From a virus, in the IMG/VR virus record IMGVR_UViG_3300008117_006248, positions 24,691 to 88,690 of that record: a stretch of 64,000 nucleotides of DNA. One strand, given 5' to 3'. The notes beneath the pieces are model-generated. The model ran no database searches. It was not told where the DNA came from and saw only the letters and a list, made by a program, of their open reading frames with translations. Within the stretch, counting starts at the first letter, position 1; every line of letters begins with the position of its first letter. The position numbers and the translations under genes are program-made. Shown here piece after piece: positions 1 to 64,000 of the stretch.

Positions 1-634
1 ATTTTATTATGCCCATCACATGACCTCTATCGAAGGAGGGATGATAAGCACAAATAATCATGACATATATCAATTAATTAGAGCTTTTAGATCTCACGGC
101 ATGCTTAGAGAAACCACGGACGAAAGTTTAAAGCAAAAAGTTTTAAATGAACATCCAGATCTTAATAAAGATTTCGTTTTCCTAGAAGCTGCTCATAATT
201 TTAGATCAACAGAAATCAACGCTATATTAGCCCTAAATCAAATACAAAATCTAGACGAAAATAATAAAATACGAGCAGAAAATTTAGATATATTTTTAAA
301 TAATTTAAACCCAGAAAAGTTTTTCGTTGATTTCGACAGAGTAGGCAACTCTAATTACGCTTTCACGTTAATTCTAAAAAAACCAGATTGGGCATTAAGA
401 ATTAATGTAGAAACAGCATTGCGCAATGCAGGTATTGAGTTTAGGCGAGGTTTGTCTGGCGGAGGCAACCAACTACGTCAACCCTATCTTAAGAGATTAT
501 TTGGAAATAGTTATCTTAATTTTCCAATAACTGATCACTGCCATAACTTTGGCTGGTACATTGGAAACTACCCAGAACTTCCAAAACAGCGAATTACAGA
601 GCTTACTTCTATCGTAAATGATTTACCTTCATGA
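1..634 (+). CDS. DegT/DnrJ-family PLP enzyme, ColD/E1(RfbH)-type NDP-4-keto-6-deoxysugar 3-dehydratase (5'-truncated by window)
   Basis: The frame is open from position 2 and reads FYYAHHMTSIEGGMIST..RSHG..HNFR. His sits at the position of the usual PLP-binding Lys, as in ColD/RfbH. The C-terminus WYIGNYPEL is typical of the family. Confidence 0.8.
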   Translation, partial: FYYAHHMTSIEGGMISTNNHDIYQLIRAFRSHGMLRETTDESLKQKVLNEHPDLNKDFVFLEAAHNFRSTEINAILALNQIQNLDENNKIRAENLDIFLNNLNPEKFFVDFDRVGNSNYAFTLILKKPDWALRINVETALRNAGIEFRRGLSGGGNQLRQPYLKRLFGNSYLNFPITDHCHNFGWYIGNYPELPKQRITELTSIVNDLPS

Positions 635-1608
635 TTTTAGTCAAATCTCCATTTAGAGTATCATTTTTTGGCGGATCAACCGACTATGCTGATTTTTATG
701 AGCAGCATGGCTCTTTTATATTCGGGTGTGCTATCAATAAATATGCATATCTTTCTATCAGAAACAAGCCTAAAATTTTATCAGAAGCCAGCACCATAAG
801 TTATTCTAAGTTTGAACGAGTTAAAGATTTAAGAGATATAGAAAATCCTTTGATCAGAGAAACTTTAAAATATTTCGGAGTAAATGGATCAATAGAATTT
901 ATCTCTTTTTCTGATATTCCATCTAGAACTGGCCTAGGAGGCTCTTCTTCTTATTGCGTCGGCATGAGCCATCTTTTAAGAACCTTTTTAGGCAAAGAAA
1001 TATCAAAAAAACAAATAGCAAAAGATGCTATAGAAATAGAAAGGAATATTCTCAAAGAAAGCGGAGGAATCCAAGACCAGATTTGGGCAGCGTATGGCGG
1101 TTTAAATACGATAGAAATACAAAAAAATGGAAACTTCTTTGTAAAACCATTGCCAATCACAAATGAATTCAAGCAGCATCTCCGCGATTCAATGATTCTA
1201 ATTTATTCTAACGAGCAAAGAATTTCTGATAACGTAGCTAAATCTCACGAAAATAAAGATAAAATGCCAATCTTGAAATTGGCTTACGAAGCTTATAATC
1301 ATTTACTTTCCGAAGACATTAAATCTATGGGAAATCTTATGTACAATGCTTGGCTCGAAAAATCTAAAATTTCCAGCCATGTTTCTACCAAATCTGTTGA
1401 GTCTATAATATCTTCATGTATGAACGCTGGGGCTTATGGAGCTAAATTGCTAGGAGCTGGAGGATGTGGATTCGTCTTGGTTTTATGCGACCCCTCCGTT
1501 AAGAAAAAAATATCAGAAATTTTTGCAGATAATATTTTAGAATTTGATTTTGACTATAATGGAGCTTATACAATCTTTGATAATTCATATGGATCATCCA
1601 TTAAATGA
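631..1608 (+). CDS. hddA: GHMP sugar kinase, HddA-like (D-glycero-D-manno-heptose 7-phosphate kinase)
   Basis: Motifs SPFRVSFFGGSTDY, SDIPSRTGLGGSSS, GGIQDQ and GAKLLGAGGCGF; ATGA overlap with the upstream gene. Confidence 0.8.
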   Translation: MILVKSPFRVSFFGGSTDYADFYEQHGSFIFGCAINKYAYLSIRNKPKILSEASTISYSKFERVKDLRDIENPLIRETLKYFGVNGSIEFISFSDIPSRTGLGGSSSYCVGMSHLLRTFLGKEISKKQIAKDAIEIERNILKESGGIQDQIWAAYGGLNTIEIQKNGNFFVKPLPITNEFKQHLRDSMILIYSNEQRISDNVAKSHENKDKMPILKLAYEAYNHLLSEDIKSMGNLMYNAWLEKSKISSHVSTKSVESIISSCMNAGAYGAKLLGAGGCGFVLVLCDPSVKKKISEIFADNILEFDFDYNGAYTIFDNSYGSSIK

Positions 1609-2035
1609 TTTTAGAGTCGGTATCGTATCTGGATATTTTAATCCAATACACTATGGACATATAGAATATATCGATGGCGCAAAAGATAATTGCGACCTTT
1701 TGATAGCTATAGTCAATAGCGATTTACAAGTTTTTTTGAAAGGAAGCAAGCGCTTCATGGACGAAGAGCATAGAAGAAAAATCGTTTCTAGATTAAAATC
1801 TGTTGATATAGCTACTATTTCCATTGACAAAGATAAAACTCAATGCGCTACTTTAATTAAAATAAGAGAGATGTTTCCTAAATATAAAATGTACTTTTTT
1901 AATAGCGGAGATAGAAAGGAAGGCAACCTCGTATCGGCAGAATCTGAAACATGTAAAGCTCATAATATTTTTGAAATCGTATTAGATTTGCCTAAAATAT
2001 ATTCATCAAGTGATTTATTAAAAAATAATTTATGA
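1589..2035 (+). CDS. Cytidylyltransferase-family nucleotidyltransferase (TagD/RfaE domain II-like)
   Basis: VSGYFNPIHYGHIEY (HxGH), IVNSD..KG and terminal SSSDLL motifs. The ATG at 1589 is preferred over the TTG at 1544. Confidence 0.8.
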   Translation: MDHPLNDFRVGIVSGYFNPIHYGHIEYIDGAKDNCDLLIAIVNSDLQVFLKGSKRFMDEEHRRKIVSRLKSVDIATISIDKDKTQCATLIKIREMFPKYKMYFFNSGDRKEGNLVSAESETCKAHNIFEIVLDLPKIYSSSDLLKNNL

Positions 2036-2340
2036 CATTCAAAGAATATTACCAAATGTATTTGACTTTGCACAAAAATAAATGGAACAGAAGACTTCAT
2101 GTTCTTGGGCAATTAGTCACGATTGCTTATTTTATTGCGTGTGTTTATTTGGTGTTTTGGAAGTCTTTGTTTTTCTTACCGTTGTTTATAGCTCTTCCTT
2201 TCGTAGTGTACCCATTTGCATGGAGCGGTCATTTTTTCATTGAGAAAAATAAGCCAGCTGCTTTTAAGAATCCTATTTGGGCTAAAGCCGCAGATTGGGT
2301 AATGTTAAAAGATATCATCCTCGGCAGAATTGAATTCTAA
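2032..2340 (+). CDS. DUF962/Mpo1-like membrane protein
   Basis: H..NRRLHVLG, two hydrophobic helices, and the AWSGHFFIEKNKPAAF signature. Confidence 0.75.
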   Translation: MTFKEYYQMYLTLHKNKWNRRLHVLGQLVTIAYFIACVYLVFWKSLFFLPLFIALPFVVYPFAWSGHFFIEKNKPAAFKNPIWAKAADWVMLKDIILGRIEF

Positions 2341-3470
2341 TGAAAATTATTGTCACAGGCATACTTGGCCAAGATGGCGCCAATATGGTGGAGTATTTAT
2401 TAAAAAATACTACCGCTGAAATTTATGGAATGATTAGAAGAAGCTCTAATCCAAATTTTATAAATTGTTTAAATTTTATTGGAGATTCTAGATTTAAATT
2501 GGTTTATGGAGACCTTTCGGATAGCGTAAGCATAGATAATCTAGTAAGAGAAATCCAGCCAGATTATTTTATTAATTTTGCTGCTCAAAGTTTTGTAGGA
2601 TGTAGTTGGAATATTCCGCTTCAGACATTCGACACTAACGCTACAGGCGTAGTAAGATGCTTAGAAGCTATAAGAAGATTTAAGCCAAACTGCCGATTTT
2701 ACTCTGCTGGATCTAGTGAAGAATTTGGCGACGTTTCTGCTATTCCCCAAGACATAACCCACCCCATCCGCCCAAGGAGTCCATATGGTGCATCCAAAGC
2801 TGCTGCAAGACATGCTGTTAAAGTTTACAGAGAGTCTTATAACTTATACGCTATACATGGAATTCTTTTTAATCACGAAGGAACTAAGAGAGGAGAAGAG
2901 TTTGTAACCAGAAAGATAACAAAGGGTGTTGCTAGAATATATCACGCTCTTAAAAATAATAAGACATTTAATCCGATAGAATTAGGTAATTTAGATGCTA
3001 AAAGAGACTGGTCCGACTCTGAAGATTTTGTTGATGGTGTATGGAAAATGTTAAATCAAGAAATTTATAGAAAAGAAGATTTTCAACCAGAACTTTATAG
3101 AGAAGAATCTTATAGTAAAAATTTACTTAAAAACATAAAAGATTATGTTCTTTCTAGCGACGAGACTCATTCTATTAGAGAATTTATTGAAATTGCATTT
3201 AATGAAATTGGAATTGAAGGAGTTTGGCACGGAACTGGAATTTTAGAAGAATATAGTATTTCTACAAAGTACGCCATCGCAAATGATCCATTGTCTTCTG
3301 TTTTAATTAAAGTAAATGAAAAATTTTACAGACCAGCAGAAGTCGATTTATTGATGGGAGACTCTACGCCAGCCAGAACAGAACTTAATTGGCTTCCAAA
3401 AACTGATTTCCAAGGTCTGGTGAAAAAGATGGTCGCCCACGACATATCTCTCCTTGACAAATCGGCTTGA
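2340..3470 (+). CDS. gmd: GDP-mannose 4,6-dehydratase (or GDP-heptose 4,6-dehydratase)
   Basis: TGILGQDG, AAQSFV, SPYGASK, GILFNHE, FVTRKIT, LGNLDAKRDW and YRPAEVDLLMGD motifs. Confidence 0.92.
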   Translation: MKIIVTGILGQDGANMVEYLLKNTTAEIYGMIRRSSNPNFINCLNFIGDSRFKLVYGDLSDSVSIDNLVREIQPDYFINFAAQSFVGCSWNIPLQTFDTNATGVVRCLEAIRRFKPNCRFYSAGSSEEFGDVSAIPQDITHPIRPRSPYGASKAAARHAVKVYRESYNLYAIHGILFNHEGTKRGEEFVTRKITKGVARIYHALKNNKTFNPIELGNLDAKRDWSDSEDFVDGVWKMLNQEIYRKEDFQPELYREESYSKNLLKNIKDYVLSSDETHSIREFIEIAFNEIGIEGVWHGTGILEEYSISTKYAIANDPLSSVLIKVNEKFYRPAEVDLLMGDSTPARTELNWLPKTDFQGLVKKMVAHDISLLDKSA

Positions 3471-3482
3471 TCAGGCAATACT
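3454..3482 (+). promoter_or_regulatory. sigma70-like promoter, probably leaderless
   Basis: TTGACA (3454-3459), 17-nt spacer, AATACT (3477-3482), then 6 nt to the GTG start at 3489. Confidence 0.55.
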
Positions 3483-3488
3483 AGGCGG

Positions 3489-3848
3489 GTGACTGCGAAA
3501 ACCAAAAAGCCCAGAAGTCTAAGCAAGCAACAACAATTAATCATAAATTTTTTATTAGAAACTAAGTCTTGTAATTGGCCTAACGAGATGCGAATCGCAA
3601 ATATGCTTATTAAAGAGCATGGCTTTGAGTGGCTCATGAGCCTTAGAGGCAGGACCAAAGTTATATCGCTTGTTTGGTTTTTGGGCGAAAACGGGAAAAA
3701 TTTTCTAAGAGACATCAAAAAATATCAATCCCTTTCTTTTGAAAAGGAGAAAATAATTCTAGAAGATAAACCTGTTGCCCCAGAAGTCGAAGTAAATAAA
3801 AAACCAACCTCAGTCAAAGAGTTCTTAAATCTTTTTAACAAAAAATAA
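3489..3848 (+). CDS. Hypothetical protein
   Basis: 119-aa ORF with a GTG start that fills the gap between gmd and recA, directly downstream of a promoter. Confidence 0.7.
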   Translation: MTAKTKKPRSLSKQQQLIINFLLETKSCNWPNEMRIANMLIKEHGFEWLMSLRGRTKVISLVWFLGENGKNFLRDIKKYQSLSFEKEKIILEDKPVAPEVEVNKKPTSVKEFLNLFNKK

Positions 3849-3849
3849 T

Positions 3850-4965
3850 ATGGCAAGACCCAAGAAAGAAGTGCAAGAAGTAGCAGAAGAATCAAACGCT
3901 TCAGGAAAACTAAAGGTTCTAGATAGCATCCTAAGCCGCAACAAAGATCACCATTATGCTTTTGATAATAATATTGATTATATCGTCAGCAGCGGCAGCT
4001 TGACTCTCGATATTGAAATGGGCGGCGGCATTCACCCCGGTATAGTACGGTCTTCTGGAATCACTGAAGGCGGCAAGACCAGCAACGCTCTTGCCTTCGC
4101 CCGTAATTTTCAAGTATTGCACCCTGAGAAAGGTTGTATTATTTATATCAAATCAGAGGGCCGTCTTAGCGAAAATATGGTCGCTAGGTCTGGTGTTGAT
4201 ACAGATCCAGCAAAATGGCGAGTCATTCCTACAAACGATTATGAGTTTGTGACCGACACAATGCGCGAATTGATTAAAGATAATGATGAAGGCAACATTT
4301 ACTTTTTTATAATTGATAGCCTCGACGCTTTGGTTCCCAGAAATGATCTAGCCAAGTCTGCTACTGAAGCGAACAAAACCGCTGGAGCGGCTTTGCTCAC
4401 ATCAGATCTGTTGCGCAAGATGGCTGCGGCCTTTTCTTCTAGAGGCCATATTTGCTTCATTATTTCTCAAGTTAGATCTTCGATCAAGATTAACCCGTAC
4501 GAGAAAGGCGACCCAAAGGTCACTAACGCAAGCGGCGGAAATGCTGCTCTGCACTACTCCGATTGGATCCTTGAATTCCAGCAGCGGTGGAATAAAGATT
4601 TTATTTATGCTAACGCTAAAGGCGATGGCAACCCTGTTGGTCATTGGTGCAAGATAGTCTTTAGAAAGACGCCTAATGAAAAGTCTGGTAGAGAGGTCCG
4701 CTATCCAATCAAATATGGACGCTCTAACGGCTCTAGTGTTTGGGTGGAATACGAAATCGTAGACCAACTTTTAGCTTGGGAATTTGCCCACGCCAAAGGA
4801 GCGTGGATTACCATTACCGACGAGCTTATCAAAGAACTTGCTGACAATAGTCTTGAGATGCCAAAACAACATCAAGGCGAGGCCAATCTTAAAAATTTCC
4901 TTGAAGAGCATCAAGACATTACACAGTATTTATTCAATAAATTTATAAGCGCTCTTAAAAAGTGA
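3850..4965 (+). CDS. recA: RecA/UvsX-like recombinase
   Basis: SSGSLTLDIEMGGG, Walker A GITEGGKTS, Walker B FIIDSLDAL, ISQVR, and SGGNAALHYS. Confidence 0.9.
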   Translation: MARPKKEVQEVAEESNASGKLKVLDSILSRNKDHHYAFDNNIDYIVSSGSLTLDIEMGGGIHPGIVRSSGITEGGKTSNALAFARNFQVLHPEKGCIIYIKSEGRLSENMVARSGVDTDPAKWRVIPTNDYEFVTDTMRELIKDNDEGNIYFFIIDSLDALVPRNDLAKSATEANKTAGAALLTSDLLRKMAAAFSSRGHICFIISQVRSSIKINPYEKGDPKVTNASGGNAALHYSDWILEFQQRWNKDFIYANAKGDGNPVGHWCKIVFRKTPNEKSGREVRYPIKYGRSNGSSVWVEYEIVDQLLAWEFAHAKGAWITITDELIKELADNSLEMPKQHQGEANLKNFLEEHQDITQYLFNKFISALKK

Positions 4966-5378
4966 AGCTTTACAATGTGTACGGAAAGATAGTTAGCAAA
5001 AATGTCTCTCAATATTTGATTGACTGGGACGCTAATTCTCGATCCAAAGTACAATTCAACACAAAGCAATTCTTAAGGACTTACTGGAAAAATCATATAG
5101 TATACGAAGAGTTTCCCGTCTTTGGCTCTAGACTGAAAGTAGATATCGTCAACGCTACCCTCAGAATAGCCGTTGAAGTACACGGCAAGCAACACACTTC
5201 ATATAATAAATTTTTTCATGGTGAGTCTCGTCTAAACTATCTTAAATCTATTAAAAGAGATGTAGCTAAAGAGAAGTGGCTATCTATAAATAAGTTCCAA
5301 CTTGTGGAAATTTATGAAGACGAAGTCAAAAATCTTTCCGCTCAGTTTTTTAAGGATAAATTTAATATAATTCTTTAA
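4962..5378 (+). CDS. PD-(D/E)XK endonuclease, Vsr/DUF559-like
   Basis: EEFPV..LKVD..IAVEVHGKQH..RDVAKEKW pattern; GTG start overlapping the recA stop (GTGA). Confidence 0.7.
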   Translation: MKLYNVYGKIVSKNVSQYLIDWDANSRSKVQFNTKQFLRTYWKNHIVYEEFPVFGSRLKVDIVNATLRIAVEVHGKQHTSYNKFFHGESRLNYLKSIKRDVAKEKWLSINKFQLVEIYEDEVKNLSAQFFKDKFNIIL

Positions 5379-6841
5379 TGGCCATATACTCGCTACAGGT
5401 AGAAAAATACGTCTTGTCTGGTCTTATCAGACATCCAGCTTCTTTCGCTGACATAGAAAGCTTTATTAATGAAAGTGATTTTATTAATGATGTGCATTAC
5501 ACCATCTTCTGCGTCTTCAAGGAAACGTTTAACAAAGGCGAGCAGATTGACAAGATCTTGATTTCTCAAAAATGCAAGAATCTTGGGATTACATTTAAGG
5601 ATCAATCTATTGATATCTTTAGTTATGTTAACAGCATCTGTTTGATACCAACCTCTCAGGCTGGTCTTATTGAAGGCGCTAAAGAGTTGCTTAAACTGCG
5701 CGTCAGGCGAGAAATCGAGCAGACCGGGGACGAGATCAAAAAGTTTGCTAATTCTTGCGCCGAAAAGCCAATTGAAGAAATCATTACAGAATCTGATAAG
5801 ATTTACAATAGCAAAATTTGCACCTACGCCTCTGAAAATAATAAACCAGAAGACATAACTAATAATGTCATTGAAATTATTGAAGAGCGCGGCAACAACC
5901 CCATCGAAGACACAGGCCTAACAAGCCCTTACGCGAACTTTAATCGCCTCTATGGCGGAATTCGACCCGGCAATCTGTATGCTTGGGTAAGCAGGCCAAA
6001 GCATGGCAAGTCAACGATCCTAAATGATCTCGCCATCAAAATTACTTCAATTAACAAAGGATGCAAGGCGCTGGTTCTTGATACAGAAATGTCTACCATA
6101 GATATGAAGTTTAGAATAGCTTCATCTTTGACTGGAATTCCAGTATGGTATCTTGAAACTGGAAACTGGAAAAAGAACAATAATCTATATCAAAAGTTTG
6201 AGCAAAGTAAGGATAAAATTCGTGCTCTTAATAATCAAGTCGATCATTTACAAGTCGCAGGCAAACCAATTGAAGAGGTTGTTTCTATTGTCAAGCGCTG
6301 GTATTTCTCGAAGGTAGGTCGTGGCAATCAATGTGTTGTTGTTTACGATTATATTAAATTAACCGGAGAATCAGATAAGAATAAACAAGAATATCAGCTA
6401 ATCGGCGAAAAAGTCAATGCCTTAAAGGAGCTTTGCTCTGAGCTTAATATTCCCATTCTTACTGCTTGCCAATTAAATCGTAGCGCAGAAAGCGGCGTTG
6501 ATGATAGCAGCGCGATCTCTCAGTCTGATCGGTTGCAATGGTTCGCTTCATTTGTAGCTATTTTTAGACGCAAAAGTGTTGAAGAAATAGCTGACGACGG
6601 CCCAGAATTTGGTTCTCATAAGCTCATACCGCTTGCCACCCGCTTTCAAGGAAAAGATTCTGCTGGCCATCACGACTTAGTCAGAATCCAAGAAGGCAAA
6701 AAAGTTAAATATATGCCTAACTATATAAGCTTTAACATTAATAATTTTAATGTTCAAGAGACTGGAACGCTTGAGGATATTCTGTCTGCGAGAGCGTTGA
6801 AACCTGAGCTTGATGATTCTGGCGATGGCGAAGTTCTATGA
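5378..6841 (+). CDS. dnaB: Replicative DNA helicase, DnaB family
   Basis: SRPKHGKST Walker A, LDTEMS, VVVYDYIKL and ACQLNRS motifs; N-terminal DnaB-like helical domain; no intein visible. Confidence 0.92.
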   Translation: MAIYSLQVEKYVLSGLIRHPASFADIESFINESDFINDVHYTIFCVFKETFNKGEQIDKILISQKCKNLGITFKDQSIDIFSYVNSICLIPTSQAGLIEGAKELLKLRVRREIEQTGDEIKKFANSCAEKPIEEIITESDKIYNSKICTYASENNKPEDITNNVIEIIEERGNNPIEDTGLTSPYANFNRLYGGIRPGNLYAWVSRPKHGKSTILNDLAIKITSINKGCKALVLDTEMSTIDMKFRIASSLTGIPVWYLETGNWKKNNNLYQKFEQSKDKIRALNNQVDHLQVAGKPIEEVVSIVKRWYFSKVGRGNQCVVVYDYIKLTGESDKNKQEYQLIGEKVNALKELCSELNIPILTACQLNRSAESGVDDSSAISQSDRLQWFASFVAIFRRKSVEEIADDGPEFGSHKLIPLATRFQGKDSAGHHDLVRIQEGKKVKYMPNYISFNINNFNVQETGTLEDILSARALKPELDDSGDGEVL

Positions 6842-7773
6842 ATGACTGCGAATCTGTAAGAAAAATACTTACTGACATAGGATATGTTTTAACTGATCAT
6901 GGCCGAGAATATCGGACAAGACCTCTTTATAGAGATTCCGGTAACGATAATGTTCTTAGAATTTGGAAGAATTCTGGCCAATGGGTGGACTTCAAAGAAA
7001 ACATTAGCGGTTCTATTGAAGATTTAGTAAAACTTACCCTAAAACTTAAAACGATTGACGATGCTAAAAAGTGGATTTCTGAGAAAGGGATAGACACATC
7101 TTATTCTGAAGACCACCAGCAAAGAGTCACCACCACCCAAACTACTGTTTTCGATAAATCTTTATTAATAAAGCTCTCAAGAGACGATTCTTATTGGGAA
7201 GGAAGAGGTATTTCAACTCAAACCTTGCAACCGTTCCAAGGAGGCGTTGCTTCTACAGGCAAGATGTTTAATAGATATGTTTTTCCCATCTTTAACTGCA
7301 AAGATGAGATAGTCGGATTCGCTGGGAGAGATGTTTCTAAAACAAGTCTAGAAGGACGACCTAAGTGGAAGCTTATTGGAGATAAAAAAGAGTGGGCCTT
7401 CCCGCTAAAGGTTAATGCTAAAGACATCAAGTCTTCTAAAATAATTATCTTAGTAGAAAGCATAGGCGATATGCTGGCGCTTAGAGAAAATGGAATTAAT
7501 AATTCTATTGTTTCTTTTGGTTTAAACCTTTCTCCTAAAATTATTTACTCTTTGATTGGCTATAATCCTAAAAAAATTATCATTGCTTTCAACGACGACT
7601 CTTTTAATAATGCTGCCGGAAATCTGGCGGCAGAATCAGCGCAGCAAAGGCTTTTAAATTACTTTGATCCAAGTCAAGTGCAAATCAAGCTTCCTTTCGG
7701 AGCAAAAGATTTTGGAGAAATGCATTTAAAAGATAGATCTTTAGTTTTTAACTGGTATAATTCTATCCAATGA
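6838..7773 (+). CDS. dnaG: DNA primase, DnaG-like (TOPRIM)
   Basis: NRYVFPIFN..IVGFAGR, PKWK, ILVESIGDML, IIIAFNDD and AKDFGEM motifs. Confidence 0.88.
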   Translation: MNDCESVRKILTDIGYVLTDHGREYRTRPLYRDSGNDNVLRIWKNSGQWVDFKENISGSIEDLVKLTLKLKTIDDAKKWISEKGIDTSYSEDHQQRVTTTQTTVFDKSLLIKLSRDDSYWEGRGISTQTLQPFQGGVASTGKMFNRYVFPIFNCKDEIVGFAGRDVSKTSLEGRPKWKLIGDKKEWAFPLKVNAKDIKSSKIIILVESIGDMLALRENGINNSIVSFGLNLSPKIIYSLIGYNPKKIIIAFNDDSFNNAAGNLAAESAQQRLLNYFDPSQVQIKLPFGAKDFGEMHLKDRSLVFNWYNSIQ

Positions 7774-8717
7774 GCAACGTAGAAAAAGTAAAGCTAAGCG
7801 CTAGTAAAATCAAAACTGCCGAAGGTTGCAGTTGGCTTTACTATACTAAATATATCCTTAAGCTGCCAGATACATCAAACTCTGGCGCATCTAGAGGAAC
7901 AATCTGCCATTTAATTTTTGAGCTTCTCTTAACTGACAGACACAAGAAATATTTTGAAGATCTATGCTCTGGTAAAGCTGGCGTGATTAAAAACCCAGCT
8001 ATTCATAGACTTATTCTAAAACACGCTAAAAAACTAAAAGTAGATGATGAAGAAAATCTAGATCTGATTTATAACATGATTCAGACTGGTCTTCAAAGCG
8101 ACTTTTTTTGCAACGGAGCGTTACTTGTAGAAGCAGAGTCTGAGTTCAAGCTAGAAGAAGAAGACTACATCATCAATGGCTTCATCGACAAGCTCGCAAA
8201 ATTCAGCGACACAGAATATAAAATATACGACTACAAATCAAGCAAGGGAAAATTCTCTAAAGAAGAAATTGACTTCAATCTTCAAAACTTGATGTATTCT
8301 TTAGCTGTATTTAAAACTAAGGGGCACATTCCTGACGTATCTTTTATATTTCTTAAGTTTAAAAAGCAACCGATTCAAGAAGCCCCGAAACCAACCGCAG
8401 AACAGCTAGAAGGTTTTAAGGCCTATCTAAGTTATGTAGCTGGTTATATTTCTTCTTTTGATGAAAAGAAAGCTATCGAAAATCTTGCTGCAAGCTCGCC
8501 AAAGAAAAAATGGATGTGTGGAAGCGATGTCCCCGGCAAGTGGATTTGCCCGTCGAGATCTCCAGTTACTTATTACGTTGGGGTTGACGAGAATGATAAA
8601 TTTATAAAGTCTTCATTTAAAAAAGAAGATCTAATTAATGATGCAAAGGTAAAGTTAATAAACAAAAAAGACTACAAAGGCTGCCCCTTCTGGCGCAAGG
8701 ATGACCCAACTTTCTGA
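7770..8717 (+). CDS. RecB/AddB/Cas4-like PD-(D/E)XK exonuclease with probable Fe-S cysteines
   Basis: LSASKIK..C..LY, RGTICHLIFE, INGFIDKL, IYDYKSSK and Q..MY motifs; one N-terminal and three C-terminal Cys. Confidence 0.8.
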   Translation: MSNVEKVKLSASKIKTAEGCSWLYYTKYILKLPDTSNSGASRGTICHLIFELLLTDRHKKYFEDLCSGKAGVIKNPAIHRLILKHAKKLKVDDEENLDLIYNMIQTGLQSDFFCNGALLVEAESEFKLEEEDYIINGFIDKLAKFSDTEYKIYDYKSSKGKFSKEEIDFNLQNLMYSLAVFKTKGHIPDVSFIFLKFKKQPIQEAPKPTAEQLEGFKAYLSYVAGYISSFDEKKAIENLAASSPKKKWMCGSDVPGKWICPSRSPVTYYVGVDENDKFIKSSFKKEDLINDAKVKLINKKDYKGCPFWRKDDPTF

Positions 8718-8746
8718 TTGACTCTCTCCGAAAACCACGCCATAAT
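8718..8746 (+). promoter_or_regulatory. sigma70-like promoter, probably leaderless
   Basis: TTGACT (8718-8723), 17-nt spacer, CATAAT (8741-8746), then 5 nt to the ATG at 8752. Confidence 0.6.
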
Positions 8747-8751
8747 CCATC

Positions 8752-9516
8752 ATGTACTCGGCTGTCCCTTTATTTAAGTCTCACTATAGTCTTGGCAAAT
8801 CTGTTCTAACTCTTGCGAAAGCCGGATCAAGCGAGCCTGATGAACCGAGTTCTGTAATAGACATTGCTAAAAAACTAAATCTTAGTAAAATATATTTAGT
8901 AGATGATTCTATTTCTGGCTTCCTTGAAGCTTGCAAATCTTGTGAAGACGCCAAATTAGATTTTACTTTTGGCCTTCGCTTGACTGTCTGCGACGACATC
9001 AATAATAAAACAGCTGAATCCAGAGAGAAAGAGCACAAGATAATAGTCTTCATTAAAAAATCAGAAGGCTATCAGAATCTTATTAAGATATCTACCGTAG
9101 CAAGCACTAATGGATTTTACTATTATCCGAGAATAGACTGTAAAACTTTAAGAGAGCTTTGGAATAATGAGAATCTTTTGCTTTGCATTCCATTCTACGA
9201 CTCTTATGTTTACAAAAACAATTTGACTTACAGCATTTGCGCCCCTGACTTCAGCTTTTGCAATCCAACCTATTTTATTGAAGATAATAATCTTCCGTTT
9301 GATGGTATATTAAAGAAGAAAGTAGAGGAAATAGTTCCTGATAAAAATCTTGTAGTCAAAGCTCAGTCTATTTATTACGAAAACAAAGAAGATTTCTTGG
9401 CATACCTTACTTTTAGGTGCATCTCAGAAAGAACAACTTTGAGCAAACCCAACTTAGAGCACTGCTCTTCAAACGAATTCTGCGCCGAGTCATTCAAGGA
9501 AAAATATGGAAAATGA
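8752..9516 (+). CDS. Stand-alone PHP domain of DNA polymerase III alpha
   Basis: FKSHYSLGKS, GYQNLIKIST and GFYYYPRID match the DnaE N-terminal PHP domain. Confidence 0.8.
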   Translation: MYSAVPLFKSHYSLGKSVLTLAKAGSSEPDEPSSVIDIAKKLNLSKIYLVDDSISGFLEACKSCEDAKLDFTFGLRLTVCDDINNKTAESREKEHKIIVFIKKSEGYQNLIKISTVASTNGFYYYPRIDCKTLRELWNNENLLLCIPFYDSYVYKNNLTYSICAPDFSFCNPTYFIEDNNLPFDGILKKKVEEIVPDKNLVVKAQSIYYENKEDFLAYLTFRCISERTTLSKPNLEHCSSNEFCAESFKEKYGK

Positions 9517-10144
9517 ACTACTGAGATTTGATAAGTCTAAAAAGCTTGTCTTTATTGATTGCGAGACTTTGAATCTCTGCCTTAACTTCTGCCAAAATCT
9601 TCCTTGGCAGATTGCGATGCTGCATACTGTTGGCGGCAAAAAGGTTGACGAAAGAGATTTCTTGATCAAATGGGAAACCAACCTTAAGATATCAGACGAT
9701 GCAAGACGAATCACAAGATATCCGGAACAACTTATCCAAACAACTGGCAAGAAATTTGACGATATCTTTGATACTGTTAGGGATTGGCTTGACTCTGCTG
9801 ACTATATTGTCGGTCACAATATTCTTGGCTTCGATCTATATCTCATAAAGGAGATGTACCTGTTGAAAGGATTAAGGTCGAATCATTTAGTTGACAAAAT
9901 TTTAGACACCAACTGCTTAGCTAAAGGAATTAAGTACGGGATTCCAAAACTCCAAAAGGAATCCCTTGTAGAATATCAATATAAATTACTGCACACTTAT
10001 AAAAAAGGAATCAAGACAAATCTAACAGCACTTGGTAAAGACTATAATATCGATCATGATTATGATAATCTCCACAACGCTATAATAGATTTGGAGCTTA
10101 ACTTAAAAGTCTGGAACAAAATTAAATTTCAAGTCGAAATATGA
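9506..10144 (+). CDS. DEDDh 3'-5' exonuclease (DnaQ/epsilon-like)
   Basis: FIDCET (ExoI), VGHNILGFD (ExoII), ILDT, and LHNAIID (ExoIII). Confidence 0.88.
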   Translation: MENELLRFDKSKKLVFIDCETLNLCLNFCQNLPWQIAMLHTVGGKKVDERDFLIKWETNLKISDDARRITRYPEQLIQTTGKKFDDIFDTVRDWLDSADYIVGHNILGFDLYLIKEMYLLKGLRSNHLVDKILDTNCLAKGIKYGIPKLQKESLVEYQYKLLHTYKKGIKTNLTALGKDYNIDHDYDNLHNAIIDLELNLKVWNKIKFQVEI

Positions 10145-12708
10145 GCAACTTTCACGATAATTTTTCTAATGTCAAGCTGCCTTTTCATGGCGTTAGATTG
10201 CCTGAATTCAATATCGAGTCTCGCTTAAAAAAGCAATATGGGCTAAAAGAAGATTCTTCTAACTACGATTTCTTGATGCAGGTATGCAGAACCAACTTCA
10301 AGAAACTAAATATCGCCAAAGAAGACTTTCCAAAGTATTCGGAAAGAGTAAAATATGAACTTGAGACCATTAAAGAACTTGGGTTTCTTGATTATATTCT
10401 TTTGGTTTGGACTGTTATTAACTACTGTAACGAAAATTCCATACCTGTCGGCCTTGGGCGCGGTTCTGCTGCTGGTAGTCTTATTCTTTATTTACTTGGC
10501 GTCACGAAGGTAGATCCAATTAAATACGAACTATTCTTTGAGCGTTTCATTTCTAAGATTCGCGCAAAGAAACAGGTAGTAGATGGAATCACTTATCTTG
10601 ACGGATCCTTGATGTGCGATGTCGATATCGATATCTGTTATTATAATCGCCATAAAGTAATTAAGTATCTTGACCAGCTTTTCTCTGGCAGAACTTCGAA
10701 AATCCTCACTCTTACCACCTTGAGCGGCAAACTGCTTATCAAAGAATGCGGTAAAATCATTGAGGAGAAGCAGGAATCAGAAATGAACGATGTAAGCTCT
10801 CTGATTCCAAAGGTGTTCGGCCAAGTGAAAGACTTGAAAGAGGCTTACGCCGAAGTCCCAGAATTTCAAACTTGGTGCGACAATAATCCAAGAGCCTATA
10901 AGACAGCTTTGCGTTTGCGTAATCTTATTAAGAATAAGAGCGTTCACGCCTCCGGGATGATGCTTTCATACTACCCGATAGATCAAAGCTGCCCTGTTGA
11001 ACTTACCAGCGACAAAGAACAGGTATCTAGTTATGACATGAATTGGATTTCCATCTTCAATGTAAAACTAGACCTGCTTGGCCTTAGAAGCGTTTCAATT
11101 GTTGATAGAGTCTGCAAGCTTGTCGGGATTAAAGTTTCTGATATTGATTTTAATGATTCTTTAATCTATCAGCAACTTCAAGATCTCAAAACTCCTCATG
11201 GATGCTTCCAAATTGAAGCTGAAACGAACTTTAAGGTATGCAAAAAGGTAAAACCTAAAAACCTAGAAGAACTTAGCGGTGTATTGGCGCTGGCTAGACC
11301 TGGAGCATTAGAGTTCGTAGATCAGTACGCTAACTTTACAAATAATAATGTTTACGAACCGATCCACCCATTCTTCGACTCTGTACTTAGCAAGAGCGGC
11401 GGCGTTGCTCTTTATCAAGAGCAGTTGATGAAAATGTCTAATAAAATCGGATTCACGCTAGACGAAGCAGAAGTTCTTCGGCGTATCGTAGGTAAAAAGA
11501 AGGTTGAAGAGGTGAAGAAATGGAAAGAAAAGATTTCCGATAAAATCAAGGAGAATAATCTAGCCCCAGAAGTCGGAGATATTCTATGGCGTATTCTTGA
11601 AAATTCTGCTAATTATTCTTTCAATAAGTCTCACTCAATGAGCTATGCTGCTTTGGCGGCTTGTACAGTGTATCTCAAGTTCAAGCACTCCAAAGAATTC
11701 TTCTTGGCTTTGCTTGAGATGACGAAGCACGAACCTGCTCCTTTGGAAGAAATATCTAAGATTCAAAAGGAATTGCGTCATTTTGGCATTCAACTTCTTG
11801 GGCCTCATATCTTAAAATCAGAAACAGATTTTTCTATTCAAGGCAATAATATTAGATTTGGCCTTTCTTCTATTAAGGGCATTTCTGAGAAGACAATGGA
11901 TAAGCTCAAGCTTTTCAAGAGTGAGCAATCTAGTAAATTTGAAGTTTTCCAAGCAGCTAAAGAAGTCGGCTTGTCTATTGGCGTATTGTCTGCGTTGATT
12001 CAAGCTGGTGCGCTTGACGGCTTCTCTAGCTCAAGAAGCAGAGTCGTCCTAGAAGCTCAGCTATGGAATGTATTAACAGATAAAGAGAAAGTCCTAGCCA
12101 TGGAGTATGGCCCTCAATGCGAAAACGATCTTCTTAAAACTGTTAAAAAACTTTCAGAGACCAAAAATGAGAACGGTAAACTTCTTATCAAAGAAACCCG
12201 TTTAGCCACCATTAAAAAGAAATATGATCCATATTTAAAGATCTATCAGCAGAATAATAAATCAGAAAGCTTTGCAAACTGGTTTTATGAAAATAAGCTA
12301 TTAGGCTATAGCTACGACAAATCTCTCAATGGCATATTCTCGCAAAAAATGCCAAATCTAATCACAACTTCTCAGGCTTTGGAATGCTCTGATAATCAGA
12401 CAGTTTATGTGGTTGGCAAGGTTGACGATTCATCCGAATGGATATCTAAAAACGAGAAGAAAACCAAAACATTTAAGATGATTGTTTCTGATGAATTTGG
12501 TTCCATCCCAATTCTTACTTTCAATGATAAGATAGAATTTAATAAATCAGCAAATGGTGATAAACTACCTGAGAAAGACGATATAGTTATCGTTAAAGGA
12601 CAAAAGAAAAAAGACTGCATTTTCGGCGACACAATAGGTATCCAAACCCTCAAAATCTACACAAAATTATCAGAACTGAAAGAAAAAAATCTTGACAATC
12701 AAGAGTAA
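10141..12708 (+). CDS. dnaE: DNA polymerase III alpha catalytic subunit (no PHP domain)
   Basis: GLGRGSAAGSL, FERFIS, CDVDIDI, SVHASG, KLDLLGL, LARPG, YQEQLM, YSFNKSHS and IRFGLSSIKGI motifs; C-terminal OB fold. Confidence 0.95.
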   Translation: MSNFHDNFSNVKLPFHGVRLPEFNIESRLKKQYGLKEDSSNYDFLMQVCRTNFKKLNIAKEDFPKYSERVKYELETIKELGFLDYILLVWTVINYCNENSIPVGLGRGSAAGSLILYLLGVTKVDPIKYELFFERFISKIRAKKQVVDGITYLDGSLMCDVDIDICYYNRHKVIKYLDQLFSGRTSKILTLTTLSGKLLIKECGKIIEEKQESEMNDVSSLIPKVFGQVKDLKEAYAEVPEFQTWCDNNPRAYKTALRLRNLIKNKSVHASGMMLSYYPIDQSCPVELTSDKEQVSSYDMNWISIFNVKLDLLGLRSVSIVDRVCKLVGIKVSDIDFNDSLIYQQLQDLKTPHGCFQIEAETNFKVCKKVKPKNLEELSGVLALARPGALEFVDQYANFTNNNVYEPIHPFFDSVLSKSGGVALYQEQLMKMSNKIGFTLDEAEVLRRIVGKKKVEEVKKWKEKISDKIKENNLAPEVGDILWRILENSANYSFNKSHSMSYAALAACTVYLKFKHSKEFFLALLEMTKHEPAPLEEISKIQKELRHFGIQLLGPHILKSETDFSIQGNNIRFGLSSIKGISEKTMDKLKLFKSEQSSKFEVFQAAKEVGLSIGVLSALIQAGALDGFSSSRSRVVLEAQLWNVLTDKEKVLAMEYGPQCENDLLKTVKKLSETKNENGKLLIKETRLATIKKKYDPYLKIYQQNNKSESFANWFYENKLLGYSYDKSLNGIFSQKMPNLITTSQALECSDNQTVYVVGKVDDSSEWISKNEKKTKTFKMIVSDEFGSIPILTFNDKIEFNKSANGDKLPEKDDIVIVKGQKKKDCIFGDTIGIQTLKIYTKLSELKEKNLDNQE

Positions 12709-12720
12709 AACCCTCATCAT
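12692..12720 (+). promoter_or_regulatory. sigma70-like promoter, probably leaderless
   Basis: TTGACA (12692-12697), 17-nt spacer, CATCAT (12715-12720), then 7 nt to the ATG at 12728. Confidence 0.5.
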
Positions 12721-12727
12721 ATAACGT

Positions 12728-13303
12728 ATGCTTCAATTCTACAAGCCTAACTCTAAGAATACTGGTTGCGGTTGTTCCTTTAAATATTCTGCCAAGGATG
12801 ACTGTATTTTTGTCAATATGATCAAGCAAGCCAGTTGGGATGATCAAACCAAGCGAGGATCATTCGCTGGTAATGCTCAAAACCCAAAGGCGTCTTGCTC
12901 TGTAAAGCTCAGCCTAACGGAGGCCGCTGATATTATTTCTGCCGTCCGTCGTAATGGAGAAGTTTCAGCTTTCCATGATTCTGCGAAACAAGTAACCAGA
13001 ATCAAGTTCTCGCCTTATGTTCGACCCACCAAGGATGACCCAAGCAAGACTGCTCAAGTAGGCTATTCTTTTTCAATCTCCAAGGAAAGTAAGGAAAACG
13101 CTCAAGACAAGACGTCTTTTCTAATTGGCTTTACTTTTGGAGAGGGAGTACGTCTTGAGTCTTTCTTTTGCTATGCTCTAGCTAAAAGTTTTGAAAAGGC
13201 TTCACTAGATCAAGATAATAGATCAGCCGCTATTCCTCCAGCAGCCTCTCCTAAGAAAGAGGAGGCTCCGAAGCAGGAATCGTCGGATGACGATCTATGG
13301 TAA
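12728..13303 (+). CDS. Putative single-stranded DNA-binding protein
   Basis: Beta-rich body, Pro/Ala/Lys linker and acidic-aromatic tail (SSDDDLW) typical of SSBs; lies next to dnaE. Confidence 0.5.
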   Translation: MLQFYKPNSKNTGCGCSFKYSAKDDCIFVNMIKQASWDDQTKRGSFAGNAQNPKASCSVKLSLTEAADIISAVRRNGEVSAFHDSAKQVTRIKFSPYVRPTKDDPSKTAQVGYSFSISKESKENAQDKTSFLIGFTFGEGVRLESFFCYALAKSFEKASLDQDNRSAAIPPAASPKKEEAPKQESSDDDLW

Positions 13304-15162
13304 AAAAGAAAAAGATACTTTATCACAGCGATTTTGCTTTGTCTAAGACTGGCTTTGGTAGAAATACCAAGGCCATTCTTTCTTATTTATATAAGACTGG
13401 CAAGTATGAAATTGTATCTCTTAGTGGCGGCCTAACATTAAACCATCCAGAGCTAGAAAGAACTCCCTGGAAAAGCTACGGCTCTTATCCTACCTCCGGT
13501 GCAGCTTTAGAAGACGCAAATACAAACTCAGATAAAAGCAGGCTTTATTCTTATGGCGCGTTTGAGTTAGACAAAGTAATAGAATTAGAAAAGCCAGATA
13601 TATATATTGGCGTCCAAGATTTTTGGGGAGTAGATTATGCCATCGAAAAGCCTTGGTTCAATAGGCTTAACCATGTACTTTGGGTTACTTTAGATTCTTT
13701 ACCGCTTCTTCCTTCTGCCGTAGCTGCTGCTCCTAAAGTTAAAAATTATTGGGTGTGGTCTAGTTTTGCTGAAAAAGAAATGCATAAGCTCGGGCATACT
13801 CACGTTAAAACTGTTCACGGAGCAATCGACATTTCCGACTTTAAGCCTCTATCAAAAGAAGATAAACGAAGTATAAGAAAAAAGAACGATATTTCTAATG
13901 ATGACTTTATAATTGGTTTCGTTTTTAGAAATCAATTAAGAAAGTCTGTACCAAATCTTCTACAAGGTTTTAAAATTTTCAAAGAGAAAAATCCTCAATG
14001 TAAAGCCAAACTTCTTTTTCATACACATTGGAAAGAGGGCTGGGGTATTGAAAAGCTGTGCAAAGAAACCGGAGTAGATATAACTGAAATATTAACCACT
14101 TATATTTGCAAAAAGTGCAGAAACTACGATGTGCGCTCGTTCGACGGTCACGAAGTAAACTGCAAGAAGTGCCAAAGCGAAAAGTCTTGCGTTACTACTT
14201 CTACATCTTTAGGAACTACTGAGGCGCAACTCAATGAAGTTTATAATTTGATGGATGTTTACTGTCATCCATTCACAAGCGGAGGCCAAGAAATTCCCAT
14301 ACAAGAAGCAAAATTAACTGGATTAATTACTCTTGTAACTAATTATAGTTGCGGAGAAGAGATGTGTGTTCCTGAAGCGAACTCTATCCCGCTTGAATGG
14401 AGTCAATATAGAGAATTTGGTACAGAGTTTATTAAAGCTTCCACTTGCCCTAATTCTATTGCTGAAAAATTAGGTATAGTTTTTTCTATGCCTGAAGAAC
14501 AAAGAATCAAAATGGGAAGAGCCGCTAGAAAATGGGCTATTGATAATTTTTCTGTAGATAGCGTTGGTCAAAAAATCGAAAAGTTCTTGGATTCTTGCGA
14601 TGTCAAAGAATATACTACGGAAAAAGATCCGCCCAAGCTTAACGATCCAGACGCCTCTATACCAGACACAGAAGACGAAGTCAAGTGGCTAAAATCTTTA
14701 TACTCTTTAATCTTAAAGAGAGATATCGCTGACAATGATGACGGCTTGATTCACTGGATTGAAAAAATTAAAAGCGGCGTTTCAAGGCCAACAATAGATC
14801 AATACTTTAGAGAGGTCGCTCGTAAAGAAAATGACAAAAATAGAACTTTTAAATTAGAAGACTTATTTGGAGACACCCAACCAGAAGATAGAATCTTTGT
14901 TTCTATAAATTCAACAATAGAAAATATATTCTTATCCACTAAAATAATTTCTTCTATAAAAGAAAAATATCCTAACAAACACATCTTTGTTTCTTCTAAT
15001 GAGCAAAGCCAACCCATATTCTCCGGCAACACTAATATAAAAGAAGCATTTATACAAACAAAGCAATTCTCTGATCCAGAATTTTTAAGAAAGAATTTCT
15101 TTGAGAGTTATTGCTTAGATAATTTTTCAATCAACAATCATCATTCTGTTCTAATCAAATGA
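13297..15162 (+). CDS. GT-B glycosyltransferase (GT4-like) with a Zn-ribbon insertion and extra C-terminal domains
   Basis: KTGFGRN, FRNQLRKS and LNEVYNLMDVYCHPFTSGGQEIPIQEAK motifs; CKKC..CKKC insertion. Confidence 0.85.
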   Translation: MVKKKKILYHSDFALSKTGFGRNTKAILSYLYKTGKYEIVSLSGGLTLNHPELERTPWKSYGSYPTSGAALEDANTNSDKSRLYSYGAFELDKVIELEKPDIYIGVQDFWGVDYAIEKPWFNRLNHVLWVTLDSLPLLPSAVAAAPKVKNYWVWSSFAEKEMHKLGHTHVKTVHGAIDISDFKPLSKEDKRSIRKKNDISNDDFIIGFVFRNQLRKSVPNLLQGFKIFKEKNPQCKAKLLFHTHWKEGWGIEKLCKETGVDITEILTTYICKKCRNYDVRSFDGHEVNCKKCQSEKSCVTTSTSLGTTEAQLNEVYNLMDVYCHPFTSGGQEIPIQEAKLTGLITLVTNYSCGEEMCVPEANSIPLEWSQYREFGTEFIKASTCPNSIAEKLGIVFSMPEEQRIKMGRAARKWAIDNFSVDSVGQKIEKFLDSCDVKEYTTEKDPPKLNDPDASIPDTEDEVKWLKSLYSLILKRDIADNDDGLIHWIEKIKSGVSRPTIDQYFREVARKENDKNRTFKLEDLFGDTQPEDRIFVSINSTIENIFLSTKIISSIKEKYPNKHIFVSSNEQSQPIFSGNTNIKEAFIQTKQFSDPEFLRKNFFESYCLDNFSINNHHSVLIK

Positions 15163-16313
15163 ATCTATTAAAGTCTTTTCAATCCACAACTGGTTTAGAG
15201 CCCGGCAAAGGACATATCTATGAAAAAATATATCCACTGCCATTTGATAATTTTATAGTTTTAGATACTCAGTCTGCTGATGCTAACAGGAATTACAGTT
15301 TCTGGTTCAGAGTAATAGAGCTAATCGAACCAATACTATCAAAGCAAAAAATTAATATTGTTCAATTTGTGGAAGACAAGAAGTATCACTTTAATCATAC
15401 TTATATTGACAATAGCGTTCACTTAAGCCAAAAAACCTATCTTCTTAAAAAAGCAAAATTCTTTTGCGGCGCTTCCAAAATATACTCTCTAATCTGTTCT
15501 GAGTATGGCGTGAAGCAATGCTACCTTAAATATGATTACTATTTAGAAAATACTCTAGTAGAAGATGATTGCATCATTCATTCTAATTACAAAAGAAAAA
15601 ACTTTGTAAATCCAACTAATGCTCCAATAAATAATATTAGGCCGGAAGAAATAGCCAGAAAAATTATACAAATGATTTTGGGCTATGAACCTGAATTTGA
15701 TAGCACAATATCTATCGGCAGGGTTTACGCAACTCAAAGCATAGAAATTATTCCCGATAATGTTTTTGATATAAAAGCGGATGGTAAAAATGAAATAATT
15801 ATAAGAATGGATTACCTTTTTTCTGAAGCTCATTTAGATAAGCAGCTTAAGATTTTGCCCGCCTTCATAGTTACGAACAAGCCAATAGATAAAAACATCC
15901 TACTACGCAATAGAAAAAATATCAAAAAAATATACTTTAAAATAGAAAAAAATTCTGAAGAAAATTTTGTAGCAGAATTAAGCAAAATAGGCATCGATTG
16001 TGATCTTATAACAGGCTTAACCGGAGAAGATTTAGATAAAGAAAAAATCAAATACCTAGATTTTAAAAAAATCAATAGATTAAATGTTTTAGATTTAAGC
16101 TTTCTAGACGGCCTTGATAAGTCTAAAGTTTATTATAAAGTAAATAAAATCGTGGTAAAGTCTAGTAAAACATTTTGTAGCAGATGGAACGCCAAAGCAT
16201 CTTTGAGCCACTCAAATGTAAGAGAAGCGGAATGCGCTTTGCCGCCTTCTTTCGATGATGCTTTCAAAGAAGAGGCCGACTATTTTTATTTCTTGACAAA
16301 AGAGAAGCTGTAG
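15159..16313 (+). CDS. Hypothetical protein, possibly a degenerate GT-B/GT9-like fold
   Basis: RNYSFWFRVIELI..INIVQF, SQKTYLLKKAKFFCG and INNIRPEEI resemble the heptosyltransferase-like C-domain; ATGA-coupled to the GT gene. Confidence 0.45.
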   Translation: MNLLKSFQSTTGLEPGKGHIYEKIYPLPFDNFIVLDTQSADANRNYSFWFRVIELIEPILSKQKINIVQFVEDKKYHFNHTYIDNSVHLSQKTYLLKKAKFFCGASKIYSLICSEYGVKQCYLKYDYYLENTLVEDDCIIHSNYKRKNFVNPTNAPINNIRPEEIARKIIQMILGYEPEFDSTISIGRVYATQSIEIIPDNVFDIKADGKNEIIIRMDYLFSEAHLDKQLKILPAFIVTNKPIDKNILLRNRKNIKKIYFKIEKNSEENFVAELSKIGIDCDLITGLTGEDLDKEKIKYLDFKKINRLNVLDLSFLDGLDKSKVYYKVNKIVVKSSKTFCSRWNAKASLSHSNVREAECALPPSFDDAFKEEADYFYFLTKEKL

Positions 16314-16321
16314 GTCATAAT
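16293..16321 (+). promoter_or_regulatory. sigma70-like promoter, probably leaderless
   Basis: TTGACA (16293-16298), 17-nt spacer, CATAAT (16316-16321), then 6 nt to the ATG at 16328. Confidence 0.65.
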
Positions 16322-16327
16322 CATCCG

Positions 16328-17020
16328 ATGAGTATTCCTCCAAAAGTTCTCAAGAGAAATGAGTACGGTCTTCTTGAAGACCCTCCCATCCCGTACGTAT
16401 TTAATGATGACGGATACGTTAACTGGCGCAAAATGATCCGTCCAGAGTTCCTTGTGCCTAACAAGCAAAGAACTCAAGAAACCGACATCTCGAAGCTAGA
16501 AGATAAAGACCTATTGATTCTTTTGGGCGGCATTAAAGAACTCGCTCAAATCAGAGGTTTTACTTGCGTTTCTTATGATGTGCCAGAAGCTGGGCCTAAT
16601 TACGTAATTGCTAGTTGCTATATTAATTGGATTGGCAATTATGAGACTTCTAATGTAGATGTGTCTTTCCAAGCCTTGGCTGACGCCTCTCCCGACAATA
16701 CTCAAAGTTTTGCAAGAAACTACTTAGCTGCCATTGCCGAAAATAGAGCTTTCGTTAGATGCGTCAGAAACTTTCTAAAGATCAATATTGTCGGCCAAGA
16801 AGAAATCGGCACAAAGGTTGTTGATGAGCCAGCTCCAGAAAATCCAATGTCTCCTGCTACTGTTCTTTACAATCTCATGAAAGAAAAGAACATCTCTTTT
16901 GAGCAAATTCAAAAGAGACTAGTCAAAGACAAGTACGAAAAGGCAGAAGAAATTACATCTATCAACGACCTTTCTAAGCCAAAGATTTTCGAGCTTATCG
17001 AAAGAATTAAGAAGGCTTAA
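16328..17020 (+). CDS. Putative single-strand annealing protein (Rad52/Sak-like)
   Basis: GGIKELAQIRG and ALADASPDN..LAAIAENRAFVRCVRNFL resemble the Rad52-like AETRA..RA helix. Confidence 0.5.
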   Translation: MSIPPKVLKRNEYGLLEDPPIPYVFNDDGYVNWRKMIRPEFLVPNKQRTQETDISKLEDKDLLILLGGIKELAQIRGFTCVSYDVPEAGPNYVIASCYINWIGNYETSNVDVSFQALADASPDNTQSFARNYLAAIAENRAFVRCVRNFLKINIVGQEEIGTKVVDEPAPENPMSPATVLYNLMKEKNISFEQIQKRLVKDKYEKAEEITSINDLSKPKIFELIERIKKA

Positions 17021-17284
17021 TTACCACCTGTTAGCAGGGCAGCTTTCGTAGTCGGCTTTTACTTTCATCGACACGAAACATCCGCAAATCGTGCATCGAC
17101 CTAGATCTCTATCTAGGTCTTTGCATTTACTACATATGTCTAGTCTTTCTTGAGCTTTGTCTTTTTGAGATATTATCGGTCTTCCATTAGCTATTGCTGA
17201 TCCAGCTTTCACCGCAGATCCGCTTAAACTTTTTGAAACCTTCGCTGCTTCTTTAAATAAATCGCTGAAGTCATTTAAGTTCAT
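17021..17284 (-). CDS. Small Cys-rich putative metal-binding phage protein
   Basis: ERLDICSKC..RCTICGCF..K...SCPANRW pattern. Confidence 0.65.
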   Translation of the reverse strand: MNLNDFSDLFKEAAKVSKSLSGSAVKAGSAIANGRPIISQKDKAQERLDICSKCKDLDRDLGRCTICGCFVSMKVKADYESCPANRW

Positions 17285-20200
17285 ATTTTTATTGTTCCTG
17301 GAAACATATTTGCGTATGTAAAATCTATTGCTTTAGAATAAGAGTCTCCGCATCCGTAAGTACAGAATATAGCTTCTCCATTTATTCTCCCATTAGAAAC
17401 TGATAATGCTTGCGCCGTTCCTCTTGCATTGGCTTCTATAGTGCCGCCTGCATTATAAAATTGAAAATAAGTATTAGGAACAGTATTAGCTGTCGGGAGC
17501 AAAGTCCCCGGAGGCACATATTTTTCATAGCTATCATTATTTAAACCACGACAACCAATTGCTGTATATCCCCCTACTCCTATTGGCGCGCTATTATTAA
17601 CGCAAGACGTTGTTTGTTCTGTAACTATTCCTAATATTTTTCTTCTAAATGTTCTTAAATAACTTTCTTTAAATGCTCCCGCCATCAAAGGGTGCAAGAA
17701 AGGCTTAAAGCTTAAAGTCATTGAATCTTCAGAAGAAACTTTATATATTCCTTGAGCCAAACCTAAAGGCTCAGCTTTATCTGATTTTAATTCTACTCTT
17801 CCTACACTTCTAGAAGCAGAAACTGCAATAGAAGAGTTTATTGGCAAATAAAGACTAGCTTCATTTGTTAGGGCTTCTTTTGTTCCATTTGTATTAAATG
17901 AAATCAAATCAAATTCATTATCTCCTAAAGACGACTCGAACCAAGCATTATAAGAATTCTTTTGATCTACAGCCCAAATCATTGGTAAAATAACTCTAAC
18001 TTCATTAAGATTATTTATCCCCATAACTAGTCTATTGAACATCTCTGCTCTAGGCAGCATGTTTGGCAAAGGACCGAAGCCGTATTGCCCATCTCCTCTC
18101 ACAGAAAGAGGCAGCAGCGTGAGCCATGGAGGAGGAGTAAACCTGCTCGTAGAGAAAACTGCTGCGCTGCCATCTGGCACAACAGTCAAATTATTTAAAG
18201 AAAACAATTCTGGAACCCCACCATCAGCGCTCTTTTGTTCTACATTTGGATTTAAAGAAACTGGAGTTATAGCACTAGAATCTTTTGTTGGCTCTATTGT
18301 GCTTGAAATCGTCGAGTCTTCCACTTCGCTCACGCCCGCGTCCGTATCTTCGGTATAAATTTGGCTATTTTCTAGTGGATTTGTAAATTTATCTGTATAT
18401 AATTTTGAAATTATATTCCAAGTTTCATCTAATATTCCTATAGAAGACACATCTTTCTCTTCTGGCGTTGCGTCAAGATCGTAAAAAGCTACAGAATTTT
18501 CTGAGTTTGGCTGCTCTTCTGGTATAGAAAAATTTAAATATTCATCGAGCCTAGCCTTTTGCTCTACGGAAAAAGGATTTCCATTGTTTTGCTCAAGTCT
18601 TTGTTTGTCAGAATATACGCTTGCCAGTCTCACTCCGCCTTCAATAGACGCTTTTAGATTGTCTCTATCAAAAGAATTATTCTGCAAAACCAATACGCTC
18701 CTGTTTATATTTAAATCATTAGCTACTATTTGGAAAGATCTTTTAACAAAAGGAACAAGGTCTGTGAAAGTCTGCTCTCTTTTGCTTTGTAAATTTTTGA
18801 ATAAAGAATAACCGTGCCCCGGATCAGTTATTTGTATGCCCACTATTTTTCCATATTCATTTAACTTTACTATTCCCTCTGCTCGCTTGCCGCCCTGCGA
18901 CTCAGGAACTAAGTTTGGAGGAGGTATTTTTAAAGTAGGAGGAATAAGGAATACATCTTTAGGCACTGAAGGTAAAAGAATAGAATTTACTGTACCTTCT
19001 AATACTGGATCTCTGTAAAAAACATCATATTCGCACGCTAATTTATAAAATATTTTAAAGTCAAATGTAGACGACGAAGATCTCCCATCTGAAGTTGTGA
19101 TGCCTTTCAGTTCATCATATTTATAAAAACCAGCTTCAGGTATTCTAATGCCCCTCAAAACTGGGCTATTTAAGTCTAAATTTATCTTTTTGTCTTTTTC
19201 GCTTCTTGTTTCGGCATTTAATGGCACATACTTATCGTAAGCAATGTATCTCCAGTAAGGTGGAATTAGTAATTTAGAAAAACTCAGAGACTTTGTCCTT
19301 CCACTTGATGTGCATTCTACTTCATGTTTTACCACCAGAAGTCTTAAGTTATCATTTTTGTTATCTTCTAATTCGTCTATTCTATCAAATAAAGATCTTT
19401 GCGCCGCGATAATATCCACATCTCGCTCTATTGATAAAACAAATTTTTGAGATTTGGTAAAGAAACCAAATTTTTTGTTTTCCGTAGCCGAAGTCGTAGT
19501 TGGATCTTTTGTTATTGTTATTGCTTTAGTTAAATCTACATAAGAAGCTCCACTTTTATATTGTAATTTTACCTGGAAAAGCGTTGTTTTAATTGATATT
19601 TTATTTTCAAAAAAAGAATAGTCGAAAAAGTCATCATTTATTTTCCAGAATAAAACTATCGATTTATTAGCTAATCCTTCTTTGTTAGTTATTATACATG
19701 GATGTATTTCTGTAACTGAAGCTGGATAAAAATACCCCTTTGTTTCATTATTTGTTTTTGTATAATTAGGCTCATAGTAGAAAAAATCATTTCCTACTCC
19801 ATTCGTAAAATAATAATTTCCTATATCCAATCCTTTAAAAACTGAAGTATCTAAAAAACCATGCGAATAAGTGGGTTCTGCGCTCGTAATCTCATCACCT
19901 TGAATTGATTCTGTCCGATTATTTGATATTGTATAAACCTCAGAAAATTTAGTATATATTTCGTATCTTAAAGTTGCTGGATTAACTACATCTATTATAT
20001 TTGTTGATATAGAAGAATCTATTGGTCTTTGTGGTTCTGCATTGTCTATGTTATCAAAGAAAAGAGTCTTTTGCTCTGTAGTTTGAGGCGTAAACCTATC
20101 AAAACTAACCTTTATATAAAAATCAAAATACCCTCCAGAGTCTGATCTTATTATAGATTGCTTATTAAAATTAAAAATATAACCACTAATTTTTCCTTTG

Positions 20201-20778
20201 CTATCTTTTCTAGCTAAATATTTATCCTTACTTAGAATTATAGTTTTCCAACTTTCTGCGTCTTTTCTCTTATAAAAAAGCTCTAACCCTGATAAAGCAG
20301 ATATATTGAACTCTTCTGTCGGCGCTAACACTAATTGCGCATTTACTAAATCATAAGTTTTAGGCTCTCTTTTTATAGAAAAGCTTTCTATGACGCTTGT
20401 TGGTAAATCTGTTATAGTTGAACTCGATGGATCTATGGTAATAGGCTCGGTGGATACTGTCCCAATAGAATTAGAAGCCGTTAATATGAATCTAGTTTTA
20501 TATACTCTGTCTACCTCAAAAGACTTGAACTTTACAGTTTGTGCGTCAAATAATTCTGGCTCTCCTACGGGTTCTTCATCTCCATTTTTGGTAGTAAAAA
20601 ATTGCTTTGATAAAACAGCCGAAGAAGCATTTAAAACTATTATTATTAAATTAAACTTATCTAAATTGTTTTCGTATTTTTCTACGGTTAGGCCCACTGT
20701 AGGCAAAGAAGATGTTCCCGGGTCTTCTCTATTTACAGCTATTGGATATGATTTTTGTTGTGTTAATCTTATTGGCAT
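17281..20778 (-). CDS. Putative virion structural protein (1165 aa)
   Basis: Long ORF in the tail operon; Ig/PKD-like LTASNSIG segment and a GKIVGIQITDPGHGY baseplate-type repeat motif. Confidence 0.6.
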   Translation of the reverse strand: MPIRLTQQKSYPIAVNREDPGTSSLPTVGLTVEKYENNLDKFNLIIIVLNASSAVLSKQFFTTKNGDEEPVGEPELFDAQTVKFKSFEVDRVYKTRFILTASNSIGTVSTEPITIDPSSSTITDLPTSVIESFSIKREPKTYDLVNAQLVLAPTEEFNISALSGLELFYKRKDAESWKTIILSKDKYLARKDSKGKISGYIFNFNKQSIIRSDSGGYFDFYIKVSFDRFTPQTTEQKTLFFDNIDNAEPQRPIDSSISTNIIDVVNPATLRYEIYTKFSEVYTISNNRTESIQGDEITSAEPTYSHGFLDTSVFKGLDIGNYYFTNGVGNDFFYYEPNYTKTNNETKGYFYPASVTEIHPCIITNKEGLANKSIVLFWKINDDFFDYSFFENKISIKTTLFQVKLQYKSGASYVDLTKAITITKDPTTTSATENKKFGFFTKSQKFVLSIERDVDIIAAQRSLFDRIDELEDNKNDNLRLLVVKHEVECTSSGRTKSLSFSKLLIPPYWRYIAYDKYVPLNAETRSEKDKKINLDLNSPVLRGIRIPEAGFYKYDELKGITTSDGRSSSSTFDFKIFYKLACEYDVFYRDPVLEGTVNSILLPSVPKDVFLIPPTLKIPPPNLVPESQGGKRAEGIVKLNEYGKIVGIQITDPGHGYSLFKNLQSKREQTFTDLVPFVKRSFQIVANDLNINRSVLVLQNNSFDRDNLKASIEGGVRLASVYSDKQRLEQNNGNPFSVEQKARLDEYLNFSIPEEQPNSENSVAFYDLDATPEEKDVSSIGILDETWNIISKLYTDKFTNPLENSQIYTEDTDAGVSEVEDSTISSTIEPTKDSSAITPVSLNPNVEQKSADGGVPELFSLNNLTVVPDGSAAVFSTSRFTPPPWLTLLPLSVRGDGQYGFGPLPNMLPRAEMFNRLVMGINNLNEVRVILPMIWAVDQKNSYNAWFESSLGDNEFDLISFNTNGTKEALTNEASLYLPINSSIAVSASRSVGRVELKSDKAEPLGLAQGIYKVSSEDSMTLSFKPFLHPLMAGAFKESYLRTFRRKILGIVTEQTTSCVNNSAPIGVGGYTAIGCRGLNNDSYEKYVPPGTLLPTANTVPNTYFQFYNAGGTIEANARGTAQALSVSNGRINGEAIFCTYGCGDSYSKAIDFTYANMFPGTIKI

Positions 20779-23588
20779 TATTGTATCTCCGAGTCTAGGA
20801 TTGGTTGATATTTAGCTTGGAACACAGCGTCTGTATCATTAAAAAGAGTGCTGTTTTGTATTTTAAATTTAAAAATATATTCAGTCACTCTTTCTGAAAT
20901 TACACCATCTAAGTCTTTATTAGAGTCGGCTGATTCAAGTAGCAAAATTTCAGGCTTGTAGTTTGAGTTCAAATAGCTAGAATAATTCCCTACAGGAATT
21001 ACATTTCCATCAACATCTTTTAACTGCAAAAACGCCCAAAAAAATTCTCCCTTTGTTATCTCAGATATTTCTGTACTCAATATATTCGATGAATAATCAG
21101 AATATAAAATAACTTCTGCTTCCCCTATTTTAGACGGCACAGAGTATGAGTTAGAAGAGGTTTGAGTGCTTTCTGCTTTAGATGGATTCGCTGCAGATAT
21201 TATATTCCTAACTGTTGCTCTAGCCCTCAGAGATGTAACTTGATTATTTATTTTTATGTTATTTATTTGTATTGTTCTTTGCCTAGTCAATCCAGATGTA
21301 AAGTAATATTCTATATCATCAAATTTTTCTTTTATTAATATAGGACCATATAGCTGCTGATCATTTTGATCTATAATAGAGTATTCGACCTCATCCGCAT
21401 AAGTATAAGTCAAAGGAAAAGATATCGACGCATTTGGGTAATCAAGCTGCACTCTAGACAAAGAAAAAGAATTACAAACCGGAGGATTAGAAACTGAAGT
21501 GTTTAAGAATGTGAAAGGAAAATTAAATGGCACTTCTCCATCTGCTAAAAATGAAAGAATTATTCTATTTTCTTTATCTAATAATCTAAATAAGTTAGAC
21601 TTTGTTATCACTGCCGAAGAAACCCCGGCGCTTAAAACCATCGGCCTCAAAGTCGGATCATTCCCTAATCTTAAAAACATCGAAGAATATTTAGTATTAA
21701 CTAAACTATAAGCTAATTGGAATGTGTAAGATCCCCCCTCCGTTATATAATCTGAAAAAACAGTATAGTCAAGTATTTGATCTTGAGACAAGTCAGTAAA
21801 TGTTAAAGAACTAGACGAATTTCTATTTTCGTCATAGATTGTTTTTGTTACGCCTCCTATTTTTATTGTTAAAGTAAAAGCTGGTATTGTTATGTTTCTA
21901 ATTAATTCTATTGATTGTTCGTCCGTTGAGTATTGATTTCTTATTGTATTTCCAAAATCATAATAGAAATTAAATGCTTTGCAAGAAAAAGTCCCGACTT
22001 TTCCTGTCGAGCTTATTATTGTTGTTTGATTTGTCCCATTAGCAGTGTCTGTCACGTTCACAGAAATGGTTGATTCTTGATTAAATCTATAGACTAACCT
22101 TGTAGCAAAATCAGTTTTGATTATAATTTGTTTTGCTTCAGTGTCCTCGTCTATTGAAACTATTCTTGGAATTTTAATTTCGACAGGAATATCCAAAGAA
22201 TAATCTGTTCCATCAGCATCTGTCTCTACTACCTTAAAAACCCTGAATCTTAATGTTATGGCTGTTATTGTTCCTGAGTCGGATAGAACCGTTCCATCAG
22301 AAATTTCTTTAATGCTAAAGTATTTTGACAAATCTAAAACTTGGTCTATATAAGATACAGTCGCTGAAGCAACGCTTCCGTTATCCTTGAAAGCATGATA
22401 AACCGTTCCATCAAAATATTTTATATATCTAAAATTATATCCCCATATGTCTGCTTTTACTGTATTAACCGATGCGAAGTTTTTGTATAATTCTAGTGTT
22501 TGATCTGCTTTTAATGAAAAAACTGCTATTACTGTTTTTGCTGTTCCATTAATTGGACAAATTTGTTGATCTTCAAATATTTTTATTACTCCATTTACAT
22601 TTACGGAAACTTCTCCAGCATTACTTGTGCATGTTATTGTATTATTAGGAGCTACAGATACTGAAGAATTGCAAACGTCAACATATTCAAATGATATTTC
22701 AGACGATATGTTTTCTAAAGTAGCGTCGTTAGTTTTTTCTAATTGAAAAGAAACTGGTCCATGAAAAACACTTTTAGTCACCCATCCATCTGACGTAACT
22801 AGAAGGATAAAAGGACAAAAATAGTCGCTTAACTTGATCGAACATTCTGTTAGTTGATCATCTAAATAATATCTTTGCGTGCCTGGATCATAATAAAATT
22901 TATTAGAAAAATCTTCTAAATAATCATGACTTTTATTTTCTATCAAAATTAAATTTTTATAGTAAAAAGTAGCGGGTGATGCGGTGGGAGTAATTTTATA
23001 ATTTAAAATTTTGCAATAACTATAGTTTATATAAACATTATTTGTAGGCACTTTATTTATGTCTATATCAGACATATTAAAAGAAAGCATCGTGGCAGAA
23101 CTACCATCTCCAGAAGGAAGCAATTTATGATATATTTTATTTATTAGCAGCGCGGAATAAGAATATATATCGACCTCAAATACGCTAAGAGCTTCTGCGC
23201 TTACTATTGTTCTTCTTTCTATAAAATTTCCTGCTCCCAATTGCACGTTGCCCATGGTCCCGCCTACGCCATTACTCCCAGCGCCACCATTATCGCTAAC
23301 GCATTTTAATTGGCCTGATCTATAACCGGCAGATAAGTAAAGATTTGATATGTCTAAAGCTGTACCGCCGCCATCTAAACCCAAAGCATCAGTCCAAAAT
23401 AAATTAGCATTATTAGCCACCCCGAGATGGTCTAAATAATTTCTAGCTACACCCTTAACATAAGTTGGACTGTTAAAAGCCTCCGAAGGAGAAGTCAAAT
23501 ACTGATTATCGCTAAATATAGAAGCGTAAGAATCAGAAAAAGCATTATCCGCATAAAAAAAATCAGCTCTTACATAAAAAGATGACAT
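20778..23588 (-). CDS. Putative virion structural protein (936 aa)
   Basis: Long beta-rich S/T/N/Y-rich ORF, stop/start coupled within the tail operon. Confidence 0.55.
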   Translation of the reverse strand: MSSFYVRADFFYADNAFSDSYASIFSDNQYLTSPSEAFNSPTYVKGVARNYLDHLGVANNANLFWTDALGLDGGGTALDISNLYLSAGYRSGQLKCVSDNGGAGSNGVGGTMGNVQLGAGNFIERRTIVSAEALSVFEVDIYSYSALLINKIYHKLLPSGDGSSATMLSFNMSDIDINKVPTNNVYINYSYCKILNYKITPTASPATFYYKNLILIENKSHDYLEDFSNKFYYDPGTQRYYLDDQLTECSIKLSDYFCPFILLVTSDGWVTKSVFHGPVSFQLEKTNDATLENISSEISFEYVDVCNSSVSVAPNNTITCTSNAGEVSVNVNGVIKIFEDQQICPINGTAKTVIAVFSLKADQTLELYKNFASVNTVKADIWGYNFRYIKYFDGTVYHAFKDNGSVASATVSYIDQVLDLSKYFSIKEISDGTVLSDSGTITAITLRFRVFKVVETDADGTDYSLDIPVEIKIPRIVSIDEDTEAKQIIIKTDFATRLVYRFNQESTISVNVTDTANGTNQTTIISSTGKVGTFSCKAFNFYYDFGNTIRNQYSTDEQSIELIRNITIPAFTLTIKIGGVTKTIYDENRNSSSSLTFTDLSQDQILDYTVFSDYITEGGSYTFQLAYSLVNTKYSSMFLRLGNDPTLRPMVLSAGVSSAVITKSNLFRLLDKENRIILSFLADGEVPFNFPFTFLNTSVSNPPVCNSFSLSRVQLDYPNASISFPLTYTYADEVEYSIIDQNDQQLYGPILIKEKFDDIEYYFTSGLTRQRTIQINNIKINNQVTSLRARATVRNIISAANPSKAESTQTSSNSYSVPSKIGEAEVILYSDYSSNILSTEISEITKGEFFWAFLQLKDVDGNVIPVGNYSSYLNSNYKPEILLLESADSNKDLDGVISERVTEYIFKFKIQNSTLFNDTDAVFQAKYQPILDSEIQ

Positions 23589-23589
23589 A

Positions 23590-26500
23590 TTATTTTCTAT
23601 TTATAATTTTAATTACAGAAGATTTAGAGAAATCGTCAAATTTAATATCTGGCGCACTCTTTATCTTGCTTATTGTTATATTCACTTCTATATCAGAATT
23701 ATTAATTATATTATAATTTGCATCTACTGTATTTTCTGGGAACAAGCTTTCTACATAAAGACCGCCTATTTCCATTTCGCTTTGTGGCAGTAAAGTATTG
23801 TCGGCTGTTTGAGATTGACCCAATAGCTTTTTGATATTATTTATTTGAGTTGGGTTTAGATTTGCGTCTAAGCCAATCGTAAGCTGTCTATTATCAGGCA
23901 TCTGCCTAACTGGGCTCAAAGCAGAAAAGAACGAATAATTATAATTAAATATAGGAGACCTAAGCCCCGTCTTCTTTATCTCGCATCTTTTAAATGTTAT
24001 TGTTTTATTTGTGCCTTCTAGATTTATAGTTATAGTTTGGCTGTTGTCGATAGCGCTAATAGTCCACCAATCATCAACGTAATCGGAGTTTAACCAAAAA
24101 GCCGACTGGTCTCTTGGTATCCAAGCTATAATACTATTTGCAGTTGACTTGTACGCATTTCTAATTTGAGCTTTGAATAACTCAAGTTGATCCACGGCGA
24201 CCTCTTCTTCTTCAGTTATGCTTGCGTCTGCCCCACCTTCTTCCCCTTTCTCCTCGGCTTTATTAAACGGCCTGTCTATGTCTTCTACGACTTTATACAA
24301 ACGAACGAAATTAGGATACTTTATTTCATAAGTTGTTACATCTTCTCCCACAAATGTCTCGCCATCTGAATAAAACTTTCCTTTATATTTTAAATAAGGC
24401 AACTCTGTAGTGTTGGTAAACGCCGTGTCTGTTGGTATATTTATATTATCAAAAAAGCTCTGGCTTATGCTTACTTGATATTTAATTCCATTTTGTATGC
24501 CCGGCAAAGTATAAGTCGATTGGTAGGCATCAAAGAATAAAAATCTATAAATTGTTTCATGGCCGATTCCTACTTCGTATCCTACCACATTAGAAGGCGA
24601 ATCCGTTGGTATGTCTTTGCCATTATAGTAATTTCTAAGAGCCAGATTTATTGTCGTAGAAGTTCCATCTTTAGATAATAGTTTAACATATGATTTTTGC
24701 TCCACTTGATTGTCGTCTAGTATTGGCAAAAGCTCTTCATTTCTTATTATTCCCAAATTTAGAGTTATTTCTCTCTGTGTCGATATCGCCGTGTTAGGAT
24801 TGAATATGCAATAAAATTCGTCCCTAGCTTTTGCTTTTTTCAAATATCTAGAAACAACTCCGCTTGTCGGACCAGCTTCTACGATCATCACTGAATTTCT
24901 ATAGACTTTTCTTCTTCTATTTTCATCACTTAATATATTTACAAAAATATCTCTTGGACAATTATTTATCAAGAAAATTTGCTGCCCATAGCTTGGTGCA
25001 GTTACCGTCAAGTCATTATTATTATCTGTTAATAGATAATGCCCGGCTGTTGTTATTCTATAGACTGGTTTTAACAAATTATACGATTGAGTATTATTTG
25101 TTAAATTCATCGAAGCTAAATTTGTTATATATATGCCTCTGAAATTATTAACTACTGTTTCTATAATGGCTTGATCAGCATAATAATAAGAAGAAGCGTA
25201 CGTCTCGTCTTTTATTAAAGGAGTGATTATGATATTTTTATTATCTTTATCTGACTCTTTTTCCCCAGCAAAACTAACGTAATCATAAATACCATTCAAG
25301 AAAAACTTCAAATCAGTTTTTAATAAATAGTTCGTAGAAGAATCTTTCTTTGATATATAATAAATTCCTTTTTCGTAAGACCCCAAGAAACTAACTCTGG
25401 AATCACTTATTTCTATAAAAGATTTTGGCGGTATAGAACAAAAAGTCTCTGTAGCAAAATCAAAAAAGATGCTTAAATAATAAGGTGTATTATTGTAAAT
25501 ATAGAACTTTTCTGATCCAAGAAGCCCAGCGTTTAATAGCTTCAAACTATACGAGTCGAAGAAATTGCCAGAACTGTTTACTTGAGAAGAGCCGTAAATA
25601 AACAATTTACTATTAGCATCATAAGAAGTTAAATCTTTAAGGTCAAGAACTCCGAATTCTCTGTTTTTTATTATTATTTCTTCTGCTTTATTTTTTGAGT
25701 TATATCTAAATAAATATGTATACTTGCTATTGCCTATATTTTGAATGACCTTTATTCTTGCTCCAAATTTTAGATTTGGATAAAGTTCATTTACTGTTTG
25801 TGTTAGATTTTCTGGCGCTCTTCCTTCTGCATAGTTGAGCGTTGTCACTGAAAAAACTGACGAAGCATTTAAATCTAAGCTAGATGCAGTAAACAAGTTT
25901 TGAGTGGCATTTCTAATTACTCTTGTCAAAGCTCCATTGCCTAGCAACGAATTATTAGAGCCAATGTACATTCTATATTTGCAAGGATTAAAAACATAAA
26001 AATCTCTAAATGATTTATCAATAAAACTATTGATGTCTACATTGAATCTATTAAAATTTGGAAGATATAAAAACTCATTGCCCCCTACTATTTCCGTGGT
26101 TGATAGCCCAGATATTCCTTTCAGATTTCTAGCCGTAGCAAATACTTTTTTAACTTGAGGCAAACTAGATGTTTCCTTTACCCAAGCAGAGCCGCTCACA
26201 GAATATAAAGCTATTGAATTTACATCAAGTAAATTGCTAGTCACCGCTGTGGAATAATTATAAATTGAATTCGGAGCAGAAGAATCTGACTTTACTAAAT
26301 TAACAAATAATATCTTTTTGCCCGATAGCAATGAAGCCAAAGTCGAACCACCAATACTTATATCAAGATTTGGCAAGTAAAATTTAGATGAGTATTTAGT
26401 TATTGGAATTAATATAACATTTGGCAAACCATTTATTGCATTTTGTGATTTAAAAAACTTAGTTAAATCAGTATGATTTGTATCTATAACTTTTAAATTA

Positions 26501-29500
26501 TATGCCCCGGCGTTGAACTCATCACTTACTCTGTCGGTCAAATAAAATTGCTCCTTCTTTATCTTTGTTCCATCGTAAGATGCAAAAAGATAAAAATCAT
26601 TGACAATATACTTTTTATCGCCTAATTGAGTTATGTCGATAGCTTTTCTCCCATAGCAGTAAATAATTTTCGAAGTTGAAACTGATACGGAAGAATAAAC
26701 GTCAAAAACTGAATAATCAATATCCAGTTTAATAGCGTCACCATCTATATCAATAAACGCATCTTGTATTAAATCTATCTTAGAAAAACCAGCCGCCCAC
26801 AAGGAAGCCAAAGGATGTTCTGCTTCTAAATCAAAGGCTTGATTACTTAGCGCTATAGAGGTCGGCAAATAAGACACGTTTTCTACTTCGCCAAAAATGT
26901 TTGAATCGCTAAAATCAGTAGTATCTGTAGTAACTGTGTAAGGCGCTCCAGTATATGTAAACAATTTTTGATTATTACCAGAAGATGGCAAAAGCGTATG
27001 CACAAGAACTCCACTCAATGTTTTTATTTCATATGGCCTTCCTGAAACATTTTTAATTACAAAAGAAATCGTTGCTGAAATATCCGGCAAAATAATAGAA
27101 TCTACATCTGCTTTGTCTGCTTCTATTATATAATAAAATGTTGTGCCTCCTGATTTTCTAGTATTAGTTCTTTCAGAATTTACTTGCGCTATGAAGAATT
27201 CTTTGTTATTGTATATTGGATATACATAATTCGCTCCAGAGTTTTTTACTAAGCGGTTTTTCTTAAGAGTTTTTGTAACTGAATCTACTGAAACTGTAAC
27301 AGTATCATAAGCAAAATTTATTAAAATCTGATCTGTCGCTAATGCATTAGGAAAGCTTTTAGCAGTCGATCCGCTCTCACTTTCGTAACTGAATATTCTG
27401 GCGTCCGGTATTAAAGGCTTAGAAGCCTGAAGTCTTCCATTAACATACTCATCTGGAGCATAATCAAAATCAATAGAATTAACTTCTTTTATTCTATATA
27501 GATTATTGCCATCCGCTGAATCAAATGATTGTATTCCGACGGATTGTTCCAATGTCGGCAAAAATATCTTTCCTTTATACCCATATTTTCTATTATAGCT
27601 ATCTTTTATTGTAAATGTGTCTATTTGGCTATTTCTAATATAAAAATAGTCTTCATGATATCTATCTATTACATTATCCTCTAAATCAATAACAGTGCCG
27701 TTTACATTTCTGCTTAAGAAACTTGTTCTTTGCAATATTGGCAAAGCGTCAGAACTTGAACCAGTTACCCTTAAACATATTGAATTTTGAGCTAAATCCC
27801 CTATTTCATTTATTTCCAATGTAGAAGGATTATCTTCTGTAGATATTATGTTCTCGGTATCTTTTACTGATTCTTTATTAATTTTATTTGGTAAAAATCT
27901 ATTTCTGCAAATCAGGAACAGTTCTTTATTTTGAAGGCTAGAGGCAGGCGGCAAGTTGATTTGAGTTCCGCAGAAATTCAAGTCTAAAATATTAATAGAA
28001 GACGAAATCAAAGAATTATCTATATCAAAATAAAAATGACTCAGAGTTTCGTTTAGGATATCTAATCTGACAACTTGCGTCGAGCCTACTGTCACCAACA
28101 TTGCTCTTGCTATTTGGTTTTCTGCTAGCGTATAGACTATATTTTCCTGGGTATTTCTATAGAAAAATACCGATTGGCTATTTTTATTTACAAAATAAAC
28201 GAAAGACTCTTTCGGCAACCCTGCGTCTAAAGATTTAAGATCTATATATTGAACCAAATCACCTTTAAGCAAAACTAATTGCTCTCTTGAATTTGACAAC
28301 TCAAAGAATGGCGAAGAAGAAGGATATATAATAGAGTAAGTCACCAGTGAAGCAGATTTTTGCGTTACTGTTAACTTGAAATCTTGATATTGCCTTTGCA
28401 AAACTTCTATAGAAGAGCCATTAATTATTCTTATATTTAATGCTCTATTTATAGATTCATCTTTCAGGAAAAAATAATCTCTAGTCGTTCCAACGGCGGT
28501 TGAGAATTGGGACAGGATTATATCTGTATCGTCTTTTAAGAGTTTAGTAGAATCTTCTTCTGTTTCTTTAGCTTTTAAATATATTTTTATTCCATCAAAA
28601 TAAGTTTTCTGAGATTTTGAAGCGGATGAGCCATTCCAAGAAACATAGTTGAAAGAATCCGCATCTAAACTCAAACCATTGATAACTAATGAGTCTTTAG
28701 AAAAATTATAAATTGGCAGATTTGCAAAAGAATCAGCCGAAGAAAATTCTCCAGTTGTATGATTAAAATTTATAAACCCTTCTTTAGGATGATAAATTTT
28801 AGAGTCTTGCATTGTTACATTTGAATATGTACTTTGCGTTTGGATAGACTTAGTCACTCCATCGTCTGAAAACAACAGTTTTTTTGTTTGATTTGCCGAT
28901 ATAGAAACCGTAGATCCAAATGTTACGTTTATAGAAGAATTAGAGTCGTTTACTAGAGTTAAAGTTTTCGACGCTATTGAGCTGCTATTTAAAACAGTTA
29001 CGTTCGCACTTAAATAAAGAATATCATCATCTTGTTCTGCGTCTAGTAGATCAAAAGAAGAAGAAGGAAGCGAAGCAGCATTTGCTACAGTAATCACCCC
29101 ATTGTTGGATATTTTAGCGTATTGATTAGTGTTTACTGATGATCCCCCTACAAAACAACTTGCGTTTCCAGTGTTTAAAACATAAGATTCAAACGAAGAT
29201 GGAATATTCTCTAAAGATGCGTCCGCCTTGTCTGTCACGAAATAATATTCATTATAATCTTGATTTATTTTGAAACCAGAGGTTTTAGACTCAGGGTTAT
29301 TGAAGTCTAACAGTTGACTATAAGTTGGGCTAGAAACGCTTACCGGAGTGTAAGAAGCCACATTCTCGAACTTTGTTACTGTGTTTTGCTGGGAGTTTGA
29401 GTCCCCAACTTCAAAACCATATTCGCTGGCTAGAGTTTCTTTTTTCTTTACGACAGAAGATTTTATTCCGGAAACTACAATATCATAATAATTATTGCCA

Positions 29501-32500
29501 TTGGCACCGAAATTATAAACTCCTAGATCCACATTTCTTTGACTAACATCTGGTATAACATATGAAAAACTATTAATTCCAGAAGGCTCCGATCTTAAGA
29601 ATGTCAGTTTGTTGTTTCTATCTTTCTGATATATATTGTAATAACCACATCCAGCAACCTCATTCCAATCTACCTTAATCGGCAAAAAGTTTGTTTTTTT
29701 GATTACATTCGCTGAGTCAGAAGAAACTACTAATTTTTCTTGCTTAAAAATCCTAAATTCGTAATTCGCATCGTCTAAGAAAAGTGGCAAATTAGTCTTG
29801 AAAGCCACCATTGATAAATAATTTGGCGTCTCTAAGTCCTCTGCTGAAAAATAATAAGGAGATATCGCCGAATATTCCGCTGAAATAATATCTTTCGAGA
29901 ACCCAACGTCTTTCGACATCGTTGTCCACCCAGTAGAAGCCCCAGGGCCAGAAGATCCAGACGATCCAGAAGATCCAGCAGGTGCAGTTTTTAACTTGTA
30001 TTGCAAATCATACTCCCATCCATAATTAAAATTTATGGAATATGGAGATCCAGCATCGCCTATTAAAACTAAGTCCTTAGTATAAAAGTTATATTTTACT
30101 TTAGTTATCTGAAGCCTTCTTGTGTTCCTGAATCGCCCCTTGCCGTCTAGCACTTCTGTTGAAGGCCTTAATTTTGTTATGTAGCCATTTTCTAGTGTTT
30201 CTAAGACATAATTTGATTCGTATTTTTTAGAAGTTTCGTTTTCTTCTTTTATGTAAATATGATTTTCAAACAATCCGTCGCTTAAAGCGTTTATAGAAGA
30301 TGTCGTGATTGGTTTGCCCTCATAGTTTTTAGAGGTATAAGAGCCATTCGGGAAAAAGAATAATGTCGAAAGAAGTTCTTTGGTTTCTTCTTTATCGTCT
30401 TGAAAAAATCTAGGTTCAGAGAAATTAGAAGAATCTCTTGAGCCGTAGATATTATTATTTATTGGATTTTGATTAAAAAGTGTCCATTGATGATTTTCTA
30501 AATTTGCTACTACTTTATAATTATATGTTTGTATATTAATTCTAACTTTGGAAGGATCTAAAAGTGAACCAGAGTTATTTGCTATTGTGGTATTAATATA
30601 TGATTTTGTTATCTTTGCATCGCCTTCGTTTTCTTCTTGTTGAAAAACTGAATTTGTTAGTCCTTGTTTTATAAACTTCAAAACCACCAAATTTGAGAAA
30701 GACGCAGAAGTGGCAGATTCGCCGTTTTGCACATTACTCTTTATAAAAGACAGCGGAGCAGAAGAACTATTATATCCATATAAATGATAAGAATAAGATT
30801 TTGTATCTTGGTTCGATATTGTTATATTTGATGGAGGGGCGGCAGTCGCAGACCAAGCTCTAAAATTCGAAGTATCATCATAGCTAAAGCTGTTGCCAGT
30901 CACATATTCAATTCTGAACAATTTTTCCACTTCAATATCTTGGTCTTTGAACGATACTGCCCCGAAATTTTCGCCTGTCTGATAAGATAAACTGGCGGCA
31001 GAATTTTCCAAAAATCTTCTAAAAGACACTTCTTCATTGTAATCTTGCGCTGGATAGTAGTAATTTTGTTTACTTATTGTAAAACTATTAGCTTCGTATG
31101 GCTCATATGTTTGAACGCAGTAGAGTTTTTCGACCTCTTCAGCCGCTAAATCTGCGTCTCCCGGCGTATAAACTCCGCTTAAAATAGCTTGGTTAAGCTC
31201 AAATGCTTCGTTTGCTTTGTAAGACTTGGTGTATATTTCTCTTTCTACAAACACCCTAGGAGCTTTCGCGGTATTAGAACTAAAAGAATTCACTCCATCT
31301 GCGATAGCCGGGCCGCCTATTCTCTCATTTACATCTCGCAAAGCTTGAGAAAACAAAGTATTATAACTATTTTCTGATAAAGAAGGATAAACATTAAAAG
31401 ATGCTACATAATTTTTAGTATAAAAATAATTAACCGCTTTAAGCCAAGACTCTTGATTTACGTAATTATTTTTTGTTATTACCCCATCGCTTTGTATTTG
31501 AGTAACTGAACCGTTTTGTATTTTTAAACCGTCTGAAGCGTATCTGTTGTTATCAAAAAGCGCTGTGTCTCCCTTGCAAAGTCCTGTAGCGTCTATAAAA
31601 TAGCCATCACAAGTAGAGTTTACTACAGTTCTAAAAACAGGCTCTGAAGCAGTCGAATTTTTATCTTCATTAATATAATAAGCCAAAACCCCGAACTGAT
31701 CTCCACAAGACACAAAAGTAGGGCTTAATCCATAGTTTGACAGAGGAGTAACTATGTAACTTTCTCCGGTATTTAGATAATTTGAATAGAAGTCTCTAGT
31801 TATTATTTTTTTAGGAAGAGGAAAATTCGGCAAAGCTGTTTTATAAACAGGCATTTCATTATTTGCTTCCGTTAGCAAGTCTTGATCATTTTGGTCTATT
31901 TCAGCTCTGGTTTCCCAAGCCTCAGTATTTTCTGCCCTAGAATCCTCTTCTCCAAAATCATCGTTATAAGCTTTAGCTAAAGCATCAAAATTATCCTGTA
32001 TTGTTTTAGCCAATTGACTTTGGTCTTCTTCGTCTCCTGCTTCTGGAATTTGTATATCTTGAGCGTATTTTTCTGATTCATTTAATTGCTCTACGTCAAT
32101 CAAATCTTGAACGTTTTCATATCCGAATGGCTCACCATCTTCGCTTATTCTTGGATAAACTGCGCCACCTGCATTTAATGATATATTAACAGCACCAGCT
32201 CCTAGATTATAACTTGACATGACATACCCAGAAACCGCTGGTTTTTCTCTTGTGTTATATCTTTCTACTTGGACATCTAATTTATAAATTTCTTCTGTAT
32301 CGCCAGTAGTTAGGAGAATAAACTTAAACAAGTTATCGCTTTTGCTTAATTTGAATCCAGTGAAGAATGAGTCGTTCTTGATTTCTCTTGTTTTTATTTT
32401 GTCTGTATCTAATATATTTTGGAACTCTTCTTTAGTGAAAGAAATCTCTGTCACAGGTTCAAATGCATAACTTATTTGGCCATCTATTACTCCAGAGACC

Positions 32501-33321
32501 TCTTCCTTGTATTTAGAGTAGTCTATTATAGCCTTGCCATCTGCCGTTAAATCTGCATAATCATAAATACCAAGTGGCTCGCTTGCTCTAGAAATTCTAT
32601 ACTTTAAAGAAGTTTGGTTCTCTAACTGGAACGGTATTTCAAAAATTGAATTATCCTGCGGTAAAGAATATCCACTATCATTATATAAAAATTTGTATCT
32701 AGTTGTTACTTCATTTCTATAGCCCACATATCCAGAATCAATATATGAATAAGTAGCATCAGTATTATTAGTGTATAGTGAAATATTAGTATTAGCCCAG
32801 TCTTCGCCAGAAACAGTTAATAGATCATTATTTGTTGACTGAGATTTTGTTAAACCTGTAATCTCATATCTTCTATATACTTTGCCAGGAAAGTCCATAT
32901 CTGGCATAATAACATTTGGCTTTGACCCAGAAACGAATCTATCTGTTATTTCAAAATCTCTTAAGTAATTGTAACCATCAATACCTAATAGCCCTTCTGT
33001 TATAAAAAACCTTGCTTTTGGGGCTTCTCCTTCGAAGTTGATGATAGAGAACTTTTTGCCTGTGACTGTAAATTTTGATGCGACGATGTCTTCCACCAAC
33101 GGTCTTGGGACAGAATATCCATTAGGGCTATGGTTTGGGTTTTCGAAAAACGAAATCCAAAGGCCGTAAGTATATTTAGAAAAATCTGGTGTTATTCCAG
33201 AGCCCCCGCCGCTGCCAGAAGAACCAGATGAGCCAGAAGATCCTGATGAACCTACAGCACCTAAAACTGTTGTTATAAAATTTTTATTGTCTGTTTCTAC
33301 GCTCATGTTATTGTCTTCCAA
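23590..33321 (-). CDS. Very large putative tail/fibre structural protein (3243 aa)
   Basis: 9.7-kb uninterrupted ORF with GSS linkers, Fn3-like segments (KVDWNEVAGCGYYNIY) and several LP..(I/F)xN beta modules typical of fibres. Confidence 0.6.
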   Translation of the reverse strand: MEDNNMSVETDNKNFITTVLGAVGSSGSSGSSGSSGSGGGSGITPDFSKYTYGLWISFFENPNHSPNGYSVPRPLVEDIVASKFTVTGKKFSIINFEGEAPKARFFITEGLLGIDGYNYLRDFEITDRFVSGSKPNVIMPDMDFPGKVYRRYEITGLTKSQSTNNDLLTVSGEDWANTNISLYTNNTDATYSYIDSGYVGYRNEVTTRYKFLYNDSGYSLPQDNSIFEIPFQLENQTSLKYRISRASEPLGIYDYADLTADGKAIIDYSKYKEEVSGVIDGQISYAFEPVTEISFTKEEFQNILDTDKIKTREIKNDSFFTGFKLSKSDNLFKFILLTTGDTEEIYKLDVQVERYNTREKPAVSGYVMSSYNLGAGAVNISLNAGGAVYPRISEDGEPFGYENVQDLIDVEQLNESEKYAQDIQIPEAGDEEDQSQLAKTIQDNFDALAKAYNDDFGEEDSRAENTEAWETRAEIDQNDQDLLTEANNEMPVYKTALPNFPLPKKIITRDFYSNYLNTGESYIVTPLSNYGLSPTFVSCGDQFGVLAYYINEDKNSTASEPVFRTVVNSTCDGYFIDATGLCKGDTALFDNNRYASDGLKIQNGSVTQIQSDGVITKNNYVNQESWLKAVNYFYTKNYVASFNVYPSLSENSYNTLFSQALRDVNERIGGPAIADGVNSFSSNTAKAPRVFVEREIYTKSYKANEAFELNQAILSGVYTPGDADLAAEEVEKLYCVQTYEPYEANSFTISKQNYYYPAQDYNEEVSFRRFLENSAASLSYQTGENFGAVSFKDQDIEVEKLFRIEYVTGNSFSYDDTSNFRAWSATAAPPSNITISNQDTKSYSYHLYGYNSSSAPLSFIKSNVQNGESATSASFSNLVVLKFIKQGLTNSVFQQEENEGDAKITKSYINTTIANNSGSLLDPSKVRINIQTYNYKVVANLENHQWTLFNQNPINNNIYGSRDSSNFSEPRFFQDDKEETKELLSTLFFFPNGSYTSKNYEGKPITTSSINALSDGLFENHIYIKEENETSKKYESNYVLETLENGYITKLRPSTEVLDGKGRFRNTRRLQITKVKYNFYTKDLVLIGDAGSPYSINFNYGWEYDLQYKLKTAPAGSSGSSGSSGPGASTGWTTMSKDVGFSKDIISAEYSAISPYYFSAEDLETPNYLSMVAFKTNLPLFLDDANYEFRIFKQEKLVVSSDSANVIKKTNFLPIKVDWNEVAGCGYYNIYQKDRNNKLTFLRSEPSGINSFSYVIPDVSQRNVDLGVYNFGANGNNYYDIVVSGIKSSVVKKKETLASEYGFEVGDSNSQQNTVTKFENVASYTPVSVSSPTYSQLLDFNNPESKTSGFKINQDYNEYYFVTDKADASLENIPSSFESYVLNTGNASCFVGGSSVNTNQYAKISNNGVITVANAASLPSSSFDLLDAEQDDDILYLSANVTVLNSSSIASKTLTLVNDSNSSINVTFGSTVSISANQTKKLLFSDDGVTKSIQTQSTYSNVTMQDSKIYHPKEGFINFNHTTGEFSSADSFANLPIYNFSKDSLVINGLSLDADSFNYVSWNGSSASKSQKTYFDGIKIYLKAKETEEDSTKLLKDDTDIILSQFSTAVGTTRDYFFLKDESINRALNIRIINGSSIEVLQRQYQDFKLTVTQKSASLVTYSIIYPSSSPFFELSNSREQLVLLKGDLVQYIDLKSLDAGLPKESFVYFVNKNSQSVFFYRNTQENIVYTLAENQIARAMLVTVGSTQVVRLDILNETLSHFYFDIDNSLISSSINILDLNFCGTQINLPPASSLQNKELFLICRNRFLPNKINKESVKDTENIISTEDNPSTLEINEIGDLAQNSICLRVTGSSSDALPILQRTSFLSRNVNGTVIDLEDNVIDRYHEDYFYIRNSQIDTFTIKDSYNRKYGYKGKIFLPTLEQSVGIQSFDSADGNNLYRIKEVNSIDFDYAPDEYVNGRLQASKPLIPDARIFSYESESGSTAKSFPNALATDQILINFAYDTVTVSVDSVTKTLKKNRLVKNSGANYVYPIYNNKEFFIAQVNSERTNTRKSGGTTFYYIIEADKADVDSIILPDISATISFVIKNVSGRPYEIKTLSGVLVHTLLPSSGNNQKLFTYTGAPYTVTTDTTDFSDSNIFGEVENVSYLPTSIALSNQAFDLEAEHPLASLWAAGFSKIDLIQDAFIDIDGDAIKLDIDYSVFDVYSSVSVSTSKIIYCYGRKAIDITQLGDKKYIVNDFYLFASYDGTKIKKEQFYLTDRVSDEFNAGAYNLKVIDTNHTDLTKFFKSQNAINGLPNVILIPITKYSSKFYLPNLDISIGGSTLASLLSGKKILFVNLVKSDSSAPNSIYNYSTAVTSNLLDVNSIALYSVSGSAWVKETSSLPQVKKVFATARNLKGISGLSTTEIVGGNEFLYLPNFNRFNVDINSFIDKSFRDFYVFNPCKYRMYIGSNNSLLGNGALTRVIRNATQNLFTASSLDLNASSVFSVTTLNYAEGRAPENLTQTVNELYPNLKFGARIKVIQNIGNSKYTYLFRYNSKNKAEEIIIKNREFGVLDLKDLTSYDANSKLFIYGSSQVNSSGNFFDSYSLKLLNAGLLGSEKFYIYNNTPYYLSIFFDFATETFCSIPPKSFIEISDSRVSFLGSYEKGIYYISKKDSSTNYLLKTDLKFFLNGIYDYVSFAGEKESDKDNKNIIITPLIKDETYASSYYYADQAIIETVVNNFRGIYITNLASMNLTNNTQSYNLLKPVYRITTAGHYLLTDNNNDLTVTAPSYGQQIFLINNCPRDIFVNILSDENRRRKVYRNSVMIVEAGPTSGVVSRYLKKAKARDEFYCIFNPNTAISTQREITLNLGIIRNEELLPILDDNQVEQKSYVKLLSKDGTSTTINLALRNYYNGKDIPTDSPSNVVGYEVGIGHETIYRFLFFDAYQSTYTLPGIQNGIKYQVSISQSFFDNINIPTDTAFTNTTELPYLKYKGKFYSDGETFVGEDVTTYEIKYPNFVRLYKVVEDIDRPFNKAEEKGEEGGADASITEEEEVAVDQLELFKAQIRNAYKSTANSIIAWIPRDQSAFWLNSDYVDDWWTISAIDNSQTITINLEGTNKTITFKRCEIKKTGLRSPIFNYNYSFFSALSPVRQMPDNRQLTIGLDANLNPTQINNIKKLLGQSQTADNTLLPQSEMEIGGLYVESLFPENTVDANYNIINNSDIEVNITISKIKSAPDIKFDDFSKSSVIKIINRK

Positions 33322-36300
33322 CCATATTTGGACTTATTGGTACTGATTGATCGCCAGAATTATCATAAGAGTCTCTCATTAGGTCTTCAAATAAATAATC
33401 TCCTATAGCAGAATCATAACCTCCAGGTATATTTATTCCACTTAAACCAGCCCTAATAATAGCTTCTACTTGTCCCGGACTCATTTCAGAACCTTTATTC
33501 ACAAAACCATTACACATTGCTCTTAAATAATATTCCATTTGTATATAATGGTCGGAATACATTATCGTGTTTTTATCGACCTTTGGGATAAGTTTTACAA
33601 AGTAAAATCTTGGATAACAACACCCAAACGGTCTTTGTTTTTGCCAAAAGTTACCATTATCCATTGAAACATCCCCATTTACGCCTCTCGGGCATTGAAT
33701 GCCAGCCATTGTATGACAAAGATAATTTATTAATGCATTTTCATCTGTTCTATATGAATCAACATTAACTGCCGCAAACTTTATAAACTCTTGGATTTTG
33801 CTACTTAGTCTTCCTTTAGGAGTTCCATCTCCAGTATTTTGTAATCTATTTTCTATAATTACTTTAACGATATCTGATTTCGGGTCGTATGGATTTAGTC
33901 TAACTATTGATTTTATTTTATATGGAGGTCTATAAATAGGACAACTAGCTGCAAAGTTTGCTGGATGATTTAAATTTCCGCGCCAGTCTCCGTACTGAGG
34001 TTTTGTATTTGCGCTTTCTATGTAGTTGTATCCAGATGGCGCTTCTACAATCAAAGGCAAATCGTTCGGCTTAGAAGACACATTAGCCAAAGCTTGCTTC
34101 ACATTCCTTGATGTGCCTCTGAATGGCTCAAGAGACTGGCTAGCCGTTAAGCATCTTGCGTTTAAAGCTCCCATTATGTCTCCATACATTGAAGGCTTCC
34201 AATAAGAGCTATTAGACCAGTGGTATAAATTATAAGTCATGAACATGGTCCATTCGTTACTTATATTGCCAGATGGTTTTTGTTTTATTCCATCTATAAT
34301 GATTTCTCCCTTATCTATTCCTTTAATTAAAGAGTCTGGTGTTATTCCATCTAACTCAAAAACTCCGATTGTGCCCGTAGAATACTCTGAAACAAAATAA
34401 TAATCTCCGCCCTTGAATGTCGCGCCGTGCTTTAATATTTTCTTTTTATTATTATCTATATATATAACATGAGAATTTGTTCCCCTTAGTGAGGGTTCTA
34501 ATTCTATCACAATATAATCCTTGCCTTTGACTATTGGAATAAATGTTTCTGCTTTTGCGCCTCTTATCGATCTGTTGCCTACTTCAGTAACAGATGGCCC
34601 CATGTTTCTGAAGATATCTACGCCAGTATTTTTCATACCCATTGCGTATCTATTAAAATATAAAACAGAATCGCCATCTTCATTTACTTCATAATCCAAT
34701 AAAGCTGTTCTATCAGCCATTCTTACGTTACTAGTTATGAATTTTCTAGCAGATTCATACACTGGATTAGCGCTAACATAAGCATCATTTTGATAAAGAG
34801 TTTTCTTTCTAAAGTTATACGCTACTCCATATCTTATATAATTTGTAAATACTGTTTTAGCAGTATCCGCATTAAAATGCCCTACTGGGTCCATTTGCCC
34901 AGCATCTGTTCCTGCGCCTTCTGTAGTCGCCACTCTCATCATTACATAAGCATCAGCGGCGCTTGGCTTCATTTCTAGAACATGAGCGAACTGTATTGTT
35001 ATGGCAAAGTTATTTTTTGTTACTGTTTGAGTTACAATTTTCTTTCCTAAATTTATAGAACCAAAATTATTGTAAGAAGGATTAGGTATTCCATTCGAAC
35101 CTCTTATCTTAAAAGAAACACTCCCTTTAACTGGATAAACAAAATAGTGTATTTTATTGAATTGATAAACTTTATAAGTGTTAGCAGAGTTTAAGGAAAG
35201 ATCATTAACTACTCCAGTTCTATTATTTAAAATATACTTATCATTAGAACTCAATGACACAGATTCGTAAATTTCATTATTAACATAAATATCAATAAAC
35301 ATTCCAGATAACAGGGACTCCCCGTTCTCCGAAATACCACAAGCTATGTCAGAAGTTTGTATAAAGATAGCCGATAAACAAAATCTATTGTTAGATCCTG
35401 GAGGATTAGTATTAAAAGCTCTTAATTCTTTGCCAGATTCATCTTGACCTTTAAATAAAAACGTATCGCTAGCATTTGTTGGTAAAAAATAATCATTTGT
35501 TGCCGTATTTTTAACTGCCAAATCAAATGAAATATTCCACAAAAAACTTCCTGGCCCTTCTGGGAAAAGTTCAGGATAGCCAAAAGAGTCATATTTTATT
35601 TTTTTATTTCCCAAGCTATCCGTCTTTATTTTACCCGAAGAATCTAGTTCATATTTTGGTCTAGAATAATTTGGGGCTAAAAGAAATTGTCTTGAAAAAA
35701 ACTTTTCAAAATCAAACCCATGAGTTATCACGGTTCTTCCTTTTATTGAATGTCTAGCTCTTTGATCTTCTGTGCCTCTGAAAAAACTTAAATAATAAAA
35801 AATAGCTTGCTCAATTTGATCTTTGGAAGCATTCTTTTTTCTGAAAATCCCGCCTTTTCCCTCTTGGTCAGGCACATAGCTAGGCGCATATCTTCCTGAA
35901 GATATTGCCTCTGTAACATATCTTAAATGCCTTCTGGCCGCAGAGCATATCCCTAAAGAAGAAAGCTGCAACTCTTTAGTTGATGGCTGCAAGGCATTTC
36001 TTGGTAAATATTTATAATTTTGCTCAAACGCTAAACAACCTCTTTGTATTTCTGAATCGCTCCATACAATATTTAAGTTCGGATCGCCGCTTATTTTTTT
36101 AGGCATTTTGTCTGGCAGCGCTAGCTCTAAGCCGCTTAATCTAATCGGCTCAGACCAATATCCATGAACTCCATCTCTCGTATTGTCTTTAGTACCATTA
36201 GCTTGTGTTACTCTTGCTGCGTTGCCAAAAATCCAAGCCATAAACGGATTGGCCACGTTTGCACCTTGAGCTTCTCCAGCTTGCGCTTCTGGCCAACCAA

Positions 36301-36562
36301 ACTTACCATAAGTCATTTTCGGCTCTAAATTAGCATAAAATTTAAACCACTCATCTTGCGCTGGAAATTGACTATCTTGAGGATTTCTTATTCCTCTAAA
36401 CATTGAAAATGCGTAGTAAAAGATTCTCCAAGAACAATCTCCTAACCCAGATAAAATTTTCTCATTAAATGCGTCCGCCAACAGATTATGATGCTCGTAA
36501 TCAGTTGATTGATTAATTTTTACTTTCTTGGCTAGTGGAAGAGATGGCATAATTAACTCCAA
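33308..36562 (-). CDS. Putative virion protein (1084 aa)
   Basis: Long ORF overlapping both neighbours in the tail operon; no motif recognised. Confidence 0.55.
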   Translation of the reverse strand: MELIMPSLPLAKKVKINQSTDYEHHNLLADAFNEKILSGLGDCSWRIFYYAFSMFRGIRNPQDSQFPAQDEWFKFYANLEPKMTYGKFGWPEAQAGEAQGANVANPFMAWIFGNAARVTQANGTKDNTRDGVHGYWSEPIRLSGLELALPDKMPKKISGDPNLNIVWSDSEIQRGCLAFEQNYKYLPRNALQPSTKELQLSSLGICSAARRHLRYVTEAISSGRYAPSYVPDQEGKGGIFRKKNASKDQIEQAIFYYLSFFRGTEDQRARHSIKGRTVITHGFDFEKFFSRQFLLAPNYSRPKYELDSSGKIKTDSLGNKKIKYDSFGYPELFPEGPGSFLWNISFDLAVKNTATNDYFLPTNASDTFLFKGQDESGKELRAFNTNPPGSNNRFCLSAIFIQTSDIACGISENGESLLSGMFIDIYVNNEIYESVSLSSNDKYILNNRTGVVNDLSLNSANTYKVYQFNKIHYFVYPVKGSVSFKIRGSNGIPNPSYNNFGSINLGKKIVTQTVTKNNFAITIQFAHVLEMKPSAADAYVMMRVATTEGAGTDAGQMDPVGHFNADTAKTVFTNYIRYGVAYNFRKKTLYQNDAYVSANPVYESARKFITSNVRMADRTALLDYEVNEDGDSVLYFNRYAMGMKNTGVDIFRNMGPSVTEVGNRSIRGAKAETFIPIVKGKDYIVIELEPSLRGTNSHVIYIDNNKKKILKHGATFKGGDYYFVSEYSTGTIGVFELDGITPDSLIKGIDKGEIIIDGIKQKPSGNISNEWTMFMTYNLYHWSNSSYWKPSMYGDIMGALNARCLTASQSLEPFRGTSRNVKQALANVSSKPNDLPLIVEAPSGYNYIESANTKPQYGDWRGNLNHPANFAASCPIYRPPYKIKSIVRLNPYDPKSDIVKVIIENRLQNTGDGTPKGRLSSKIQEFIKFAAVNVDSYRTDENALINYLCHTMAGIQCPRGVNGDVSMDNGNFWQKQRPFGCCYPRFYFVKLIPKVDKNTIMYSDHYIQMEYYLRAMCNGFVNKGSEMSPGQVEAIIRAGLSGINIPGGYDSAIGDYLFEDLMRDSYDNSGDQSVPISPNMVGRQ

Positions 36563-37122
36563 ACTCCAATTCCGCCGCCTCCGCCTCCGGATTGGGATTT
36601 TAAAGTTCTTGCGCTTATATTAGAATCTCTATAAGATAGATATTGTTTGCCTGCGCCATTTTTTGATTTAAGAGGCCCTTGACTTTGTTGCACAGAAGAA
36701 TTGTTTATGTATGGAGTCTGCGCTATTTTAACTTGAGATATTTTTTCAAAAGAAACAGAAGCGACTAACTGTTCTCCATACTCATAGTTTTTTGAAAGAT
36801 TGCCTTTCTGCCCAATAAAAGTAGATGGCATGGCTACCTTAGTAAAAGTTAGCGTCTTTATAAAATTCCTATCGCTTGTTTGTATAGTAGGTCCAAAAAA
36901 ATTAATTAAATTGACTGGAACATTTAGGCATAAAATGTATCCTTTATTATAATTTATAAAATCCTCTTCAAACAATGCGGCGGCTTCTGGCCCCATTTGC
37001 GCCGTAACAAAAGCCCTTAAAGTCGCGCTAACTTTTAAACCTACCGTAGTGTTTTTATCCGATCCATTCCAAGACGCTATATAAGGATAAGCGTCTTTTG
37101 CAGCTATTGTTGATCTTCTCAT
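36553..37122 (-). CDS. Hypothetical protein
   Basis: 189-aa ORF, tightly packed in the operon, with a poly-Gly C-terminus. Confidence 0.6.
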   Translation of the reverse strand: MRRSTIAAKDAYPYIASWNGSDKNTTVGLKVSATLRAFVTAQMGPEAAALFEEDFINYNKGYILCLNVPVNLINFFGPTIQTSDRNFIKTLTFTKVAMPSTFIGQKGNLSKNYEYGEQLVASVSFEKISQVKIAQTPYINNSSVQQSQGPLKSKNGAGKQYLSYRDSNISARTLKSQSGGGGGGIGVWS

Positions 37123-37123
37123 T

Positions 37124-38509
37124 TTATTTTACTCCTGTTATATATCTTTCTATTATATTGTTGTTTATGCCGCTAAGAGTAAGTTTTGCGACTAGTGGAT
37201 TTTCGTCAAATTGAGTGCTATAAATAACTTTAACATTTATAGACGTATCTTCTGTTATGGCAACTCCAGTTTTAACATATCCAGCGGAGCCAGAAACAAA
37301 AGAACTATCTCTATAACTTATCAAATTATTTCCTATTCCGGTAAGCAAATCAAAAAATCCAGTTACACTCTTTGTGTAAAAAGAAGTCTGCGCCGTTCCA
37401 GAAGCTATGCTTGGATTTGTATTATTTAATATTCCGGTGCCCCCAGAAAAGATTACTGTTGGTGCGGATGTATATCCAGAACCAAAATTGGTCATAGTTA
37501 CATCTACTACAGAATCATATGTTGTGCTGTCTATACCAAGAACAGCCACTCCGGAGGCCGATCCCGATGCCCCACCTCCACTAAATATAACACTCGGCGC
37601 AGACAAATATCCATTGCCTCCACTAGCTACATTTACATCGGTTACCATTCCCATGTAACCAGTAGCTCCAGAAAAATAAGTCAAAGAAATACTTATCGGT
37701 AAACTAGCAGGCACTAGCTCTTCTCTATTAGTAGAATATCCGTAATCTAAAACTAAAGACCCCACTTTAGAAACCCCACTTTCAAATGTTGCTTCTGATA
37801 TAGAACTTAAAGAATCAGACCCTTCTTGAATATTAAAAACATACTCTAAGAATGGAACATCAACCCCCGTAACAGTCAACTGACTTGTATAATCTCCAGC
37901 GCTTGTATTTAATGTATAATTTGAAATAAGTTCTCCAAGACCAGGATAGTTTTGTTGTATTAATATTTGCTGACTGCTAGAAGATTTAACTAGTCCCGTA
38001 GGAATGCTTTGAAACGAAAACGAAGATTGAGAATCAAAATCTCCTGAGAAAACTTTGATTCCGCTTAGCGAATTTGTCGTTAGCGTGCCTGTTATATAAT
38101 TTCCAGTTATAAATGTTTGAGGCGTCGTTAAAGAGAGCGTTGGTTTTTCTGAGCTAATACTTATAGAAGAATCTAACGTGCAACCAGTTAAATTAATAAA
38201 AAATCTTTCAGCGTAAAAATCTTCTTTTAGCCCAGATCTTACTATTTGATCTCCATTTATAGCGTAGTCATAAGCAGCCCCTGAAAAATTTGTAGTAATA
38301 TTAACTTGATTATCTGGGGTATAAGAGCCGCAGTATCGATTTTCATTATCAATAATTTTGCCACTTATAAAAGAGATTTTGTAAGTTTTGCTTTGACCAC
38401 TAAAACCTATGTCGCAAACGCCCGTGCAATTATCGAAAGAAAGACCAAATTCTGCTGAAAAGCGGTTCTCTCTTAAAACACTTCTGAATGTATTGCCGGA
38501 GATTATCAT
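37124..38509 (-). CDS. Putative baseplate/tail-tip structural protein
   Basis: Two copies of G.GY.SAP.VIFSGG, a repeat typical of large-phage baseplate proteins; rich in (S/T)G. Confidence 0.6.
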   Translation of the reverse strand: MIISGNTFRSVLRENRFSAEFGLSFDNCTGVCDIGFSGQSKTYKISFISGKIIDNENRYCGSYTPDNQVNITTNFSGAAYDYAINGDQIVRSGLKEDFYAERFFINLTGCTLDSSISISSEKPTLSLTTPQTFITGNYITGTLTTNSLSGIKVFSGDFDSQSSFSFQSIPTGLVKSSSSQQILIQQNYPGLGELISNYTLNTSAGDYTSQLTVTGVDVPFLEYVFNIQEGSDSLSSISEATFESGVSKVGSLVLDYGYSTNREELVPASLPISISLTYFSGATGYMGMVTDVNVASGGNGYLSAPSVIFSGGGASGSASGVAVLGIDSTTYDSVVDVTMTNFGSGYTSAPTVIFSGGTGILNNTNPSIASGTAQTSFYTKSVTGFFDLLTGIGNNLISYRDSSFVSGSAGYVKTGVAITEDTSINVKVIYSTQFDENPLVAKLTLSGINNNIIERYITGVK

Positions 38510-41500
38510 TAGCTTAAGAAGTTAGTGTTTACTAGTTTTATATTTGGTCTATTTTTGTAGATTAAAGTTTGCAAATTTAACGGCTTGCCCGGATAGCTCT
38601 GGAAAGAGCATTGAATAGTCAAGCCATTTTCTGCTAAAGCAATATTTAATTTCGTTAAACCGTTGTCTACTGTAAGCAAAGACTTTAGCTGATCTGAAAT
38701 ACTAGAACAGAACAAATCAGCAGAATAACTTACGTTGGGCTGTAATAAAGATGCGGCTTTATAATCATAAATTGATTTTATTTTTTCGTGAAAGCTTTCA
38801 AAGGTGTCGAATTCATATCTTGGTTTTTGATTTGATCCATATCCTTGGAAATTCATAACTACAGGAGTTCCATCTCCAAAAGCGCCGCCGATTGATTGAT
38901 TACTAGAGTAAGACTGCTCCGTCTCGTCTGCGTAAAGCTCTCTTACATTCGGAGTAATATTATTTACATCTAATTCTAGCGAAAACCCTTCGTTGTTCAA
39001 TATTCTTAGTATGTCATCTTTATCTTCTAGCCCGCCTCTAATAAAGTTTTTAAAAGGAGCGAAAATCTGACTAGAACTCTTGCTCTTTAAAGTAACTATA
39101 TAGTTAACTTGCGATGGCAAAGTTATATATTCTGATTCTAATCTAGTAGTGTTTACCATTGTGAATGGAACTGGAGTAGGAAATCTTGTGCTTCTTACAA
39201 GTATATTGTTTAAAGCTGGAGACGCCAAAGCTAACATGCCACTAGAAGATTGCAAAGATTTGCTAATGTGAGCTGTCAAGAAAGCGTTCGATGGCATTTT
39301 TCTTGTTATATTAAAACGCTGACACTGCATAGAGTCTGGGCCTATACCAAGCAAAGCTGCGTTATTATTTCTTTCAATATTTGATTGCTCTTGCGGATAA
39401 ACACACACAGAATAAAAAATTGTTTTACTGCAATCTTTCTTATTCGCTTGAAGAGTGGCTGGATTCCCAGCCGCAAGCATATCTCTCAATAGAGTGCATC
39501 TTTCTGCTATTTGATTTTGGTATTCTATTGGATTTGTAAATGAATGCCTCGACAAAGTAGTAGGGAATTGATATATCTGGGCAAGAGAATTAAACCCAAA
39601 CATCACTCCAAAAGAATAATTACTTAAAGGAAGATTTGTGACATCTACTGGCAAAGCAGCTCTTAAAACACCTAAAGATACTGGAGATAATTCTTTAAAA
39701 ATAGGAGAATAAGCTTCTGCAAGATTTATTCTTGTGAACTGAGCTATAGAATTATTGCTCATAAAAGAATCACCAGAAACAGCGTAATCTAAATATTCTA
39801 AACCTCTAATTAGCTCTTGGAAAATACCATAAGCTGCGTCATCTCTTGCTAGATAAAATCTTACAGGTTTTAATCTATCTAAAGACTGCACATACTTAAC
39901 GTAAGAAGCCTGAGCTTTACTGCATAAATCCTCTGTGTTAGCTTTTAATCTGTTGAACTCTGAAAAAGCATTGAAATAAGAATCTGTGCCATTATATAAA
40001 CTAGCCAAACTTTCAATCAAAAATTTGGCATCTCTAAATACTGGCAACTTATATATTTCATTTGAATAAACTTTTTGAGTCGCAGGAATTGTTTCTACGC
40101 TATATTGGAGTAGCTCATTCTCATTGCCAGCTATCCCTTCTGTTATGTTTTGTACATCTGTCCAATAATGTTTTCCTATGAAATCAGCGATATAAGATTC
40201 AATAGCTAAAATATTATTAGCTATCGATTCATTATAAAAACCAAGATTCATATTTATTAAAACATTTCCATCTTCATCAAAAGTTAATTCGCTTTGCAAC
40301 TCTAAAGCTCTAGACACAGCCTCGAAAGCTATCAAATCAGCCTGTCTATCTATGTAGCTAAGCCTAGAACCTAGTATGTCTCCGCCCAAAGGCAAGAAAC
40401 CTAATGCTTGATAAGCTCCTATTTGATAATTGTAAATTTCTCTTAGCTTTGGCGCGTATTTACCCAGAACAGCAGATATCACTACCTGCTCATACGTTCT
40501 TTTCGATCCGCAAAAATCATAAGTAGTAGTACCATTAGAAAACAATTGCGGAAATATATCATAGAGCCTAATATTTCTAAATGTTCTATTGCCTAAAATT
40601 TGCTCGTATTCAATATTCTTCTCTCTCGCTTCCTTAAAATAATAAGAAGAGTATACCTTTAGATTTTTTTTACTTAAATCATAATCAAAATCTTGTGATC
40701 TTATGACAAATTGAGAAGAGTCCGAAGCTTCTAAATTTTCCAAGCTTAACTTTGTTTTTAGAACATTTTCTTTTGCTAAAGAATCTGTAAGATCTATTCC
40801 GCGTATTCTAACTTGATTAGATTGCCCAGAAAAATCTACTACATAAGAATAAGAATACTCTTCGCACCATTGGGCTAAAACATTTTTTAATGTGCCAGAA
40901 TATTTTCTTTTAATCTGCTCTCCAGACTTATCTCTTAAAGATTCTATAGCAGAAGAACTACCGCTGCTGCCAGCATCGCCTGAACTAACATTCGACGGGG
41001 CGATTGATATGCCCAAAGCCTTCATTGCTCTAAGCAAAGAGGCGAAAGAGTAATAAGTTTCGGCAGACTTACAAACACTATCTTTAAAATCTTCTTCTCC
41101 CAAAAGAATAATTGCTCCATATCCATTAGTGATTTGCTTTAATGGATCTGTAGATTTTATTATTACATAATTGTACTTACCAGGACCATTAGCTGTGTCA
41201 GTAATTACTTGAGTCGTTGTCGGGTCTATCGTTAATTTTTGGCCTAAATTAGACTCTGCAAAATGCAAAATTTGAGAAAAATTTGATACCGTGACCGATC
41301 CAGCTTTTGAGCCATTAACTGAAGGGCAATTCAATATTATTCTATCTATGGTAGCCTCTTTTTCCGACCTGCTATCTATTGCCACCTCGACTCCTAAAAC
41401 ACCAACATAAATCTTATCTAAAACAAAAGAGTTATCTTTAAAAGTAACTGTCAGAACTTTTTCATTATTCCTTTTTGATAATGAGTAAGAAGATATTTTA

Positions 41501-41952
41501 AAATTTTTGAGTTGATATGTTTTTTTGCCATCGCCATCTGTGATAGTAATATTATAGCTTGTCGTTGGCCCCATGTACTGATCTTCTATCTTAAAATCCT
41601 GATCTATTAGCTGAGAAAGAGTGTCTGAAGTGCCTTTGAAGACTTGGCTTTGGTTATTTATTTGGTTTATTGGCGTGGTTTGAGTATTTCTTGCTGAGTT
41701 AAGTTGATTTAAAAGATCAATGTCTCTTCTCCTCTGCTGCTGCACAGAAAGAGCGCTTTTTGCTTCTTTAAGAGTTTTATTTAAAGCAAGATTAAGAACT
41801 AAAGTGCTTGGATTGCCATCGAATCCCACATCAAGAGATAGGGCGTAAACATAGCCATTAAATAATCTATTCCCAAGATCAACAGGAGGCTGCCCAGAAG
41901 AAAATTGAGTTCTTGTTATATTTATACTGCTATTGTTTTTTACTTGAGCCAT
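38509..41952 (-). CDS. Putative tail-tip/baseplate hub protein (1147 aa)
   Basis: Position downstream of the tape measure gene; YSGTLKNVLAQWCEEYSYSYVVD resembles hub-like proteins. Confidence 0.5.
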   Translation of the reverse strand: MAQVKNNSSINITRTQFSSGQPPVDLGNRLFNGYVYALSLDVGFDGNPSTLVLNLALNKTLKEAKSALSVQQQRRRDIDLLNQLNSARNTQTTPINQINNQSQVFKGTSDTLSQLIDQDFKIEDQYMGPTTSYNITITDGDGKKTYQLKNFKISSYSLSKRNNEKVLTVTFKDNSFVLDKIYVGVLGVEVAIDSRSEKEATIDRIILNCPSVNGSKAGSVTVSNFSQILHFAESNLGQKLTIDPTTTQVITDTANGPGKYNYVIIKSTDPLKQITNGYGAIILLGEEDFKDSVCKSAETYYSFASLLRAMKALGISIAPSNVSSGDAGSSGSSSAIESLRDKSGEQIKRKYSGTLKNVLAQWCEEYSYSYVVDFSGQSNQVRIRGIDLTDSLAKENVLKTKLSLENLEASDSSQFVIRSQDFDYDLSKKNLKVYSSYYFKEAREKNIEYEQILGNRTFRNIRLYDIFPQLFSNGTTTYDFCGSKRTYEQVVISAVLGKYAPKLREIYNYQIGAYQALGFLPLGGDILGSRLSYIDRQADLIAFEAVSRALELQSELTFDEDGNVLINMNLGFYNESIANNILAIESYIADFIGKHYWTDVQNITEGIAGNENELLQYSVETIPATQKVYSNEIYKLPVFRDAKFLIESLASLYNGTDSYFNAFSEFNRLKANTEDLCSKAQASYVKYVQSLDRLKPVRFYLARDDAAYGIFQELIRGLEYLDYAVSGDSFMSNNSIAQFTRINLAEAYSPIFKELSPVSLGVLRAALPVDVTNLPLSNYSFGVMFGFNSLAQIYQFPTTLSRHSFTNPIEYQNQIAERCTLLRDMLAAGNPATLQANKKDCSKTIFYSVCVYPQEQSNIERNNNAALLGIGPDSMQCQRFNITRKMPSNAFLTAHISKSLQSSSGMLALASPALNNILVRSTRFPTPVPFTMVNTTRLESEYITLPSQVNYIVTLKSKSSSQIFAPFKNFIRGGLEDKDDILRILNNEGFSLELDVNNITPNVRELYADETEQSYSSNQSIGGAFGDGTPVVMNFQGYGSNQKPRYEFDTFESFHEKIKSIYDYKAASLLQPNVSYSADLFCSSISDQLKSLLTVDNGLTKLNIALAENGLTIQCSFQSYPGKPLNLQTLIYKNRPNIKLVNTNFLS

Positions 41953-41967
41953 AATCCTTTAGATAAG

Positions 41968-41973
41968 TTACAC
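41968..41973 (-). promoter_or_regulatory. GTGTAA candidate late-promoter element
   Basis: GTGTAA 15 nt before the ATG at 41952, followed by AAAGGA; the same hexamer precedes three other late genes. Confidence 0.4.
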
Positions 41974-43758
41974 GTTAAAATAACCTGTGTCATTATTATA
42001 TATGACTTGGGAAAATGGCTCTAAAGAAAAGGTAGTATATCTTAAACTAAAGTCTGCTAGTTTTTCATAATCCAATCCTTTTACTTGCCTCAATCCATTC
42101 ACCCAAATTTGCTCATCAAAAAGATTTATATTTGTATCAAAATTATTTGAATTATTTCCTGTGTATCTAATCCTATTCATTTCGTGCTTTGGTAATAATA
42201 ATAAATCTCCATCAATAAGATTCGTAGTATAAATAGTTATTGCTCCAGTCACGGCGGCATAATCAATACCAGAAATCAATTTATTGCCATTCAAATAAAG
42301 ATCTCTATGATTGACATAATTGTAAGACAAAACTTTTGTTGTATTTGTTATGTCTTGAGTTGATATTCCAGTCAATGACCCAGAACCAGATATCAAATCA
42401 TATGTTGCAAAGTCTGTAACATCAAAAAAGCTATTAGAATTTATAAAACCACTAGATACAGTAAAGTCTCCGTCGTTATCACCAGTTATTCCTGTCACAT
42501 ATGTGCAAGCCAATCCATTAACATATAAATTAACTAATTCTCCCGATCCAGTATTTAATATTGTATATCTTGCGTCAGATTGAGAAAACTGCGGAATCAA
42601 ATTTACATCTTCTGAATTTTTACCAGAAAAGCTATAAACTTCTTTATTAGAGTCATCAAAATTCGCAAGCAACAATACTTTAGAATTCCCAAATGGAACA
42701 GAATATCTAAAATCTATGATACCACTCGGAGGGCGATAAACTGTGATTTCAGATGTTCCTTGAGCAGCGCCAGTAAGTTCAACTAATTGATATTCATAAA
42801 GATATCCAGTGACTCCTGAATAAAAAAATCCAGTGACCGAAGACCCGTTCGAAGTCGCTGTAACCCCAGAAGCTGGCACATAGCCAGTTATTCCTGTCCC
42901 TACTATTACATTTTGATACTCGACTCCAGTCACAGATAAAAATGTTTCAAATTGAGTCTCGTAAACACCAGAAGCGTAACCAGAACAATAAAATGCTTTA
43001 GCGAATGTATTTCTTTCTGGGAAATCTAATCCCAAATTGAACAACATAAAACTATCAATATAACCACTAAAATTATTATAACCAACTCCAGATACGCCTA
43101 ATCCACCTAAGTAAAAGTTATTAGAATTAGAAAAATCTGCTAAATCAAACTGCACATTTAATGATTTTTTATTTAAAGTATCTTCGAATTGATGCGTTGA
43201 TAATTGTATAGAAGAATCTATTTTAGCAACAGAAATTACATTTTTATTATCTAGCTCTTGGCCTAATGTATAAATTCTTTTTCCATCTGAAGGAGTGCTG
43301 TGCTCGCAAAATAGTCTATTGCATCCATTTATTCCTATAGAAAAACCAGAAATTGCAGATCCAGAATTTTGAGACGATAATATTACTTTGCTTTTATCAA
43401 AAGATCCAGTTTCTAAATGCTTGAATACTATAAAAGCTGTCCAATCTGGTGAATCAAAATCGCCTAATATTTTTAATTTATTTTGGCCGTTGAATTGACC
43501 GCTAACTATTCCTGGATTTACATTACCGCCGCCTACTTTATCGTTATAAGACAGAGCAGGGTTATCATTTGAATAAATATTAGATCCAGAATACTGATAC
43601 TGTATTCCAGTTTGATTATTAAAAATTACATAATTCGAATAACCAGCAGAATCAGTTACGCCTGTATACGATGGATTGCGGAAATCATAATCAATAGAAA
43701 CAGAAGACCTGTCGCAAAAAATAGTTTCTAGAAAACCTGATTTTATAATTTCATTCAT
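41968..43758 (-). CDS. Virion protein with a LamG/concanavalin-like domain
   Basis: GQFNG, WTAF, FSIGING and NFYLGG..NFSGYIDSF LamG-type pattern; repeated LYVNG/LYLNG/IWVNG modules. Confidence 0.6.
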   Translation of the reverse strand: MNEIIKSGFLETIFCDRSSVSIDYDFRNPSYTGVTDSAGYSNYVIFNNQTGIQYQYSGSNIYSNDNPALSYNDKVGGGNVNPGIVSGQFNGQNKLKILGDFDSPDWTAFIVFKHLETGSFDKSKVILSSQNSGSAISGFSIGINGCNRLFCEHSTPSDGKRIYTLGQELDNKNVISVAKIDSSIQLSTHQFEDTLNKKSLNVQFDLADFSNSNNFYLGGLGVSGVGYNNFSGYIDSFMLFNLGLDFPERNTFAKAFYCSGYASGVYETQFETFLSVTGVEYQNVIVGTGITGYVPASGVTATSNGSSVTGFFYSGVTGYLYEYQLVELTGAAQGTSEITVYRPPSGIIDFRYSVPFGNSKVLLLANFDDSNKEVYSFSGKNSEDVNLIPQFSQSDARYTILNTGSGELVNLYVNGLACTYVTGITGDNDGDFTVSSGFINSNSFFDVTDFATYDLISGSGSLTGISTQDITNTTKVLSYNYVNHRDLYLNGNKLISGIDYAAVTGAITIYTTNLIDGDLLLLPKHEMNRIRYTGNNSNNFDTNINLFDEQIWVNGLRQVKGLDYEKLADFSLRYTTFSLEPFSQVIYNNDTGYFNV

Positions 43759-45566
43759 GATTTTATTACATTTCTATTTGCTAATTGATTTTGGTCTAAT
43801 GCGAAAGAGAATACAGAATTTGAGGAAACAATTGATCCATATTTATTCGATGTTAAGTTATCTGAACTAGTTGAGCTAAAATTGCTATTTGATATAGATA
43901 CGGAAGAAGACTCTTCTTGCAAAGTGTCTAAAGACTGATGCAATGCTTTAATAAAATTATCTTTGAAGGCTAACAACAACGTATCTTTATTGCCCAATAA
44001 AGTAGACTCTGGAGTCCCCGCCTTAGAAAGAGACAAATTGATTGCTGTTTTTTCTCTTTTCGCAACGTTCATGTCTACCGCTATATGCCTCAAAGAATTA
44101 TTGCAAGAAAATCCATAAGTAAAAATAGTATTAGTTGGAGTATACTCGATAGAGTAATCTGAATTTGAAAGCCCCAAGAATCTATCTTTATTATCGTATG
44201 TTGCAGATATTGATACAGTCCCCAAAATTGGATTAGCTTCTACTTGCACTGAAACTGGCTCTTGATTCAAAGTGAATTTAGGAGTCGCCCCATAGTAACC
44301 AGTATAATATCCATTTACTAAGGTATACAATCTTGGCGCAGATGCACTTGTGCCAGCGGTGAATAACTCTGTCACATATTTTAAAGAGTTCTCATATTTA
44401 TTTTTTACAGAACCTCTGCACTTAACATCTCCCTTAATTTCTAAAGTGTCTATATAAGATAATTCGTCTATCGAATGAGAAATTGAAGCGTCTAAATAAC
44501 AACCACTAAAAACAGTTTGATCGTTAGCGGATCCATAAAATTCTAAGTTATCATATGAAATGCTAAAATTTATCTTTCTAGCTTTTCGATCTTCATTTAT
44601 TGTGACTTCGATTGGGTCTGGGCAGAATTTAAAACCATTCGGGCTACCATATTTACCTGAGATTACCGCGTAAGGATGCAATCCAGAAAGCTCATTAATT
44701 AAACTAGAAACTAAAGCATCACCCGTTACTCCAGTTATCCCAGCCTTTATTTCTCCCTGTATGGAAGCCGTCACGAAATCATCTCCAGCTCCAGAAGTTA
44801 AATTAGTAGAGTAAGATACCAAATGATAGTTATTGAAAGAATAATTCTGAGCAGACTCAGAGTCTCCTGTGACAGTTCTAAATTTATAGGTCTCTTCAAC
44901 AGAATAAGTTAAATTTAATTTATCTAAATTTTCTGCTATGCTTACTAAAACAGGGGTAAAATTACTAGAATTGTCTATGCTAGTAACTAACGGCAAAGAT
45001 AATATTTTTGAAACACCTGTTCTTGTAGCAACATAAGATTTGGCATTATTTATTGCATCATCTATAGTTGTAGTAACGAAGCCTCTGGCTGCTACAGAAT
45101 GAGTAATTGTTCCTACTCCATCATTACCAGGAGATATTGTAATTTCATCTTTTGGGTCTAGCACACCATAAGTGCCAGAAAAAAATCCAGTAAGCCCAGA
45201 TGGGTAAGACAGCAATTCTACGGAATAATTTACAACTTTATTATAAGGAGCATTGTCGAAAGAAACATTTTCTACAGAACACCCAGAGAAAGCATACGCC
45301 TCAGTAGTCGGCGGAACATCATCTGCATCTTCAAATATTTTTAATGTTTTAAAAGAAGATGCAAATATATCAACTAACCCAGTTTGAGCATAATATAAAT
45401 CATCGAAACTGTTGCCAGTTATAACCCCATTCAAAACTATCCTTTGAGACATTCCCCATCTATCGCCATGAGTAATAACGTCATCAGTTATTGATATGTA
45501 AGGAGTCGGCCCGGTCCTAGAAAGCGGCACTCTCTTATTATTGTATTTTATTAATACGTCTGACAT
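43755..45566 (-). CDS. Putative tail (distal tail-like) structural protein
   Basis: Second gene after the tape measure gene; beta-rich with repetitive architecture. Confidence 0.5.
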   Translation of the reverse strand: MSDVLIKYNNKRVPLSRTGPTPYISITDDVITHGDRWGMSQRIVLNGVITGNSFDDLYYAQTGLVDIFASSFKTLKIFEDADDVPPTTEAYAFSGCSVENVSFDNAPYNKVVNYSVELLSYPSGLTGFFSGTYGVLDPKDEITISPGNDGVGTITHSVAARGFVTTTIDDAINNAKSYVATRTGVSKILSLPLVTSIDNSSNFTPVLVSIAENLDKLNLTYSVEETYKFRTVTGDSESAQNYSFNNYHLVSYSTNLTSGAGDDFVTASIQGEIKAGITGVTGDALVSSLINELSGLHPYAVISGKYGSPNGFKFCPDPIEVTINEDRKARKINFSISYDNLEFYGSANDQTVFSGCYLDASISHSIDELSYIDTLEIKGDVKCRGSVKNKYENSLKYVTELFTAGTSASAPRLYTLVNGYYTGYYGATPKFTLNQEPVSVQVEANPILGTVSISATYDNKDRFLGLSNSDYSIEYTPTNTIFTYGFSCNNSLRHIAVDMNVAKREKTAINLSLSKAGTPESTLLGNKDTLLLAFKDNFIKALHQSLDTLQEESSSVSISNSNFSSTSSDNLTSNKYGSIVSSNSVFSFALDQNQLANRNVIKS

Positions 45567-45567
45567 A

Positions 45568-47472
45568 TCAAAGTTTTTCCTTTTTAACTAAGAATTTATA
45601 TTCTATCGAAGCTCTTAAATTGTAATTATTATCAATAGATAAATTTAAATTATCCATGAAATAAGTAAGATCTCCGAGTTTAAAACCAAAATTTTCATTA
45701 TATATTTTGGAGAATGCTTTTATGCCATATTGATATTGAGGATAATTTATACCAAATAAGCGTCCGTTATCTTTATGAAGCATTTCTGTGGAAAACAAAT
45801 CTTTTATCTTACCAAATACAGTGTCTGGTACAATATTAACGCCGGTTCCAGTGTACAGATTGTTTCTATTGATCTTCATTTCTATAGCAATAGATTTGAC
45901 GCCCTCTGTTAATTGCGTAGTTTGATATATTGTTTCTTGGCTTCTGTCCACTTTGCGAGAATTTTGATTCCAAGAACCAGGAATATTAGCATTTGAATAT
46001 CTGTTGACCGGCAAATTAGTGTTCTCTGAAATTGTTAATTGACGAACCAATCCAGAGCTTGAAAGCGTCGGAGAATTCGAGTATGTTTTTGTGTAGGTTG
46101 TTTCTACTCCGAATTTTAAATGATTAATTGCTGTGCTAGTTCTTATGCCAGCAAATGTGCCACTACCTGCCACCGCTAAATAATAAGGATTTATTCTTGT
46201 CAAATCATCTGCTCCAGAATTTGCGCTAATTATATTTTTTATATCAGTCAAATTAGAAGAAAAGGCTTTATTTTTATTTGTATAAAATTTAATAGATCCA
46301 TTAATTGTAGAATTGTAAATTCCTTGAGCGTCTTTCACTAGAGAGATGGAATAAGTATGAATAGTCGTAGAGTCGTCGTAAGCGGCATTAGTTGTGAATC
46401 TTATTTCATAACCTATTTCTGGCTGAGTTTCTGTTAGATCTTTTGTTATTGAAATTGGGTTTGACTTTAGTGTATCTAAGGCATTATACTTCGGTAAGAT
46501 TCTCTTAAACTTAGAATAATCATTAGAGAAGTATCTATTAAATACATTATTGCATCTTGAATACGCAGAAGATAAATTAGAATTTAACTTAGATATTGCG
46601 TTAGCTCTAGCCGCAGCGAAACTCGATCCTTTTCCTTTTATTCTTCCTCTTTCTACTACTTCTATTACTCCTTCCGCATTAAATACTACGTCAGTTAATA
46701 ATGTTTCTGTTGTAGTAGAGCTATTATCAGAAAAAACTGTATATTGTTTTGAGTACGAGAAGTTATAGTTTATAAGGTCTACAGTTTGATCTATTAAAGA
46801 AGATCCATAATCTGTATTGCTTATTTGAAAGCTTGTGGAGCTATAAAAAGAACGTATCGAAGATAGTGAATCAAGTCCTAAAGCAAAAAATGTATTCGCT
46901 ATATCTCTTGCGTCCGTGACTACTGTTGTTTCTGAATCTTTATCTATATTGTCTATTCCGAAAGAAAGTCTATGCGATGCTAAAAAATTACCATCATCTT
47001 GCAGTGTAAAATTGAAAGACTCAGAAAAATCTCTTAACTTATACCAAAGATTTGTAGTATTACTATAAACAGAAGGCAAATTCTCTGCCGCGAAAGTGTT
47101 AGAAGAGTCATCTTTAAAAACTTCTAAAGTTATAGTAAACTTAGTAAATCTTACAGAATTCTCATCAAAATTTACAGAAGTAGGAAAAGAATAATTTAAA
47201 AATCTAGCCTTGCCATAAGACTTATCATTAAGAAATATTTCTACAAAATCAGTAGAACTTTCTAACAGCAACTTTACTTGCCTGAAATGCTCTTTTATTG
47301 GAACACTAGATTCTCTATTAGAAAAGTAGCCATCAATAGATATATCTTCTTTTCTTCTATAATTAAAAGCCCCAGCTTTTTGATTCGAGACAGAATAATT
47401 CAATAAAGTAGCCACAGCAAAGCTTACTGCTGTTGAGCCGAACTTTATTACTGTTTCAGAGGTAAAGGCCAT
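45568..47472 (-). CDS. Putative tail (distal tail-like) structural protein
   Basis: Immediately follows the tape measure gene; composition and size resemble the next gene. Confidence 0.5.
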   Translation of the reverse strand: MAFTSETVIKFGSTAVSFAVATLLNYSVSNQKAGAFNYRRKEDISIDGYFSNRESSVPIKEHFRQVKLLLESSTDFVEIFLNDKSYGKARFLNYSFPTSVNFDENSVRFTKFTITLEVFKDDSSNTFAAENLPSVYSNTTNLWYKLRDFSESFNFTLQDDGNFLASHRLSFGIDNIDKDSETTVVTDARDIANTFFALGLDSLSSIRSFYSSTSFQISNTDYGSSLIDQTVDLINYNFSYSKQYTVFSDNSSTTTETLLTDVVFNAEGVIEVVERGRIKGKGSSFAAARANAISKLNSNLSSAYSRCNNVFNRYFSNDYSKFKRILPKYNALDTLKSNPISITKDLTETQPEIGYEIRFTTNAAYDDSTTIHTYSISLVKDAQGIYNSTINGSIKFYTNKNKAFSSNLTDIKNIISANSGADDLTRINPYYLAVAGSGTFAGIRTSTAINHLKFGVETTYTKTYSNSPTLSSSGLVRQLTISENTNLPVNRYSNANIPGSWNQNSRKVDRSQETIYQTTQLTEGVKSIAIEMKINRNNLYTGTGVNIVPDTVFGKIKDLFSTEMLHKDNGRLFGINYPQYQYGIKAFSKIYNENFGFKLGDLTYFMDNLNLSIDNNYNLRASIEYKFLVKKEKL

Positions 47473-47487
47473 ATTTTATTATATATT

Positions 47488-50400
47488 TTATCTCTTAAAA
47501 TTCAAGGCTGCTGGTCCTAGTTTTTTGAGTTCTGGAATCTTGTCGAACAAGATGCTGATGATCCCTTGCATTGCTTCGTCTGGAGCATTTTGTATAGATG
47601 TCCTTCCATCTATATTTATAACATTAGAGTTAGAAACACTGCTAGAAGAAGCTCCATTAGGGAATGCTGATGTTATTCCATTTCTCATTGCTTCTGTTAT
47701 TGCATCGGAAAACTCCCCAATTGCAAAATTTGGAACGCTTCCTTGAGCAGCAGATGGGAAAGACATTCTTGGAGCAGACATTCTCATTCTCGAATAAACA
47801 TCCCCAGAAGACATCATGCTGTTGCTCATAGCGGCGAAGTTAGGTACTTTCCCGCTAGTCCTTTCTTGCATTACTTGTTCAGCGGTAATCCTTCTCCTTA
47901 CGGCTTCTTCTAGAACATCCTTGGGGAAATCTTGAGCTCCGGTAGCCGCTGTGTAATCTCTAGAAAGTTGACTATTTATTTCTGGAACAGACATTCCTTG
48001 GATAGCTGCGCCTCTTCTTGCGGCGGCCTCTTCTCTATCTGCGATTACTCTTTCGGCGCTTCTTCCAGTTTTAGTGGCTTCTTCTAATACATCTTGAGAA
48101 AAGCCTTTGGGTATTTCTGGAATTAGATAATTTTTATTACCTTTATTCGCGTTATCTCTTTCCCTCGAATAGTTCCTGTAAGACTCGAATAAACTCTTAT
48201 CTCCTTCGAAGTCTTTCTCTGTGAATTTGCCAAAAGTTTTTTCTTGATCAAGTAAATACAAAGCCTTATCTCTAGAAGTTTTTAGCCCAGAGAGATCTTC
48301 GTTAGGAGTTAGCCCTCTAACTACAGTTTTTCTTAAAGAAGCGCTAAATTTTTCTTGTTCTTCATTTCTGGCCGCTTCTTCTGATTTTATAGCTTGTTCA
48401 TTTTCTTTTGCTACTTTTGCTTTTTGAGCTATGGTTGCAGCTATTCTTTGTTGCTCTTCTTGTTCTTTCTGCTTTTGAGCTCTAGCAGCGCTTATTTCTG
48501 TAAGCTCTTTGCTCAGTCTATCTGTTATTCCTTCTGTGGATAATCCTTGCCCTTTGTTTAGATCTTCCAAGGCAGTTCTTCTAGTTCTAATATAATCTGA
48601 CATAGAAGCTTTTCCTTCTATTACTTCTTTCTTACTTACTCCTTTTTCATATCCAAATCTAGCATTGTTTGCTATAGCTGAAGCTTCTGCTCCAGCTATA
48701 AATTCTCCTAGCGTATTTGCTTTACCTTCAAATCCAAGTTTATTGCCTAATACATTTCCTAATCTATATCCAATCTTTGCAGTAGCTACAGCAGCTCCTA
48801 CTGGGCCTCCTGCGGCAGTTAATGCTGTGCCTAAAACATCTAAGTATCCTCCTCCTTGTTCTGCTTTACCAAATAAAACATCAGACCAATTTGATGCTAA
48901 TTCGAAATTTTTCGCATTGACTATATCTCTTGCCAATCCTATACCTGCAGCAGCCCCGAATGCTTTGCCAGCTAAACCTTGGGCTCCTTTGCCTAAAATT
49001 CCAGCTAAACCTGACGCCCCGTAAAGCCCAGCTTGAGTCGCAGAAACAGCAGCGTTTCCGTATTGGCCAGCCTTGAACTCATCTCTAGCTTGCAAACCGC
49101 TAGTCAAAGCTCCTGATATGCCAGCTCCACCAGCAGCTAACTTGCCTAATGCCCCCGTAAAAGTGAGAGGCAAATTTTTTGAACTCACAAAACGGCCTGT
49201 TGTTGGATCTCTGAGAGGCTTGCCCTTGCTTTGGCTGCCACTTTTAATTAAATTACTGACCAAGCCAGTCCCTAACGCAAGCGAAGCAGTTCCGTATATT
49301 GCCGCATCAACTTTATTTCCTTGGTTAAAAGCATCAACGGCTTGCGCCCCTAGCGCGGCGGCAGATAAACCAGAAAGAGCAGTTCCTCCTTTGTTTATCG
49401 CATTTTTGCCAAAAGACATTAAGCCAGCACTAGCTTGCCCTAATAGACCTTTAGCTCCAGTAAACAAATTAGATCCAGTAGAACCCAATTTGCCAGCAAT
49501 ATTTTGTGCTTGATCATATAAAGCTGGCCCAACTTTACTAGCTAATCCTTTGGCTTTAGAGAACTGATCTTTTACAGAATTTAGTATAGAAGAAGACAGA
49601 CTTGGCTTCTGAGAAAATCCGGAAGGAAGGCCGCCAGACAGCCCGGCAGAAGACCCTATAGATGGCCTTATTGATTGAGGCAAAGCAGGCGCTCCAGTAG
49701 GATTAATACCTACCGCCGGAGATCCACTAGCCAAACCTCCTGGTAACGGTTTTTGTCCAAAAATATTTTTAACTAGCTTTTCGGATAATCCTCTACCCAT
49801 AAAACCTGTAGAACCAGTTTTATCGCTTGGATTTATCTCGAAAACAATAGTGCCAACTCGCCCTCTTCCTCCAGAATAAAATTCTCTCGACTTAACTCCA
49901 GCATCTAAGGCTGATTGCAAAGTCGTGCCTCCGACATCTACTCCAAAAAATGCATTTTTAATTCCTTTACTCTTTACTAAAGCTCTGATAGAGTCGAAAG
50001 CAGAGGCTTCCGCTGATCTCCTAAAAGATCTAGTCATCTTAACGGCTTCGCTTTTCGAAAGTCCAGCGTCCATATAAGCTTTTATGGATGGCCCGGCAGA
50101 AGGATCAAACCCTGTCGCCTTTAAAACCGTTCCACCTTTTATTATTTTAATATTTCCTTTATCGTCTACAGCTACGTGGACTCTTAATTCATTATAATAA
50201 GTAGGAACTTTTTCTTGAGTAAAAAATCCACTACCTGTACCTCTATTAAATTTACCGATTATAGATCTAGCATCTGCGGTTGTAAGCTTCCCACCTAATC
50301 CATAAACCCCTTTGCTTTGGACATTTGATTCGCCGAAAGCTGTTTTAATAAGAACATCTTTGCCACCAGAAATTTTATCAATTTGAGCTAATAAGTTCTT

Positions 50401-53400
50401 AGGAGTCAATTTGCCTTGTTTATCCAGCTTAGTGAGAATGCTATCTATAGATTTTGATCTGGCTATTCCTGGTAAACTTAATTCATCTAATTTAGTTACT
50501 CTAGGATCCTTTAAAGCAAGAATAGATTTTTTCCCAACGCCTTCGCTTAATTCTGTCGATATTGTTCTGGCGCCTCTAGGCAAACTTTTAGAATCAATTA
50601 AAGAAGTATCAACAGTTCCATTCGGATTTACTTTTCTAAAACCATTGTCTATATTATCCCATACATATAATTTTCCAAGCTTGGCGTTTTCTCTAGCTCT
50701 TAAAGCCGCTTTTTCTCCGAAAGCAGCATAATTGGGAACGAATCCCGAAGACCTCATACCCAAACTTCTAAGTCCGTTTTTTTCATCTATGCTATTCGTA
50801 ACCGCAAAACCGAAAGGATTGGATTGCGTTACTAAATCTGGACTTCTTTCCAAATTAATATTAGCCATAGCGAAATTTGGGACACCCATTATCCCTCTGC
50901 TGGCTAGTGCTGTTTTTTCTCTATTTACGGCGTCTGCTATCGAGCTAGAATATTTTGTTAAACCATTTGCATTGCTTGGTATTCCAGTCGGCATTAATCC
51001 GCCCATACCTGCGTAAGCAGAAGCGGCTGCCTTGACTTTAGATTCGTTACTTGCTTCTGATAATTTTACTTCATCAGCTGTAATATTCGCTAAAGTTGTC
51101 TTAATGCCTGTGGTCCCGAATGTAGACTTCAAGCCATTTTCAAAAGCAGTTATTAAAGCCTTGCTTTGAGATTGAGATATTTCTATTAATTTTTCTTTGA
51201 TGGGAGAAATTGTATTTTCTAAAACTCTTAGAGCCGCATCTTCTGTTTTGGCTTGTCTTACTGATTCTACATTAAATTTTTCGAGATCTCCCATCGCCTT
51301 CTGAATATCTTTTGGAATTTCAGGGCTACCGAATAAAGCATTAGTTTTAAGCCCGGCAGATTCAAGAAGATAACTTTGATCAAAAGCTTTTCCTCTCAAC
51401 AAATTAGCAGTTTGTCCGAGACCCATCATTTGAGCCATGCCAGCTCTTCTGAAGAGATCTTTTTGCATGTCAAAAGCATTTAGCCTTGTTAATTCTGCTT
51501 TTACAGCTTGGATATCAGAAGGTTCTTTGCCTCCTTTGGTCATTAATAAACCTGGATATTTCTGTAAAGTATCAGTCAAAAAGTCTGTCGCCCCAGCAAT
51601 TTGGCCTCTTCTAGAACCAATCATTGATCCTAATTGGTAAGTTAATGGTCCCCTTATGGAAGAAGCCATTGCCTCTGCTCTCATTTGAGGATTCAATGAG
51701 GCTCTTATATCTCCACCGAAAGCTATTTTTTCTTGCAGAGCCAAAAACTTTAATTGTATTTTTTTGGACTCTTCGGCTATTATTGTTGCTTTATTTATAT
51801 CTCTTGATTGCTGAGAATTAAAATCAATAAGCTTTTGTATGCCTTTGGATTGTGCTTCGCTAAGTCCTGGTAATTTTTGTAAGCTTTCTAATTCTCTACC
51901 CGCGCCCGCGCCCGGGGCCTCAATATTTCTTAGTCTGGCTTCTACCGCAGGAGACAAGTTAGCCAGAAATTCTTTATCATTTAATTGAGTCAATAATGAA
52001 TTCTGGAAAGAAACCGCAGCATCAGCTTTCTTTATCGCCAGCGTAGCCTCTGAAGAGGCAGATATGCCAGCTCGTCTGCTGAATGTTCCTGCTAGTTCTG
52101 CCAATTCTGGAAGTTGTTGTTCTAAAGCTTTCTTTATTTCGGTTCTTATATCTCTAGCATCTTCGACAGCTTGTCTTCTTGAAGCTAATGGCTTGCTTAT
52201 TCTTGCTATTTCTTTTGCTTGCGCGGAAGTAATTTTTTCAATTCCTTGGGCCACTTTTAGTGCTTCTATAAAAGCTTTTTTCAATTGATCAGTATTGAGT
52301 TGATCAGAAAATTCTTTTACGTCTAATCCGGCCTTCTTGAGTATTTCGCCGAAATTAGCTGTAGTAGCTTTAGAAAGATCTGTTTTAAATATATCAGTGT
52401 TTGCCCTATTTATTATTTCATTAAAGAAAGAGCTTAACTCTGCTGGGGCTTGTTCTCCAGTTATCTTTCCTTTTCTTCCGAATTCTAAAGCAGAAGTTCT
52501 TATTGCTTCTTGTGTTTGTGCTTTCTTTAAATTTTCTTCTAGTACAGTAATTTGATCACTAATTGATGTTTGCCCAGCCAATCTAGAAATTAATTCCGGA
52601 TTCTTTATTGATATTTTCTTTATTAAGTCTTCTCTAGTTTTGACAAGCTTTACTATTTCTCTAGGATCTGCTTTTGGGTCTTTGTATGCAGCATCTAATT
52701 TAGACAAAGAAGCACTAAGCTCTGTTGTATTTTCGGCCAAGTCTGTGAAAGCTTTCTTAGAGCGGTCTAGTGCATTTTCAAATTTTTTGCTTTGGATTCT
52801 TTGATCTAAATCTCCTCCTGACAATTCGCCCAACTTAACGCCACCATAAATTTGCGCTGCGCCTGTTAATCCAGCAGCTATTCTGCTGCCCGTTGAAGCT
52901 TTTTTAGACAATATAGCTGTTCCTATATTTTTTACGCCTGCGGAAGCTGGCAAAGCTTGACTTATAAATTTTGACACAGCAGAAGGAATCACTTCTCTTT
53001 CTGCCAATTCATCTATTATGCTGGCGTAAGCTTGTTTTTCAAAAAGTTCTAACGCTCCAGAAATTGGATTGGCAAGTTTTCCGCCTGCTTTGCCAAAAAA
53101 ACGAGATATTAAAGCTGTTGGAATTTTAGCGAAATTAGGAACTACGTCTTTTAACCCATTAGGCTCATCTTTTTTGTTTGTTACCGCTATTGGATTTCCG
53201 CCTCTATCAAAATGAGCCATAATTTGAGAGGCTGGTAAGCCACTCATTGTTTTTTCTCTTCCTATAGCATCTGATAAGCCAGCAAAATTAGGAATGCGCC
53301 CGCTTGCGAATCCAATAAGTTTAGATATTTCATCTCCCTTTTCAAATCTCATTCCGAACGGAAAAAAAGAAGCGAGTGGTTGATATCTAGTATTTGATGG

Positions 53401-56400
53401 GTCAGATTTGTTAGCTGAAACTTTTACTCCAGTTAGTCTTTCAAATTCTGAAGGAAGATCTATGCCTTTAGAGAGAGAAGTTTGAGCGTCTGCATAAGTA
53501 GATCTTGGATATAATGGATGATAAGAGTTTGGAGCGGCAACTATGCCCCCGACATCAGATACCCTTGAAACAACAGAGGAAACAGAATACTTATTTTCTC
53601 CAGAGTATTTTTCTACCATTGGATCATGTAGCCCGGCAGCTCCTTCTCTAAATTTTTTGCCTATAGCTATGGCGCTTAGTCCTTTTTTTGTTAAATATTT
53701 TACTGCCTGATCATAAAGAGCGCCAGTGCCGAGCAAAGACGCACTTGATGGATTTATAGACAAAACAGATTGAACGAAAGAGGGAGGGAAATCTTTTTTA
53801 TTTTTAGATACTAATTGTTGCAAGAAAAATATATTTCTTTTATTCATCCCGCCTTTAGCAGTTCCATATTTATTTATAGCGCTAGATGGAACGTGAGGCG
53901 CGTAATACGCTCTTCCGCCTTGTTTTTTGGCATAATCATGCAAAACTTGCATTGCGTCTACGCCAGCAGATCTTGCTGTAGAAGCATAAGATCTATTAGG
54001 AAATTTTAATCCATATCCAATACCACCACTAATTTGACTAGAAGGATCTAAATTAGCTTTAAGAGAATCATAAGCGCTAGTTAATATTAAATTGGGACCT
54101 TCTCCACCTATTATTAATTTTTCTGGATTAACTTTAGCAAAATTAGGAACATATCCGCCTGCCCTTCCTTCAATGCCAGATAAAGCAGATCTTACTGTCT
54201 CTGGGCTATATTTTTCTTTATGTACGCTATTAGATTTAAAAATAGCAGCCTGCAGACCTGCCGCTCCAGTTTCTATTTGATGTAATTTAGCAAATTCATT
54301 AGCTAGTGATATCAATTTTGCCGCTTCTGTTTTGCTAGGTTTTTTGCCTCCAAGGATTGCTTGGATTACATTTGTATCTATTGGAAAGGCTGTTTTATCT
54401 TGCAATATTGCTCTGGCGTAATGTCTGGTTTTGGCTGTATCATCACTTCCTAAATCAACCCCTCTTAAAGCCTTCGACAAACCATATCTTCTGGCATCAT
54501 CTCTAGTTCTTATATTTCCTTCGGCAGATATTTCGCCTTTTTTGCCGAATAAACCTAAAGACGCTACATTTTTGTGCCTGCTAACTATTTTTGATGGAGC
54601 TAAATCAAAATAATCTTCTACATTAGTAGATTTTGTTTTCATGTACCTGTTGAATATTGGAGCCGCGAATTGAGCAGCTACATAATCAGGCACAGAAGGA
54701 GAAATAGCAGAAGTTATATTAGCGTAAATTTTAGCTTCTTGTGGGGAAAGTTTTTTGCCACTAAATTCTTCGCCATGTATATTATAAAATCCTGCGTAAT
54801 CCTTTCCTTGTTCATAATGCTTTTGAAATCTAGCAAAGATTTCTTTCTTTCCAATTCTTTGGATGATGTCTTTGCGTTTTGCAAAATTAGGGATTCTACC
54901 TCCAGCAAAATTTGTTACAATGTCACTAATGCCAAAAGATCCATCTATAATGCTATTTCTTAAAAGTTTTGCATCTCCTTTAAATTTTTGAGACGCTAAG
55001 CCAGCAACTATAGAAAAAATATTTTTACCACTTACTTTACTATTATCATAAGTTAAACCATCATCAATATTTACTGACAATGCGGTATTTTTAGCTGAAC
55101 CTTTTTGTCTATGTATTAATTGAGGAAAGGCGACCTTTAAAACTTGTTCTATGCCATACTTTCCTGATCTAGCTAATGAAGCATCTGTTATATCGTAAAC
55201 ATCATTCGCTTGGGAAGACAAAGACGCGCTTCTTACCGGCAAGCCCATTCTTTTAGCTGTCTTGCCAAGTCTTTCGAACATTTGCCAACCCTGACCTTTG
55301 GCTTCGCTTTTAGAAAAAGTTAAGTCTATAGCTTTTTTATCATTAGATAATTTATATCTAAGATAACTGTAAGTCTCTGGATCTACAAATCTTCTATCTC
55401 CAGAAACAAAAGATTTTGTAGAAGAAAAAGCAAAATTAGGAACATAACCTCCAGCATAAAGAAAATCTTCTTTTTTACCATACTGTGCGTCTTTAACAAA
55501 AACAGTATTTCCAATTTGAATAGCCTTAGAACCGCCTACGACTGGTTTTTTTGTTTTTCTGTCGTAGTAATATGAATGTCTATCAGGATTAAAGCCTACT
55601 TGAGTCCAGCTACTTAGATCTTTCGGTAAAGATTGATTTTCGGATAGAGTCCCTGAAATTTTTAACAATGGACTTTTATTTGCTCCAGCACCTATGGCTA
55701 AAGAAGCTTTTTCCAAAGCAGTAGATTTATTCATCACTGGATTATCAAAAGCTACAAATGAATCGTAGGACTTAAACCCTTCTGGGCCTAGAGTCTTGAC
55801 TACTCCTACGCCTTTTCTAGTCATAGAAGGAACATCTTGACGCACACTTATGCTGCTTCCAGCAGGAAGTTCTGATAATTTTCCTACTCTTTTAGCTTGC
55901 TCTTTATCTAAAGCATTTCTAATCAAAGATTTCGAAGGTAAATTTTTTATAGAAGAAGGCGCGACTACTTCTCTTATTGGTATATCTCTTTCTATTAAAG
56001 CTTCCAACAAGTCTCTATCTATATTTTCTCCAGATTGAAGTTTTTGCAGCATCCCTCTGACCTCTGGCGAATACATGCGGCCAGCTTTAATTGCAGCTTT
56101 GCTCTCTGGGTATTTTGCAAGAAATTCTTTTGGCATTTTATTGGTCTTGGACCAAGAAAAATTAGGAACGTATCCAGAACTCATTCTGGGGATATCTTGC
56201 ATTTTTCTATATTTAGGAATTATCGCGGTGTCTCCTGTGCCAGCAAAGTTAGGAATAATATCCTCTTCGCTATTGACCATTACTGGCTGAGTCTTGCCTT
56301 TAATTGTCGCTTGTATTAATTTAGCTTTTGGATTTTTAGCTCCATAAGCCTTGGCCATAGCGACCTCTTCTTGAGCTCCGCCAAATGTCGGGACATATCC

Positions 56401-58023
56401 AGAAGCTCTTACTCTGCTTGGGCCGCCTCTAGCAACAACTGTAGGAATTATTCTAGCCCTTAAAGCTTCTTGTGTTTTTAGTTGTTTATTTTGCTCTCTT
56501 AAAGTTTGCAATACTGCTTGCTCCGCTGCGGCCAATGAAATAGTTCCCTTTTGCACAAGAGCAACCAATTTAGGACTTTGTGATAAAATATCATTAACAG
56601 CTTTTTGTGAAGCTAATGATTTTTCTCCAGCGAATACTTCATCAAAATTTTTGCTTACATCTTTTATAGAACTAACTCCGAATTTAACCATCTTAGCTAA
56701 CAAAGTGCCTCCGATTCCCACTAGAAGAGGGATGCTACCAGTCGCTATAGTTTTTCCAAGGGCAGAGGCAGCCCCTTTAAAAAAAGACTCTCCTACAGAT
56801 TTGCCGCTTTCCTCAGATTTTCCTAAAAGATCACTCGTAGGATTTACTGCTTTTAATAATATTTCAGAAAATGAACTACCGATCCTAACTAGCGGCTCTA
56901 ACAATGGCTTACCTAATGCGGCAGCAGCTTCCTGAGCTTGGTTTTTTGTTTGTTGTAATAAAGCTGATAAGCTCTTATTTAATTCTTCGTTCTTTTTCTT
57001 AGCTTCATCTGTTGCTGCGCTAGAAATTTTTAAAGCACTAGCATAAACGCTATTTGAGCTAGAAAGATCTTTAATTAAAGCGTTAACTTGGTTGATTTGG
57101 TAAATACCACCAATTAATTCTGCTGTTCTTGATTTTTCTATCTGACTTAAATTTTTTGTAGCATCAGCGTAATTCTTAAGCACGGACAAACCATCCAATA
57201 AGAATCCATTTTGATCTTTAATAGCAACACCCAACTGCTCCAACTGGCTAAGAACCTCTGGTCTTTGTAGGCGAGTAAATATTGTCTTTAAAGCGTTACC
57301 AATTACAGCGCCACCACGACCAGTTATTTGTTGAGCGGCTGTAACTGTAGCTATTAGCTTGTCTATGCTGATTCCACTTTCTTCCGCAGAGCTACCTACA
57401 CGGCTAAGAGCCTCGTTCAATTGAGCAGAGCTAACAGCAAATCTTGTATCAACAGCAATTAACTTATTGACAATGTCTGTTGAAGTCAAGGCTTCTTTAT
57501 TGAAGCTATTTATTGCAGTAGTGACACCGTTTACAGCATCTGCATAACTAATTCCAGATATTCTTGCTAGTGTTAAAGCATCTTCTGTTCTTCTTAATAC
57601 TTCATTAGCAGACAAACCTTGTCTTGCAAATTCTTTAGCAGCTTCAGAAGCAGCCTCGAAAGGAACAGCAGCATTTCTTGCTACTTTAAACAATGACTGA
57701 GAAAATCCTTCTAGCTGATCCCTAGATTGTCCTAAAAATGTATTTAATTCTACAAGTTGCTTATCTATTTCTACTGTGGCTCTTGCGCCAGCTCTAATAG
57801 CTTCTGAAACTTTATAAATCGCACCAGCGGTTAATCCGAAGGCTGTAACGCGGGCTGTAGCAGCTTCCAGAGATTTTCTGAACTCTGTAACATCGCCGCT
57901 TATCCTTCCTAATGGTTGACCAAATTTAACAGAAGACGCTCTTTTACTAATACTATCAAAAGCTACGTCTACCTGCTTTGTGTTTGGTATAAGATTTACA
58001 TTTACGTTTACATTAGCTGGCAT
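47488..58023 (-). CDS. Tail tape measure protein (3511 aa) with multiple inserted cargo domains
   Basis: N-terminal TP901-type TMP domain (EFARQGLSANEVLRRTEDALTLAR, GGAVIGNALKTIFTRLQR), Ala/Gly-rich helical and coiled-coil regions, and canonical position after the tube/chaperone genes. Confidence 0.88.
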   Translation of the reverse strand: MPANVNVNVNLIPNTKQVDVAFDSISKRASSVKFGQPLGRISGDVTEFRKSLEAATARVTAFGLTAGAIYKVSEAIRAGARATVEIDKQLVELNTFLGQSRDQLEGFSQSLFKVARNAAVPFEAASEAAKEFARQGLSANEVLRRTEDALTLARISGISYADAVNGVTTAINSFNKEALTSTDIVNKLIAVDTRFAVSSAQLNEALSRVGSSAEESGISIDKLIATVTAAQQITGRGGAVIGNALKTIFTRLQRPEVLSQLEQLGVAIKDQNGFLLDGLSVLKNYADATKNLSQIEKSRTAELIGGIYQINQVNALIKDLSSSNSVYASALKISSAATDEAKKKNEELNKSLSALLQQTKNQAQEAAAALGKPLLEPLVRIGSSFSEILLKAVNPTSDLLGKSEESGKSVGESFFKGAASALGKTIATGSIPLLVGIGGTLLAKMVKFGVSSIKDVSKNFDEVFAGEKSLASQKAVNDILSQSPKLVALVQKGTISLAAAEQAVLQTLREQNKQLKTQEALRARIIPTVVARGGPSRVRASGYVPTFGGAQEEVAMAKAYGAKNPKAKLIQATIKGKTQPVMVNSEEDIIPNFAGTGDTAIIPKYRKMQDIPRMSSGYVPNFSWSKTNKMPKEFLAKYPESKAAIKAGRMYSPEVRGMLQKLQSGENIDRDLLEALIERDIPIREVVAPSSIKNLPSKSLIRNALDKEQAKRVGKLSELPAGSSISVRQDVPSMTRKGVGVVKTLGPEGFKSYDSFVAFDNPVMNKSTALEKASLAIGAGANKSPLLKISGTLSENQSLPKDLSSWTQVGFNPDRHSYYYDRKTKKPVVGGSKAIQIGNTVFVKDAQYGKKEDFLYAGGYVPNFAFSSTKSFVSGDRRFVDPETYSYLRYKLSNDKKAIDLTFSKSEAKGQGWQMFERLGKTAKRMGLPVRSASLSSQANDVYDITDASLARSGKYGIEQVLKVAFPQLIHRQKGSAKNTALSVNIDDGLTYDNSKVSGKNIFSIVAGLASQKFKGDAKLLRNSIIDGSFGISDIVTNFAGGRIPNFAKRKDIIQRIGKKEIFARFQKHYEQGKDYAGFYNIHGEEFSGKKLSPQEAKIYANITSAISPSVPDYVAAQFAAPIFNRYMKTKSTNVEDYFDLAPSKIVSRHKNVASLGLFGKKGEISAEGNIRTRDDARRYGLSKALRGVDLGSDDTAKTRHYARAILQDKTAFPIDTNVIQAILGGKKPSKTEAAKLISLANEFAKLHQIETGAAGLQAAIFKSNSVHKEKYSPETVRSALSGIEGRAGGYVPNFAKVNPEKLIIGGEGPNLILTSAYDSLKANLDPSSQISGGIGYGLKFPNRSYASTARSAGVDAMQVLHDYAKKQGGRAYYAPHVPSSAINKYGTAKGGMNKRNIFFLQQLVSKNKKDFPPSFVQSVLSINPSSASLLGTGALYDQAVKYLTKKGLSAIAIGKKFREGAAGLHDPMVEKYSGENKYSVSSVVSRVSDVGGIVAAPNSYHPLYPRSTYADAQTSLSKGIDLPSEFERLTGVKVSANKSDPSNTRYQPLASFFPFGMRFEKGDEISKLIGFASGRIPNFAGLSDAIGREKTMSGLPASQIMAHFDRGGNPIAVTNKKDEPNGLKDVVPNFAKIPTALISRFFGKAGGKLANPISGALELFEKQAYASIIDELAEREVIPSAVSKFISQALPASAGVKNIGTAILSKKASTGSRIAAGLTGAAQIYGGVKLGELSGGDLDQRIQSKKFENALDRSKKAFTDLAENTTELSASLSKLDAAYKDPKADPREIVKLVKTREDLIKKISIKNPELISRLAGQTSISDQITVLEENLKKAQTQEAIRTSALEFGRKGKITGEQAPAELSSFFNEIINRANTDIFKTDLSKATTANFGEILKKAGLDVKEFSDQLNTDQLKKAFIEALKVAQGIEKITSAQAKEIARISKPLASRRQAVEDARDIRTEIKKALEQQLPELAELAGTFSRRAGISASSEATLAIKKADAAVSFQNSLLTQLNDKEFLANLSPAVEARLRNIEAPGAGAGRELESLQKLPGLSEAQSKGIQKLIDFNSQQSRDINKATIIAEESKKIQLKFLALQEKIAFGGDIRASLNPQMRAEAMASSIRGPLTYQLGSMIGSRRGQIAGATDFLTDTLQKYPGLLMTKGGKEPSDIQAVKAELTRLNAFDMQKDLFRRAGMAQMMGLGQTANLLRGKAFDQSYLLESAGLKTNALFGSPEIPKDIQKAMGDLEKFNVESVRQAKTEDAALRVLENTISPIKEKLIEISQSQSKALITAFENGLKSTFGTTGIKTTLANITADEVKLSEASNESKVKAAASAYAGMGGLMPTGIPSNANGLTKYSSSIADAVNREKTALASRGIMGVPNFAMANINLERSPDLVTQSNPFGFAVTNSIDEKNGLRSLGMRSSGFVPNYAAFGEKAALRARENAKLGKLYVWDNIDNGFRKVNPNGTVDTSLIDSKSLPRGARTISTELSEGVGKKSILALKDPRVTKLDELSLPGIARSKSIDSILTKLDKQGKLTPKNLLAQIDKISGGKDVLIKTAFGESNVQSKGVYGLGGKLTTADARSIIGKFNRGTGSGFFTQEKVPTYYNELRVHVAVDDKGNIKIIKGGTVLKATGFDPSAGPSIKAYMDAGLSKSEAVKMTRSFRRSAEASAFDSIRALVKSKGIKNAFFGVDVGGTTLQSALDAGVKSREFYSGGRGRVGTIVFEINPSDKTGSTGFMGRGLSEKLVKNIFGQKPLPGGLASGSPAVGINPTGAPALPQSIRPSIGSSAGLSGGLPSGFSQKPSLSSSILNSVKDQFSKAKGLASKVGPALYDQAQNIAGKLGSTGSNLFTGAKGLLGQASAGLMSFGKNAINKGGTALSGLSAAALGAQAVDAFNQGNKVDAAIYGTASLALGTGLVSNLIKSGSQSKGKPLRDPTTGRFVSSKNLPLTFTGALGKLAAGGAGISGALTSGLQARDEFKAGQYGNAAVSATQAGLYGASGLAGILGKGAQGLAGKAFGAAAGIGLARDIVNAKNFELASNWSDVLFGKAEQGGGYLDVLGTALTAAGGPVGAAVATAKIGYRLGNVLGNKLGFEGKANTLGEFIAGAEASAIANNARFGYEKGVSKKEVIEGKASMSDYIRTRRTALEDLNKGQGLSTEGITDRLSKELTEISAARAQKQKEQEEQQRIAATIAQKAKVAKENEQAIKSEEAARNEEQEKFSASLRKTVVRGLTPNEDLSGLKTSRDKALYLLDQEKTFGKFTEKDFEGDKSLFESYRNYSRERDNANKGNKNYLIPEIPKGFSQDVLEEATKTGRSAERVIADREEAAARRGAAIQGMSVPEINSQLSRDYTAATGAQDFPKDVLEEAVRRRITAEQVMQERTSGKVPNFAAMSNSMMSSGDVYSRMRMSAPRMSFPSAAQGSVPNFAIGEFSDAITEAMRNGITSAFPNGASSSSVSNSNVINIDGRTSIQNAPDEAMQGIISILFDKIPELKKLGPAALNFKR
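47722..56409 (-). repeat. Dispersed peptide repeat (A/S)(G/S)G(Y/R/F/K/S)(V/I)PN(F/Y)A within the TMP, about 12 copies including degenerate ones
   Basis: Copies at about 56382-56409, 56240-56260, 56155-56184, 55429-55458, 54880-54909, 54136-54165, 53281-53310, 53128-53148, 50869-50886, 50725-50751, 47833-47859 and 47722-47748. Confidence 0.9.
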
Positions 58024-58043
58024 AACCTGTTTCCTTCAGTAGA

Positions 58044-58049
58044 TTACAC
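58044..58049 (-). promoter_or_regulatory. GTGTAA candidate late-promoter element upstream of the TMP gene
   Basis: The minus strand reads AGTGTAATCTACTGAAGGAAACAGGTTATG. Confidence 0.4.
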
Positions 58050-58546
58050 TATAATCCGTGCATTTCGATAAAATCTTGTTTTGTGAGCTTACCACCTTTT
58101 TTCGCGGCCAACTCGTTGAGTGTCACAGCTTTACCGCCCACCATTTTTTCTAGCTCTTCTCTTGTTGCTCCAGTATAGCCTACACCACTCGACTGGCTTC
58201 CCGCAGTTGGCATAGAAGCAGAGTTTTCTACCGACTCATACCATTCTATCATTTTGTCTGGATCAGAAACTACGTCAGATGGAGGATTTGTTTGGGCTTG
58301 ATTTTCCATCAAAGACTTAAAGTACTTTGCCTGAGAGAATAGATTTACCTGTAATATAGTTAAATCTTTCACATGTTTGCCAAAAAAATTTAAAGGACTA
58401 TTTTCGCATAAATTAAAAAGACTCATGAAAAATGAACAAGCGCAAATTCTCTTTATTTTATCGTGAGCGAACTTTTGGTAAAAACGCGTTAAAATAAGAA
58501 CAAGATTATCTAACTCTCTATCCGATAATAAATCAAATTCTTCCTC
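58049..58546 (-). CDS. Downstream half of a frameshifted or split putative tail assembly chaperone
   Basis: The frame is open for 40 codons upstream of the ATG at 58426 (EEEFDLLSDRELDNLV...) and overlaps the end of 58533-58922 in the +1 frame. Confidence 0.55.
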   Translation of the reverse strand, partial: EEEFDLLSDRELDNLVLILTRFYQKFAHDKIKRICACSFFMSLFNLCENSPLNFFGKHVKDLTILQVNLFSQAKYFKSLMENQAQTNPPSDVVSDPDKMIEWYESVENSASMPTAGSQSSGVGYTGATREELEKMVGGKAVTLNELAAKKGGKLTKQDFIEMHGL

Positions 58547-58922
58547 TTAATTCAGAGAGTTGCTTTGTATAGTTTTTTATTTTGCTTTTTGCGTCGTTAA
58601 TTTGTTTTTTTATGATAAGATTTTTCAGTAACATTTCTGTATCTGAAATTTGACGCTCTAAGTTTTGTATTTCTTTTTCTTTTTCATTAGACCATAGTTG
58701 ATTTCTTATTAAAAAAGTAAGTTTCTCTTCTTTAGACTCTAGTCCTTTATCTGTTGCTTCTTGGCTAAATTTTCTTCTATATTTATCTAGATCTCCGTTC
58801 TCTAGCTCAGTGAAGTGTTTAATAAAAATAGGCTTTCCTAAGTATTCATCCTCAGAAAAGCCTACAGCTATCTCTTTGTACAAGCCTTTGTAAAAGCTTA
58901 TTTTTTCATAAAGATCGCTCAC
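58533..58922 (-). CDS. Upstream half of a putative tail assembly chaperone
   Basis: 129-aa helical ORF between the tube and TMP genes; ends AGA GGA AGA ATT TGA. Confidence 0.6.
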   Translation of the reverse strand: MSDLYEKISFYKGLYKEIAVGFSEDEYLGKPIFIKHFTELENGDLDKYRRKFSQEATDKGLESKEEKLTFLIRNQLWSNEKEKEIQNLERQISDTEMLLKNLIIKKQINDAKSKIKNYTKQLSELRGRI

Positions 58923-58928
58923 GCTATG

Positions 58929-59642
58929 TTAACCGACCAACTCTTCTTTTGGCACGCCAGAGTTGAGCTGTCCAATAAGGAAACCACCCTTTTCGACTAC
59001 TCCGCTCAAGAACTCGTCCCCAGAATCTTCTATCTGATTTAATCTTTCGAGTTTTTGCTCGAATGAACCTTCTCCAAATAAACAAGTCTGAGACCCTTCC
59101 TCGCCCTGATAAAGAAGATTTAATACAAACCATACATTCAAGAAATCAGAAGCTCTCTTTTCTGCTGTATTATCAAACAAAGAATTTTGTACGTTTTCAT
59201 AGTCAAAAATCTTTTGGCGCAGCACTTGATATTCTGAATTCAGAGCGGCATTCTTTAATTCTTTTTCTGCGTCACTTAAACTCGAATCTTGGCGAACCTT
59301 TTCTAGTTCAATTTCAATTGCTATTGCCTTAGAATAATTTTCCGTGTGCGCCTTCTTTTCTTCTTCAGACGGCAACACACCATCTTGCTGGAACTTACGC
59401 AAAAGGTAATTTCTAGTAACAAGACCCATCTTTATGCCTTCGGAAACCTTAACTGAATAAAATACGCTCGCCTCGTCTTGGATCTTTCTATTTGGCCTCA
59501 GAATATAAAACTTGTGCGGGACTTTCTTTTCCACCTCTTTGGTGATCTGTATTTCTTCGCCAGCAGCGTTTACTTCTGCTGTCGTTTCTTTTACCTTTTG
59601 AGTTTTTTCGACTTCAAAACTATGTAGCCATTTTTCTTTCAT
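58929..59642 (-). CDS. Hypothetical protein, possible tail assembly chaperone
   Basis: 237-aa charged helical ORF between the tail tube and TMP genes. Confidence 0.55.
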   Translation of the reverse strand: MKEKWLHSFEVEKTQKVKETTAEVNAAGEEIQITKEVEKKVPHKFYILRPNRKIQDEASVFYSVKVSEGIKMGLVTRNYLLRKFQQDGVLPSEEEKKAHTENYSKAIAIEIELEKVRQDSSLSDAEKELKNAALNSEYQVLRQKIFDYENVQNSLFDNTAEKRASDFLNVWFVLNLLYQGEEGSQTCLFGEGSFEQKLERLNQIEDSGDEFLSGVVEKGGFLIGQLNSGVPKEELVG

Positions 59643-59645
59643 ATT

Positions 59646-59927
59646 TTATTTTAAGGAAATGTTTATAGACTTAAAGCTGGTATCAATGTTTCTAATTGCA
59701 TCGTTCCCAGCGTCCAAGATCTTTTTTCTTATGTAATTATATTTATCATTATCGAAATAATCAACATTTTTAGCAAAATCCTCGGAAGAGTTTTCGGCTA
59801 TTTTTTTTAATAGTATTTCATGATCTTGCTTCAAATCATCGATAATCTCAAAATACTTCTTATAAAGAGAAATAATATTTCTGCTATATTGGAATTTCAA
59901 ATACTCTTTTAGTTTTTCGTCGTCCAT
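59646..59927 (-). CDS. Hypothetical protein
   Basis: 93-aa ORF with an AAAGGA SD-like sequence and TATAAT just upstream. Confidence 0.65.
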   Translation of the reverse strand: MDDEKLKEYLKFQYSRNIISLYKKYFEIIDDLKQDHEILLKKIAENSSEDFAKNVDYFDNDKYNYIRKKILDAGNDAIRNIDTSFKSINISLK

Positions 59928-59969
59928 AGTCCTTTGCTGTATTATATAGAAATAATAGAAAATATAAAA

Positions 59970-60001
59970 TAAAAAACCCCCGCCGGTTAGGGCGAGGGCT
60001 A
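59970..60001 (-). terminator. Rho-independent terminator after the tail tube gene
   Basis: The minus strand reads AGCCCTCGCC-CTAACC-GGCGGGGGTT followed by a T run, i.e. a GC stem with G-U pairs plus a U-tract, about 18 nt after the stop at 60019. Confidence 0.85.
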
Positions 60002-60018
60002 GTTTTAGAATCTTTTTA

Positions 60019-61143
60019 TTAACCCTTCAAGAAGTGTAGCCCAGAATTCTTACCGATTTGAGCGGAGAATTCCATGGTAACAGTTTGGTTAGGTCCAATT
60101 GAAGAAGTGAAGTTTTGAGAATCCAATTTAGCGCCTTTTAGCATTACATAGGATGTGTGGGCTGTGGCTCCTTGATAACCAACTAGCTTTAGCTCGCAGT
60201 AGTACTTATTAGCATCACCATTTGTAGTCATTAGTGTATACAGCTTATTAGAAGCAGTAGTTCCGACAATAGCATTTACGCTAAGAGTACAATTAATTGG
60301 GAATGTAATTTCTCTAGCGAAAGCGAATGATTTGCCGAGTTTTCTGATTGGCTCACGACCAATTGTCATGGCTACTGTAGCACTTTGAATCTTTAGATCA
60401 GACTCGCTAAGACCAAACATAGGAGCATTATCAGTATCACTAGTTCCTAGTTTCAAAGTAATATCACCTGGTCTAACAGCAGCTATTTGAGTGTCAGCAT
60501 CAAATAATCCAGCGCCATCAGGAAGAGTAACTGTGCTGCTTGTAGAAATGTCTGCGCCATCAACTACAGCAGGATTTCCAATAGCGTAGGAGCCTCCGCC
60601 TCCAGTGAATACGATATTTTGCCCTTCTAGAGCGCAAGAAACTGTTGGAATTGCTCCTACTGAAGCTTCCAAAGACCAAGAAGTAACGAAAGCATTACCA
60701 ATACCAATAATTCCTTCGACTGTGCTTGTCGACATTTTATTTGTGTCATTGGCATCAATACCAGCATCACTAACTAAAACATAAACATTCTTTTGATCAT
60801 AACCAGTTCCGCTAGAAATAATATAATCTAGCATGTGATCGGCTTCTGTGGAAGTTCCAGTGACGGCATCTATTCTGAAGCCTAAATGATCTTCATTAAA
60901 ACCTGTTGGTTCAAAGTAGTAGGATAAGTCTACTGCTACGGTTGGTTCTTGCAAAATCAACCTATCAATAGCAGCCAATTCACCATATTGGTTAATATCT
61001 TGGCGGGTGATTGAGAAATTGTAGTTGCAACTTTGTACTCTGCGTAAATTGTGGTCAGCAGAAGTGATCGTTGTTGTGCCAGTTGGGGCAGCAAATAAAG
61101 CTTGGCTTTGGTATATGACACGATTTCTTGTAGTGTTTGACAT
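60019..61143 (-). CDS. Putative major tail (tube) protein
   Basis: RNRVIYQSQALF..RVQSCNYNFSITRQDINQYG pattern with internally duplicated tube-like halves. It has its own SD (AAGGA), an upstream GTGTAA and a downstream terminator, consistent with high expression. Confidence 0.65.
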   Translation of the reverse strand: MSNTTRNRVIYQSQALFAAPTGTTTITSADHNLRRVQSCNYNFSITRQDINQYGELAAIDRLILQEPTVAVDLSYYFEPTGFNEDHLGFRIDAVTGTSTEADHMLDYIISSGTGYDQKNVYVLVSDAGIDANDTNKMSTSTVEGIIGIGNAFVTSWSLEASVGAIPTVSCALEGQNIVFTGGGGSYAIGNPAVVDGADISTSSTVTLPDGAGLFDADTQIAAVRPGDITLKLGTSDTDNAPMFGLSESDLKIQSATVAMTIGREPIRKLGKSFAFAREITFPINCTLSVNAIVGTTASNKLYTLMTTNGDANKYYCELKLVGYQGATAHTSYVMLKGAKLDSQNFTSSIGPNQTVTMEFSAQIGKNSGLHFLKG

Positions 61144-61171
61144 ATGGTTTCCTTATAGATTCTATTGTCAT

Positions 61172-61177
61172 TTACAC
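61172..61177 (-). promoter_or_regulatory. GTGTAA candidate late-promoter element
   Basis: The minus strand reads TGTGTAAATGACAATAGAATCTATAAGGAAACCATATG. Confidence 0.4.
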
Positions 61178-61204
61178 AAAATAAATGAACTATAGAAAAT
61201 TATT

Positions 61205-62050
61205 TTAGTAAGCATGAGGGGCTCTCACTACCTCTAAATCAAAGTCAACAAAAGCTGCTACAATGTCTGGATTTAAGTTCTTAAATTCTGCTGAACTTGA
61301 TGTTTTTACTTGAGATACTGATACGCTGGATAGGTAAACATTGTCTCCTGTAGCTATACCAGTATAATTATATGGTACTCCAGTGTAAGAGCTCATTGCA
61401 TTAAGATTTAAATCTTGATTGCTTACTGTTCTAAAAAAGTCATGAGCAGAGTCTCTTAATACTCCGCAAGCGGCATCAAGAGAATACATTGAATTAGACA
61501 TAACTAATGCCCTAAAATAACAAGTTGTCATGTCTGTGCCGCCGAATCCAAAAGGCTCATTTTGCGAATTAACAAGCCTTAAGAATATAGCTGGATATGT
61601 TATTTCATTTACAGCTAAACCAGTTAATGTTTGCGGCTTTCTATTTTTAGGCTCAAATTTAGTAGAGAAAAGTAGATAATCTTCTGCTTTATCAGTGAGG
61701 TAGACATTGAAGTCTTTTATAGAGTAGTTGCCGCTTATTGTATTTGAATTTTTGTTAGATGAAAAAATTACTTGGCCATCATAGTGATTAATCGCTACTA
61801 AACCGCTTTGCCCCGGAGTTATAAAATTTCCATCTAAATAAATCCCAGTTAATTGAGTAGCGCCAGGAATTGATGCGTCACTAACTATTTGCTTATATGG
61901 CGCAGCGTATGTATAATATCCATTGTAAACACCAGAAACAGGATAAAACTTAGAGCTTGTATTTTTATAGCCCTCTCCTCTTTTTAATATGGTATGGTCT
62001 ACATAGAGTAAAAAGCTGCTTGTTAATACATTTTGGAAATTAGCTTTCAT
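61205..62050 (-). CDS. Putative tail terminator/completion protein
   Basis: Immediately upstream of the tube gene; TYPAIFL..PFGFGG motif. Confidence 0.45.
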   Translation of the reverse strand: MKANFQNVLTSSFLLYVDHTILKRGEGYKNTSSKFYPVSGVYNGYYTYAAPYKQIVSDASIPGATQLTGIYLDGNFITPGQSGLVAINHYDGQVIFSSNKNSNTISGNYSIKDFNVYLTDKAEDYLLFSTKFEPKNRKPQTLTGLAVNEITYPAIFLRLVNSQNEPFGFGGTDMTTCYFRALVMSNSMYSLDAACGVLRDSAHDFFRTVSNQDLNLNAMSSYTGVPYNYTGIATGDNVYLSSVSVSQVKTSSSAEFKNLNPDIVAAFVDFDLEVVRAPHAY

Positions 62051-62700
62051 TATGTTATATTATTGATAAAATTGTTAGTGAAATTATTAACAATTTTTGT
62101 TATGTATTTTGTTGTTTTGAATCCCATTGGGCGATTTGATGGGCCTTCTGTGATTGGGCCTTTTAATTGCAAACCTCTTTCAGAACGACCTCTTGGGTAA
62201 TCAGCATAATAAGAAACTCCAGAGATGCCTCTTTCTATGCCTTTTACCCAGTTTCTGCCGCCATTCCATCCTTGGAATTGAGCCGAATCATCAAAGTCTT
62301 CTAGTTGAGGAATTTCAAATGAAACTTTTATCACTCTTGTTCTTTTCCCTCTTGCGAATTGTCCTTTTCTATTTCTTGGATAATTTATAATTAAATCTGT
62401 GCCTTTGAATTTGATTTTTGATTTTAAGGCTGCTCTCACTGGAGAAATTGGATTAAATCCAGACTCAAAGCCAATGAAACCAAACAAATCTCCATATCCG
62501 CCCAAAGTATTGCTAATGTTTCCTTCTTCTGGATTTAATAATTCTTGAGTTACAGGGTGCTCGTCAAAATCTTCTAGAGCTTGATTTTTTGCTTCATTAA
62601 ATTGTTTTTTTATTGCTCTTTCTATTTCATTTTGCACAGAAGGGTCAGAAAGGGCTTCTGAAACTATATCTCCTTGTATTGTTATATTTCCTATTTTCAT
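62050..62700 (-). CDS. Putative neck/tail completion protein
   Basis: Position between the connector and terminator genes; FDEHPVTQEL, GDLFGFIGF and WVKGIERGISG segments. Confidence 0.4.
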   Translation of the reverse strand: MKIGNITIQGDIVSEALSDPSVQNEIERAIKKQFNEAKNQALEDFDEHPVTQELLNPEEGNISNTLGGYGDLFGFIGFESGFNPISPVRAALKSKIKFKGTDLIINYPRNRKGQFARGKRTRVIKVSFEIPQLEDFDDSAQFQGWNGGRNWVKGIERGISGVSYYADYPRGRSERGLQLKGPITEGPSNRPMGFKTTKYITKIVNNFTNNFINNIT

Positions 62701-63143
62701 TATCTTTCCCTTTCTAAGAAATAGGTGAAATATTGAGAGGATATGTAAGGCCTTGGAGACTGAGAAGAAATAAACTTATACATCAAATCATTAATCGTAA
62801 CATAAAGAGTTTTGCCATTATTTTGTATGAAGTCATTTGCATCGCTCTTGATTTTTATTTCGACTTCTCCTTTATCTATTTTATTTTCCGCTTCATCTAA
62901 TCTGTCTTGAGATTGTTTTTTAGTAGAAGTTACTAAAGCAGAGAATACTCCTGTTACTGGAGTATAGTTAATATTATCTATGTCTGACCTCTCGTTGTAG
63001 CCAAACATTCTTGGCTGGGCTATATTAATGATGTCGATTTTTGCTTCTTTGTAAATGACTATATCCTGCTTGAAAGTATCAAACAGGTTGGTCATTCCTT
63101 TTTCGAAACTAGCCTTTTGCGCGGCAGACAGTAAAGAAGCCAT
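62700..63143 (-). CDS. Putative head-tail connector/stopper protein
   Basis: 147-aa beta-rich ORF at the start of the neck/tail cluster. Confidence 0.45.
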   Translation of the reverse strand: MASLLSAAQKASFEKGMTNLFDTFKQDIVIYKEAKIDIINIAQPRMFGYNERSDIDNINYTPVTGVFSALVTSTKKQSQDRLDEAENKIDKGEVEIKIKSDANDFIQNNGKTLYVTINDLMYKFISSQSPRPYISSQYFTYFLERER

Positions 63144-63151
63144 ATTTTTTA

Positions 63152-63157
63152 TTACAC
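63152..63157 (-). promoter_or_regulatory. GTGTAA candidate late-promoter element
   Basis: The minus strand reads AGTGTAATAAAAAATATG, with the hexamer 8 nt before the start at 63143. Confidence 0.4.
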
Positions 63158-63183
63158 TATATGAAAAAAAATAGTTTTAAATA

Positions 63184-64000
<817 letters not shown>

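Follow-up and report, generated by a model that had tools for sequence, protein, structure and literature searches.

The window analyzed here is the 64,000-nt stretch at positions 24,691 to 88,690 of the IMG/VR virus record IMGVR_UViG_3300008117_006248. Its minus strand carries at 47488–58023 a reading frame of 3,511 amino acids plus a stop codon, which is open throughout in translation. Pfam PF10145 (PhageMin_Tail) matched aa 119–301 of the product (E = 3.9e-26; 92.6 bits, the cut-off being 33.2), and 10 PHROG tape measure protein (TMP) families and one PHROG family of unknown function also matched, with their best stretches within aa 21–573 (E = 4.7e-48 for the best TMP family). Judged from these matches, which lie in the N-terminal third, the product is a true tail TMP of the TP901/PhageMin_Tail type, and the N-terminal TMP domain proposed in the initial annotation of this DNA is borne out. 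The gene sits in a block of large same-strand ORFs and is encoded among virion (late) genes. Two small ORFs of 129 and 125 aa (58049–58922, minus strand) directly upstream occupy the place of tail assembly chaperones, an assignment by position only, and ORFs of 634, 603, 596, and 1147 aa are located downstream; none of these small upstream and large downstream ORFs matched a PHROG or Pfam family. A 461-aa ORF at 37124–38509 weakly matched head closure Hc2 (E = 4.4e-8) and a virion structural protein in PHROGs/Pfam, and the remaining scanned neighbors had no match in these databases. Megablast of the TMP gene against 50,697 phage records returned no match. In tblastn, the best cultured matches to the N-terminal 640 aa were TMPs of Bacillus, Lactococcus, and Staphylococcus phages; because this similarity is only ca. 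25% identity and is confined to the N-terminal domain, the phage has no cultured relative. The module region described below matched three hypothetical proteins in tblastn, two from Roseobacter phages and one from an uncultured Caudoviricetes record.

A short peptide with the consensus (A/S)-(G/S)-G-(Y/F/R)-(V/I)-P-N-F-A recurs in the TMP and stands at the end of each cassette (hereafter, the junction peptide or motif). The regular expression [VIL]P[NT][FY][AGS] matched the protein 12 times, in the form (V/I)P(N/T)(F/Y)(A/S/G), with the Pro residues at aa 545, 591, 620, 862, 1045, 1293, 1578, 1629, 2382, 2430, 3394, and 3431. This agrees with the ca. 12 recurrences initially annotated, and the positions annotated for the five near-perfect copies (56155–56184, 55429–55458, 54880–54909, 54136–54165, and 53281–53310) proved exact when taken as 10-residue windows; the window of the further copy annotated there is 50725–50754. 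PNFA occurs nine times, compared to a mean of 0.0285 in 2,000 shuffles of the protein, and nine copies were reached in none of them (0/2,000). When the ORFs of all six frames were scanned along the full 88,690-bp contig, [VIL]PN[FY] was found 11 times in the TMP ORF and three times elsewhere. The string LIPN(F/Y)S in a 596–830-aa downstream protein of four relatives was set aside as a loose match to the regular expression in a different context.

The N-terminal constant TMP domain (aa 1–548; 56380–58023, minus strand like all features of the gene below) is 100% identical in a close relative (P0006) and belongs to segment cluster 1 (79 segments). It leads into three scaffold copies of the motif (56155–56409; Pro at aa 545, 591, and 620) with constant spacers of 46 and 29 aa. 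Then come four cassettes, each with a motif at its end, namely cassette A (aa 624–865; 55429–56154), cassette B (aa 866–1048; 54880–55428), cassette C (aa 1049–1296; 54136–54879), and cassette D (aa 1297–1581; 53281–54135). Counted through the end of the next motif, they are 242, 183, 248, and 285 aa long, and the four modules originally annotated between motifs thus hold. The cassettes are followed by constant unit 0a (51 aa; 53128–53280), which has a motif on each side, belongs to cluster 0 (106 segments), and contains many columns that are invariant in alignment A1 (19 sequences, homologues 37–90% identical). The constant central segment S2 (aa 1633–2385; 50869–53127; cluster 2) is presumed to be the ruler; it contains 51.5% helix formers and 4.8% aromatic residues and matched no Pfam family. 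A second constant unit, 0b (48 aa; 50725–50868), again with a motif on each side, precedes segment S5 (aa 2434–3397; 47833–50724; alignment A7), and the constant C-terminal end (47491–47862) carries two motif copies 37 aa apart (Pro at aa 3394 and 3431). A search of PDB sequences with the A1 profile gave nothing relevant.

S5 consists of a conserved ca. 330-aa domain, a Gly/Ala/Ser-rich region, and a charged helix-rich region, in this order. The motif copy in front of it had been thought to open an ATP-grasp module, which we could not confirm: the domain had no Pfam match at E-values up to 5, the A7 profile had no relevant match in PDB, and hhalign against E. coli RimK gave a probability of 0.7% (E = 0.077; 74 columns), in an alignment that places the Lys strand and the Q-E-x-I region in the canonical register.

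When the cassette families were compared by hhalign, the alignment was confined to the last 10–19 residues, that is, to the motif. In the all-against-all comparison, a whole-domain alignment was obtained only for families cl9 and cl15 (probability 97.5%), and cl10 and cl18 gave a partial match over 105 columns (81%). The modules are therefore unrelated to each other at the profile level, as had been proposed. That they are globular rather than helical has compositional support (aromatic residues account for 7.9–9.8% of modules A–D and 4.7–4.8% of the N-terminal and central scaffold segments), which does not go beyond composition. In profile searches, none of cassettes A–D had a significant match to Pfam or PDB, and no LPD, ART-PolyVal, MuF, or zincin-like peptidase family of Pfam was found in the TMP of the window. 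Among 140 non-redundant cassettes of this TMP and its relatives, three matched Pfam and 137 had no known family; a VanY match was precomputed for one relative (P0033).

Cassette A is common to giant, polyvalent-type proteins other than TMPs and is related to PF25735 (Phage_L5_gp82), which scored above its cut-off over the cassette A-homologous stretch of two proteins (P0092 and P0088). Thirty-two giant non-TMP proteins, with zero or one motif copy, match the TMP only at ca. aa 621–875, which corresponds to cassette A with a few flanking residues at most, and one of them (P0101) carries LPD38 and ART-PolyVal. Relatives of cassette A are encoded on 99 IMG/VR contigs. By these similarities, cassette A is a domain found in phage polyvalent proteins. 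No Pfam family was detected in four giant non-TMP ORFs containing it. Among proteins of near-module length, cassette A had two matches (range searched, 133–424 aa) and cassette C had one (136–434 aa), a 219-aa protein that covers 77% of the module at 99% identity; since the contigs concerned are 979–4,202 bp long, we read these matches as fragments.

Cassette B represents the most widespread cassette family and is a candidate minimal GNAT-like domain. The copy in the window matched no Pfam family. The top PDB matches of the B profile, 6iuf (E = 0.05–0.064) and At1g77540 (E = 0.56), were not significant; PDB 6IUF is identified as AcrVA5 in PMC11021501. Both alignments fall on the region around G53 and G55, where the G-x-G of a GNAT acetyl-CoA loop (motif A, strand–loop–helix) would lie; these two residues are invariant in alignment A9 of B. 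Two of the 23 rows of another B alignment (A4) matched Pfam GNAT families (best E = 4.6e-5). Against an HMM of the B core alone, from which the C-terminal extension had been removed, these two rows scored 8–11 bits, which is no match at a search space of 1 million sequences, and A4 did not align with the GNAT-bearing P0092 in hhalign either. When the two rows were left out, the top PDB match was unchanged (E = 0.064). Cassette B thus appears to resemble mini-GNATs such as AcrVA5 weakly.

Cassette C matched neither Pfam nor PDB. An HhH-GPD glycosylase-like reading of it found no support, with no Pfam match at E-values up to 5 and nothing relevant for the A5 profile in PDB. Cassette D is a distant homologue of family cl15, and an exhaustive phmmer search of 1.84 billion representatives gave four matches to it (two giant proteins and two short ones); the A6 profile found nothing relevant among PDB sequences. 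In these searches (136–434-aa proteins for C and phmmer for D), modules C and D had no relatives outside these TMPs. Elsewhere in the family, the TMP of relative P0096 contains an ART-PolyVal-like stretch (aa 880–1037) between motifs at 852 and 1052, and cassette family cl16 corresponds to DUF7178; P0092, which is not a TMP, has DUF7178 next to its GNAT and L5_gp82 domains.

IMG/VR contigs encoding the same N-terminal scaffold number at least 341, and metagenome stretches at least 233. Some relatives are binned with lake MAGs of Crocinitomicaceae and Flavobacterium. Among long ORFs, at least three motif copies were present in 58 of 73 at IMG/VR loci and in 48 of 53 at metagenome loci, compared to 0.034 per ORF expected by chance. 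The same held for 84 of 116 giant homologues, the other 32 being the non-TMP giants with zero or one copy; these 116 were chosen by similarity in the module region, and the architecture counts therefore come from a biased sample. Six of the eight long ORFs from genome contigs had no motif copy and were distant TMPs of Bacillus, Lachnospiraceae, Dorea, and Streptomyces. By this distribution, the motif is a trait of the TMP family.

Cassette content differed widely among relatives: 66 TMPs had 54 cassette orders built from 58 cassette families, with 1–10 cassettes apiece. In P0006, cl10 takes the place of cassette B (20% identity) and cl15 that of cassette D (24%), while the other 11 segments are 96–100% identical to those of the window's TMP. 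Four further near-identical pairs differ by a clean cassette insertion or deletion at motifs. At the DNA level, loci L104 and L021 are 97% identical, and a 588-nt cassette present in L104 is flanked by a perfect 18-nt direct repeat encoding the motif, which is found as a single copy in L021. Between the window and locus L020 (ca. 96% DNA identity in shared blocks), there are six homology breakpoints, five of which are no more than 10 aa away from a motif (binomial, 1.1e-5). These alignments show that the motif codons are the crossover point for in-frame deletion, insertion, and replacement of cassettes. With motif and scaffold conserved among homologues, inter-motif modules varying in identity and number, and breakpoints located at the motif, the pattern anticipated in the initial annotation was found, and these comparisons strongly support the cassette-array reading. 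Of 28 family pairs, 24 kept a collinear cassette order. No TMP contained more than one member of the alternatives cl6/cl10, cl8/cl16, and cl9/cl15/cl11, and slot alternatives were alike in length (248 aa for cl8 and 241 aa for cl16; 258–290 aa for cl9, cl15, and cl11). Collinear order and exclusive alternatives fit fixed, possibly structural slots as well as free cargo. A survey of phage protein mosaicism, as described in PMC10684548, could confirm no genuine recent mosaicism in TMPs; the TMP locus described here provides clear cases of it.

In alignment A1, P620, N621, and F622, P3394, N3395, and F3396, and P3431–A3434 are invariant, and motif residues are invariant also at scaffold positions that never serve as cassette junctions. 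Across 549 junctions, the asymmetric conservation is strong at positions −4 to +4 and ends there, and the Asn is present in 99%. The 12 motif copies of the window's TMP employ all four Pro codons, and the motif shows mild synonymous bias (ATT 83% vs 50%; CCT 63% vs 39%), with the remaining codon positions at background usage. These alignments show that the junction peptide is kept constant at the protein level, scaffold positions included. A motif without protein function, that is, a pure recombination joint homogenized by frequent cassette recombination, would account for the 18-nt repeat around the inserted cassette, the breakpoints at motifs, and the mild codon bias. However, it would explain neither the invariant residues at never-junction positions of homologues only 37–90% identical nor the retention of the peptide despite differing synonymous codons and background usage elsewhere, and we regard it as very improbable. 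Cleavage has more in its favor and is nonetheless doubtful. The junction peptide would then be a proteolytic or autoproteolytic site and the TMP a polyprotein, whose cassettes are freed in the tail or the host as pre-made enzymes. Elsewhere, the polypeptide backbone is cut at Asn, for instance in the capsids of nodaviruses and tetraviruses and in the NPTH motif of FlhB/YscU, and TMPs such as lambda gpH and T5 pb2 undergo processing. The invariant Asn, an asymmetry of conservation as at many cleavage sites, and the occurrence of the same domain without the motif in non-TMP proteins would agree with cleavage, and processing has been proposed for polyvalent proteins in PMC5512222. On the other hand, no peptidase domain was found by Pfam or PHROG in the TMP or the 10 neighboring proteins scanned, the motif is not above chance in the other proteins of the phage, and no gene naturally split at a motif was found in 255 loci. 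Cleavage at copies 29–51 aa apart would also release the conserved mini-units between them as small conserved peptides of no obvious use, and the studied precedent, gp96 of Thermus phage P23-45, is described as active while fused (PMC10770324). A separately encoded protein with a terminal motif was likewise absent from the 255 loci.

Rather than cytoplasmic effectors, the cassettes might be rapidly evolving parts of the ejection machinery with a structural or host-envelope-interaction role, such as binding periplasmic or inner-membrane host factors. They would be exchanged within their slots when the host range changes, with the motif as a structural repeat of the TMP. The TMPs of lambda and HK97 rely on host membrane or periplasmic proteins. 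Collinear order, mutually exclusive slot alternatives of like length, the distant homology of cl9 and cl15, the confinement of cassettes C and D to these TMPs, and the lack of a known family for 137 of 140 cassettes are all consistent with such a role. We nevertheless consider it unlikely: multidomain proteins that are not TMPs also contain cassette A and DUF7178, in the company of ART-PolyVal, LPD38, and GNAT domains, one TMP cassette is ART-PolyVal-like, and a number of cassettes ranging from 1 to 10, gained or lost whole between near-identical phages, is ill-suited to fixed structural roles or a strict ruler.

The reading we favor, with a probability of roughly 0.6, is a TMP that carries an ordered array of independently evolving cassettes A–D, which are exchanged at the motif and probably constitute a payload of the polyvalent type. 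Placed between the N-terminal TMP domain and the long constant ruler, each with its terminal junction peptide, the cassettes would be payload domains like those of phage polyvalent proteins. They would ride in the tail with the TMP, exit the virion ahead of or alongside the DNA, and exert their action on the host at an early stage of infection. The junction peptide may be a docking or clamp element, through which the ruler, chaperones, and tube would tolerate a globular insert. Such a TMP-specific adapter is the most likely protein-level role of the peptide, which we propose tentatively; cleavage that frees the cassettes is the next most likely, at odds that remain low. With an adapter, the cassettes would remain joined to the TMP, like the RNA polymerase of P23-45 gp96. 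Of the modular effector delivery claimed in the initial annotation, the array stands by its orders and breakpoints. The effector part is plausible but thin, drawing on the presence of cassette A in polyvalent proteins, on the ART-PolyVal-like cassette, and on the weak, non-significant resemblance of cassette B to minimal GNATs; against it stand the 137 of 140 cassettes outside Pfam, the lack of relatives of C and D beyond these TMPs, and the largely collinear cassette order. A self-sufficient plug-in system, in which any folded domain with the nine-residue peptide on both sides could be spliced into the TMP, loaded into the tail lumen, ejected, and cut at the invariant Asn, either autocatalytically or by an unrecognized tail or host protease, seems improbable; if true, a large clade of uncultured aquatic phages would possess a natural, recombination-programmable protein-injection system.

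TMPs are usually regarded as rulers and channel formers. Those of T5 (pb2) and mycobacteriophage TM4 contain embedded cell-wall hydrolase domains. They resemble the TMP of the window in that globular domains are tolerated inside the protein, theirs being enzymatic and ejected with it; however, each has a single peptidoglycan-directed domain that aids penetration, whereas a TMP of the family described here can hold as many as 10 exchangeable domains, and no recognizably muralytic domain was seen in that of the window. VENN and similar peptides are demarcation motifs of polymorphic toxins. In these systems, conserved demarcation motifs precede variable toxin domains, according to PMC3482391. As there, a short conserved peptide marks the recombination point of variable domains, but polymorphic toxins have a single C-terminal toxin and an immunity gene, whereas a virion protein here contains an internal multi-cassette array. 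Polyvalent proteins are described as giant virion-associated chains of unrelated domains, for which entry into the host together with the DNA has been proposed (PMC5512222, Iyer et al. 2017). The TMP of the window shares with them the stringing of unrelated domains in one giant protein whose gene lies among virion genes, as well as the company of cassette A with LPD38 and ART-PolyVal and the ART-PolyVal-like cassette of a related TMP. Unlike in polyvalent proteins, the carrier here is a TMP, a conserved junction peptide fences every domain, and Pfam found no zincin-like peptidase, MuF, LPD, or ART in the TMP of the window. The term "tape measure" does not occur in the main text of PMC5512222, supplements apart.

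The 5,002-aa TMP gp96 of Thermus phage P23-45 has an N-terminal part that is a working virion RNA polymerase (PMC10770324). By analogy, the cassettes may likewise be borne into the host on a TMP polypeptide as enzymes acting in the cytoplasm; in contrast to the TMP of the window, gp96 as described there has one fixed N-terminal enzyme and lacks both a repeated junction peptide and an exchange of cassettes. Sle1-type effectors of actinobacterial contractile injection systems are described as TMP-related, modular, and tube-loaded, with an exchangeable domain (PMC13277306). They differ in having one C-terminal functional domain and in belonging to a contractile injection system rather than a phage, and the description in that source mentions no junction motif. 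Literature searches with the motif strings returned none on phages among the matches listed. We found no such TMP array described in the literature on tape measure and polyvalent proteins, of which the supplementary domain tables may hold more.

Taken as a trait of the family, the array means that the ruler of a widespread uncultured aquatic phage clade holds a set of exchangeable domains. Their exchange is recent and precise, in that near-identical proteins differ by whole cassettes, with crossovers inside the codons of one peptide. Given this swapping of modules at the junction peptide, the proteins that the tail brings to the host may be changeable. Should the cassettes indeed be delivered payloads, they would represent a second route for the polyvalent-protein strategy, via the tail rather than the head, and a pool of dozens of uncharacterized candidate host-modifying or anti-defense domains, with the junction peptide as a natural adapter by which proteins are loaded into a phage tail.

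The product of the ORF at 47488-58023 (minus strand; 3,511 aa) is, judging from its sequence and those of its relatives, a tape measure protein (TMP) carrying an array of domains that are unrelated to one another and delimited by a single peptide, the (A/S)(G/S)G(Y/F/R)(V/I)PNFA-type junction motif. PF10145 matched aa 119-301 (E 3.9e-26), and ten PHROG TMP families and one family of unknown function matched with their best stretches within aa 21-573, bearing out the N-terminal TMP domain proposed in the initial annotation; beyond about aa 570 there was no Pfam or PHROGs match. The first third of the product is an ordinary TMP. Cutting the protein at the motif gave an N-terminal domain (548 aa), two short constant spacers (46 and 29 aa), four variable cassettes, A (242 aa), B (183 aa), C (248 aa), and D (285 aa), a constant unit of 51 aa, a constant segment of 753 aa rich in helix-forming residues, a constant unit of 48 aa, segment S5 (964 aa; aa 2434-3397), a 37-aa unit, and a C-terminus of 77 aa. 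Aromatic residues made up 7.9-9.8% of cassettes A-D versus 4.7-4.8% of the N-terminal and central scaffold segments, and this roughly twofold difference in composition is the one property that spoke for the earlier description of the modules as globular. The motif-bounded constant units of 51, 48, and 46 aa (50725-53280 and 56242-56409, minus strand), which flank the central ruler segment, have a conserved pattern of their own: R-E-K near the start, then N-P-x-A-V-T-N-x-x-D-E-x-N-G-L ahead of the closing motif.

The window lies in a single contig of 88,690 bp, apparently a portion of a large phage genome with very little annotation. Since the closest DNA relatives (L020, L101, and L111) lie on much longer contigs (133,805, 152,913, and 165,597 bp, respectively), the genome may be incomplete. 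The closest relatives assigned to genome bins are on MAG contigs labelled Crocinitomicaceae, Flavobacterium, and Flavobacteriaceae, a binning that hints at a Flavobacteriales host. Downstream of the TMP gene and on the same strand lie a second giant ORF (23590-33321; 3,243 aa) and four ORFs of 936-1,165 aa (17281-20778, 20778-23588, 33308-36562, and 38509-41952). The latter (1,165, 936, 1,084, and 1,147 aa) had no PHROG match, and the 1,084- and 1,147-aa ORFs had no Pfam match. A 596-aa protein, also downstream (41968-43758, minus strand), shares 57-60% identity with homologues in four related loci (L003, L023, L122, and L124). LIPN(F/Y)S at about aa 388 of these homologues lacks the rest of the junction motif and was set aside as a chance resemblance.

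The motif occurs 12 times in the TMP, at exactly the positions initially annotated. PNFA was present in nine copies against 0.03 expected, a number reached in 0 of 2,000 shuffles, and the core [VIL]PN[FY] matched 11 times in the TMP gene and three times elsewhere among the six-frame ORFs of the whole contig. A logo of 549 distinct junctions, whose last five positions are partly set by the search pattern itself, read A/S (73%), G/S, G (79%), Y/F (60%), V/I (97%), P (100%), N (99%), F/Y (99%), and A/S (96%), with no conserved position downstream. Evidence that does not depend on the search pattern came from an alignment of 19 TMPs (37-90% identity), in which P-N-F was invariant at aa 620-622, 1578-1580, 1629-1631, 3394-3396, and 3431-3433; this set includes several scaffold positions that never serve as cassette junctions. 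All four proline codons are used in the window's copies, and codon use over 218 copies deviated only mildly from the gene background (ATT, 83% vs 50%; CCT, 63% vs 39%). The invariant scaffold P-N-F and the varied synonymous codons show that the motif is under selection as a peptide. The DNA microhomology that permits crossovers is largely a consequence of this constraint and of AT-rich codon use.

A search with the module region yielded 116 giant homologous proteins, 84 of which contained at least three and up to 18 motif copies. The remaining 32 had none or one, and all of them matched the window TMP only at about aa 621-875, i.e., cassette A (aa 624-865) and no more than a few residues around it. 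When the 84 motif-rich TMPs were cut at the motif, the resulting 807 segments fell into 133 clusters. The scaffold segments were constant, and variation lay in the stretch from the second N-terminal spacer to the first 50-aa unit, where 66 TMPs displayed 54 cassette orders drawn from 58 families (1-10 cassettes each); the window's order recurred only in P0005. The expectation of variable modules in a constant scaffold was thus borne out among the homologues. Profile-profile comparison of all cassette families gave a whole-domain alignment only for cl9/cl15 and a partial match of cl10 with cl18 (105 columns, 81% probability). All other matches covered the last 9-33 residues, i.e., the motif and little upstream, in agreement with the view that the modules are mutually unrelated. 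Because this sample was biased by recruitment through module-region similarity, a second search was seeded on the N-terminal scaffold alone. Relatives were encoded in 341 IMG/VR and 233 metagenome stretches, and at least three motif copies occurred in 58 of 73 and 48 of 53 long ORFs from the respective loci kept (chance, 0.034 per ORF). Distant TMPs of Bacillus, Lachnospiraceae, Dorea, and Streptomyces (ca. 25-30% identity in the N-terminal domain) had zero copies. In three metagenome loci (L154, L162, and L127), the TMP frame is broken by stops, none at a motif, which are probably assembly errors or pseudogenes.

Near-identical TMPs differed by whole cassettes. P0006 shares 96-100% identity with the window TMP in the other 11 segments; in place of cassette B it has an unrelated cassette of 235 aa (20% identity), and in place of cassette D the latter's distant homologue cl15 (24% identity). 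In four more near-identical pairs, whole cassettes were gained or lost at motifs. Loci L104 and L021 are 97% identical in DNA, and a 588-nt cassette found in L104 alone is flanked on both sides by an 18-nt perfect direct repeat encoding Y-I-P-N-F-A, of which L021 has one copy at that place. The 2,855-aa TMP of L020, whose shared blocks have 90-96% DNA identity to the window, is without cassettes A and B and has cl15 instead of D and a different S5 segment. Homology broke at aa 622, 1044, 1297, 1577, 2440, and 3364, and five of these six breakpoints lay at most 10 aa from a motif (binomial 1.1e-5). These comparisons show recent cassette exchange located at the motif, with crossovers in the codons of the peptide. 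The exchange is ordered: 24 of 28 family pairs co-occurring in at least three architectures always kept the same order, and the alternatives cl6/cl10, cl8/cl16, and cl9/cl15/cl11 were never found together. Given this fixed order and mutual exclusion, the array behaves like a series of slots, each open to alternative occupants, with optional extras. This weakens the picture of arbitrary cargo, and it would also allow the occupants of a slot to be highly diverged forms of a single function.

Outside the TMPs, the cassette A domain is present in large proteins from other phages, there without the motif. Its relatives were encoded in 99 IMG/VR stretches, and among the 80 loci kept, the repeated motif was found only in two TMPs (8 and 11 copies); the remaining 78 ORFs comprised 77 with zero copies and one with a single copy. 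PF25735 (Phage_L5_gp82) covered the cassette A-homologous stretch above threshold in P0092 and P0088 and just below it in P0101, which is a true polyvalent protein since it also bears LPD38 and ART-PolyVal; four other cassette A-containing ORFs had no Pfam family. Cassette B is the commonest family, and some TMPs from metagenomes (L131, L132, L137, and L135) carry three tandem paralogues, ca. 30% identical, each with a closing motif. The top PDB matches of its profile, AcrVA5 (6iuf; E 0.05-0.06), an acetyltransferase anti-CRISPR according to an excerpt of PMC11021501, and the minimal acetyltransferase At1g77540 (E 0.56), were consistent yet not significant; both align at the strand, G-x-G loop, and helix region of B. 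Three further checks gave no support to a GNAT reading, for which we put the chances at even to slightly above even. Cassettes C and D had no Pfam or PDB match, including to the HhH-glycosylase suggested for C, and, at the sensitivity used, relatives of either were confined to these TMPs. The annotated ATP-grasp module was likewise unconfirmed by Pfam or PDB, and hhalign against RimK gave a probability of 0.7%, with the aligned columns in canonical register. Among the relatives, one cassette family is DUF7178, the TMP P0096 has an ART-PolyVal-like cassette at aa 880-1037, bounded by motifs at 852 and 1052, and P0033 has a precomputed VanY match. Of the stretches running from one motif to the next in the fetched loci, 140 non-redundant ones were compared with Pfam, and only three matched at E 0.001 (DUF7178 twice, GNAT once).

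The peptide was initially read as a cleavage or packaging/ejection signal. We lean slightly toward an adapter role specific to TMPs, in which the peptide would dock or clamp and would be needed for assembling the tail around a ruler with globular inserts, the cassettes still attached (probability roughly 0.4). In favour of this role, no peptidase domain was found in the TMP and neighbouring proteins scanned, the motif also brackets conserved mini-units of 29-51 aa, and the studied precedent, P23-45 gp96, acts while fused. Cleavage, either at the invariant Asn or following the Ala, is a serious and only somewhat less probable alternative.

No phage paper was among the matches listed for the motif strings. 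The literature joining tape measure and polyvalent proteins describes no such array in the excerpts at hand, supplementary domain tables aside, and those from the main text of the polyvalent-protein paper (PMC5512222) do not mention tape measure proteins. According to an excerpt of a survey of phage protein mosaicism (PMC10684548), TMPs yielded no case of recent mosaicism that could be confirmed as genuine. The window TMP can be likened to polyvalent proteins and to TMPs with embedded enzymes. As an observation on sequences, the motif-fenced array is well established; as a delivery system, it is unproven. Cassette A, DUF7178, and ART-PolyVal are shared with polyvalent-type proteins, cassette turnover is rapid and arms-race-like, and P23-45 gp96, in which a TMP and a functional virion RNA polymerase form one fusion protein (in the part of PMC10770324 consulted), offers a precedent. 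For these reasons, the cassettes are probably payloads carried in the tail, which would reach the host together with the ejected TMP.

Follow-up and report, generated by a model that had tools for sequence, protein, structure and literature searches.

The window, a 64,000-nucleotide stretch of viral DNA, carries on its minus strand at 47488-58023 a single open frame of 3511 aa (P0001). Its domain matches identify the product as the TP901-type tape measure protein (TMP) of a large, uncultured phage. The N-terminal TP901-type domain (aa 71-380; 56884-57813, minus strand) is matched by the Pfam family PF10145 over aa 119-301 (E 3.9e-26) and by the NCBIfam model TIGR01760 tape_meas_TP901 over aa 71-380 (E 5.6e-36, 124 bits against a cut-off of 28.8 bits), and 10 of the 11 PHROG families that match P0001 are annotated as tape measure protein, all of them confined to the N-terminal part. 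Two small ORFs of 129 and 125 aa lie upstream of the gene and a series of large ORFs lies downstream, an order that agrees with the usual order of tail genes; the ten genes neighbouring the TMP gave zero Pfam or PHROG matches. More distant members of the same giant-TMP family carry a PF01832 glucosaminidase according to precomputed Pfam annotation.

The C-terminal half of P0001 contains a conserved 77-aa "anchor" unit, detected by BLAST (aa 2360-2436; 50716-50946, minus strand), near whose end stands the linker motif VPNYA (aa 2429-2433; 50725-50739). Directly after the anchor follows an ATP-grasp module (aa 2437-2770; 49714-50715, minus strand), and this is adjoined downstream by a Gly/Ala/Ser-rich, partly hydrophobic region (aa 2771-3120; 48664-49713, minus strand) in which G+A+S amounts to 39-46% per 100 aa. 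Hydrophobic segments at aa 2908-2926 and 3061-3082 lie within this region, which might conceivably insert into a membrane.

The first-pass annotation had placed an ATP-grasp ligase domain inside the TMP at 49790-50420 on the basis of five motifs, and all five are found there in the order given, on the minus strand and within the frame 47488-58023; plus-strand translation of the same interval meets many stops. The first motif, VLIKTAFGESNVQSKGVY (aa 2557-2574; 50302-50355, minus strand as are all those that follow), has the K2560-T2561 strand leading into a flexible Gly-rich loop (G2564, G2572, V2573, G2575). FFTQEKV, the hinge with Q2603 (aa 2600-2606; 50206-50226), and ELRVHV (aa 2612-2617; 50173-50190), the start of the strand ELRVHVAVD that bears E2612, R2614, H2616 and D2620, together make up an element at 50173-50226 identified by conservation, by the structural model and by alignment with RimK. 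FFGVDV with D2696 (aa 2692-2697; 49933-49950) and VFEINP with E2729 and N2731 (aa 2727-2732; 49828-49845) are the putative Mg-binding strands of an element at 49828-49950 to which both conservation and the model point.

Structure prediction, one of the checks that the first-pass annotation had proposed, was run on aa 2437-2770 and matched the ATP-grasp fold by both Foldseek and VIA-align. The AlphaFold2 model, built from a 23-row alignment, has a pLDDT of 83.2 and a pTM of 0.81, with lower pLDDT in the Gly loop and at residues 299-304. Foldseek against the PDB gave 104 matches at E<=1e-3 (best E 6.6e-6), and among the matches listed all are ATP-grasp enzymes, at probability 0.98-1.00, of the PurK, TTL, ArgX/LysX, Ddl, RimK, biotin-carboxylase-type and RiPP ATP-grasp kinds. 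Comparison with 48,161 chains by VIA-align gave Z>=8 for 35 chains, covering model residues ~13-324; the best was TTLL11 (Z 11.9), followed by DcsG (11.7), BesA and PGM1 (11.4 each), PurD (11.2), BacD (11.0) and LysX/ArgX (10.6), with RimK at 9.3. Because these top seven values lie within ~1 unit, a single closest subfamily is not evident; Cdc123 (4zgo_A) gave Z 8.7 over 187 residues, as against 10.6-11.9 for the classical ligases. The active-site motifs occupy the model strands expected in the ATP-grasp fold: strand 121-128 holds the K2560 motif and is followed by the loop of lower pLDDT, strands 161-168 and 174-183 are FFTQEKV and ELRVHVAVD, and strands 255-265 and 287-296 are FFGVDV and VFEINP.

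An ATP-grasp fold for aa 2437-2770 is thus nearly certain. Fold model, structural matches, invariant residues and the PF10145/TIGR01760 matches agree on a domain of this kind embedded in a TMP, although the folded unit, ~aa 2449-2760 (49744-50679), is bigger than the interval originally assigned to it, in which the motifs do lie. A chance pattern in low-complexity tape-measure sequence, with no domain behind it, would be in keeping with the blank outcome of the sequence-only searches described below and gained no other support once tested. It is refuted by the confident model, by ATP-grasp fold matches that are consistent across two independent aligners, and by the presence of invariant motifs in a family of 36 homologues; since the key residues are invariant in these 36 homologous domains and the segment folds as ATP-grasp, the five motifs exceed chance.

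Searches of sequence families detected no such relationship. Neither the domain nor 11 of its family members matched any ATP-grasp Pfam family, RimK included, even at E<=10, and no ATP-grasp model of NCBIfam and no PHROG matched the domain. Phmmer and profile searches of PDB sequences with the domain returned unrelated weak matches only, a tblastn search of 50,697 phage records with the domain as query returned no match, and the PF08443 profile gave 0 matches at E<=1 over the whole virus record, whereas 13 of 14 control genomes were matched. Alignment with E. coli RimK by hhalign (E 0.073 and 0.046, values not significant alone) pairs K2560 with RimK K141, FFTQEKV with ILVQEYI, and ELRVHVAVD with DIRCLVVGD (ELRVHV with DIRCLV), and in an extended, low-confidence alignment E-x-N stands opposite RimK MEVN. 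The motif register implied by the earlier label "RimK-type" is therefore reproduced, weakly, but family membership is without Pfam support and RimK is structurally no nearer. RimK-family membership was rejected, with PF08443 unmatched at E<=10 and a RimK Z of 9.3 that falls below the 10.6-11.9 of TTLL11, DcsG, BesA, PGM1, PurD and LysX; the domain represents a very divergent ATP-grasp family. This family is small, with 9 clusters in a set of 1.84 billion representative proteins, and is found only in uncultured phages. Structure matches in BFVD are to stand-alone viral ATP-grasp proteins, and in the protein atlas the features of the domain lead to clusters of viral RimK/Ddl-type proteins (0.92).

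In an alignment of 36 sequences of the module, with pairwise identity to the window as low as 28%, K2560, T2561, G2564, G2572, V2573, G2575, E2612, R2614, H2616, D2620 and K2635 are invariant in 36/36 domains; D2696, E2729 and N2731 are each present in 35/35 sequences that cover the position, the remaining row being a truncated fragment, and position 2603 is Q in 33/36 and E in 3/36. The ATP-grasp residues that correspond to this conserved set bind the ATP phosphates, adenine and Mg, and the nucleotide/Mg site of the TMP domain is apparently complete, as far as alignment and model allow it to be judged. Values of dN/dS for the two closest pairs are 0.070 (window vs L004) and 0.081 (L007 vs L008), which are rough because dS is >1 in the first pair; the module is under purifying selection, with dN/dS at roughly 0.07-0.08. 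The domain is probably catalytically competent. A decayed ATP-grasp remnant, serving structure only and lacking nucleotide binding, would fit with the failure of all ATP-grasp sequence models to detect the domain, and five related TMPs (P0065, P0071, P0078, P0082 and P0084) keep no more of the module than its initial 60-110 residues, so that decay does occur in this TMP family. Such a remnant is nevertheless very improbable, given that the canonical ligand positions are all invariant in the 36 sequences down to 28% identity and that dN/dS is 0.07-0.08.

Like its nearest structural neighbours, the domain would bind Mg-ATP and act as a carboxylate-amine (amino-acid or peptide) ligase. It shares with the classical ATP-grasp ligases (TTL/TTLL, DcsG, BesA, PGM1, BacD, LysX/ArgX, RimK, Ddl, PurD/PurK) the fold, over model residues ~13-324, as well as the order of elements, namely Lys strand, Gly loop, Q/E hinge, (D/E)-x-R, Asp and E-x-N strands. 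Unlike these enzymes, it has no detectable sequence-family membership, and where they are free proteins it forms an internal part (aa 2437-2770) of a virion protein 3511 aa long. The AlphaFold2 model also has a small beta unit in place of the usual Rossmann-like N-terminal domain, and hhalign shows a 20-residue insert, not present in RimK, between the Asp strand and the E-x-N strand; these two features make the acceptor site atypical. The atypical acceptor-binding N-domain, together with the fact that the invariant residues are chiefly nucleotide and Mg ligands, would be in keeping with a use other than ligation, either as an Mg-ATP sensor of arrival in the cytoplasm that triggers a rearrangement of the TMP, or as a kinase-type ATP-grasp that may phosphorylate a small molecule or protein in the manner of the inositol-phosphate kinases. 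Kinase-type or non-catalytic ATP-grasp proteins were indeed matched by VIA-align (ITPK1 Z 8.5, synapsin 8.0, PPIP5K2 7.2), but the best structural matches, at Z 10.6-11.9 against 7.2-8.5, are all ligases. R2614, H2616, D2620 and K2635 go beyond the minimal nucleotide ligands and are invariant too, so that the pattern fits a catalytic pocket, and a non-ligase use is quite unlikely.

The ATP-grasp module is dispensable in related TMPs. Of the 120 best N-terminal relatives of P0001 it occurs in 29, including 10 of the 27 with at least 70% N-terminal identity, and among 124 related TMPs with a length of 1900 aa or more it is present in 33 and absent from 91. The anchor unit was found by BLAST in 65 of these 124, comprising 30 of the 33 with the module and 35 of the 91 without it. 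The sister TMP P0035, which is 98.6% identical to P0001 over aa 1-623 and 93% identical over aa 1288-2433, loses its similarity at aa 2433, right after VPNYA, and regains it at aa 2890. Identities to P0001 are discordant in P0021 (83% in the module, 49% at the N-terminus) and in P0009, P0033 and P0034 (92% in the anchor, 38% in the module). The module is thus an optional, horizontally exchanged cassette situated between the VPNYA anchor and the Gly/Ala/Ser-rich hydrophobic C-terminal part.

The analysis suggests that the tail may bring a ready-made ATP-grasp enzyme into the host cell. The best explanation of the whole, for which modest confidence can be claimed, is a selected, swappable ATP-grasp cassette of the TMP, a putative Mg-ATP ligase that would be delivered to the new host and act there. 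The domain would travel with the TMP, refold after ejection and, at the cytoplasmic face of the cell just infected, act upon a host or phage factor where ATP is present; the periplasm is without ATP. Transit, refolding and action at this site are the weakest part of the proposal. A folded 334-aa domain should be too big for the lumen of the tail tube, so that for delivery it would have to be stored unfolded or else outside the tube. Action of the domain in the new host, as an effector brought by the tail, is offered only tentatively. A more specific version, in which the cassette is threaded through the tail with the TMP, refolds and attaches an amino acid or peptide by ligation to a host factor before phage gene expression, such as a membrane-associated protein of defence or entry at the injection site, is somewhat doubtful. 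The first-pass annotation had suggested an injected glutamylase that might act on host ribosomal or defence proteins; RimK, which poly-glutamylates ribosomal protein S6 at its C-terminus, is with Z 9.3 not the closest structural neighbour of the domain.

The domain might instead be an active ligase of the producing cell, modifying the cytoplasmic TMP or another virion protein and nothing in the next host; it may add residues to a carboxylate or cross-link, and afterwards be trimmed off or kept as a passenger. ATP is present where the TMP is synthesized, a folded 334-aa domain seems ill-suited to the tail tube, and the conserved active-site residues and purifying selection would be accounted for equally well. 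LysX/ArgX, RimK and TTLL enzymes, which are among the structural neighbours, modify the C-termini of proteins. However, even TMPs whose scaffolds are 93-99% identical can differ in whether they carry the module, which makes an assembly-essential modification unlikely, and no other TMP module co-occurs with it (among the 33 TMPs that bear it, module A is found in 2, B in 7, C in 8 and D in 3). Fusion to the TMP, instead of a free gene, would also be left unaccounted for, and on balance a ligase at work in the producing cell is unlikely.

The proposed delivery of an ATP-grasp enzyme by the TMP can be compared with several known systems. To our knowledge, the enzyme modules known in TMPs are cofactor-free cell-wall hydrolases. 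An example is mycobacteriophage TM4, whose TMP has an embedded cell-wall hydrolase motif (PMC1796659). Such modules likewise place an enzyme in a TMP and are dispensable for tail building in relatives, but they are cofactor-independent and have the cell wall as their site of action, whereas the ATP-grasp module has an ATP-dependent synthetase-type fold. Unlike the hydrolases, the ATP-grasp module could function solely where ATP is present. Polyvalent proteins, described from phages and conjugative elements and proposed to accompany the DNA into the cell, share a giant multi-module phage architecture with modules that vary between close relatives, but the carrier there is a MuF or portal-associated head protein and here it is the TMP; in the available text of that study "tape measure" or "tail tape" occurs 0 times and "ATP-grasp" twice, in each case for RNA ligases (Iyer et al. 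2017, PMC5512222). Among viral proteins, the best structural matches are to stand-alone phage ATP-grasp proteins, for example S0A3B0 of Cellulophaga phage phi14:2 (E 5e-5) and A0A2K9VHG3 of Pseudomonas phage Bjorn (E 1.9e-3); proteins of this kind are free and of 230-360 aa, and their TM-scores to the TMP domain are low (0.26-0.35). No report of an ATP-grasp domain in a tape measure protein was found in the literature.

The TMP ATP-grasp domains constitute an unannotated enzyme family that is missed by current Pfam, NCBIfam and PHROG models. Since a TMP module of ATP-dependent ligase type has a conserved active site, part of the TMP would work in a compartment that contains ATP, either the cytoplasm of the next host or the producer cell. 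If the domain is delivered, TMPs would, like the polyvalent proteins packaged in heads, carry effectors made in advance, and the abrupt edge of the cassette at a short linker peptide would amount to a natural effector-swapping system. Should delivery by the tail and ligation to a host factor be borne out, this would be the first known energy-dependent synthetase-type enzyme delivered by a phage tail, and the giant TMPs would be a modular effector-injection device.

The candidate ligase stretch (49790-50420) lies on the minus strand within a single uninterrupted ORF of 3511 aa (47488-58023, -); a plus-strand reading was rejected, its translation being riddled with stops. All five motifs claimed in the first-pass annotation are present in the minus-strand translation and in the order stated, spanning window positions 49828-50355 (-): VLIKTAFGESNVQSKGVY at aa 2557-2574, FFTQEKV at aa 2600-2606, ELRVHV at aa 2612-2617, FFGVDV at aa 2692-2697 and VFEINP at aa 2727-2732, all on the minus strand. 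The designation of the carrier as a tape measure protein (TMP) is borne out by three agreeing sources: NCBIfam TIGR01760 (tape_meas_TP901; aa 71-380, E 5.6e-36, above cut-off), Pfam PF10145 (aa 119-301, E 3.9e-26) and 11 PHROG families that match the N-terminal part only, 10 of them annotated as tape measure protein. The motifs belong to a module of aa 2437-2770 (49714-50715, -) that follows the TMP's long charged middle and precedes 350 aa rich in Gly, Ala and Ser (39-46% G+A+S), with hydrophobic segments at aa 2908-2926 and 3061-3082. This module is a genuine and very divergent ATP-grasp enzyme domain, probably active, and it is an exchangeable insert in the giant TMP.

The evidence for the fold comes from structure prediction. 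The module, modeled from an alignment that joins 22 whole homologues to the window's own copy, has a mean pLDDT of 83.2 and a pTM of 0.81, confidence being low only at model residues 58-61 and 299-304 and over the final 11 residues. The ATP-grasp fold that had been proposed from the motifs is returned for aa 2437-2770 by two aligners. Foldseek against the PDB gives 104 matches at E<=1e-3, and among the matches listed all are ATP-grasp enzymes: PurK (best E 6.6e-6), tubulin tyrosine ligase, ArgX/LysX, Ddl/VanG and RimK, as well as biotin-carboxylase-type subunits, a RiPP ATP-grasp ligase and Pby1. VIA-align, an aligner independent of Foldseek, compared the model with 48,161 chains and found 886 at Z>=2, 81 at Z>=5 and 35 at Z>=8, the matches covering model residues about 13-324; the best Z for unmatched models is typically 7-8, that of the module about 12. 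Its best row is TTLL11 (Z 11.9, 243 residues, rmsd 4.3), followed by DcsG (11.7), BesA (11.4), PGM1 (11.4), PurD (11.2), BacD (11.0) and LysX/ArgX (10.6), with RimK (9.3), Cdc123 (8.7) and ITPK1 (8.5) lower down. For the predicted structure the two aligners thus agree on one fold, ATP-grasp; the top seven ligases differ by no more than about one Z unit, too little to single out a closest subfamily. Best matches in a viral structure library are free-standing ATP-grasp proteins such as that of Cellulophaga phage phi14:2 (E 5e-5), with no TMP among them, and protein language-model look-alikes of the domain are viral RimK/Ddl-type clusters (0.92), which serve as a lead only.

Conservation falls on the residues that such an enzyme would use. 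Among 36 distinct domains (35 besides the window's own, the most distant sharing 28% identity with it) K2560, T2561, G2564, G2572, V2573, G2575, E2612, R2614, H2616, D2620, G2623 and K2635 are invariant; D2696, E2729 and N2731 never vary among the 35 sequences that extend over these positions, the remaining row being a truncated fragment, and position 2603 is Q in 33 and E in 3. Mapped on the model, numbered from the module start, the Lys is on strand 121-128 followed by a flexible Gly loop, the Q ends strand 161-168, E-x-R-x-H forms strand 174-183, the Asp is on strand 255-265 and E-x-N on strand 287-296; as modeled, the conserved residues sit at the positions expected of ATP-grasp. The module also appears to be maintained: Nei-Gojobori dN/dS is 0.070 between the window's module and that of an IMG/VR relative (L004, 85% identical), 0.081 between two other such relatives (L007 and L008) and 0.13-0.37 for other pairs (dS 1.1-2.0), values that are rough because dS is at or near saturation (0.96-1.29 even in the best pairs), and these ratios favor purifying selection over decay.

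Assignment to a known family is another matter. The first-pass annotation had called the motifs RimK-type, and of this the motif register holds, hhalign selecting the same one; family membership does not, whether in RimK or in another of the Pfam ATP-grasp families. When the family is aligned with E. coli RimK, K2560 pairs with RimK K141, FFTQEKV with ILVQEYI and ELRVHVAVD with DIRCLVVGD, and a permissive setting lengthens the alignment to place FEINPS on MEVNAS; the E values of 0.073 (11 sequences) and 0.046 (36 sequences) are not significant alone, so that this alignment shows only that a profile method picks the register first proposed. A match to E. coli DdlB of 21-22 columns, which put ELRVHV on the Ddl "GRIDV" strand, was discarded because the register is wrong. 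Pfam finds no ATP-grasp family in the whole TMP, in two cuts of the domain or, even at E<=10, in any of 11 family members, and the domain is without match in NCBIfam and PHROGs; weak Pfam matches to OprF, DUF6781, Radical_SAM and similar families were taken as noise. PDB searches with the domain gave only GST by phmmer (E 0.37-0.59), and alpha-parvin (E 0.17) and a glycosyltransferase (E 3.1) by profile, all taken as chance. PF08443 (RimK) has zero matches in the whole virus record, while 13 of 14 control genomes are positive, and a tblastn search for the domain in 50,697 phage records gives no match.

Of 16 phmmer matches to the domain (E<=0.001) among 1.84 billion representative proteins, nine (E<=1e-10) contain it: eight, with lengths of 1191-3692 aa, in full, and P0008, a 167-aa fragment, in part. 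The remaining seven (P0011-P0017) align weakly, each in 4-9 stretches and only with domain residues about 11-54, and their homology to the domain was rejected in favor of resemblance to a single NHL-like beta-hairpin because all four scanned (P0011, P0013, P0015 and P0016) are NHL-repeat proteins. The start of the module, GKLYVWDNIDNGFRKVNPNGTVD (aa 2437-2486, window 50566-50715, -), resembles a single NHL-repeat hairpin, a likeness that probably reflects convergent evolution of a beta hairpin. A word-indexed search gave 21 proteins of 1931-6145 aa, 19 with PF10145 on record; the two exceptions are P0005 and P0020. BLAST finds no TMP N-terminus in P0020, and an IMG/VR contig with an 85%-identical match, taken as its source, has roughly 2.9 kb of sequence ahead of that match; P0020 is therefore probably truncated at its N-terminus. 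Scanning with two peptide patterns gave five relatives in IMG/VR (L004-L008) and, over cellular genomes taken one per species from 185,579 prokaryote species, 242 pattern matches with 0 confirmed relatives; with two peptide patterns used, absence from cellular genomes is not proven.

The distribution of the module among related TMPs is that of an optional cassette. The TMP N-terminus (aa 1-540) retrieves 557 giant proteins at E<=1e-10; a domain HMM detects the module in 29 of the best 120 of these, in 10 of 27 relatives with at least 70% N-terminal identity among the matches listed, and in 33 of 124 examined proteins of at least 1900 aa. The insertion boundary is seen in the sister TMP P0035: identity is 98.6% over aa 1-623 and 93% over aa 1288-2433, beyond which similarity is lost and resumes only at aa 2890. 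The point of loss is the final residue of VPNYA (aa 2429-2433, window 50725-50739), the linker motif with which a conserved 77-aa anchor unit (aa 2360-2436) directly upstream of the module ends. Proteins that lack the module have Pro-rich or Gly/Ala-rich sequence after the anchor, and 42 such slots contain no similarity to it (best BLAST E 0.53). Discordant identities are consistent with exchange: P0021 shares 83% identity in the module with 49% in the N-terminus and 56% in the anchor, and P0009, P0033 and P0034 share 92% in the anchor and 89% in upstream module C with 38% in the ATP-grasp module. In P0006 and P0029, TMPs with N-terminal identity of only 24% and no PNF linker motif, the module is located near aa 612. 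None of the upstream modules A-D accompanies the ATP-grasp module as a partner, their frequencies among 33 module-bearing TMPs being 2, 7, 8 and 3, respectively. Five proteins (P0065, P0071, P0078, P0082 and P0084, about aa 1270-1480) have only the first 60-110 module residues after the anchor, then low-complexity sequence; these may be either deletion remnants or a separable small unit.

P0035 also diverges over aa 624-1287 (aa 624-1291, modules A-C, are window 54150-56154, -), which is thus a second cassette region swapped between near-identical TMPs; at the corresponding place P0035 has DUF7178 (PF23802, aa 1116-1335, E 4.7e-9). The linker [VI]PN[FY][ASG], usually G-(Y/R/F)-(V/I)-P-N-F-A, is present in 11 copies in the TMP, one of them the VPNYA at which P0035 diverges, and 0-18 in relatives; Asn-dependent self-cleavage sites, with Asn followed by Phe or Ala, occur in some insect virus capsids. 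TMPs with N-termini 94-99% identical have lengths of 2896 (P0036), 3441 (P0035) and 3511 aa (the window's), cassette content accounting for differences of up to 615 residues. Either near-identical phages vary greatly in tail length or, as we infer, the cassettes are excluded from the ruler.

The source IMG/VR record is 88,690 bp and has an estimated completeness of 59%; the window's GC content is 35.7%, and genes for DnaB, primase, Pol III alpha and RecA lie on the strand opposite to the TMP. Genes for a GDP-mannose 4,6-dehydratase (E 6.9e-99) and a GHMP-family kinase adjoin the replication genes (631-3470 and 13297-15162, +), as does a weak match (E 8.2e-7) to glycosyltransferase group 1; together they suggest phage-own sugar-nucleotide metabolism. 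Tail-region ORFs surround the TMP (17281-47472, -, and 58049-62700, -), large ones downstream being 634, 603, 596, 1147, 461, 189, 1084, 3243, 936 and 1165 aa; none of the 10 neighbors scanned (4 downstream, 6 upstream) matches Pfam or PHROGs, and the tail module is essentially unannotatable by sequence.

By analogy with known ATP-grasp enzymes the module would bind Mg-ATP between its central and C-terminal parts, activate a carboxylate as an acyl-phosphate and then ligate an amine. It would thus resemble the classical ATP-grasp ligases in its predicted mode of working; no Pfam ATP-grasp family, RimK included, matches its sequence. The modeled likeness to TTLL, LysX/ArgX and RimK would fit a protein C-terminal or side-chain carboxylate as target, and small-molecule ligases (DcsG, BesA, BacD, PurD) would fit the modeled structure equally well. 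There is no ATP outside the cytoplasm, and the enzyme would therefore act either in the newly infected cell, following ejection and refolding, or in the producer cell, ahead of assembly. Gly/Ala/Ser-rich hydrophobic TMP regions are usually thought to enter the membrane. The lambda TMP is the sole phage protein robustly labeled by a TurboID-ManZ fusion (PMC13190303), a precedent by which TMPs can be reachable from the cytoplasmic side during injection. Delivery into the next host is the option tentatively leaned toward, at less than even confidence, because it would account for an optional enzyme being part of the TMP instead of the product of a free gene.

The enzymes known to be embedded in TMPs are cell-wall hydrolases, glucosaminidase being the classical muralytic cargo. 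PF01832 glucosaminidase is on record, among the matches listed, for P0098-P0101, P0106, P0107, P0111, P0113, P0117 and P0134, more distant members of this giant-TMP family with 40-42% N-terminal identity to the window's TMP. A cell-wall hydrolase motif embedded in the TMP is described for mycobacteriophage TM4 (PMC1796659). The idea of variable delivered modules is common to the polyvalent phage proteins; the text of a paper on these (PMC5512222) contains "tape measure" 0 times and "ATP-grasp" twice, both for RNA ligases. Within the open-access literature searched, no link between ATP-grasp and tape measure was found, and combinations of RimK with tape measure, or of tape measure protein with cargo or polyvalent, gave nothing relevant. 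Enzyme modules in TMPs are thus already known, and the ATP-grasp module would be a further kind of such insert.
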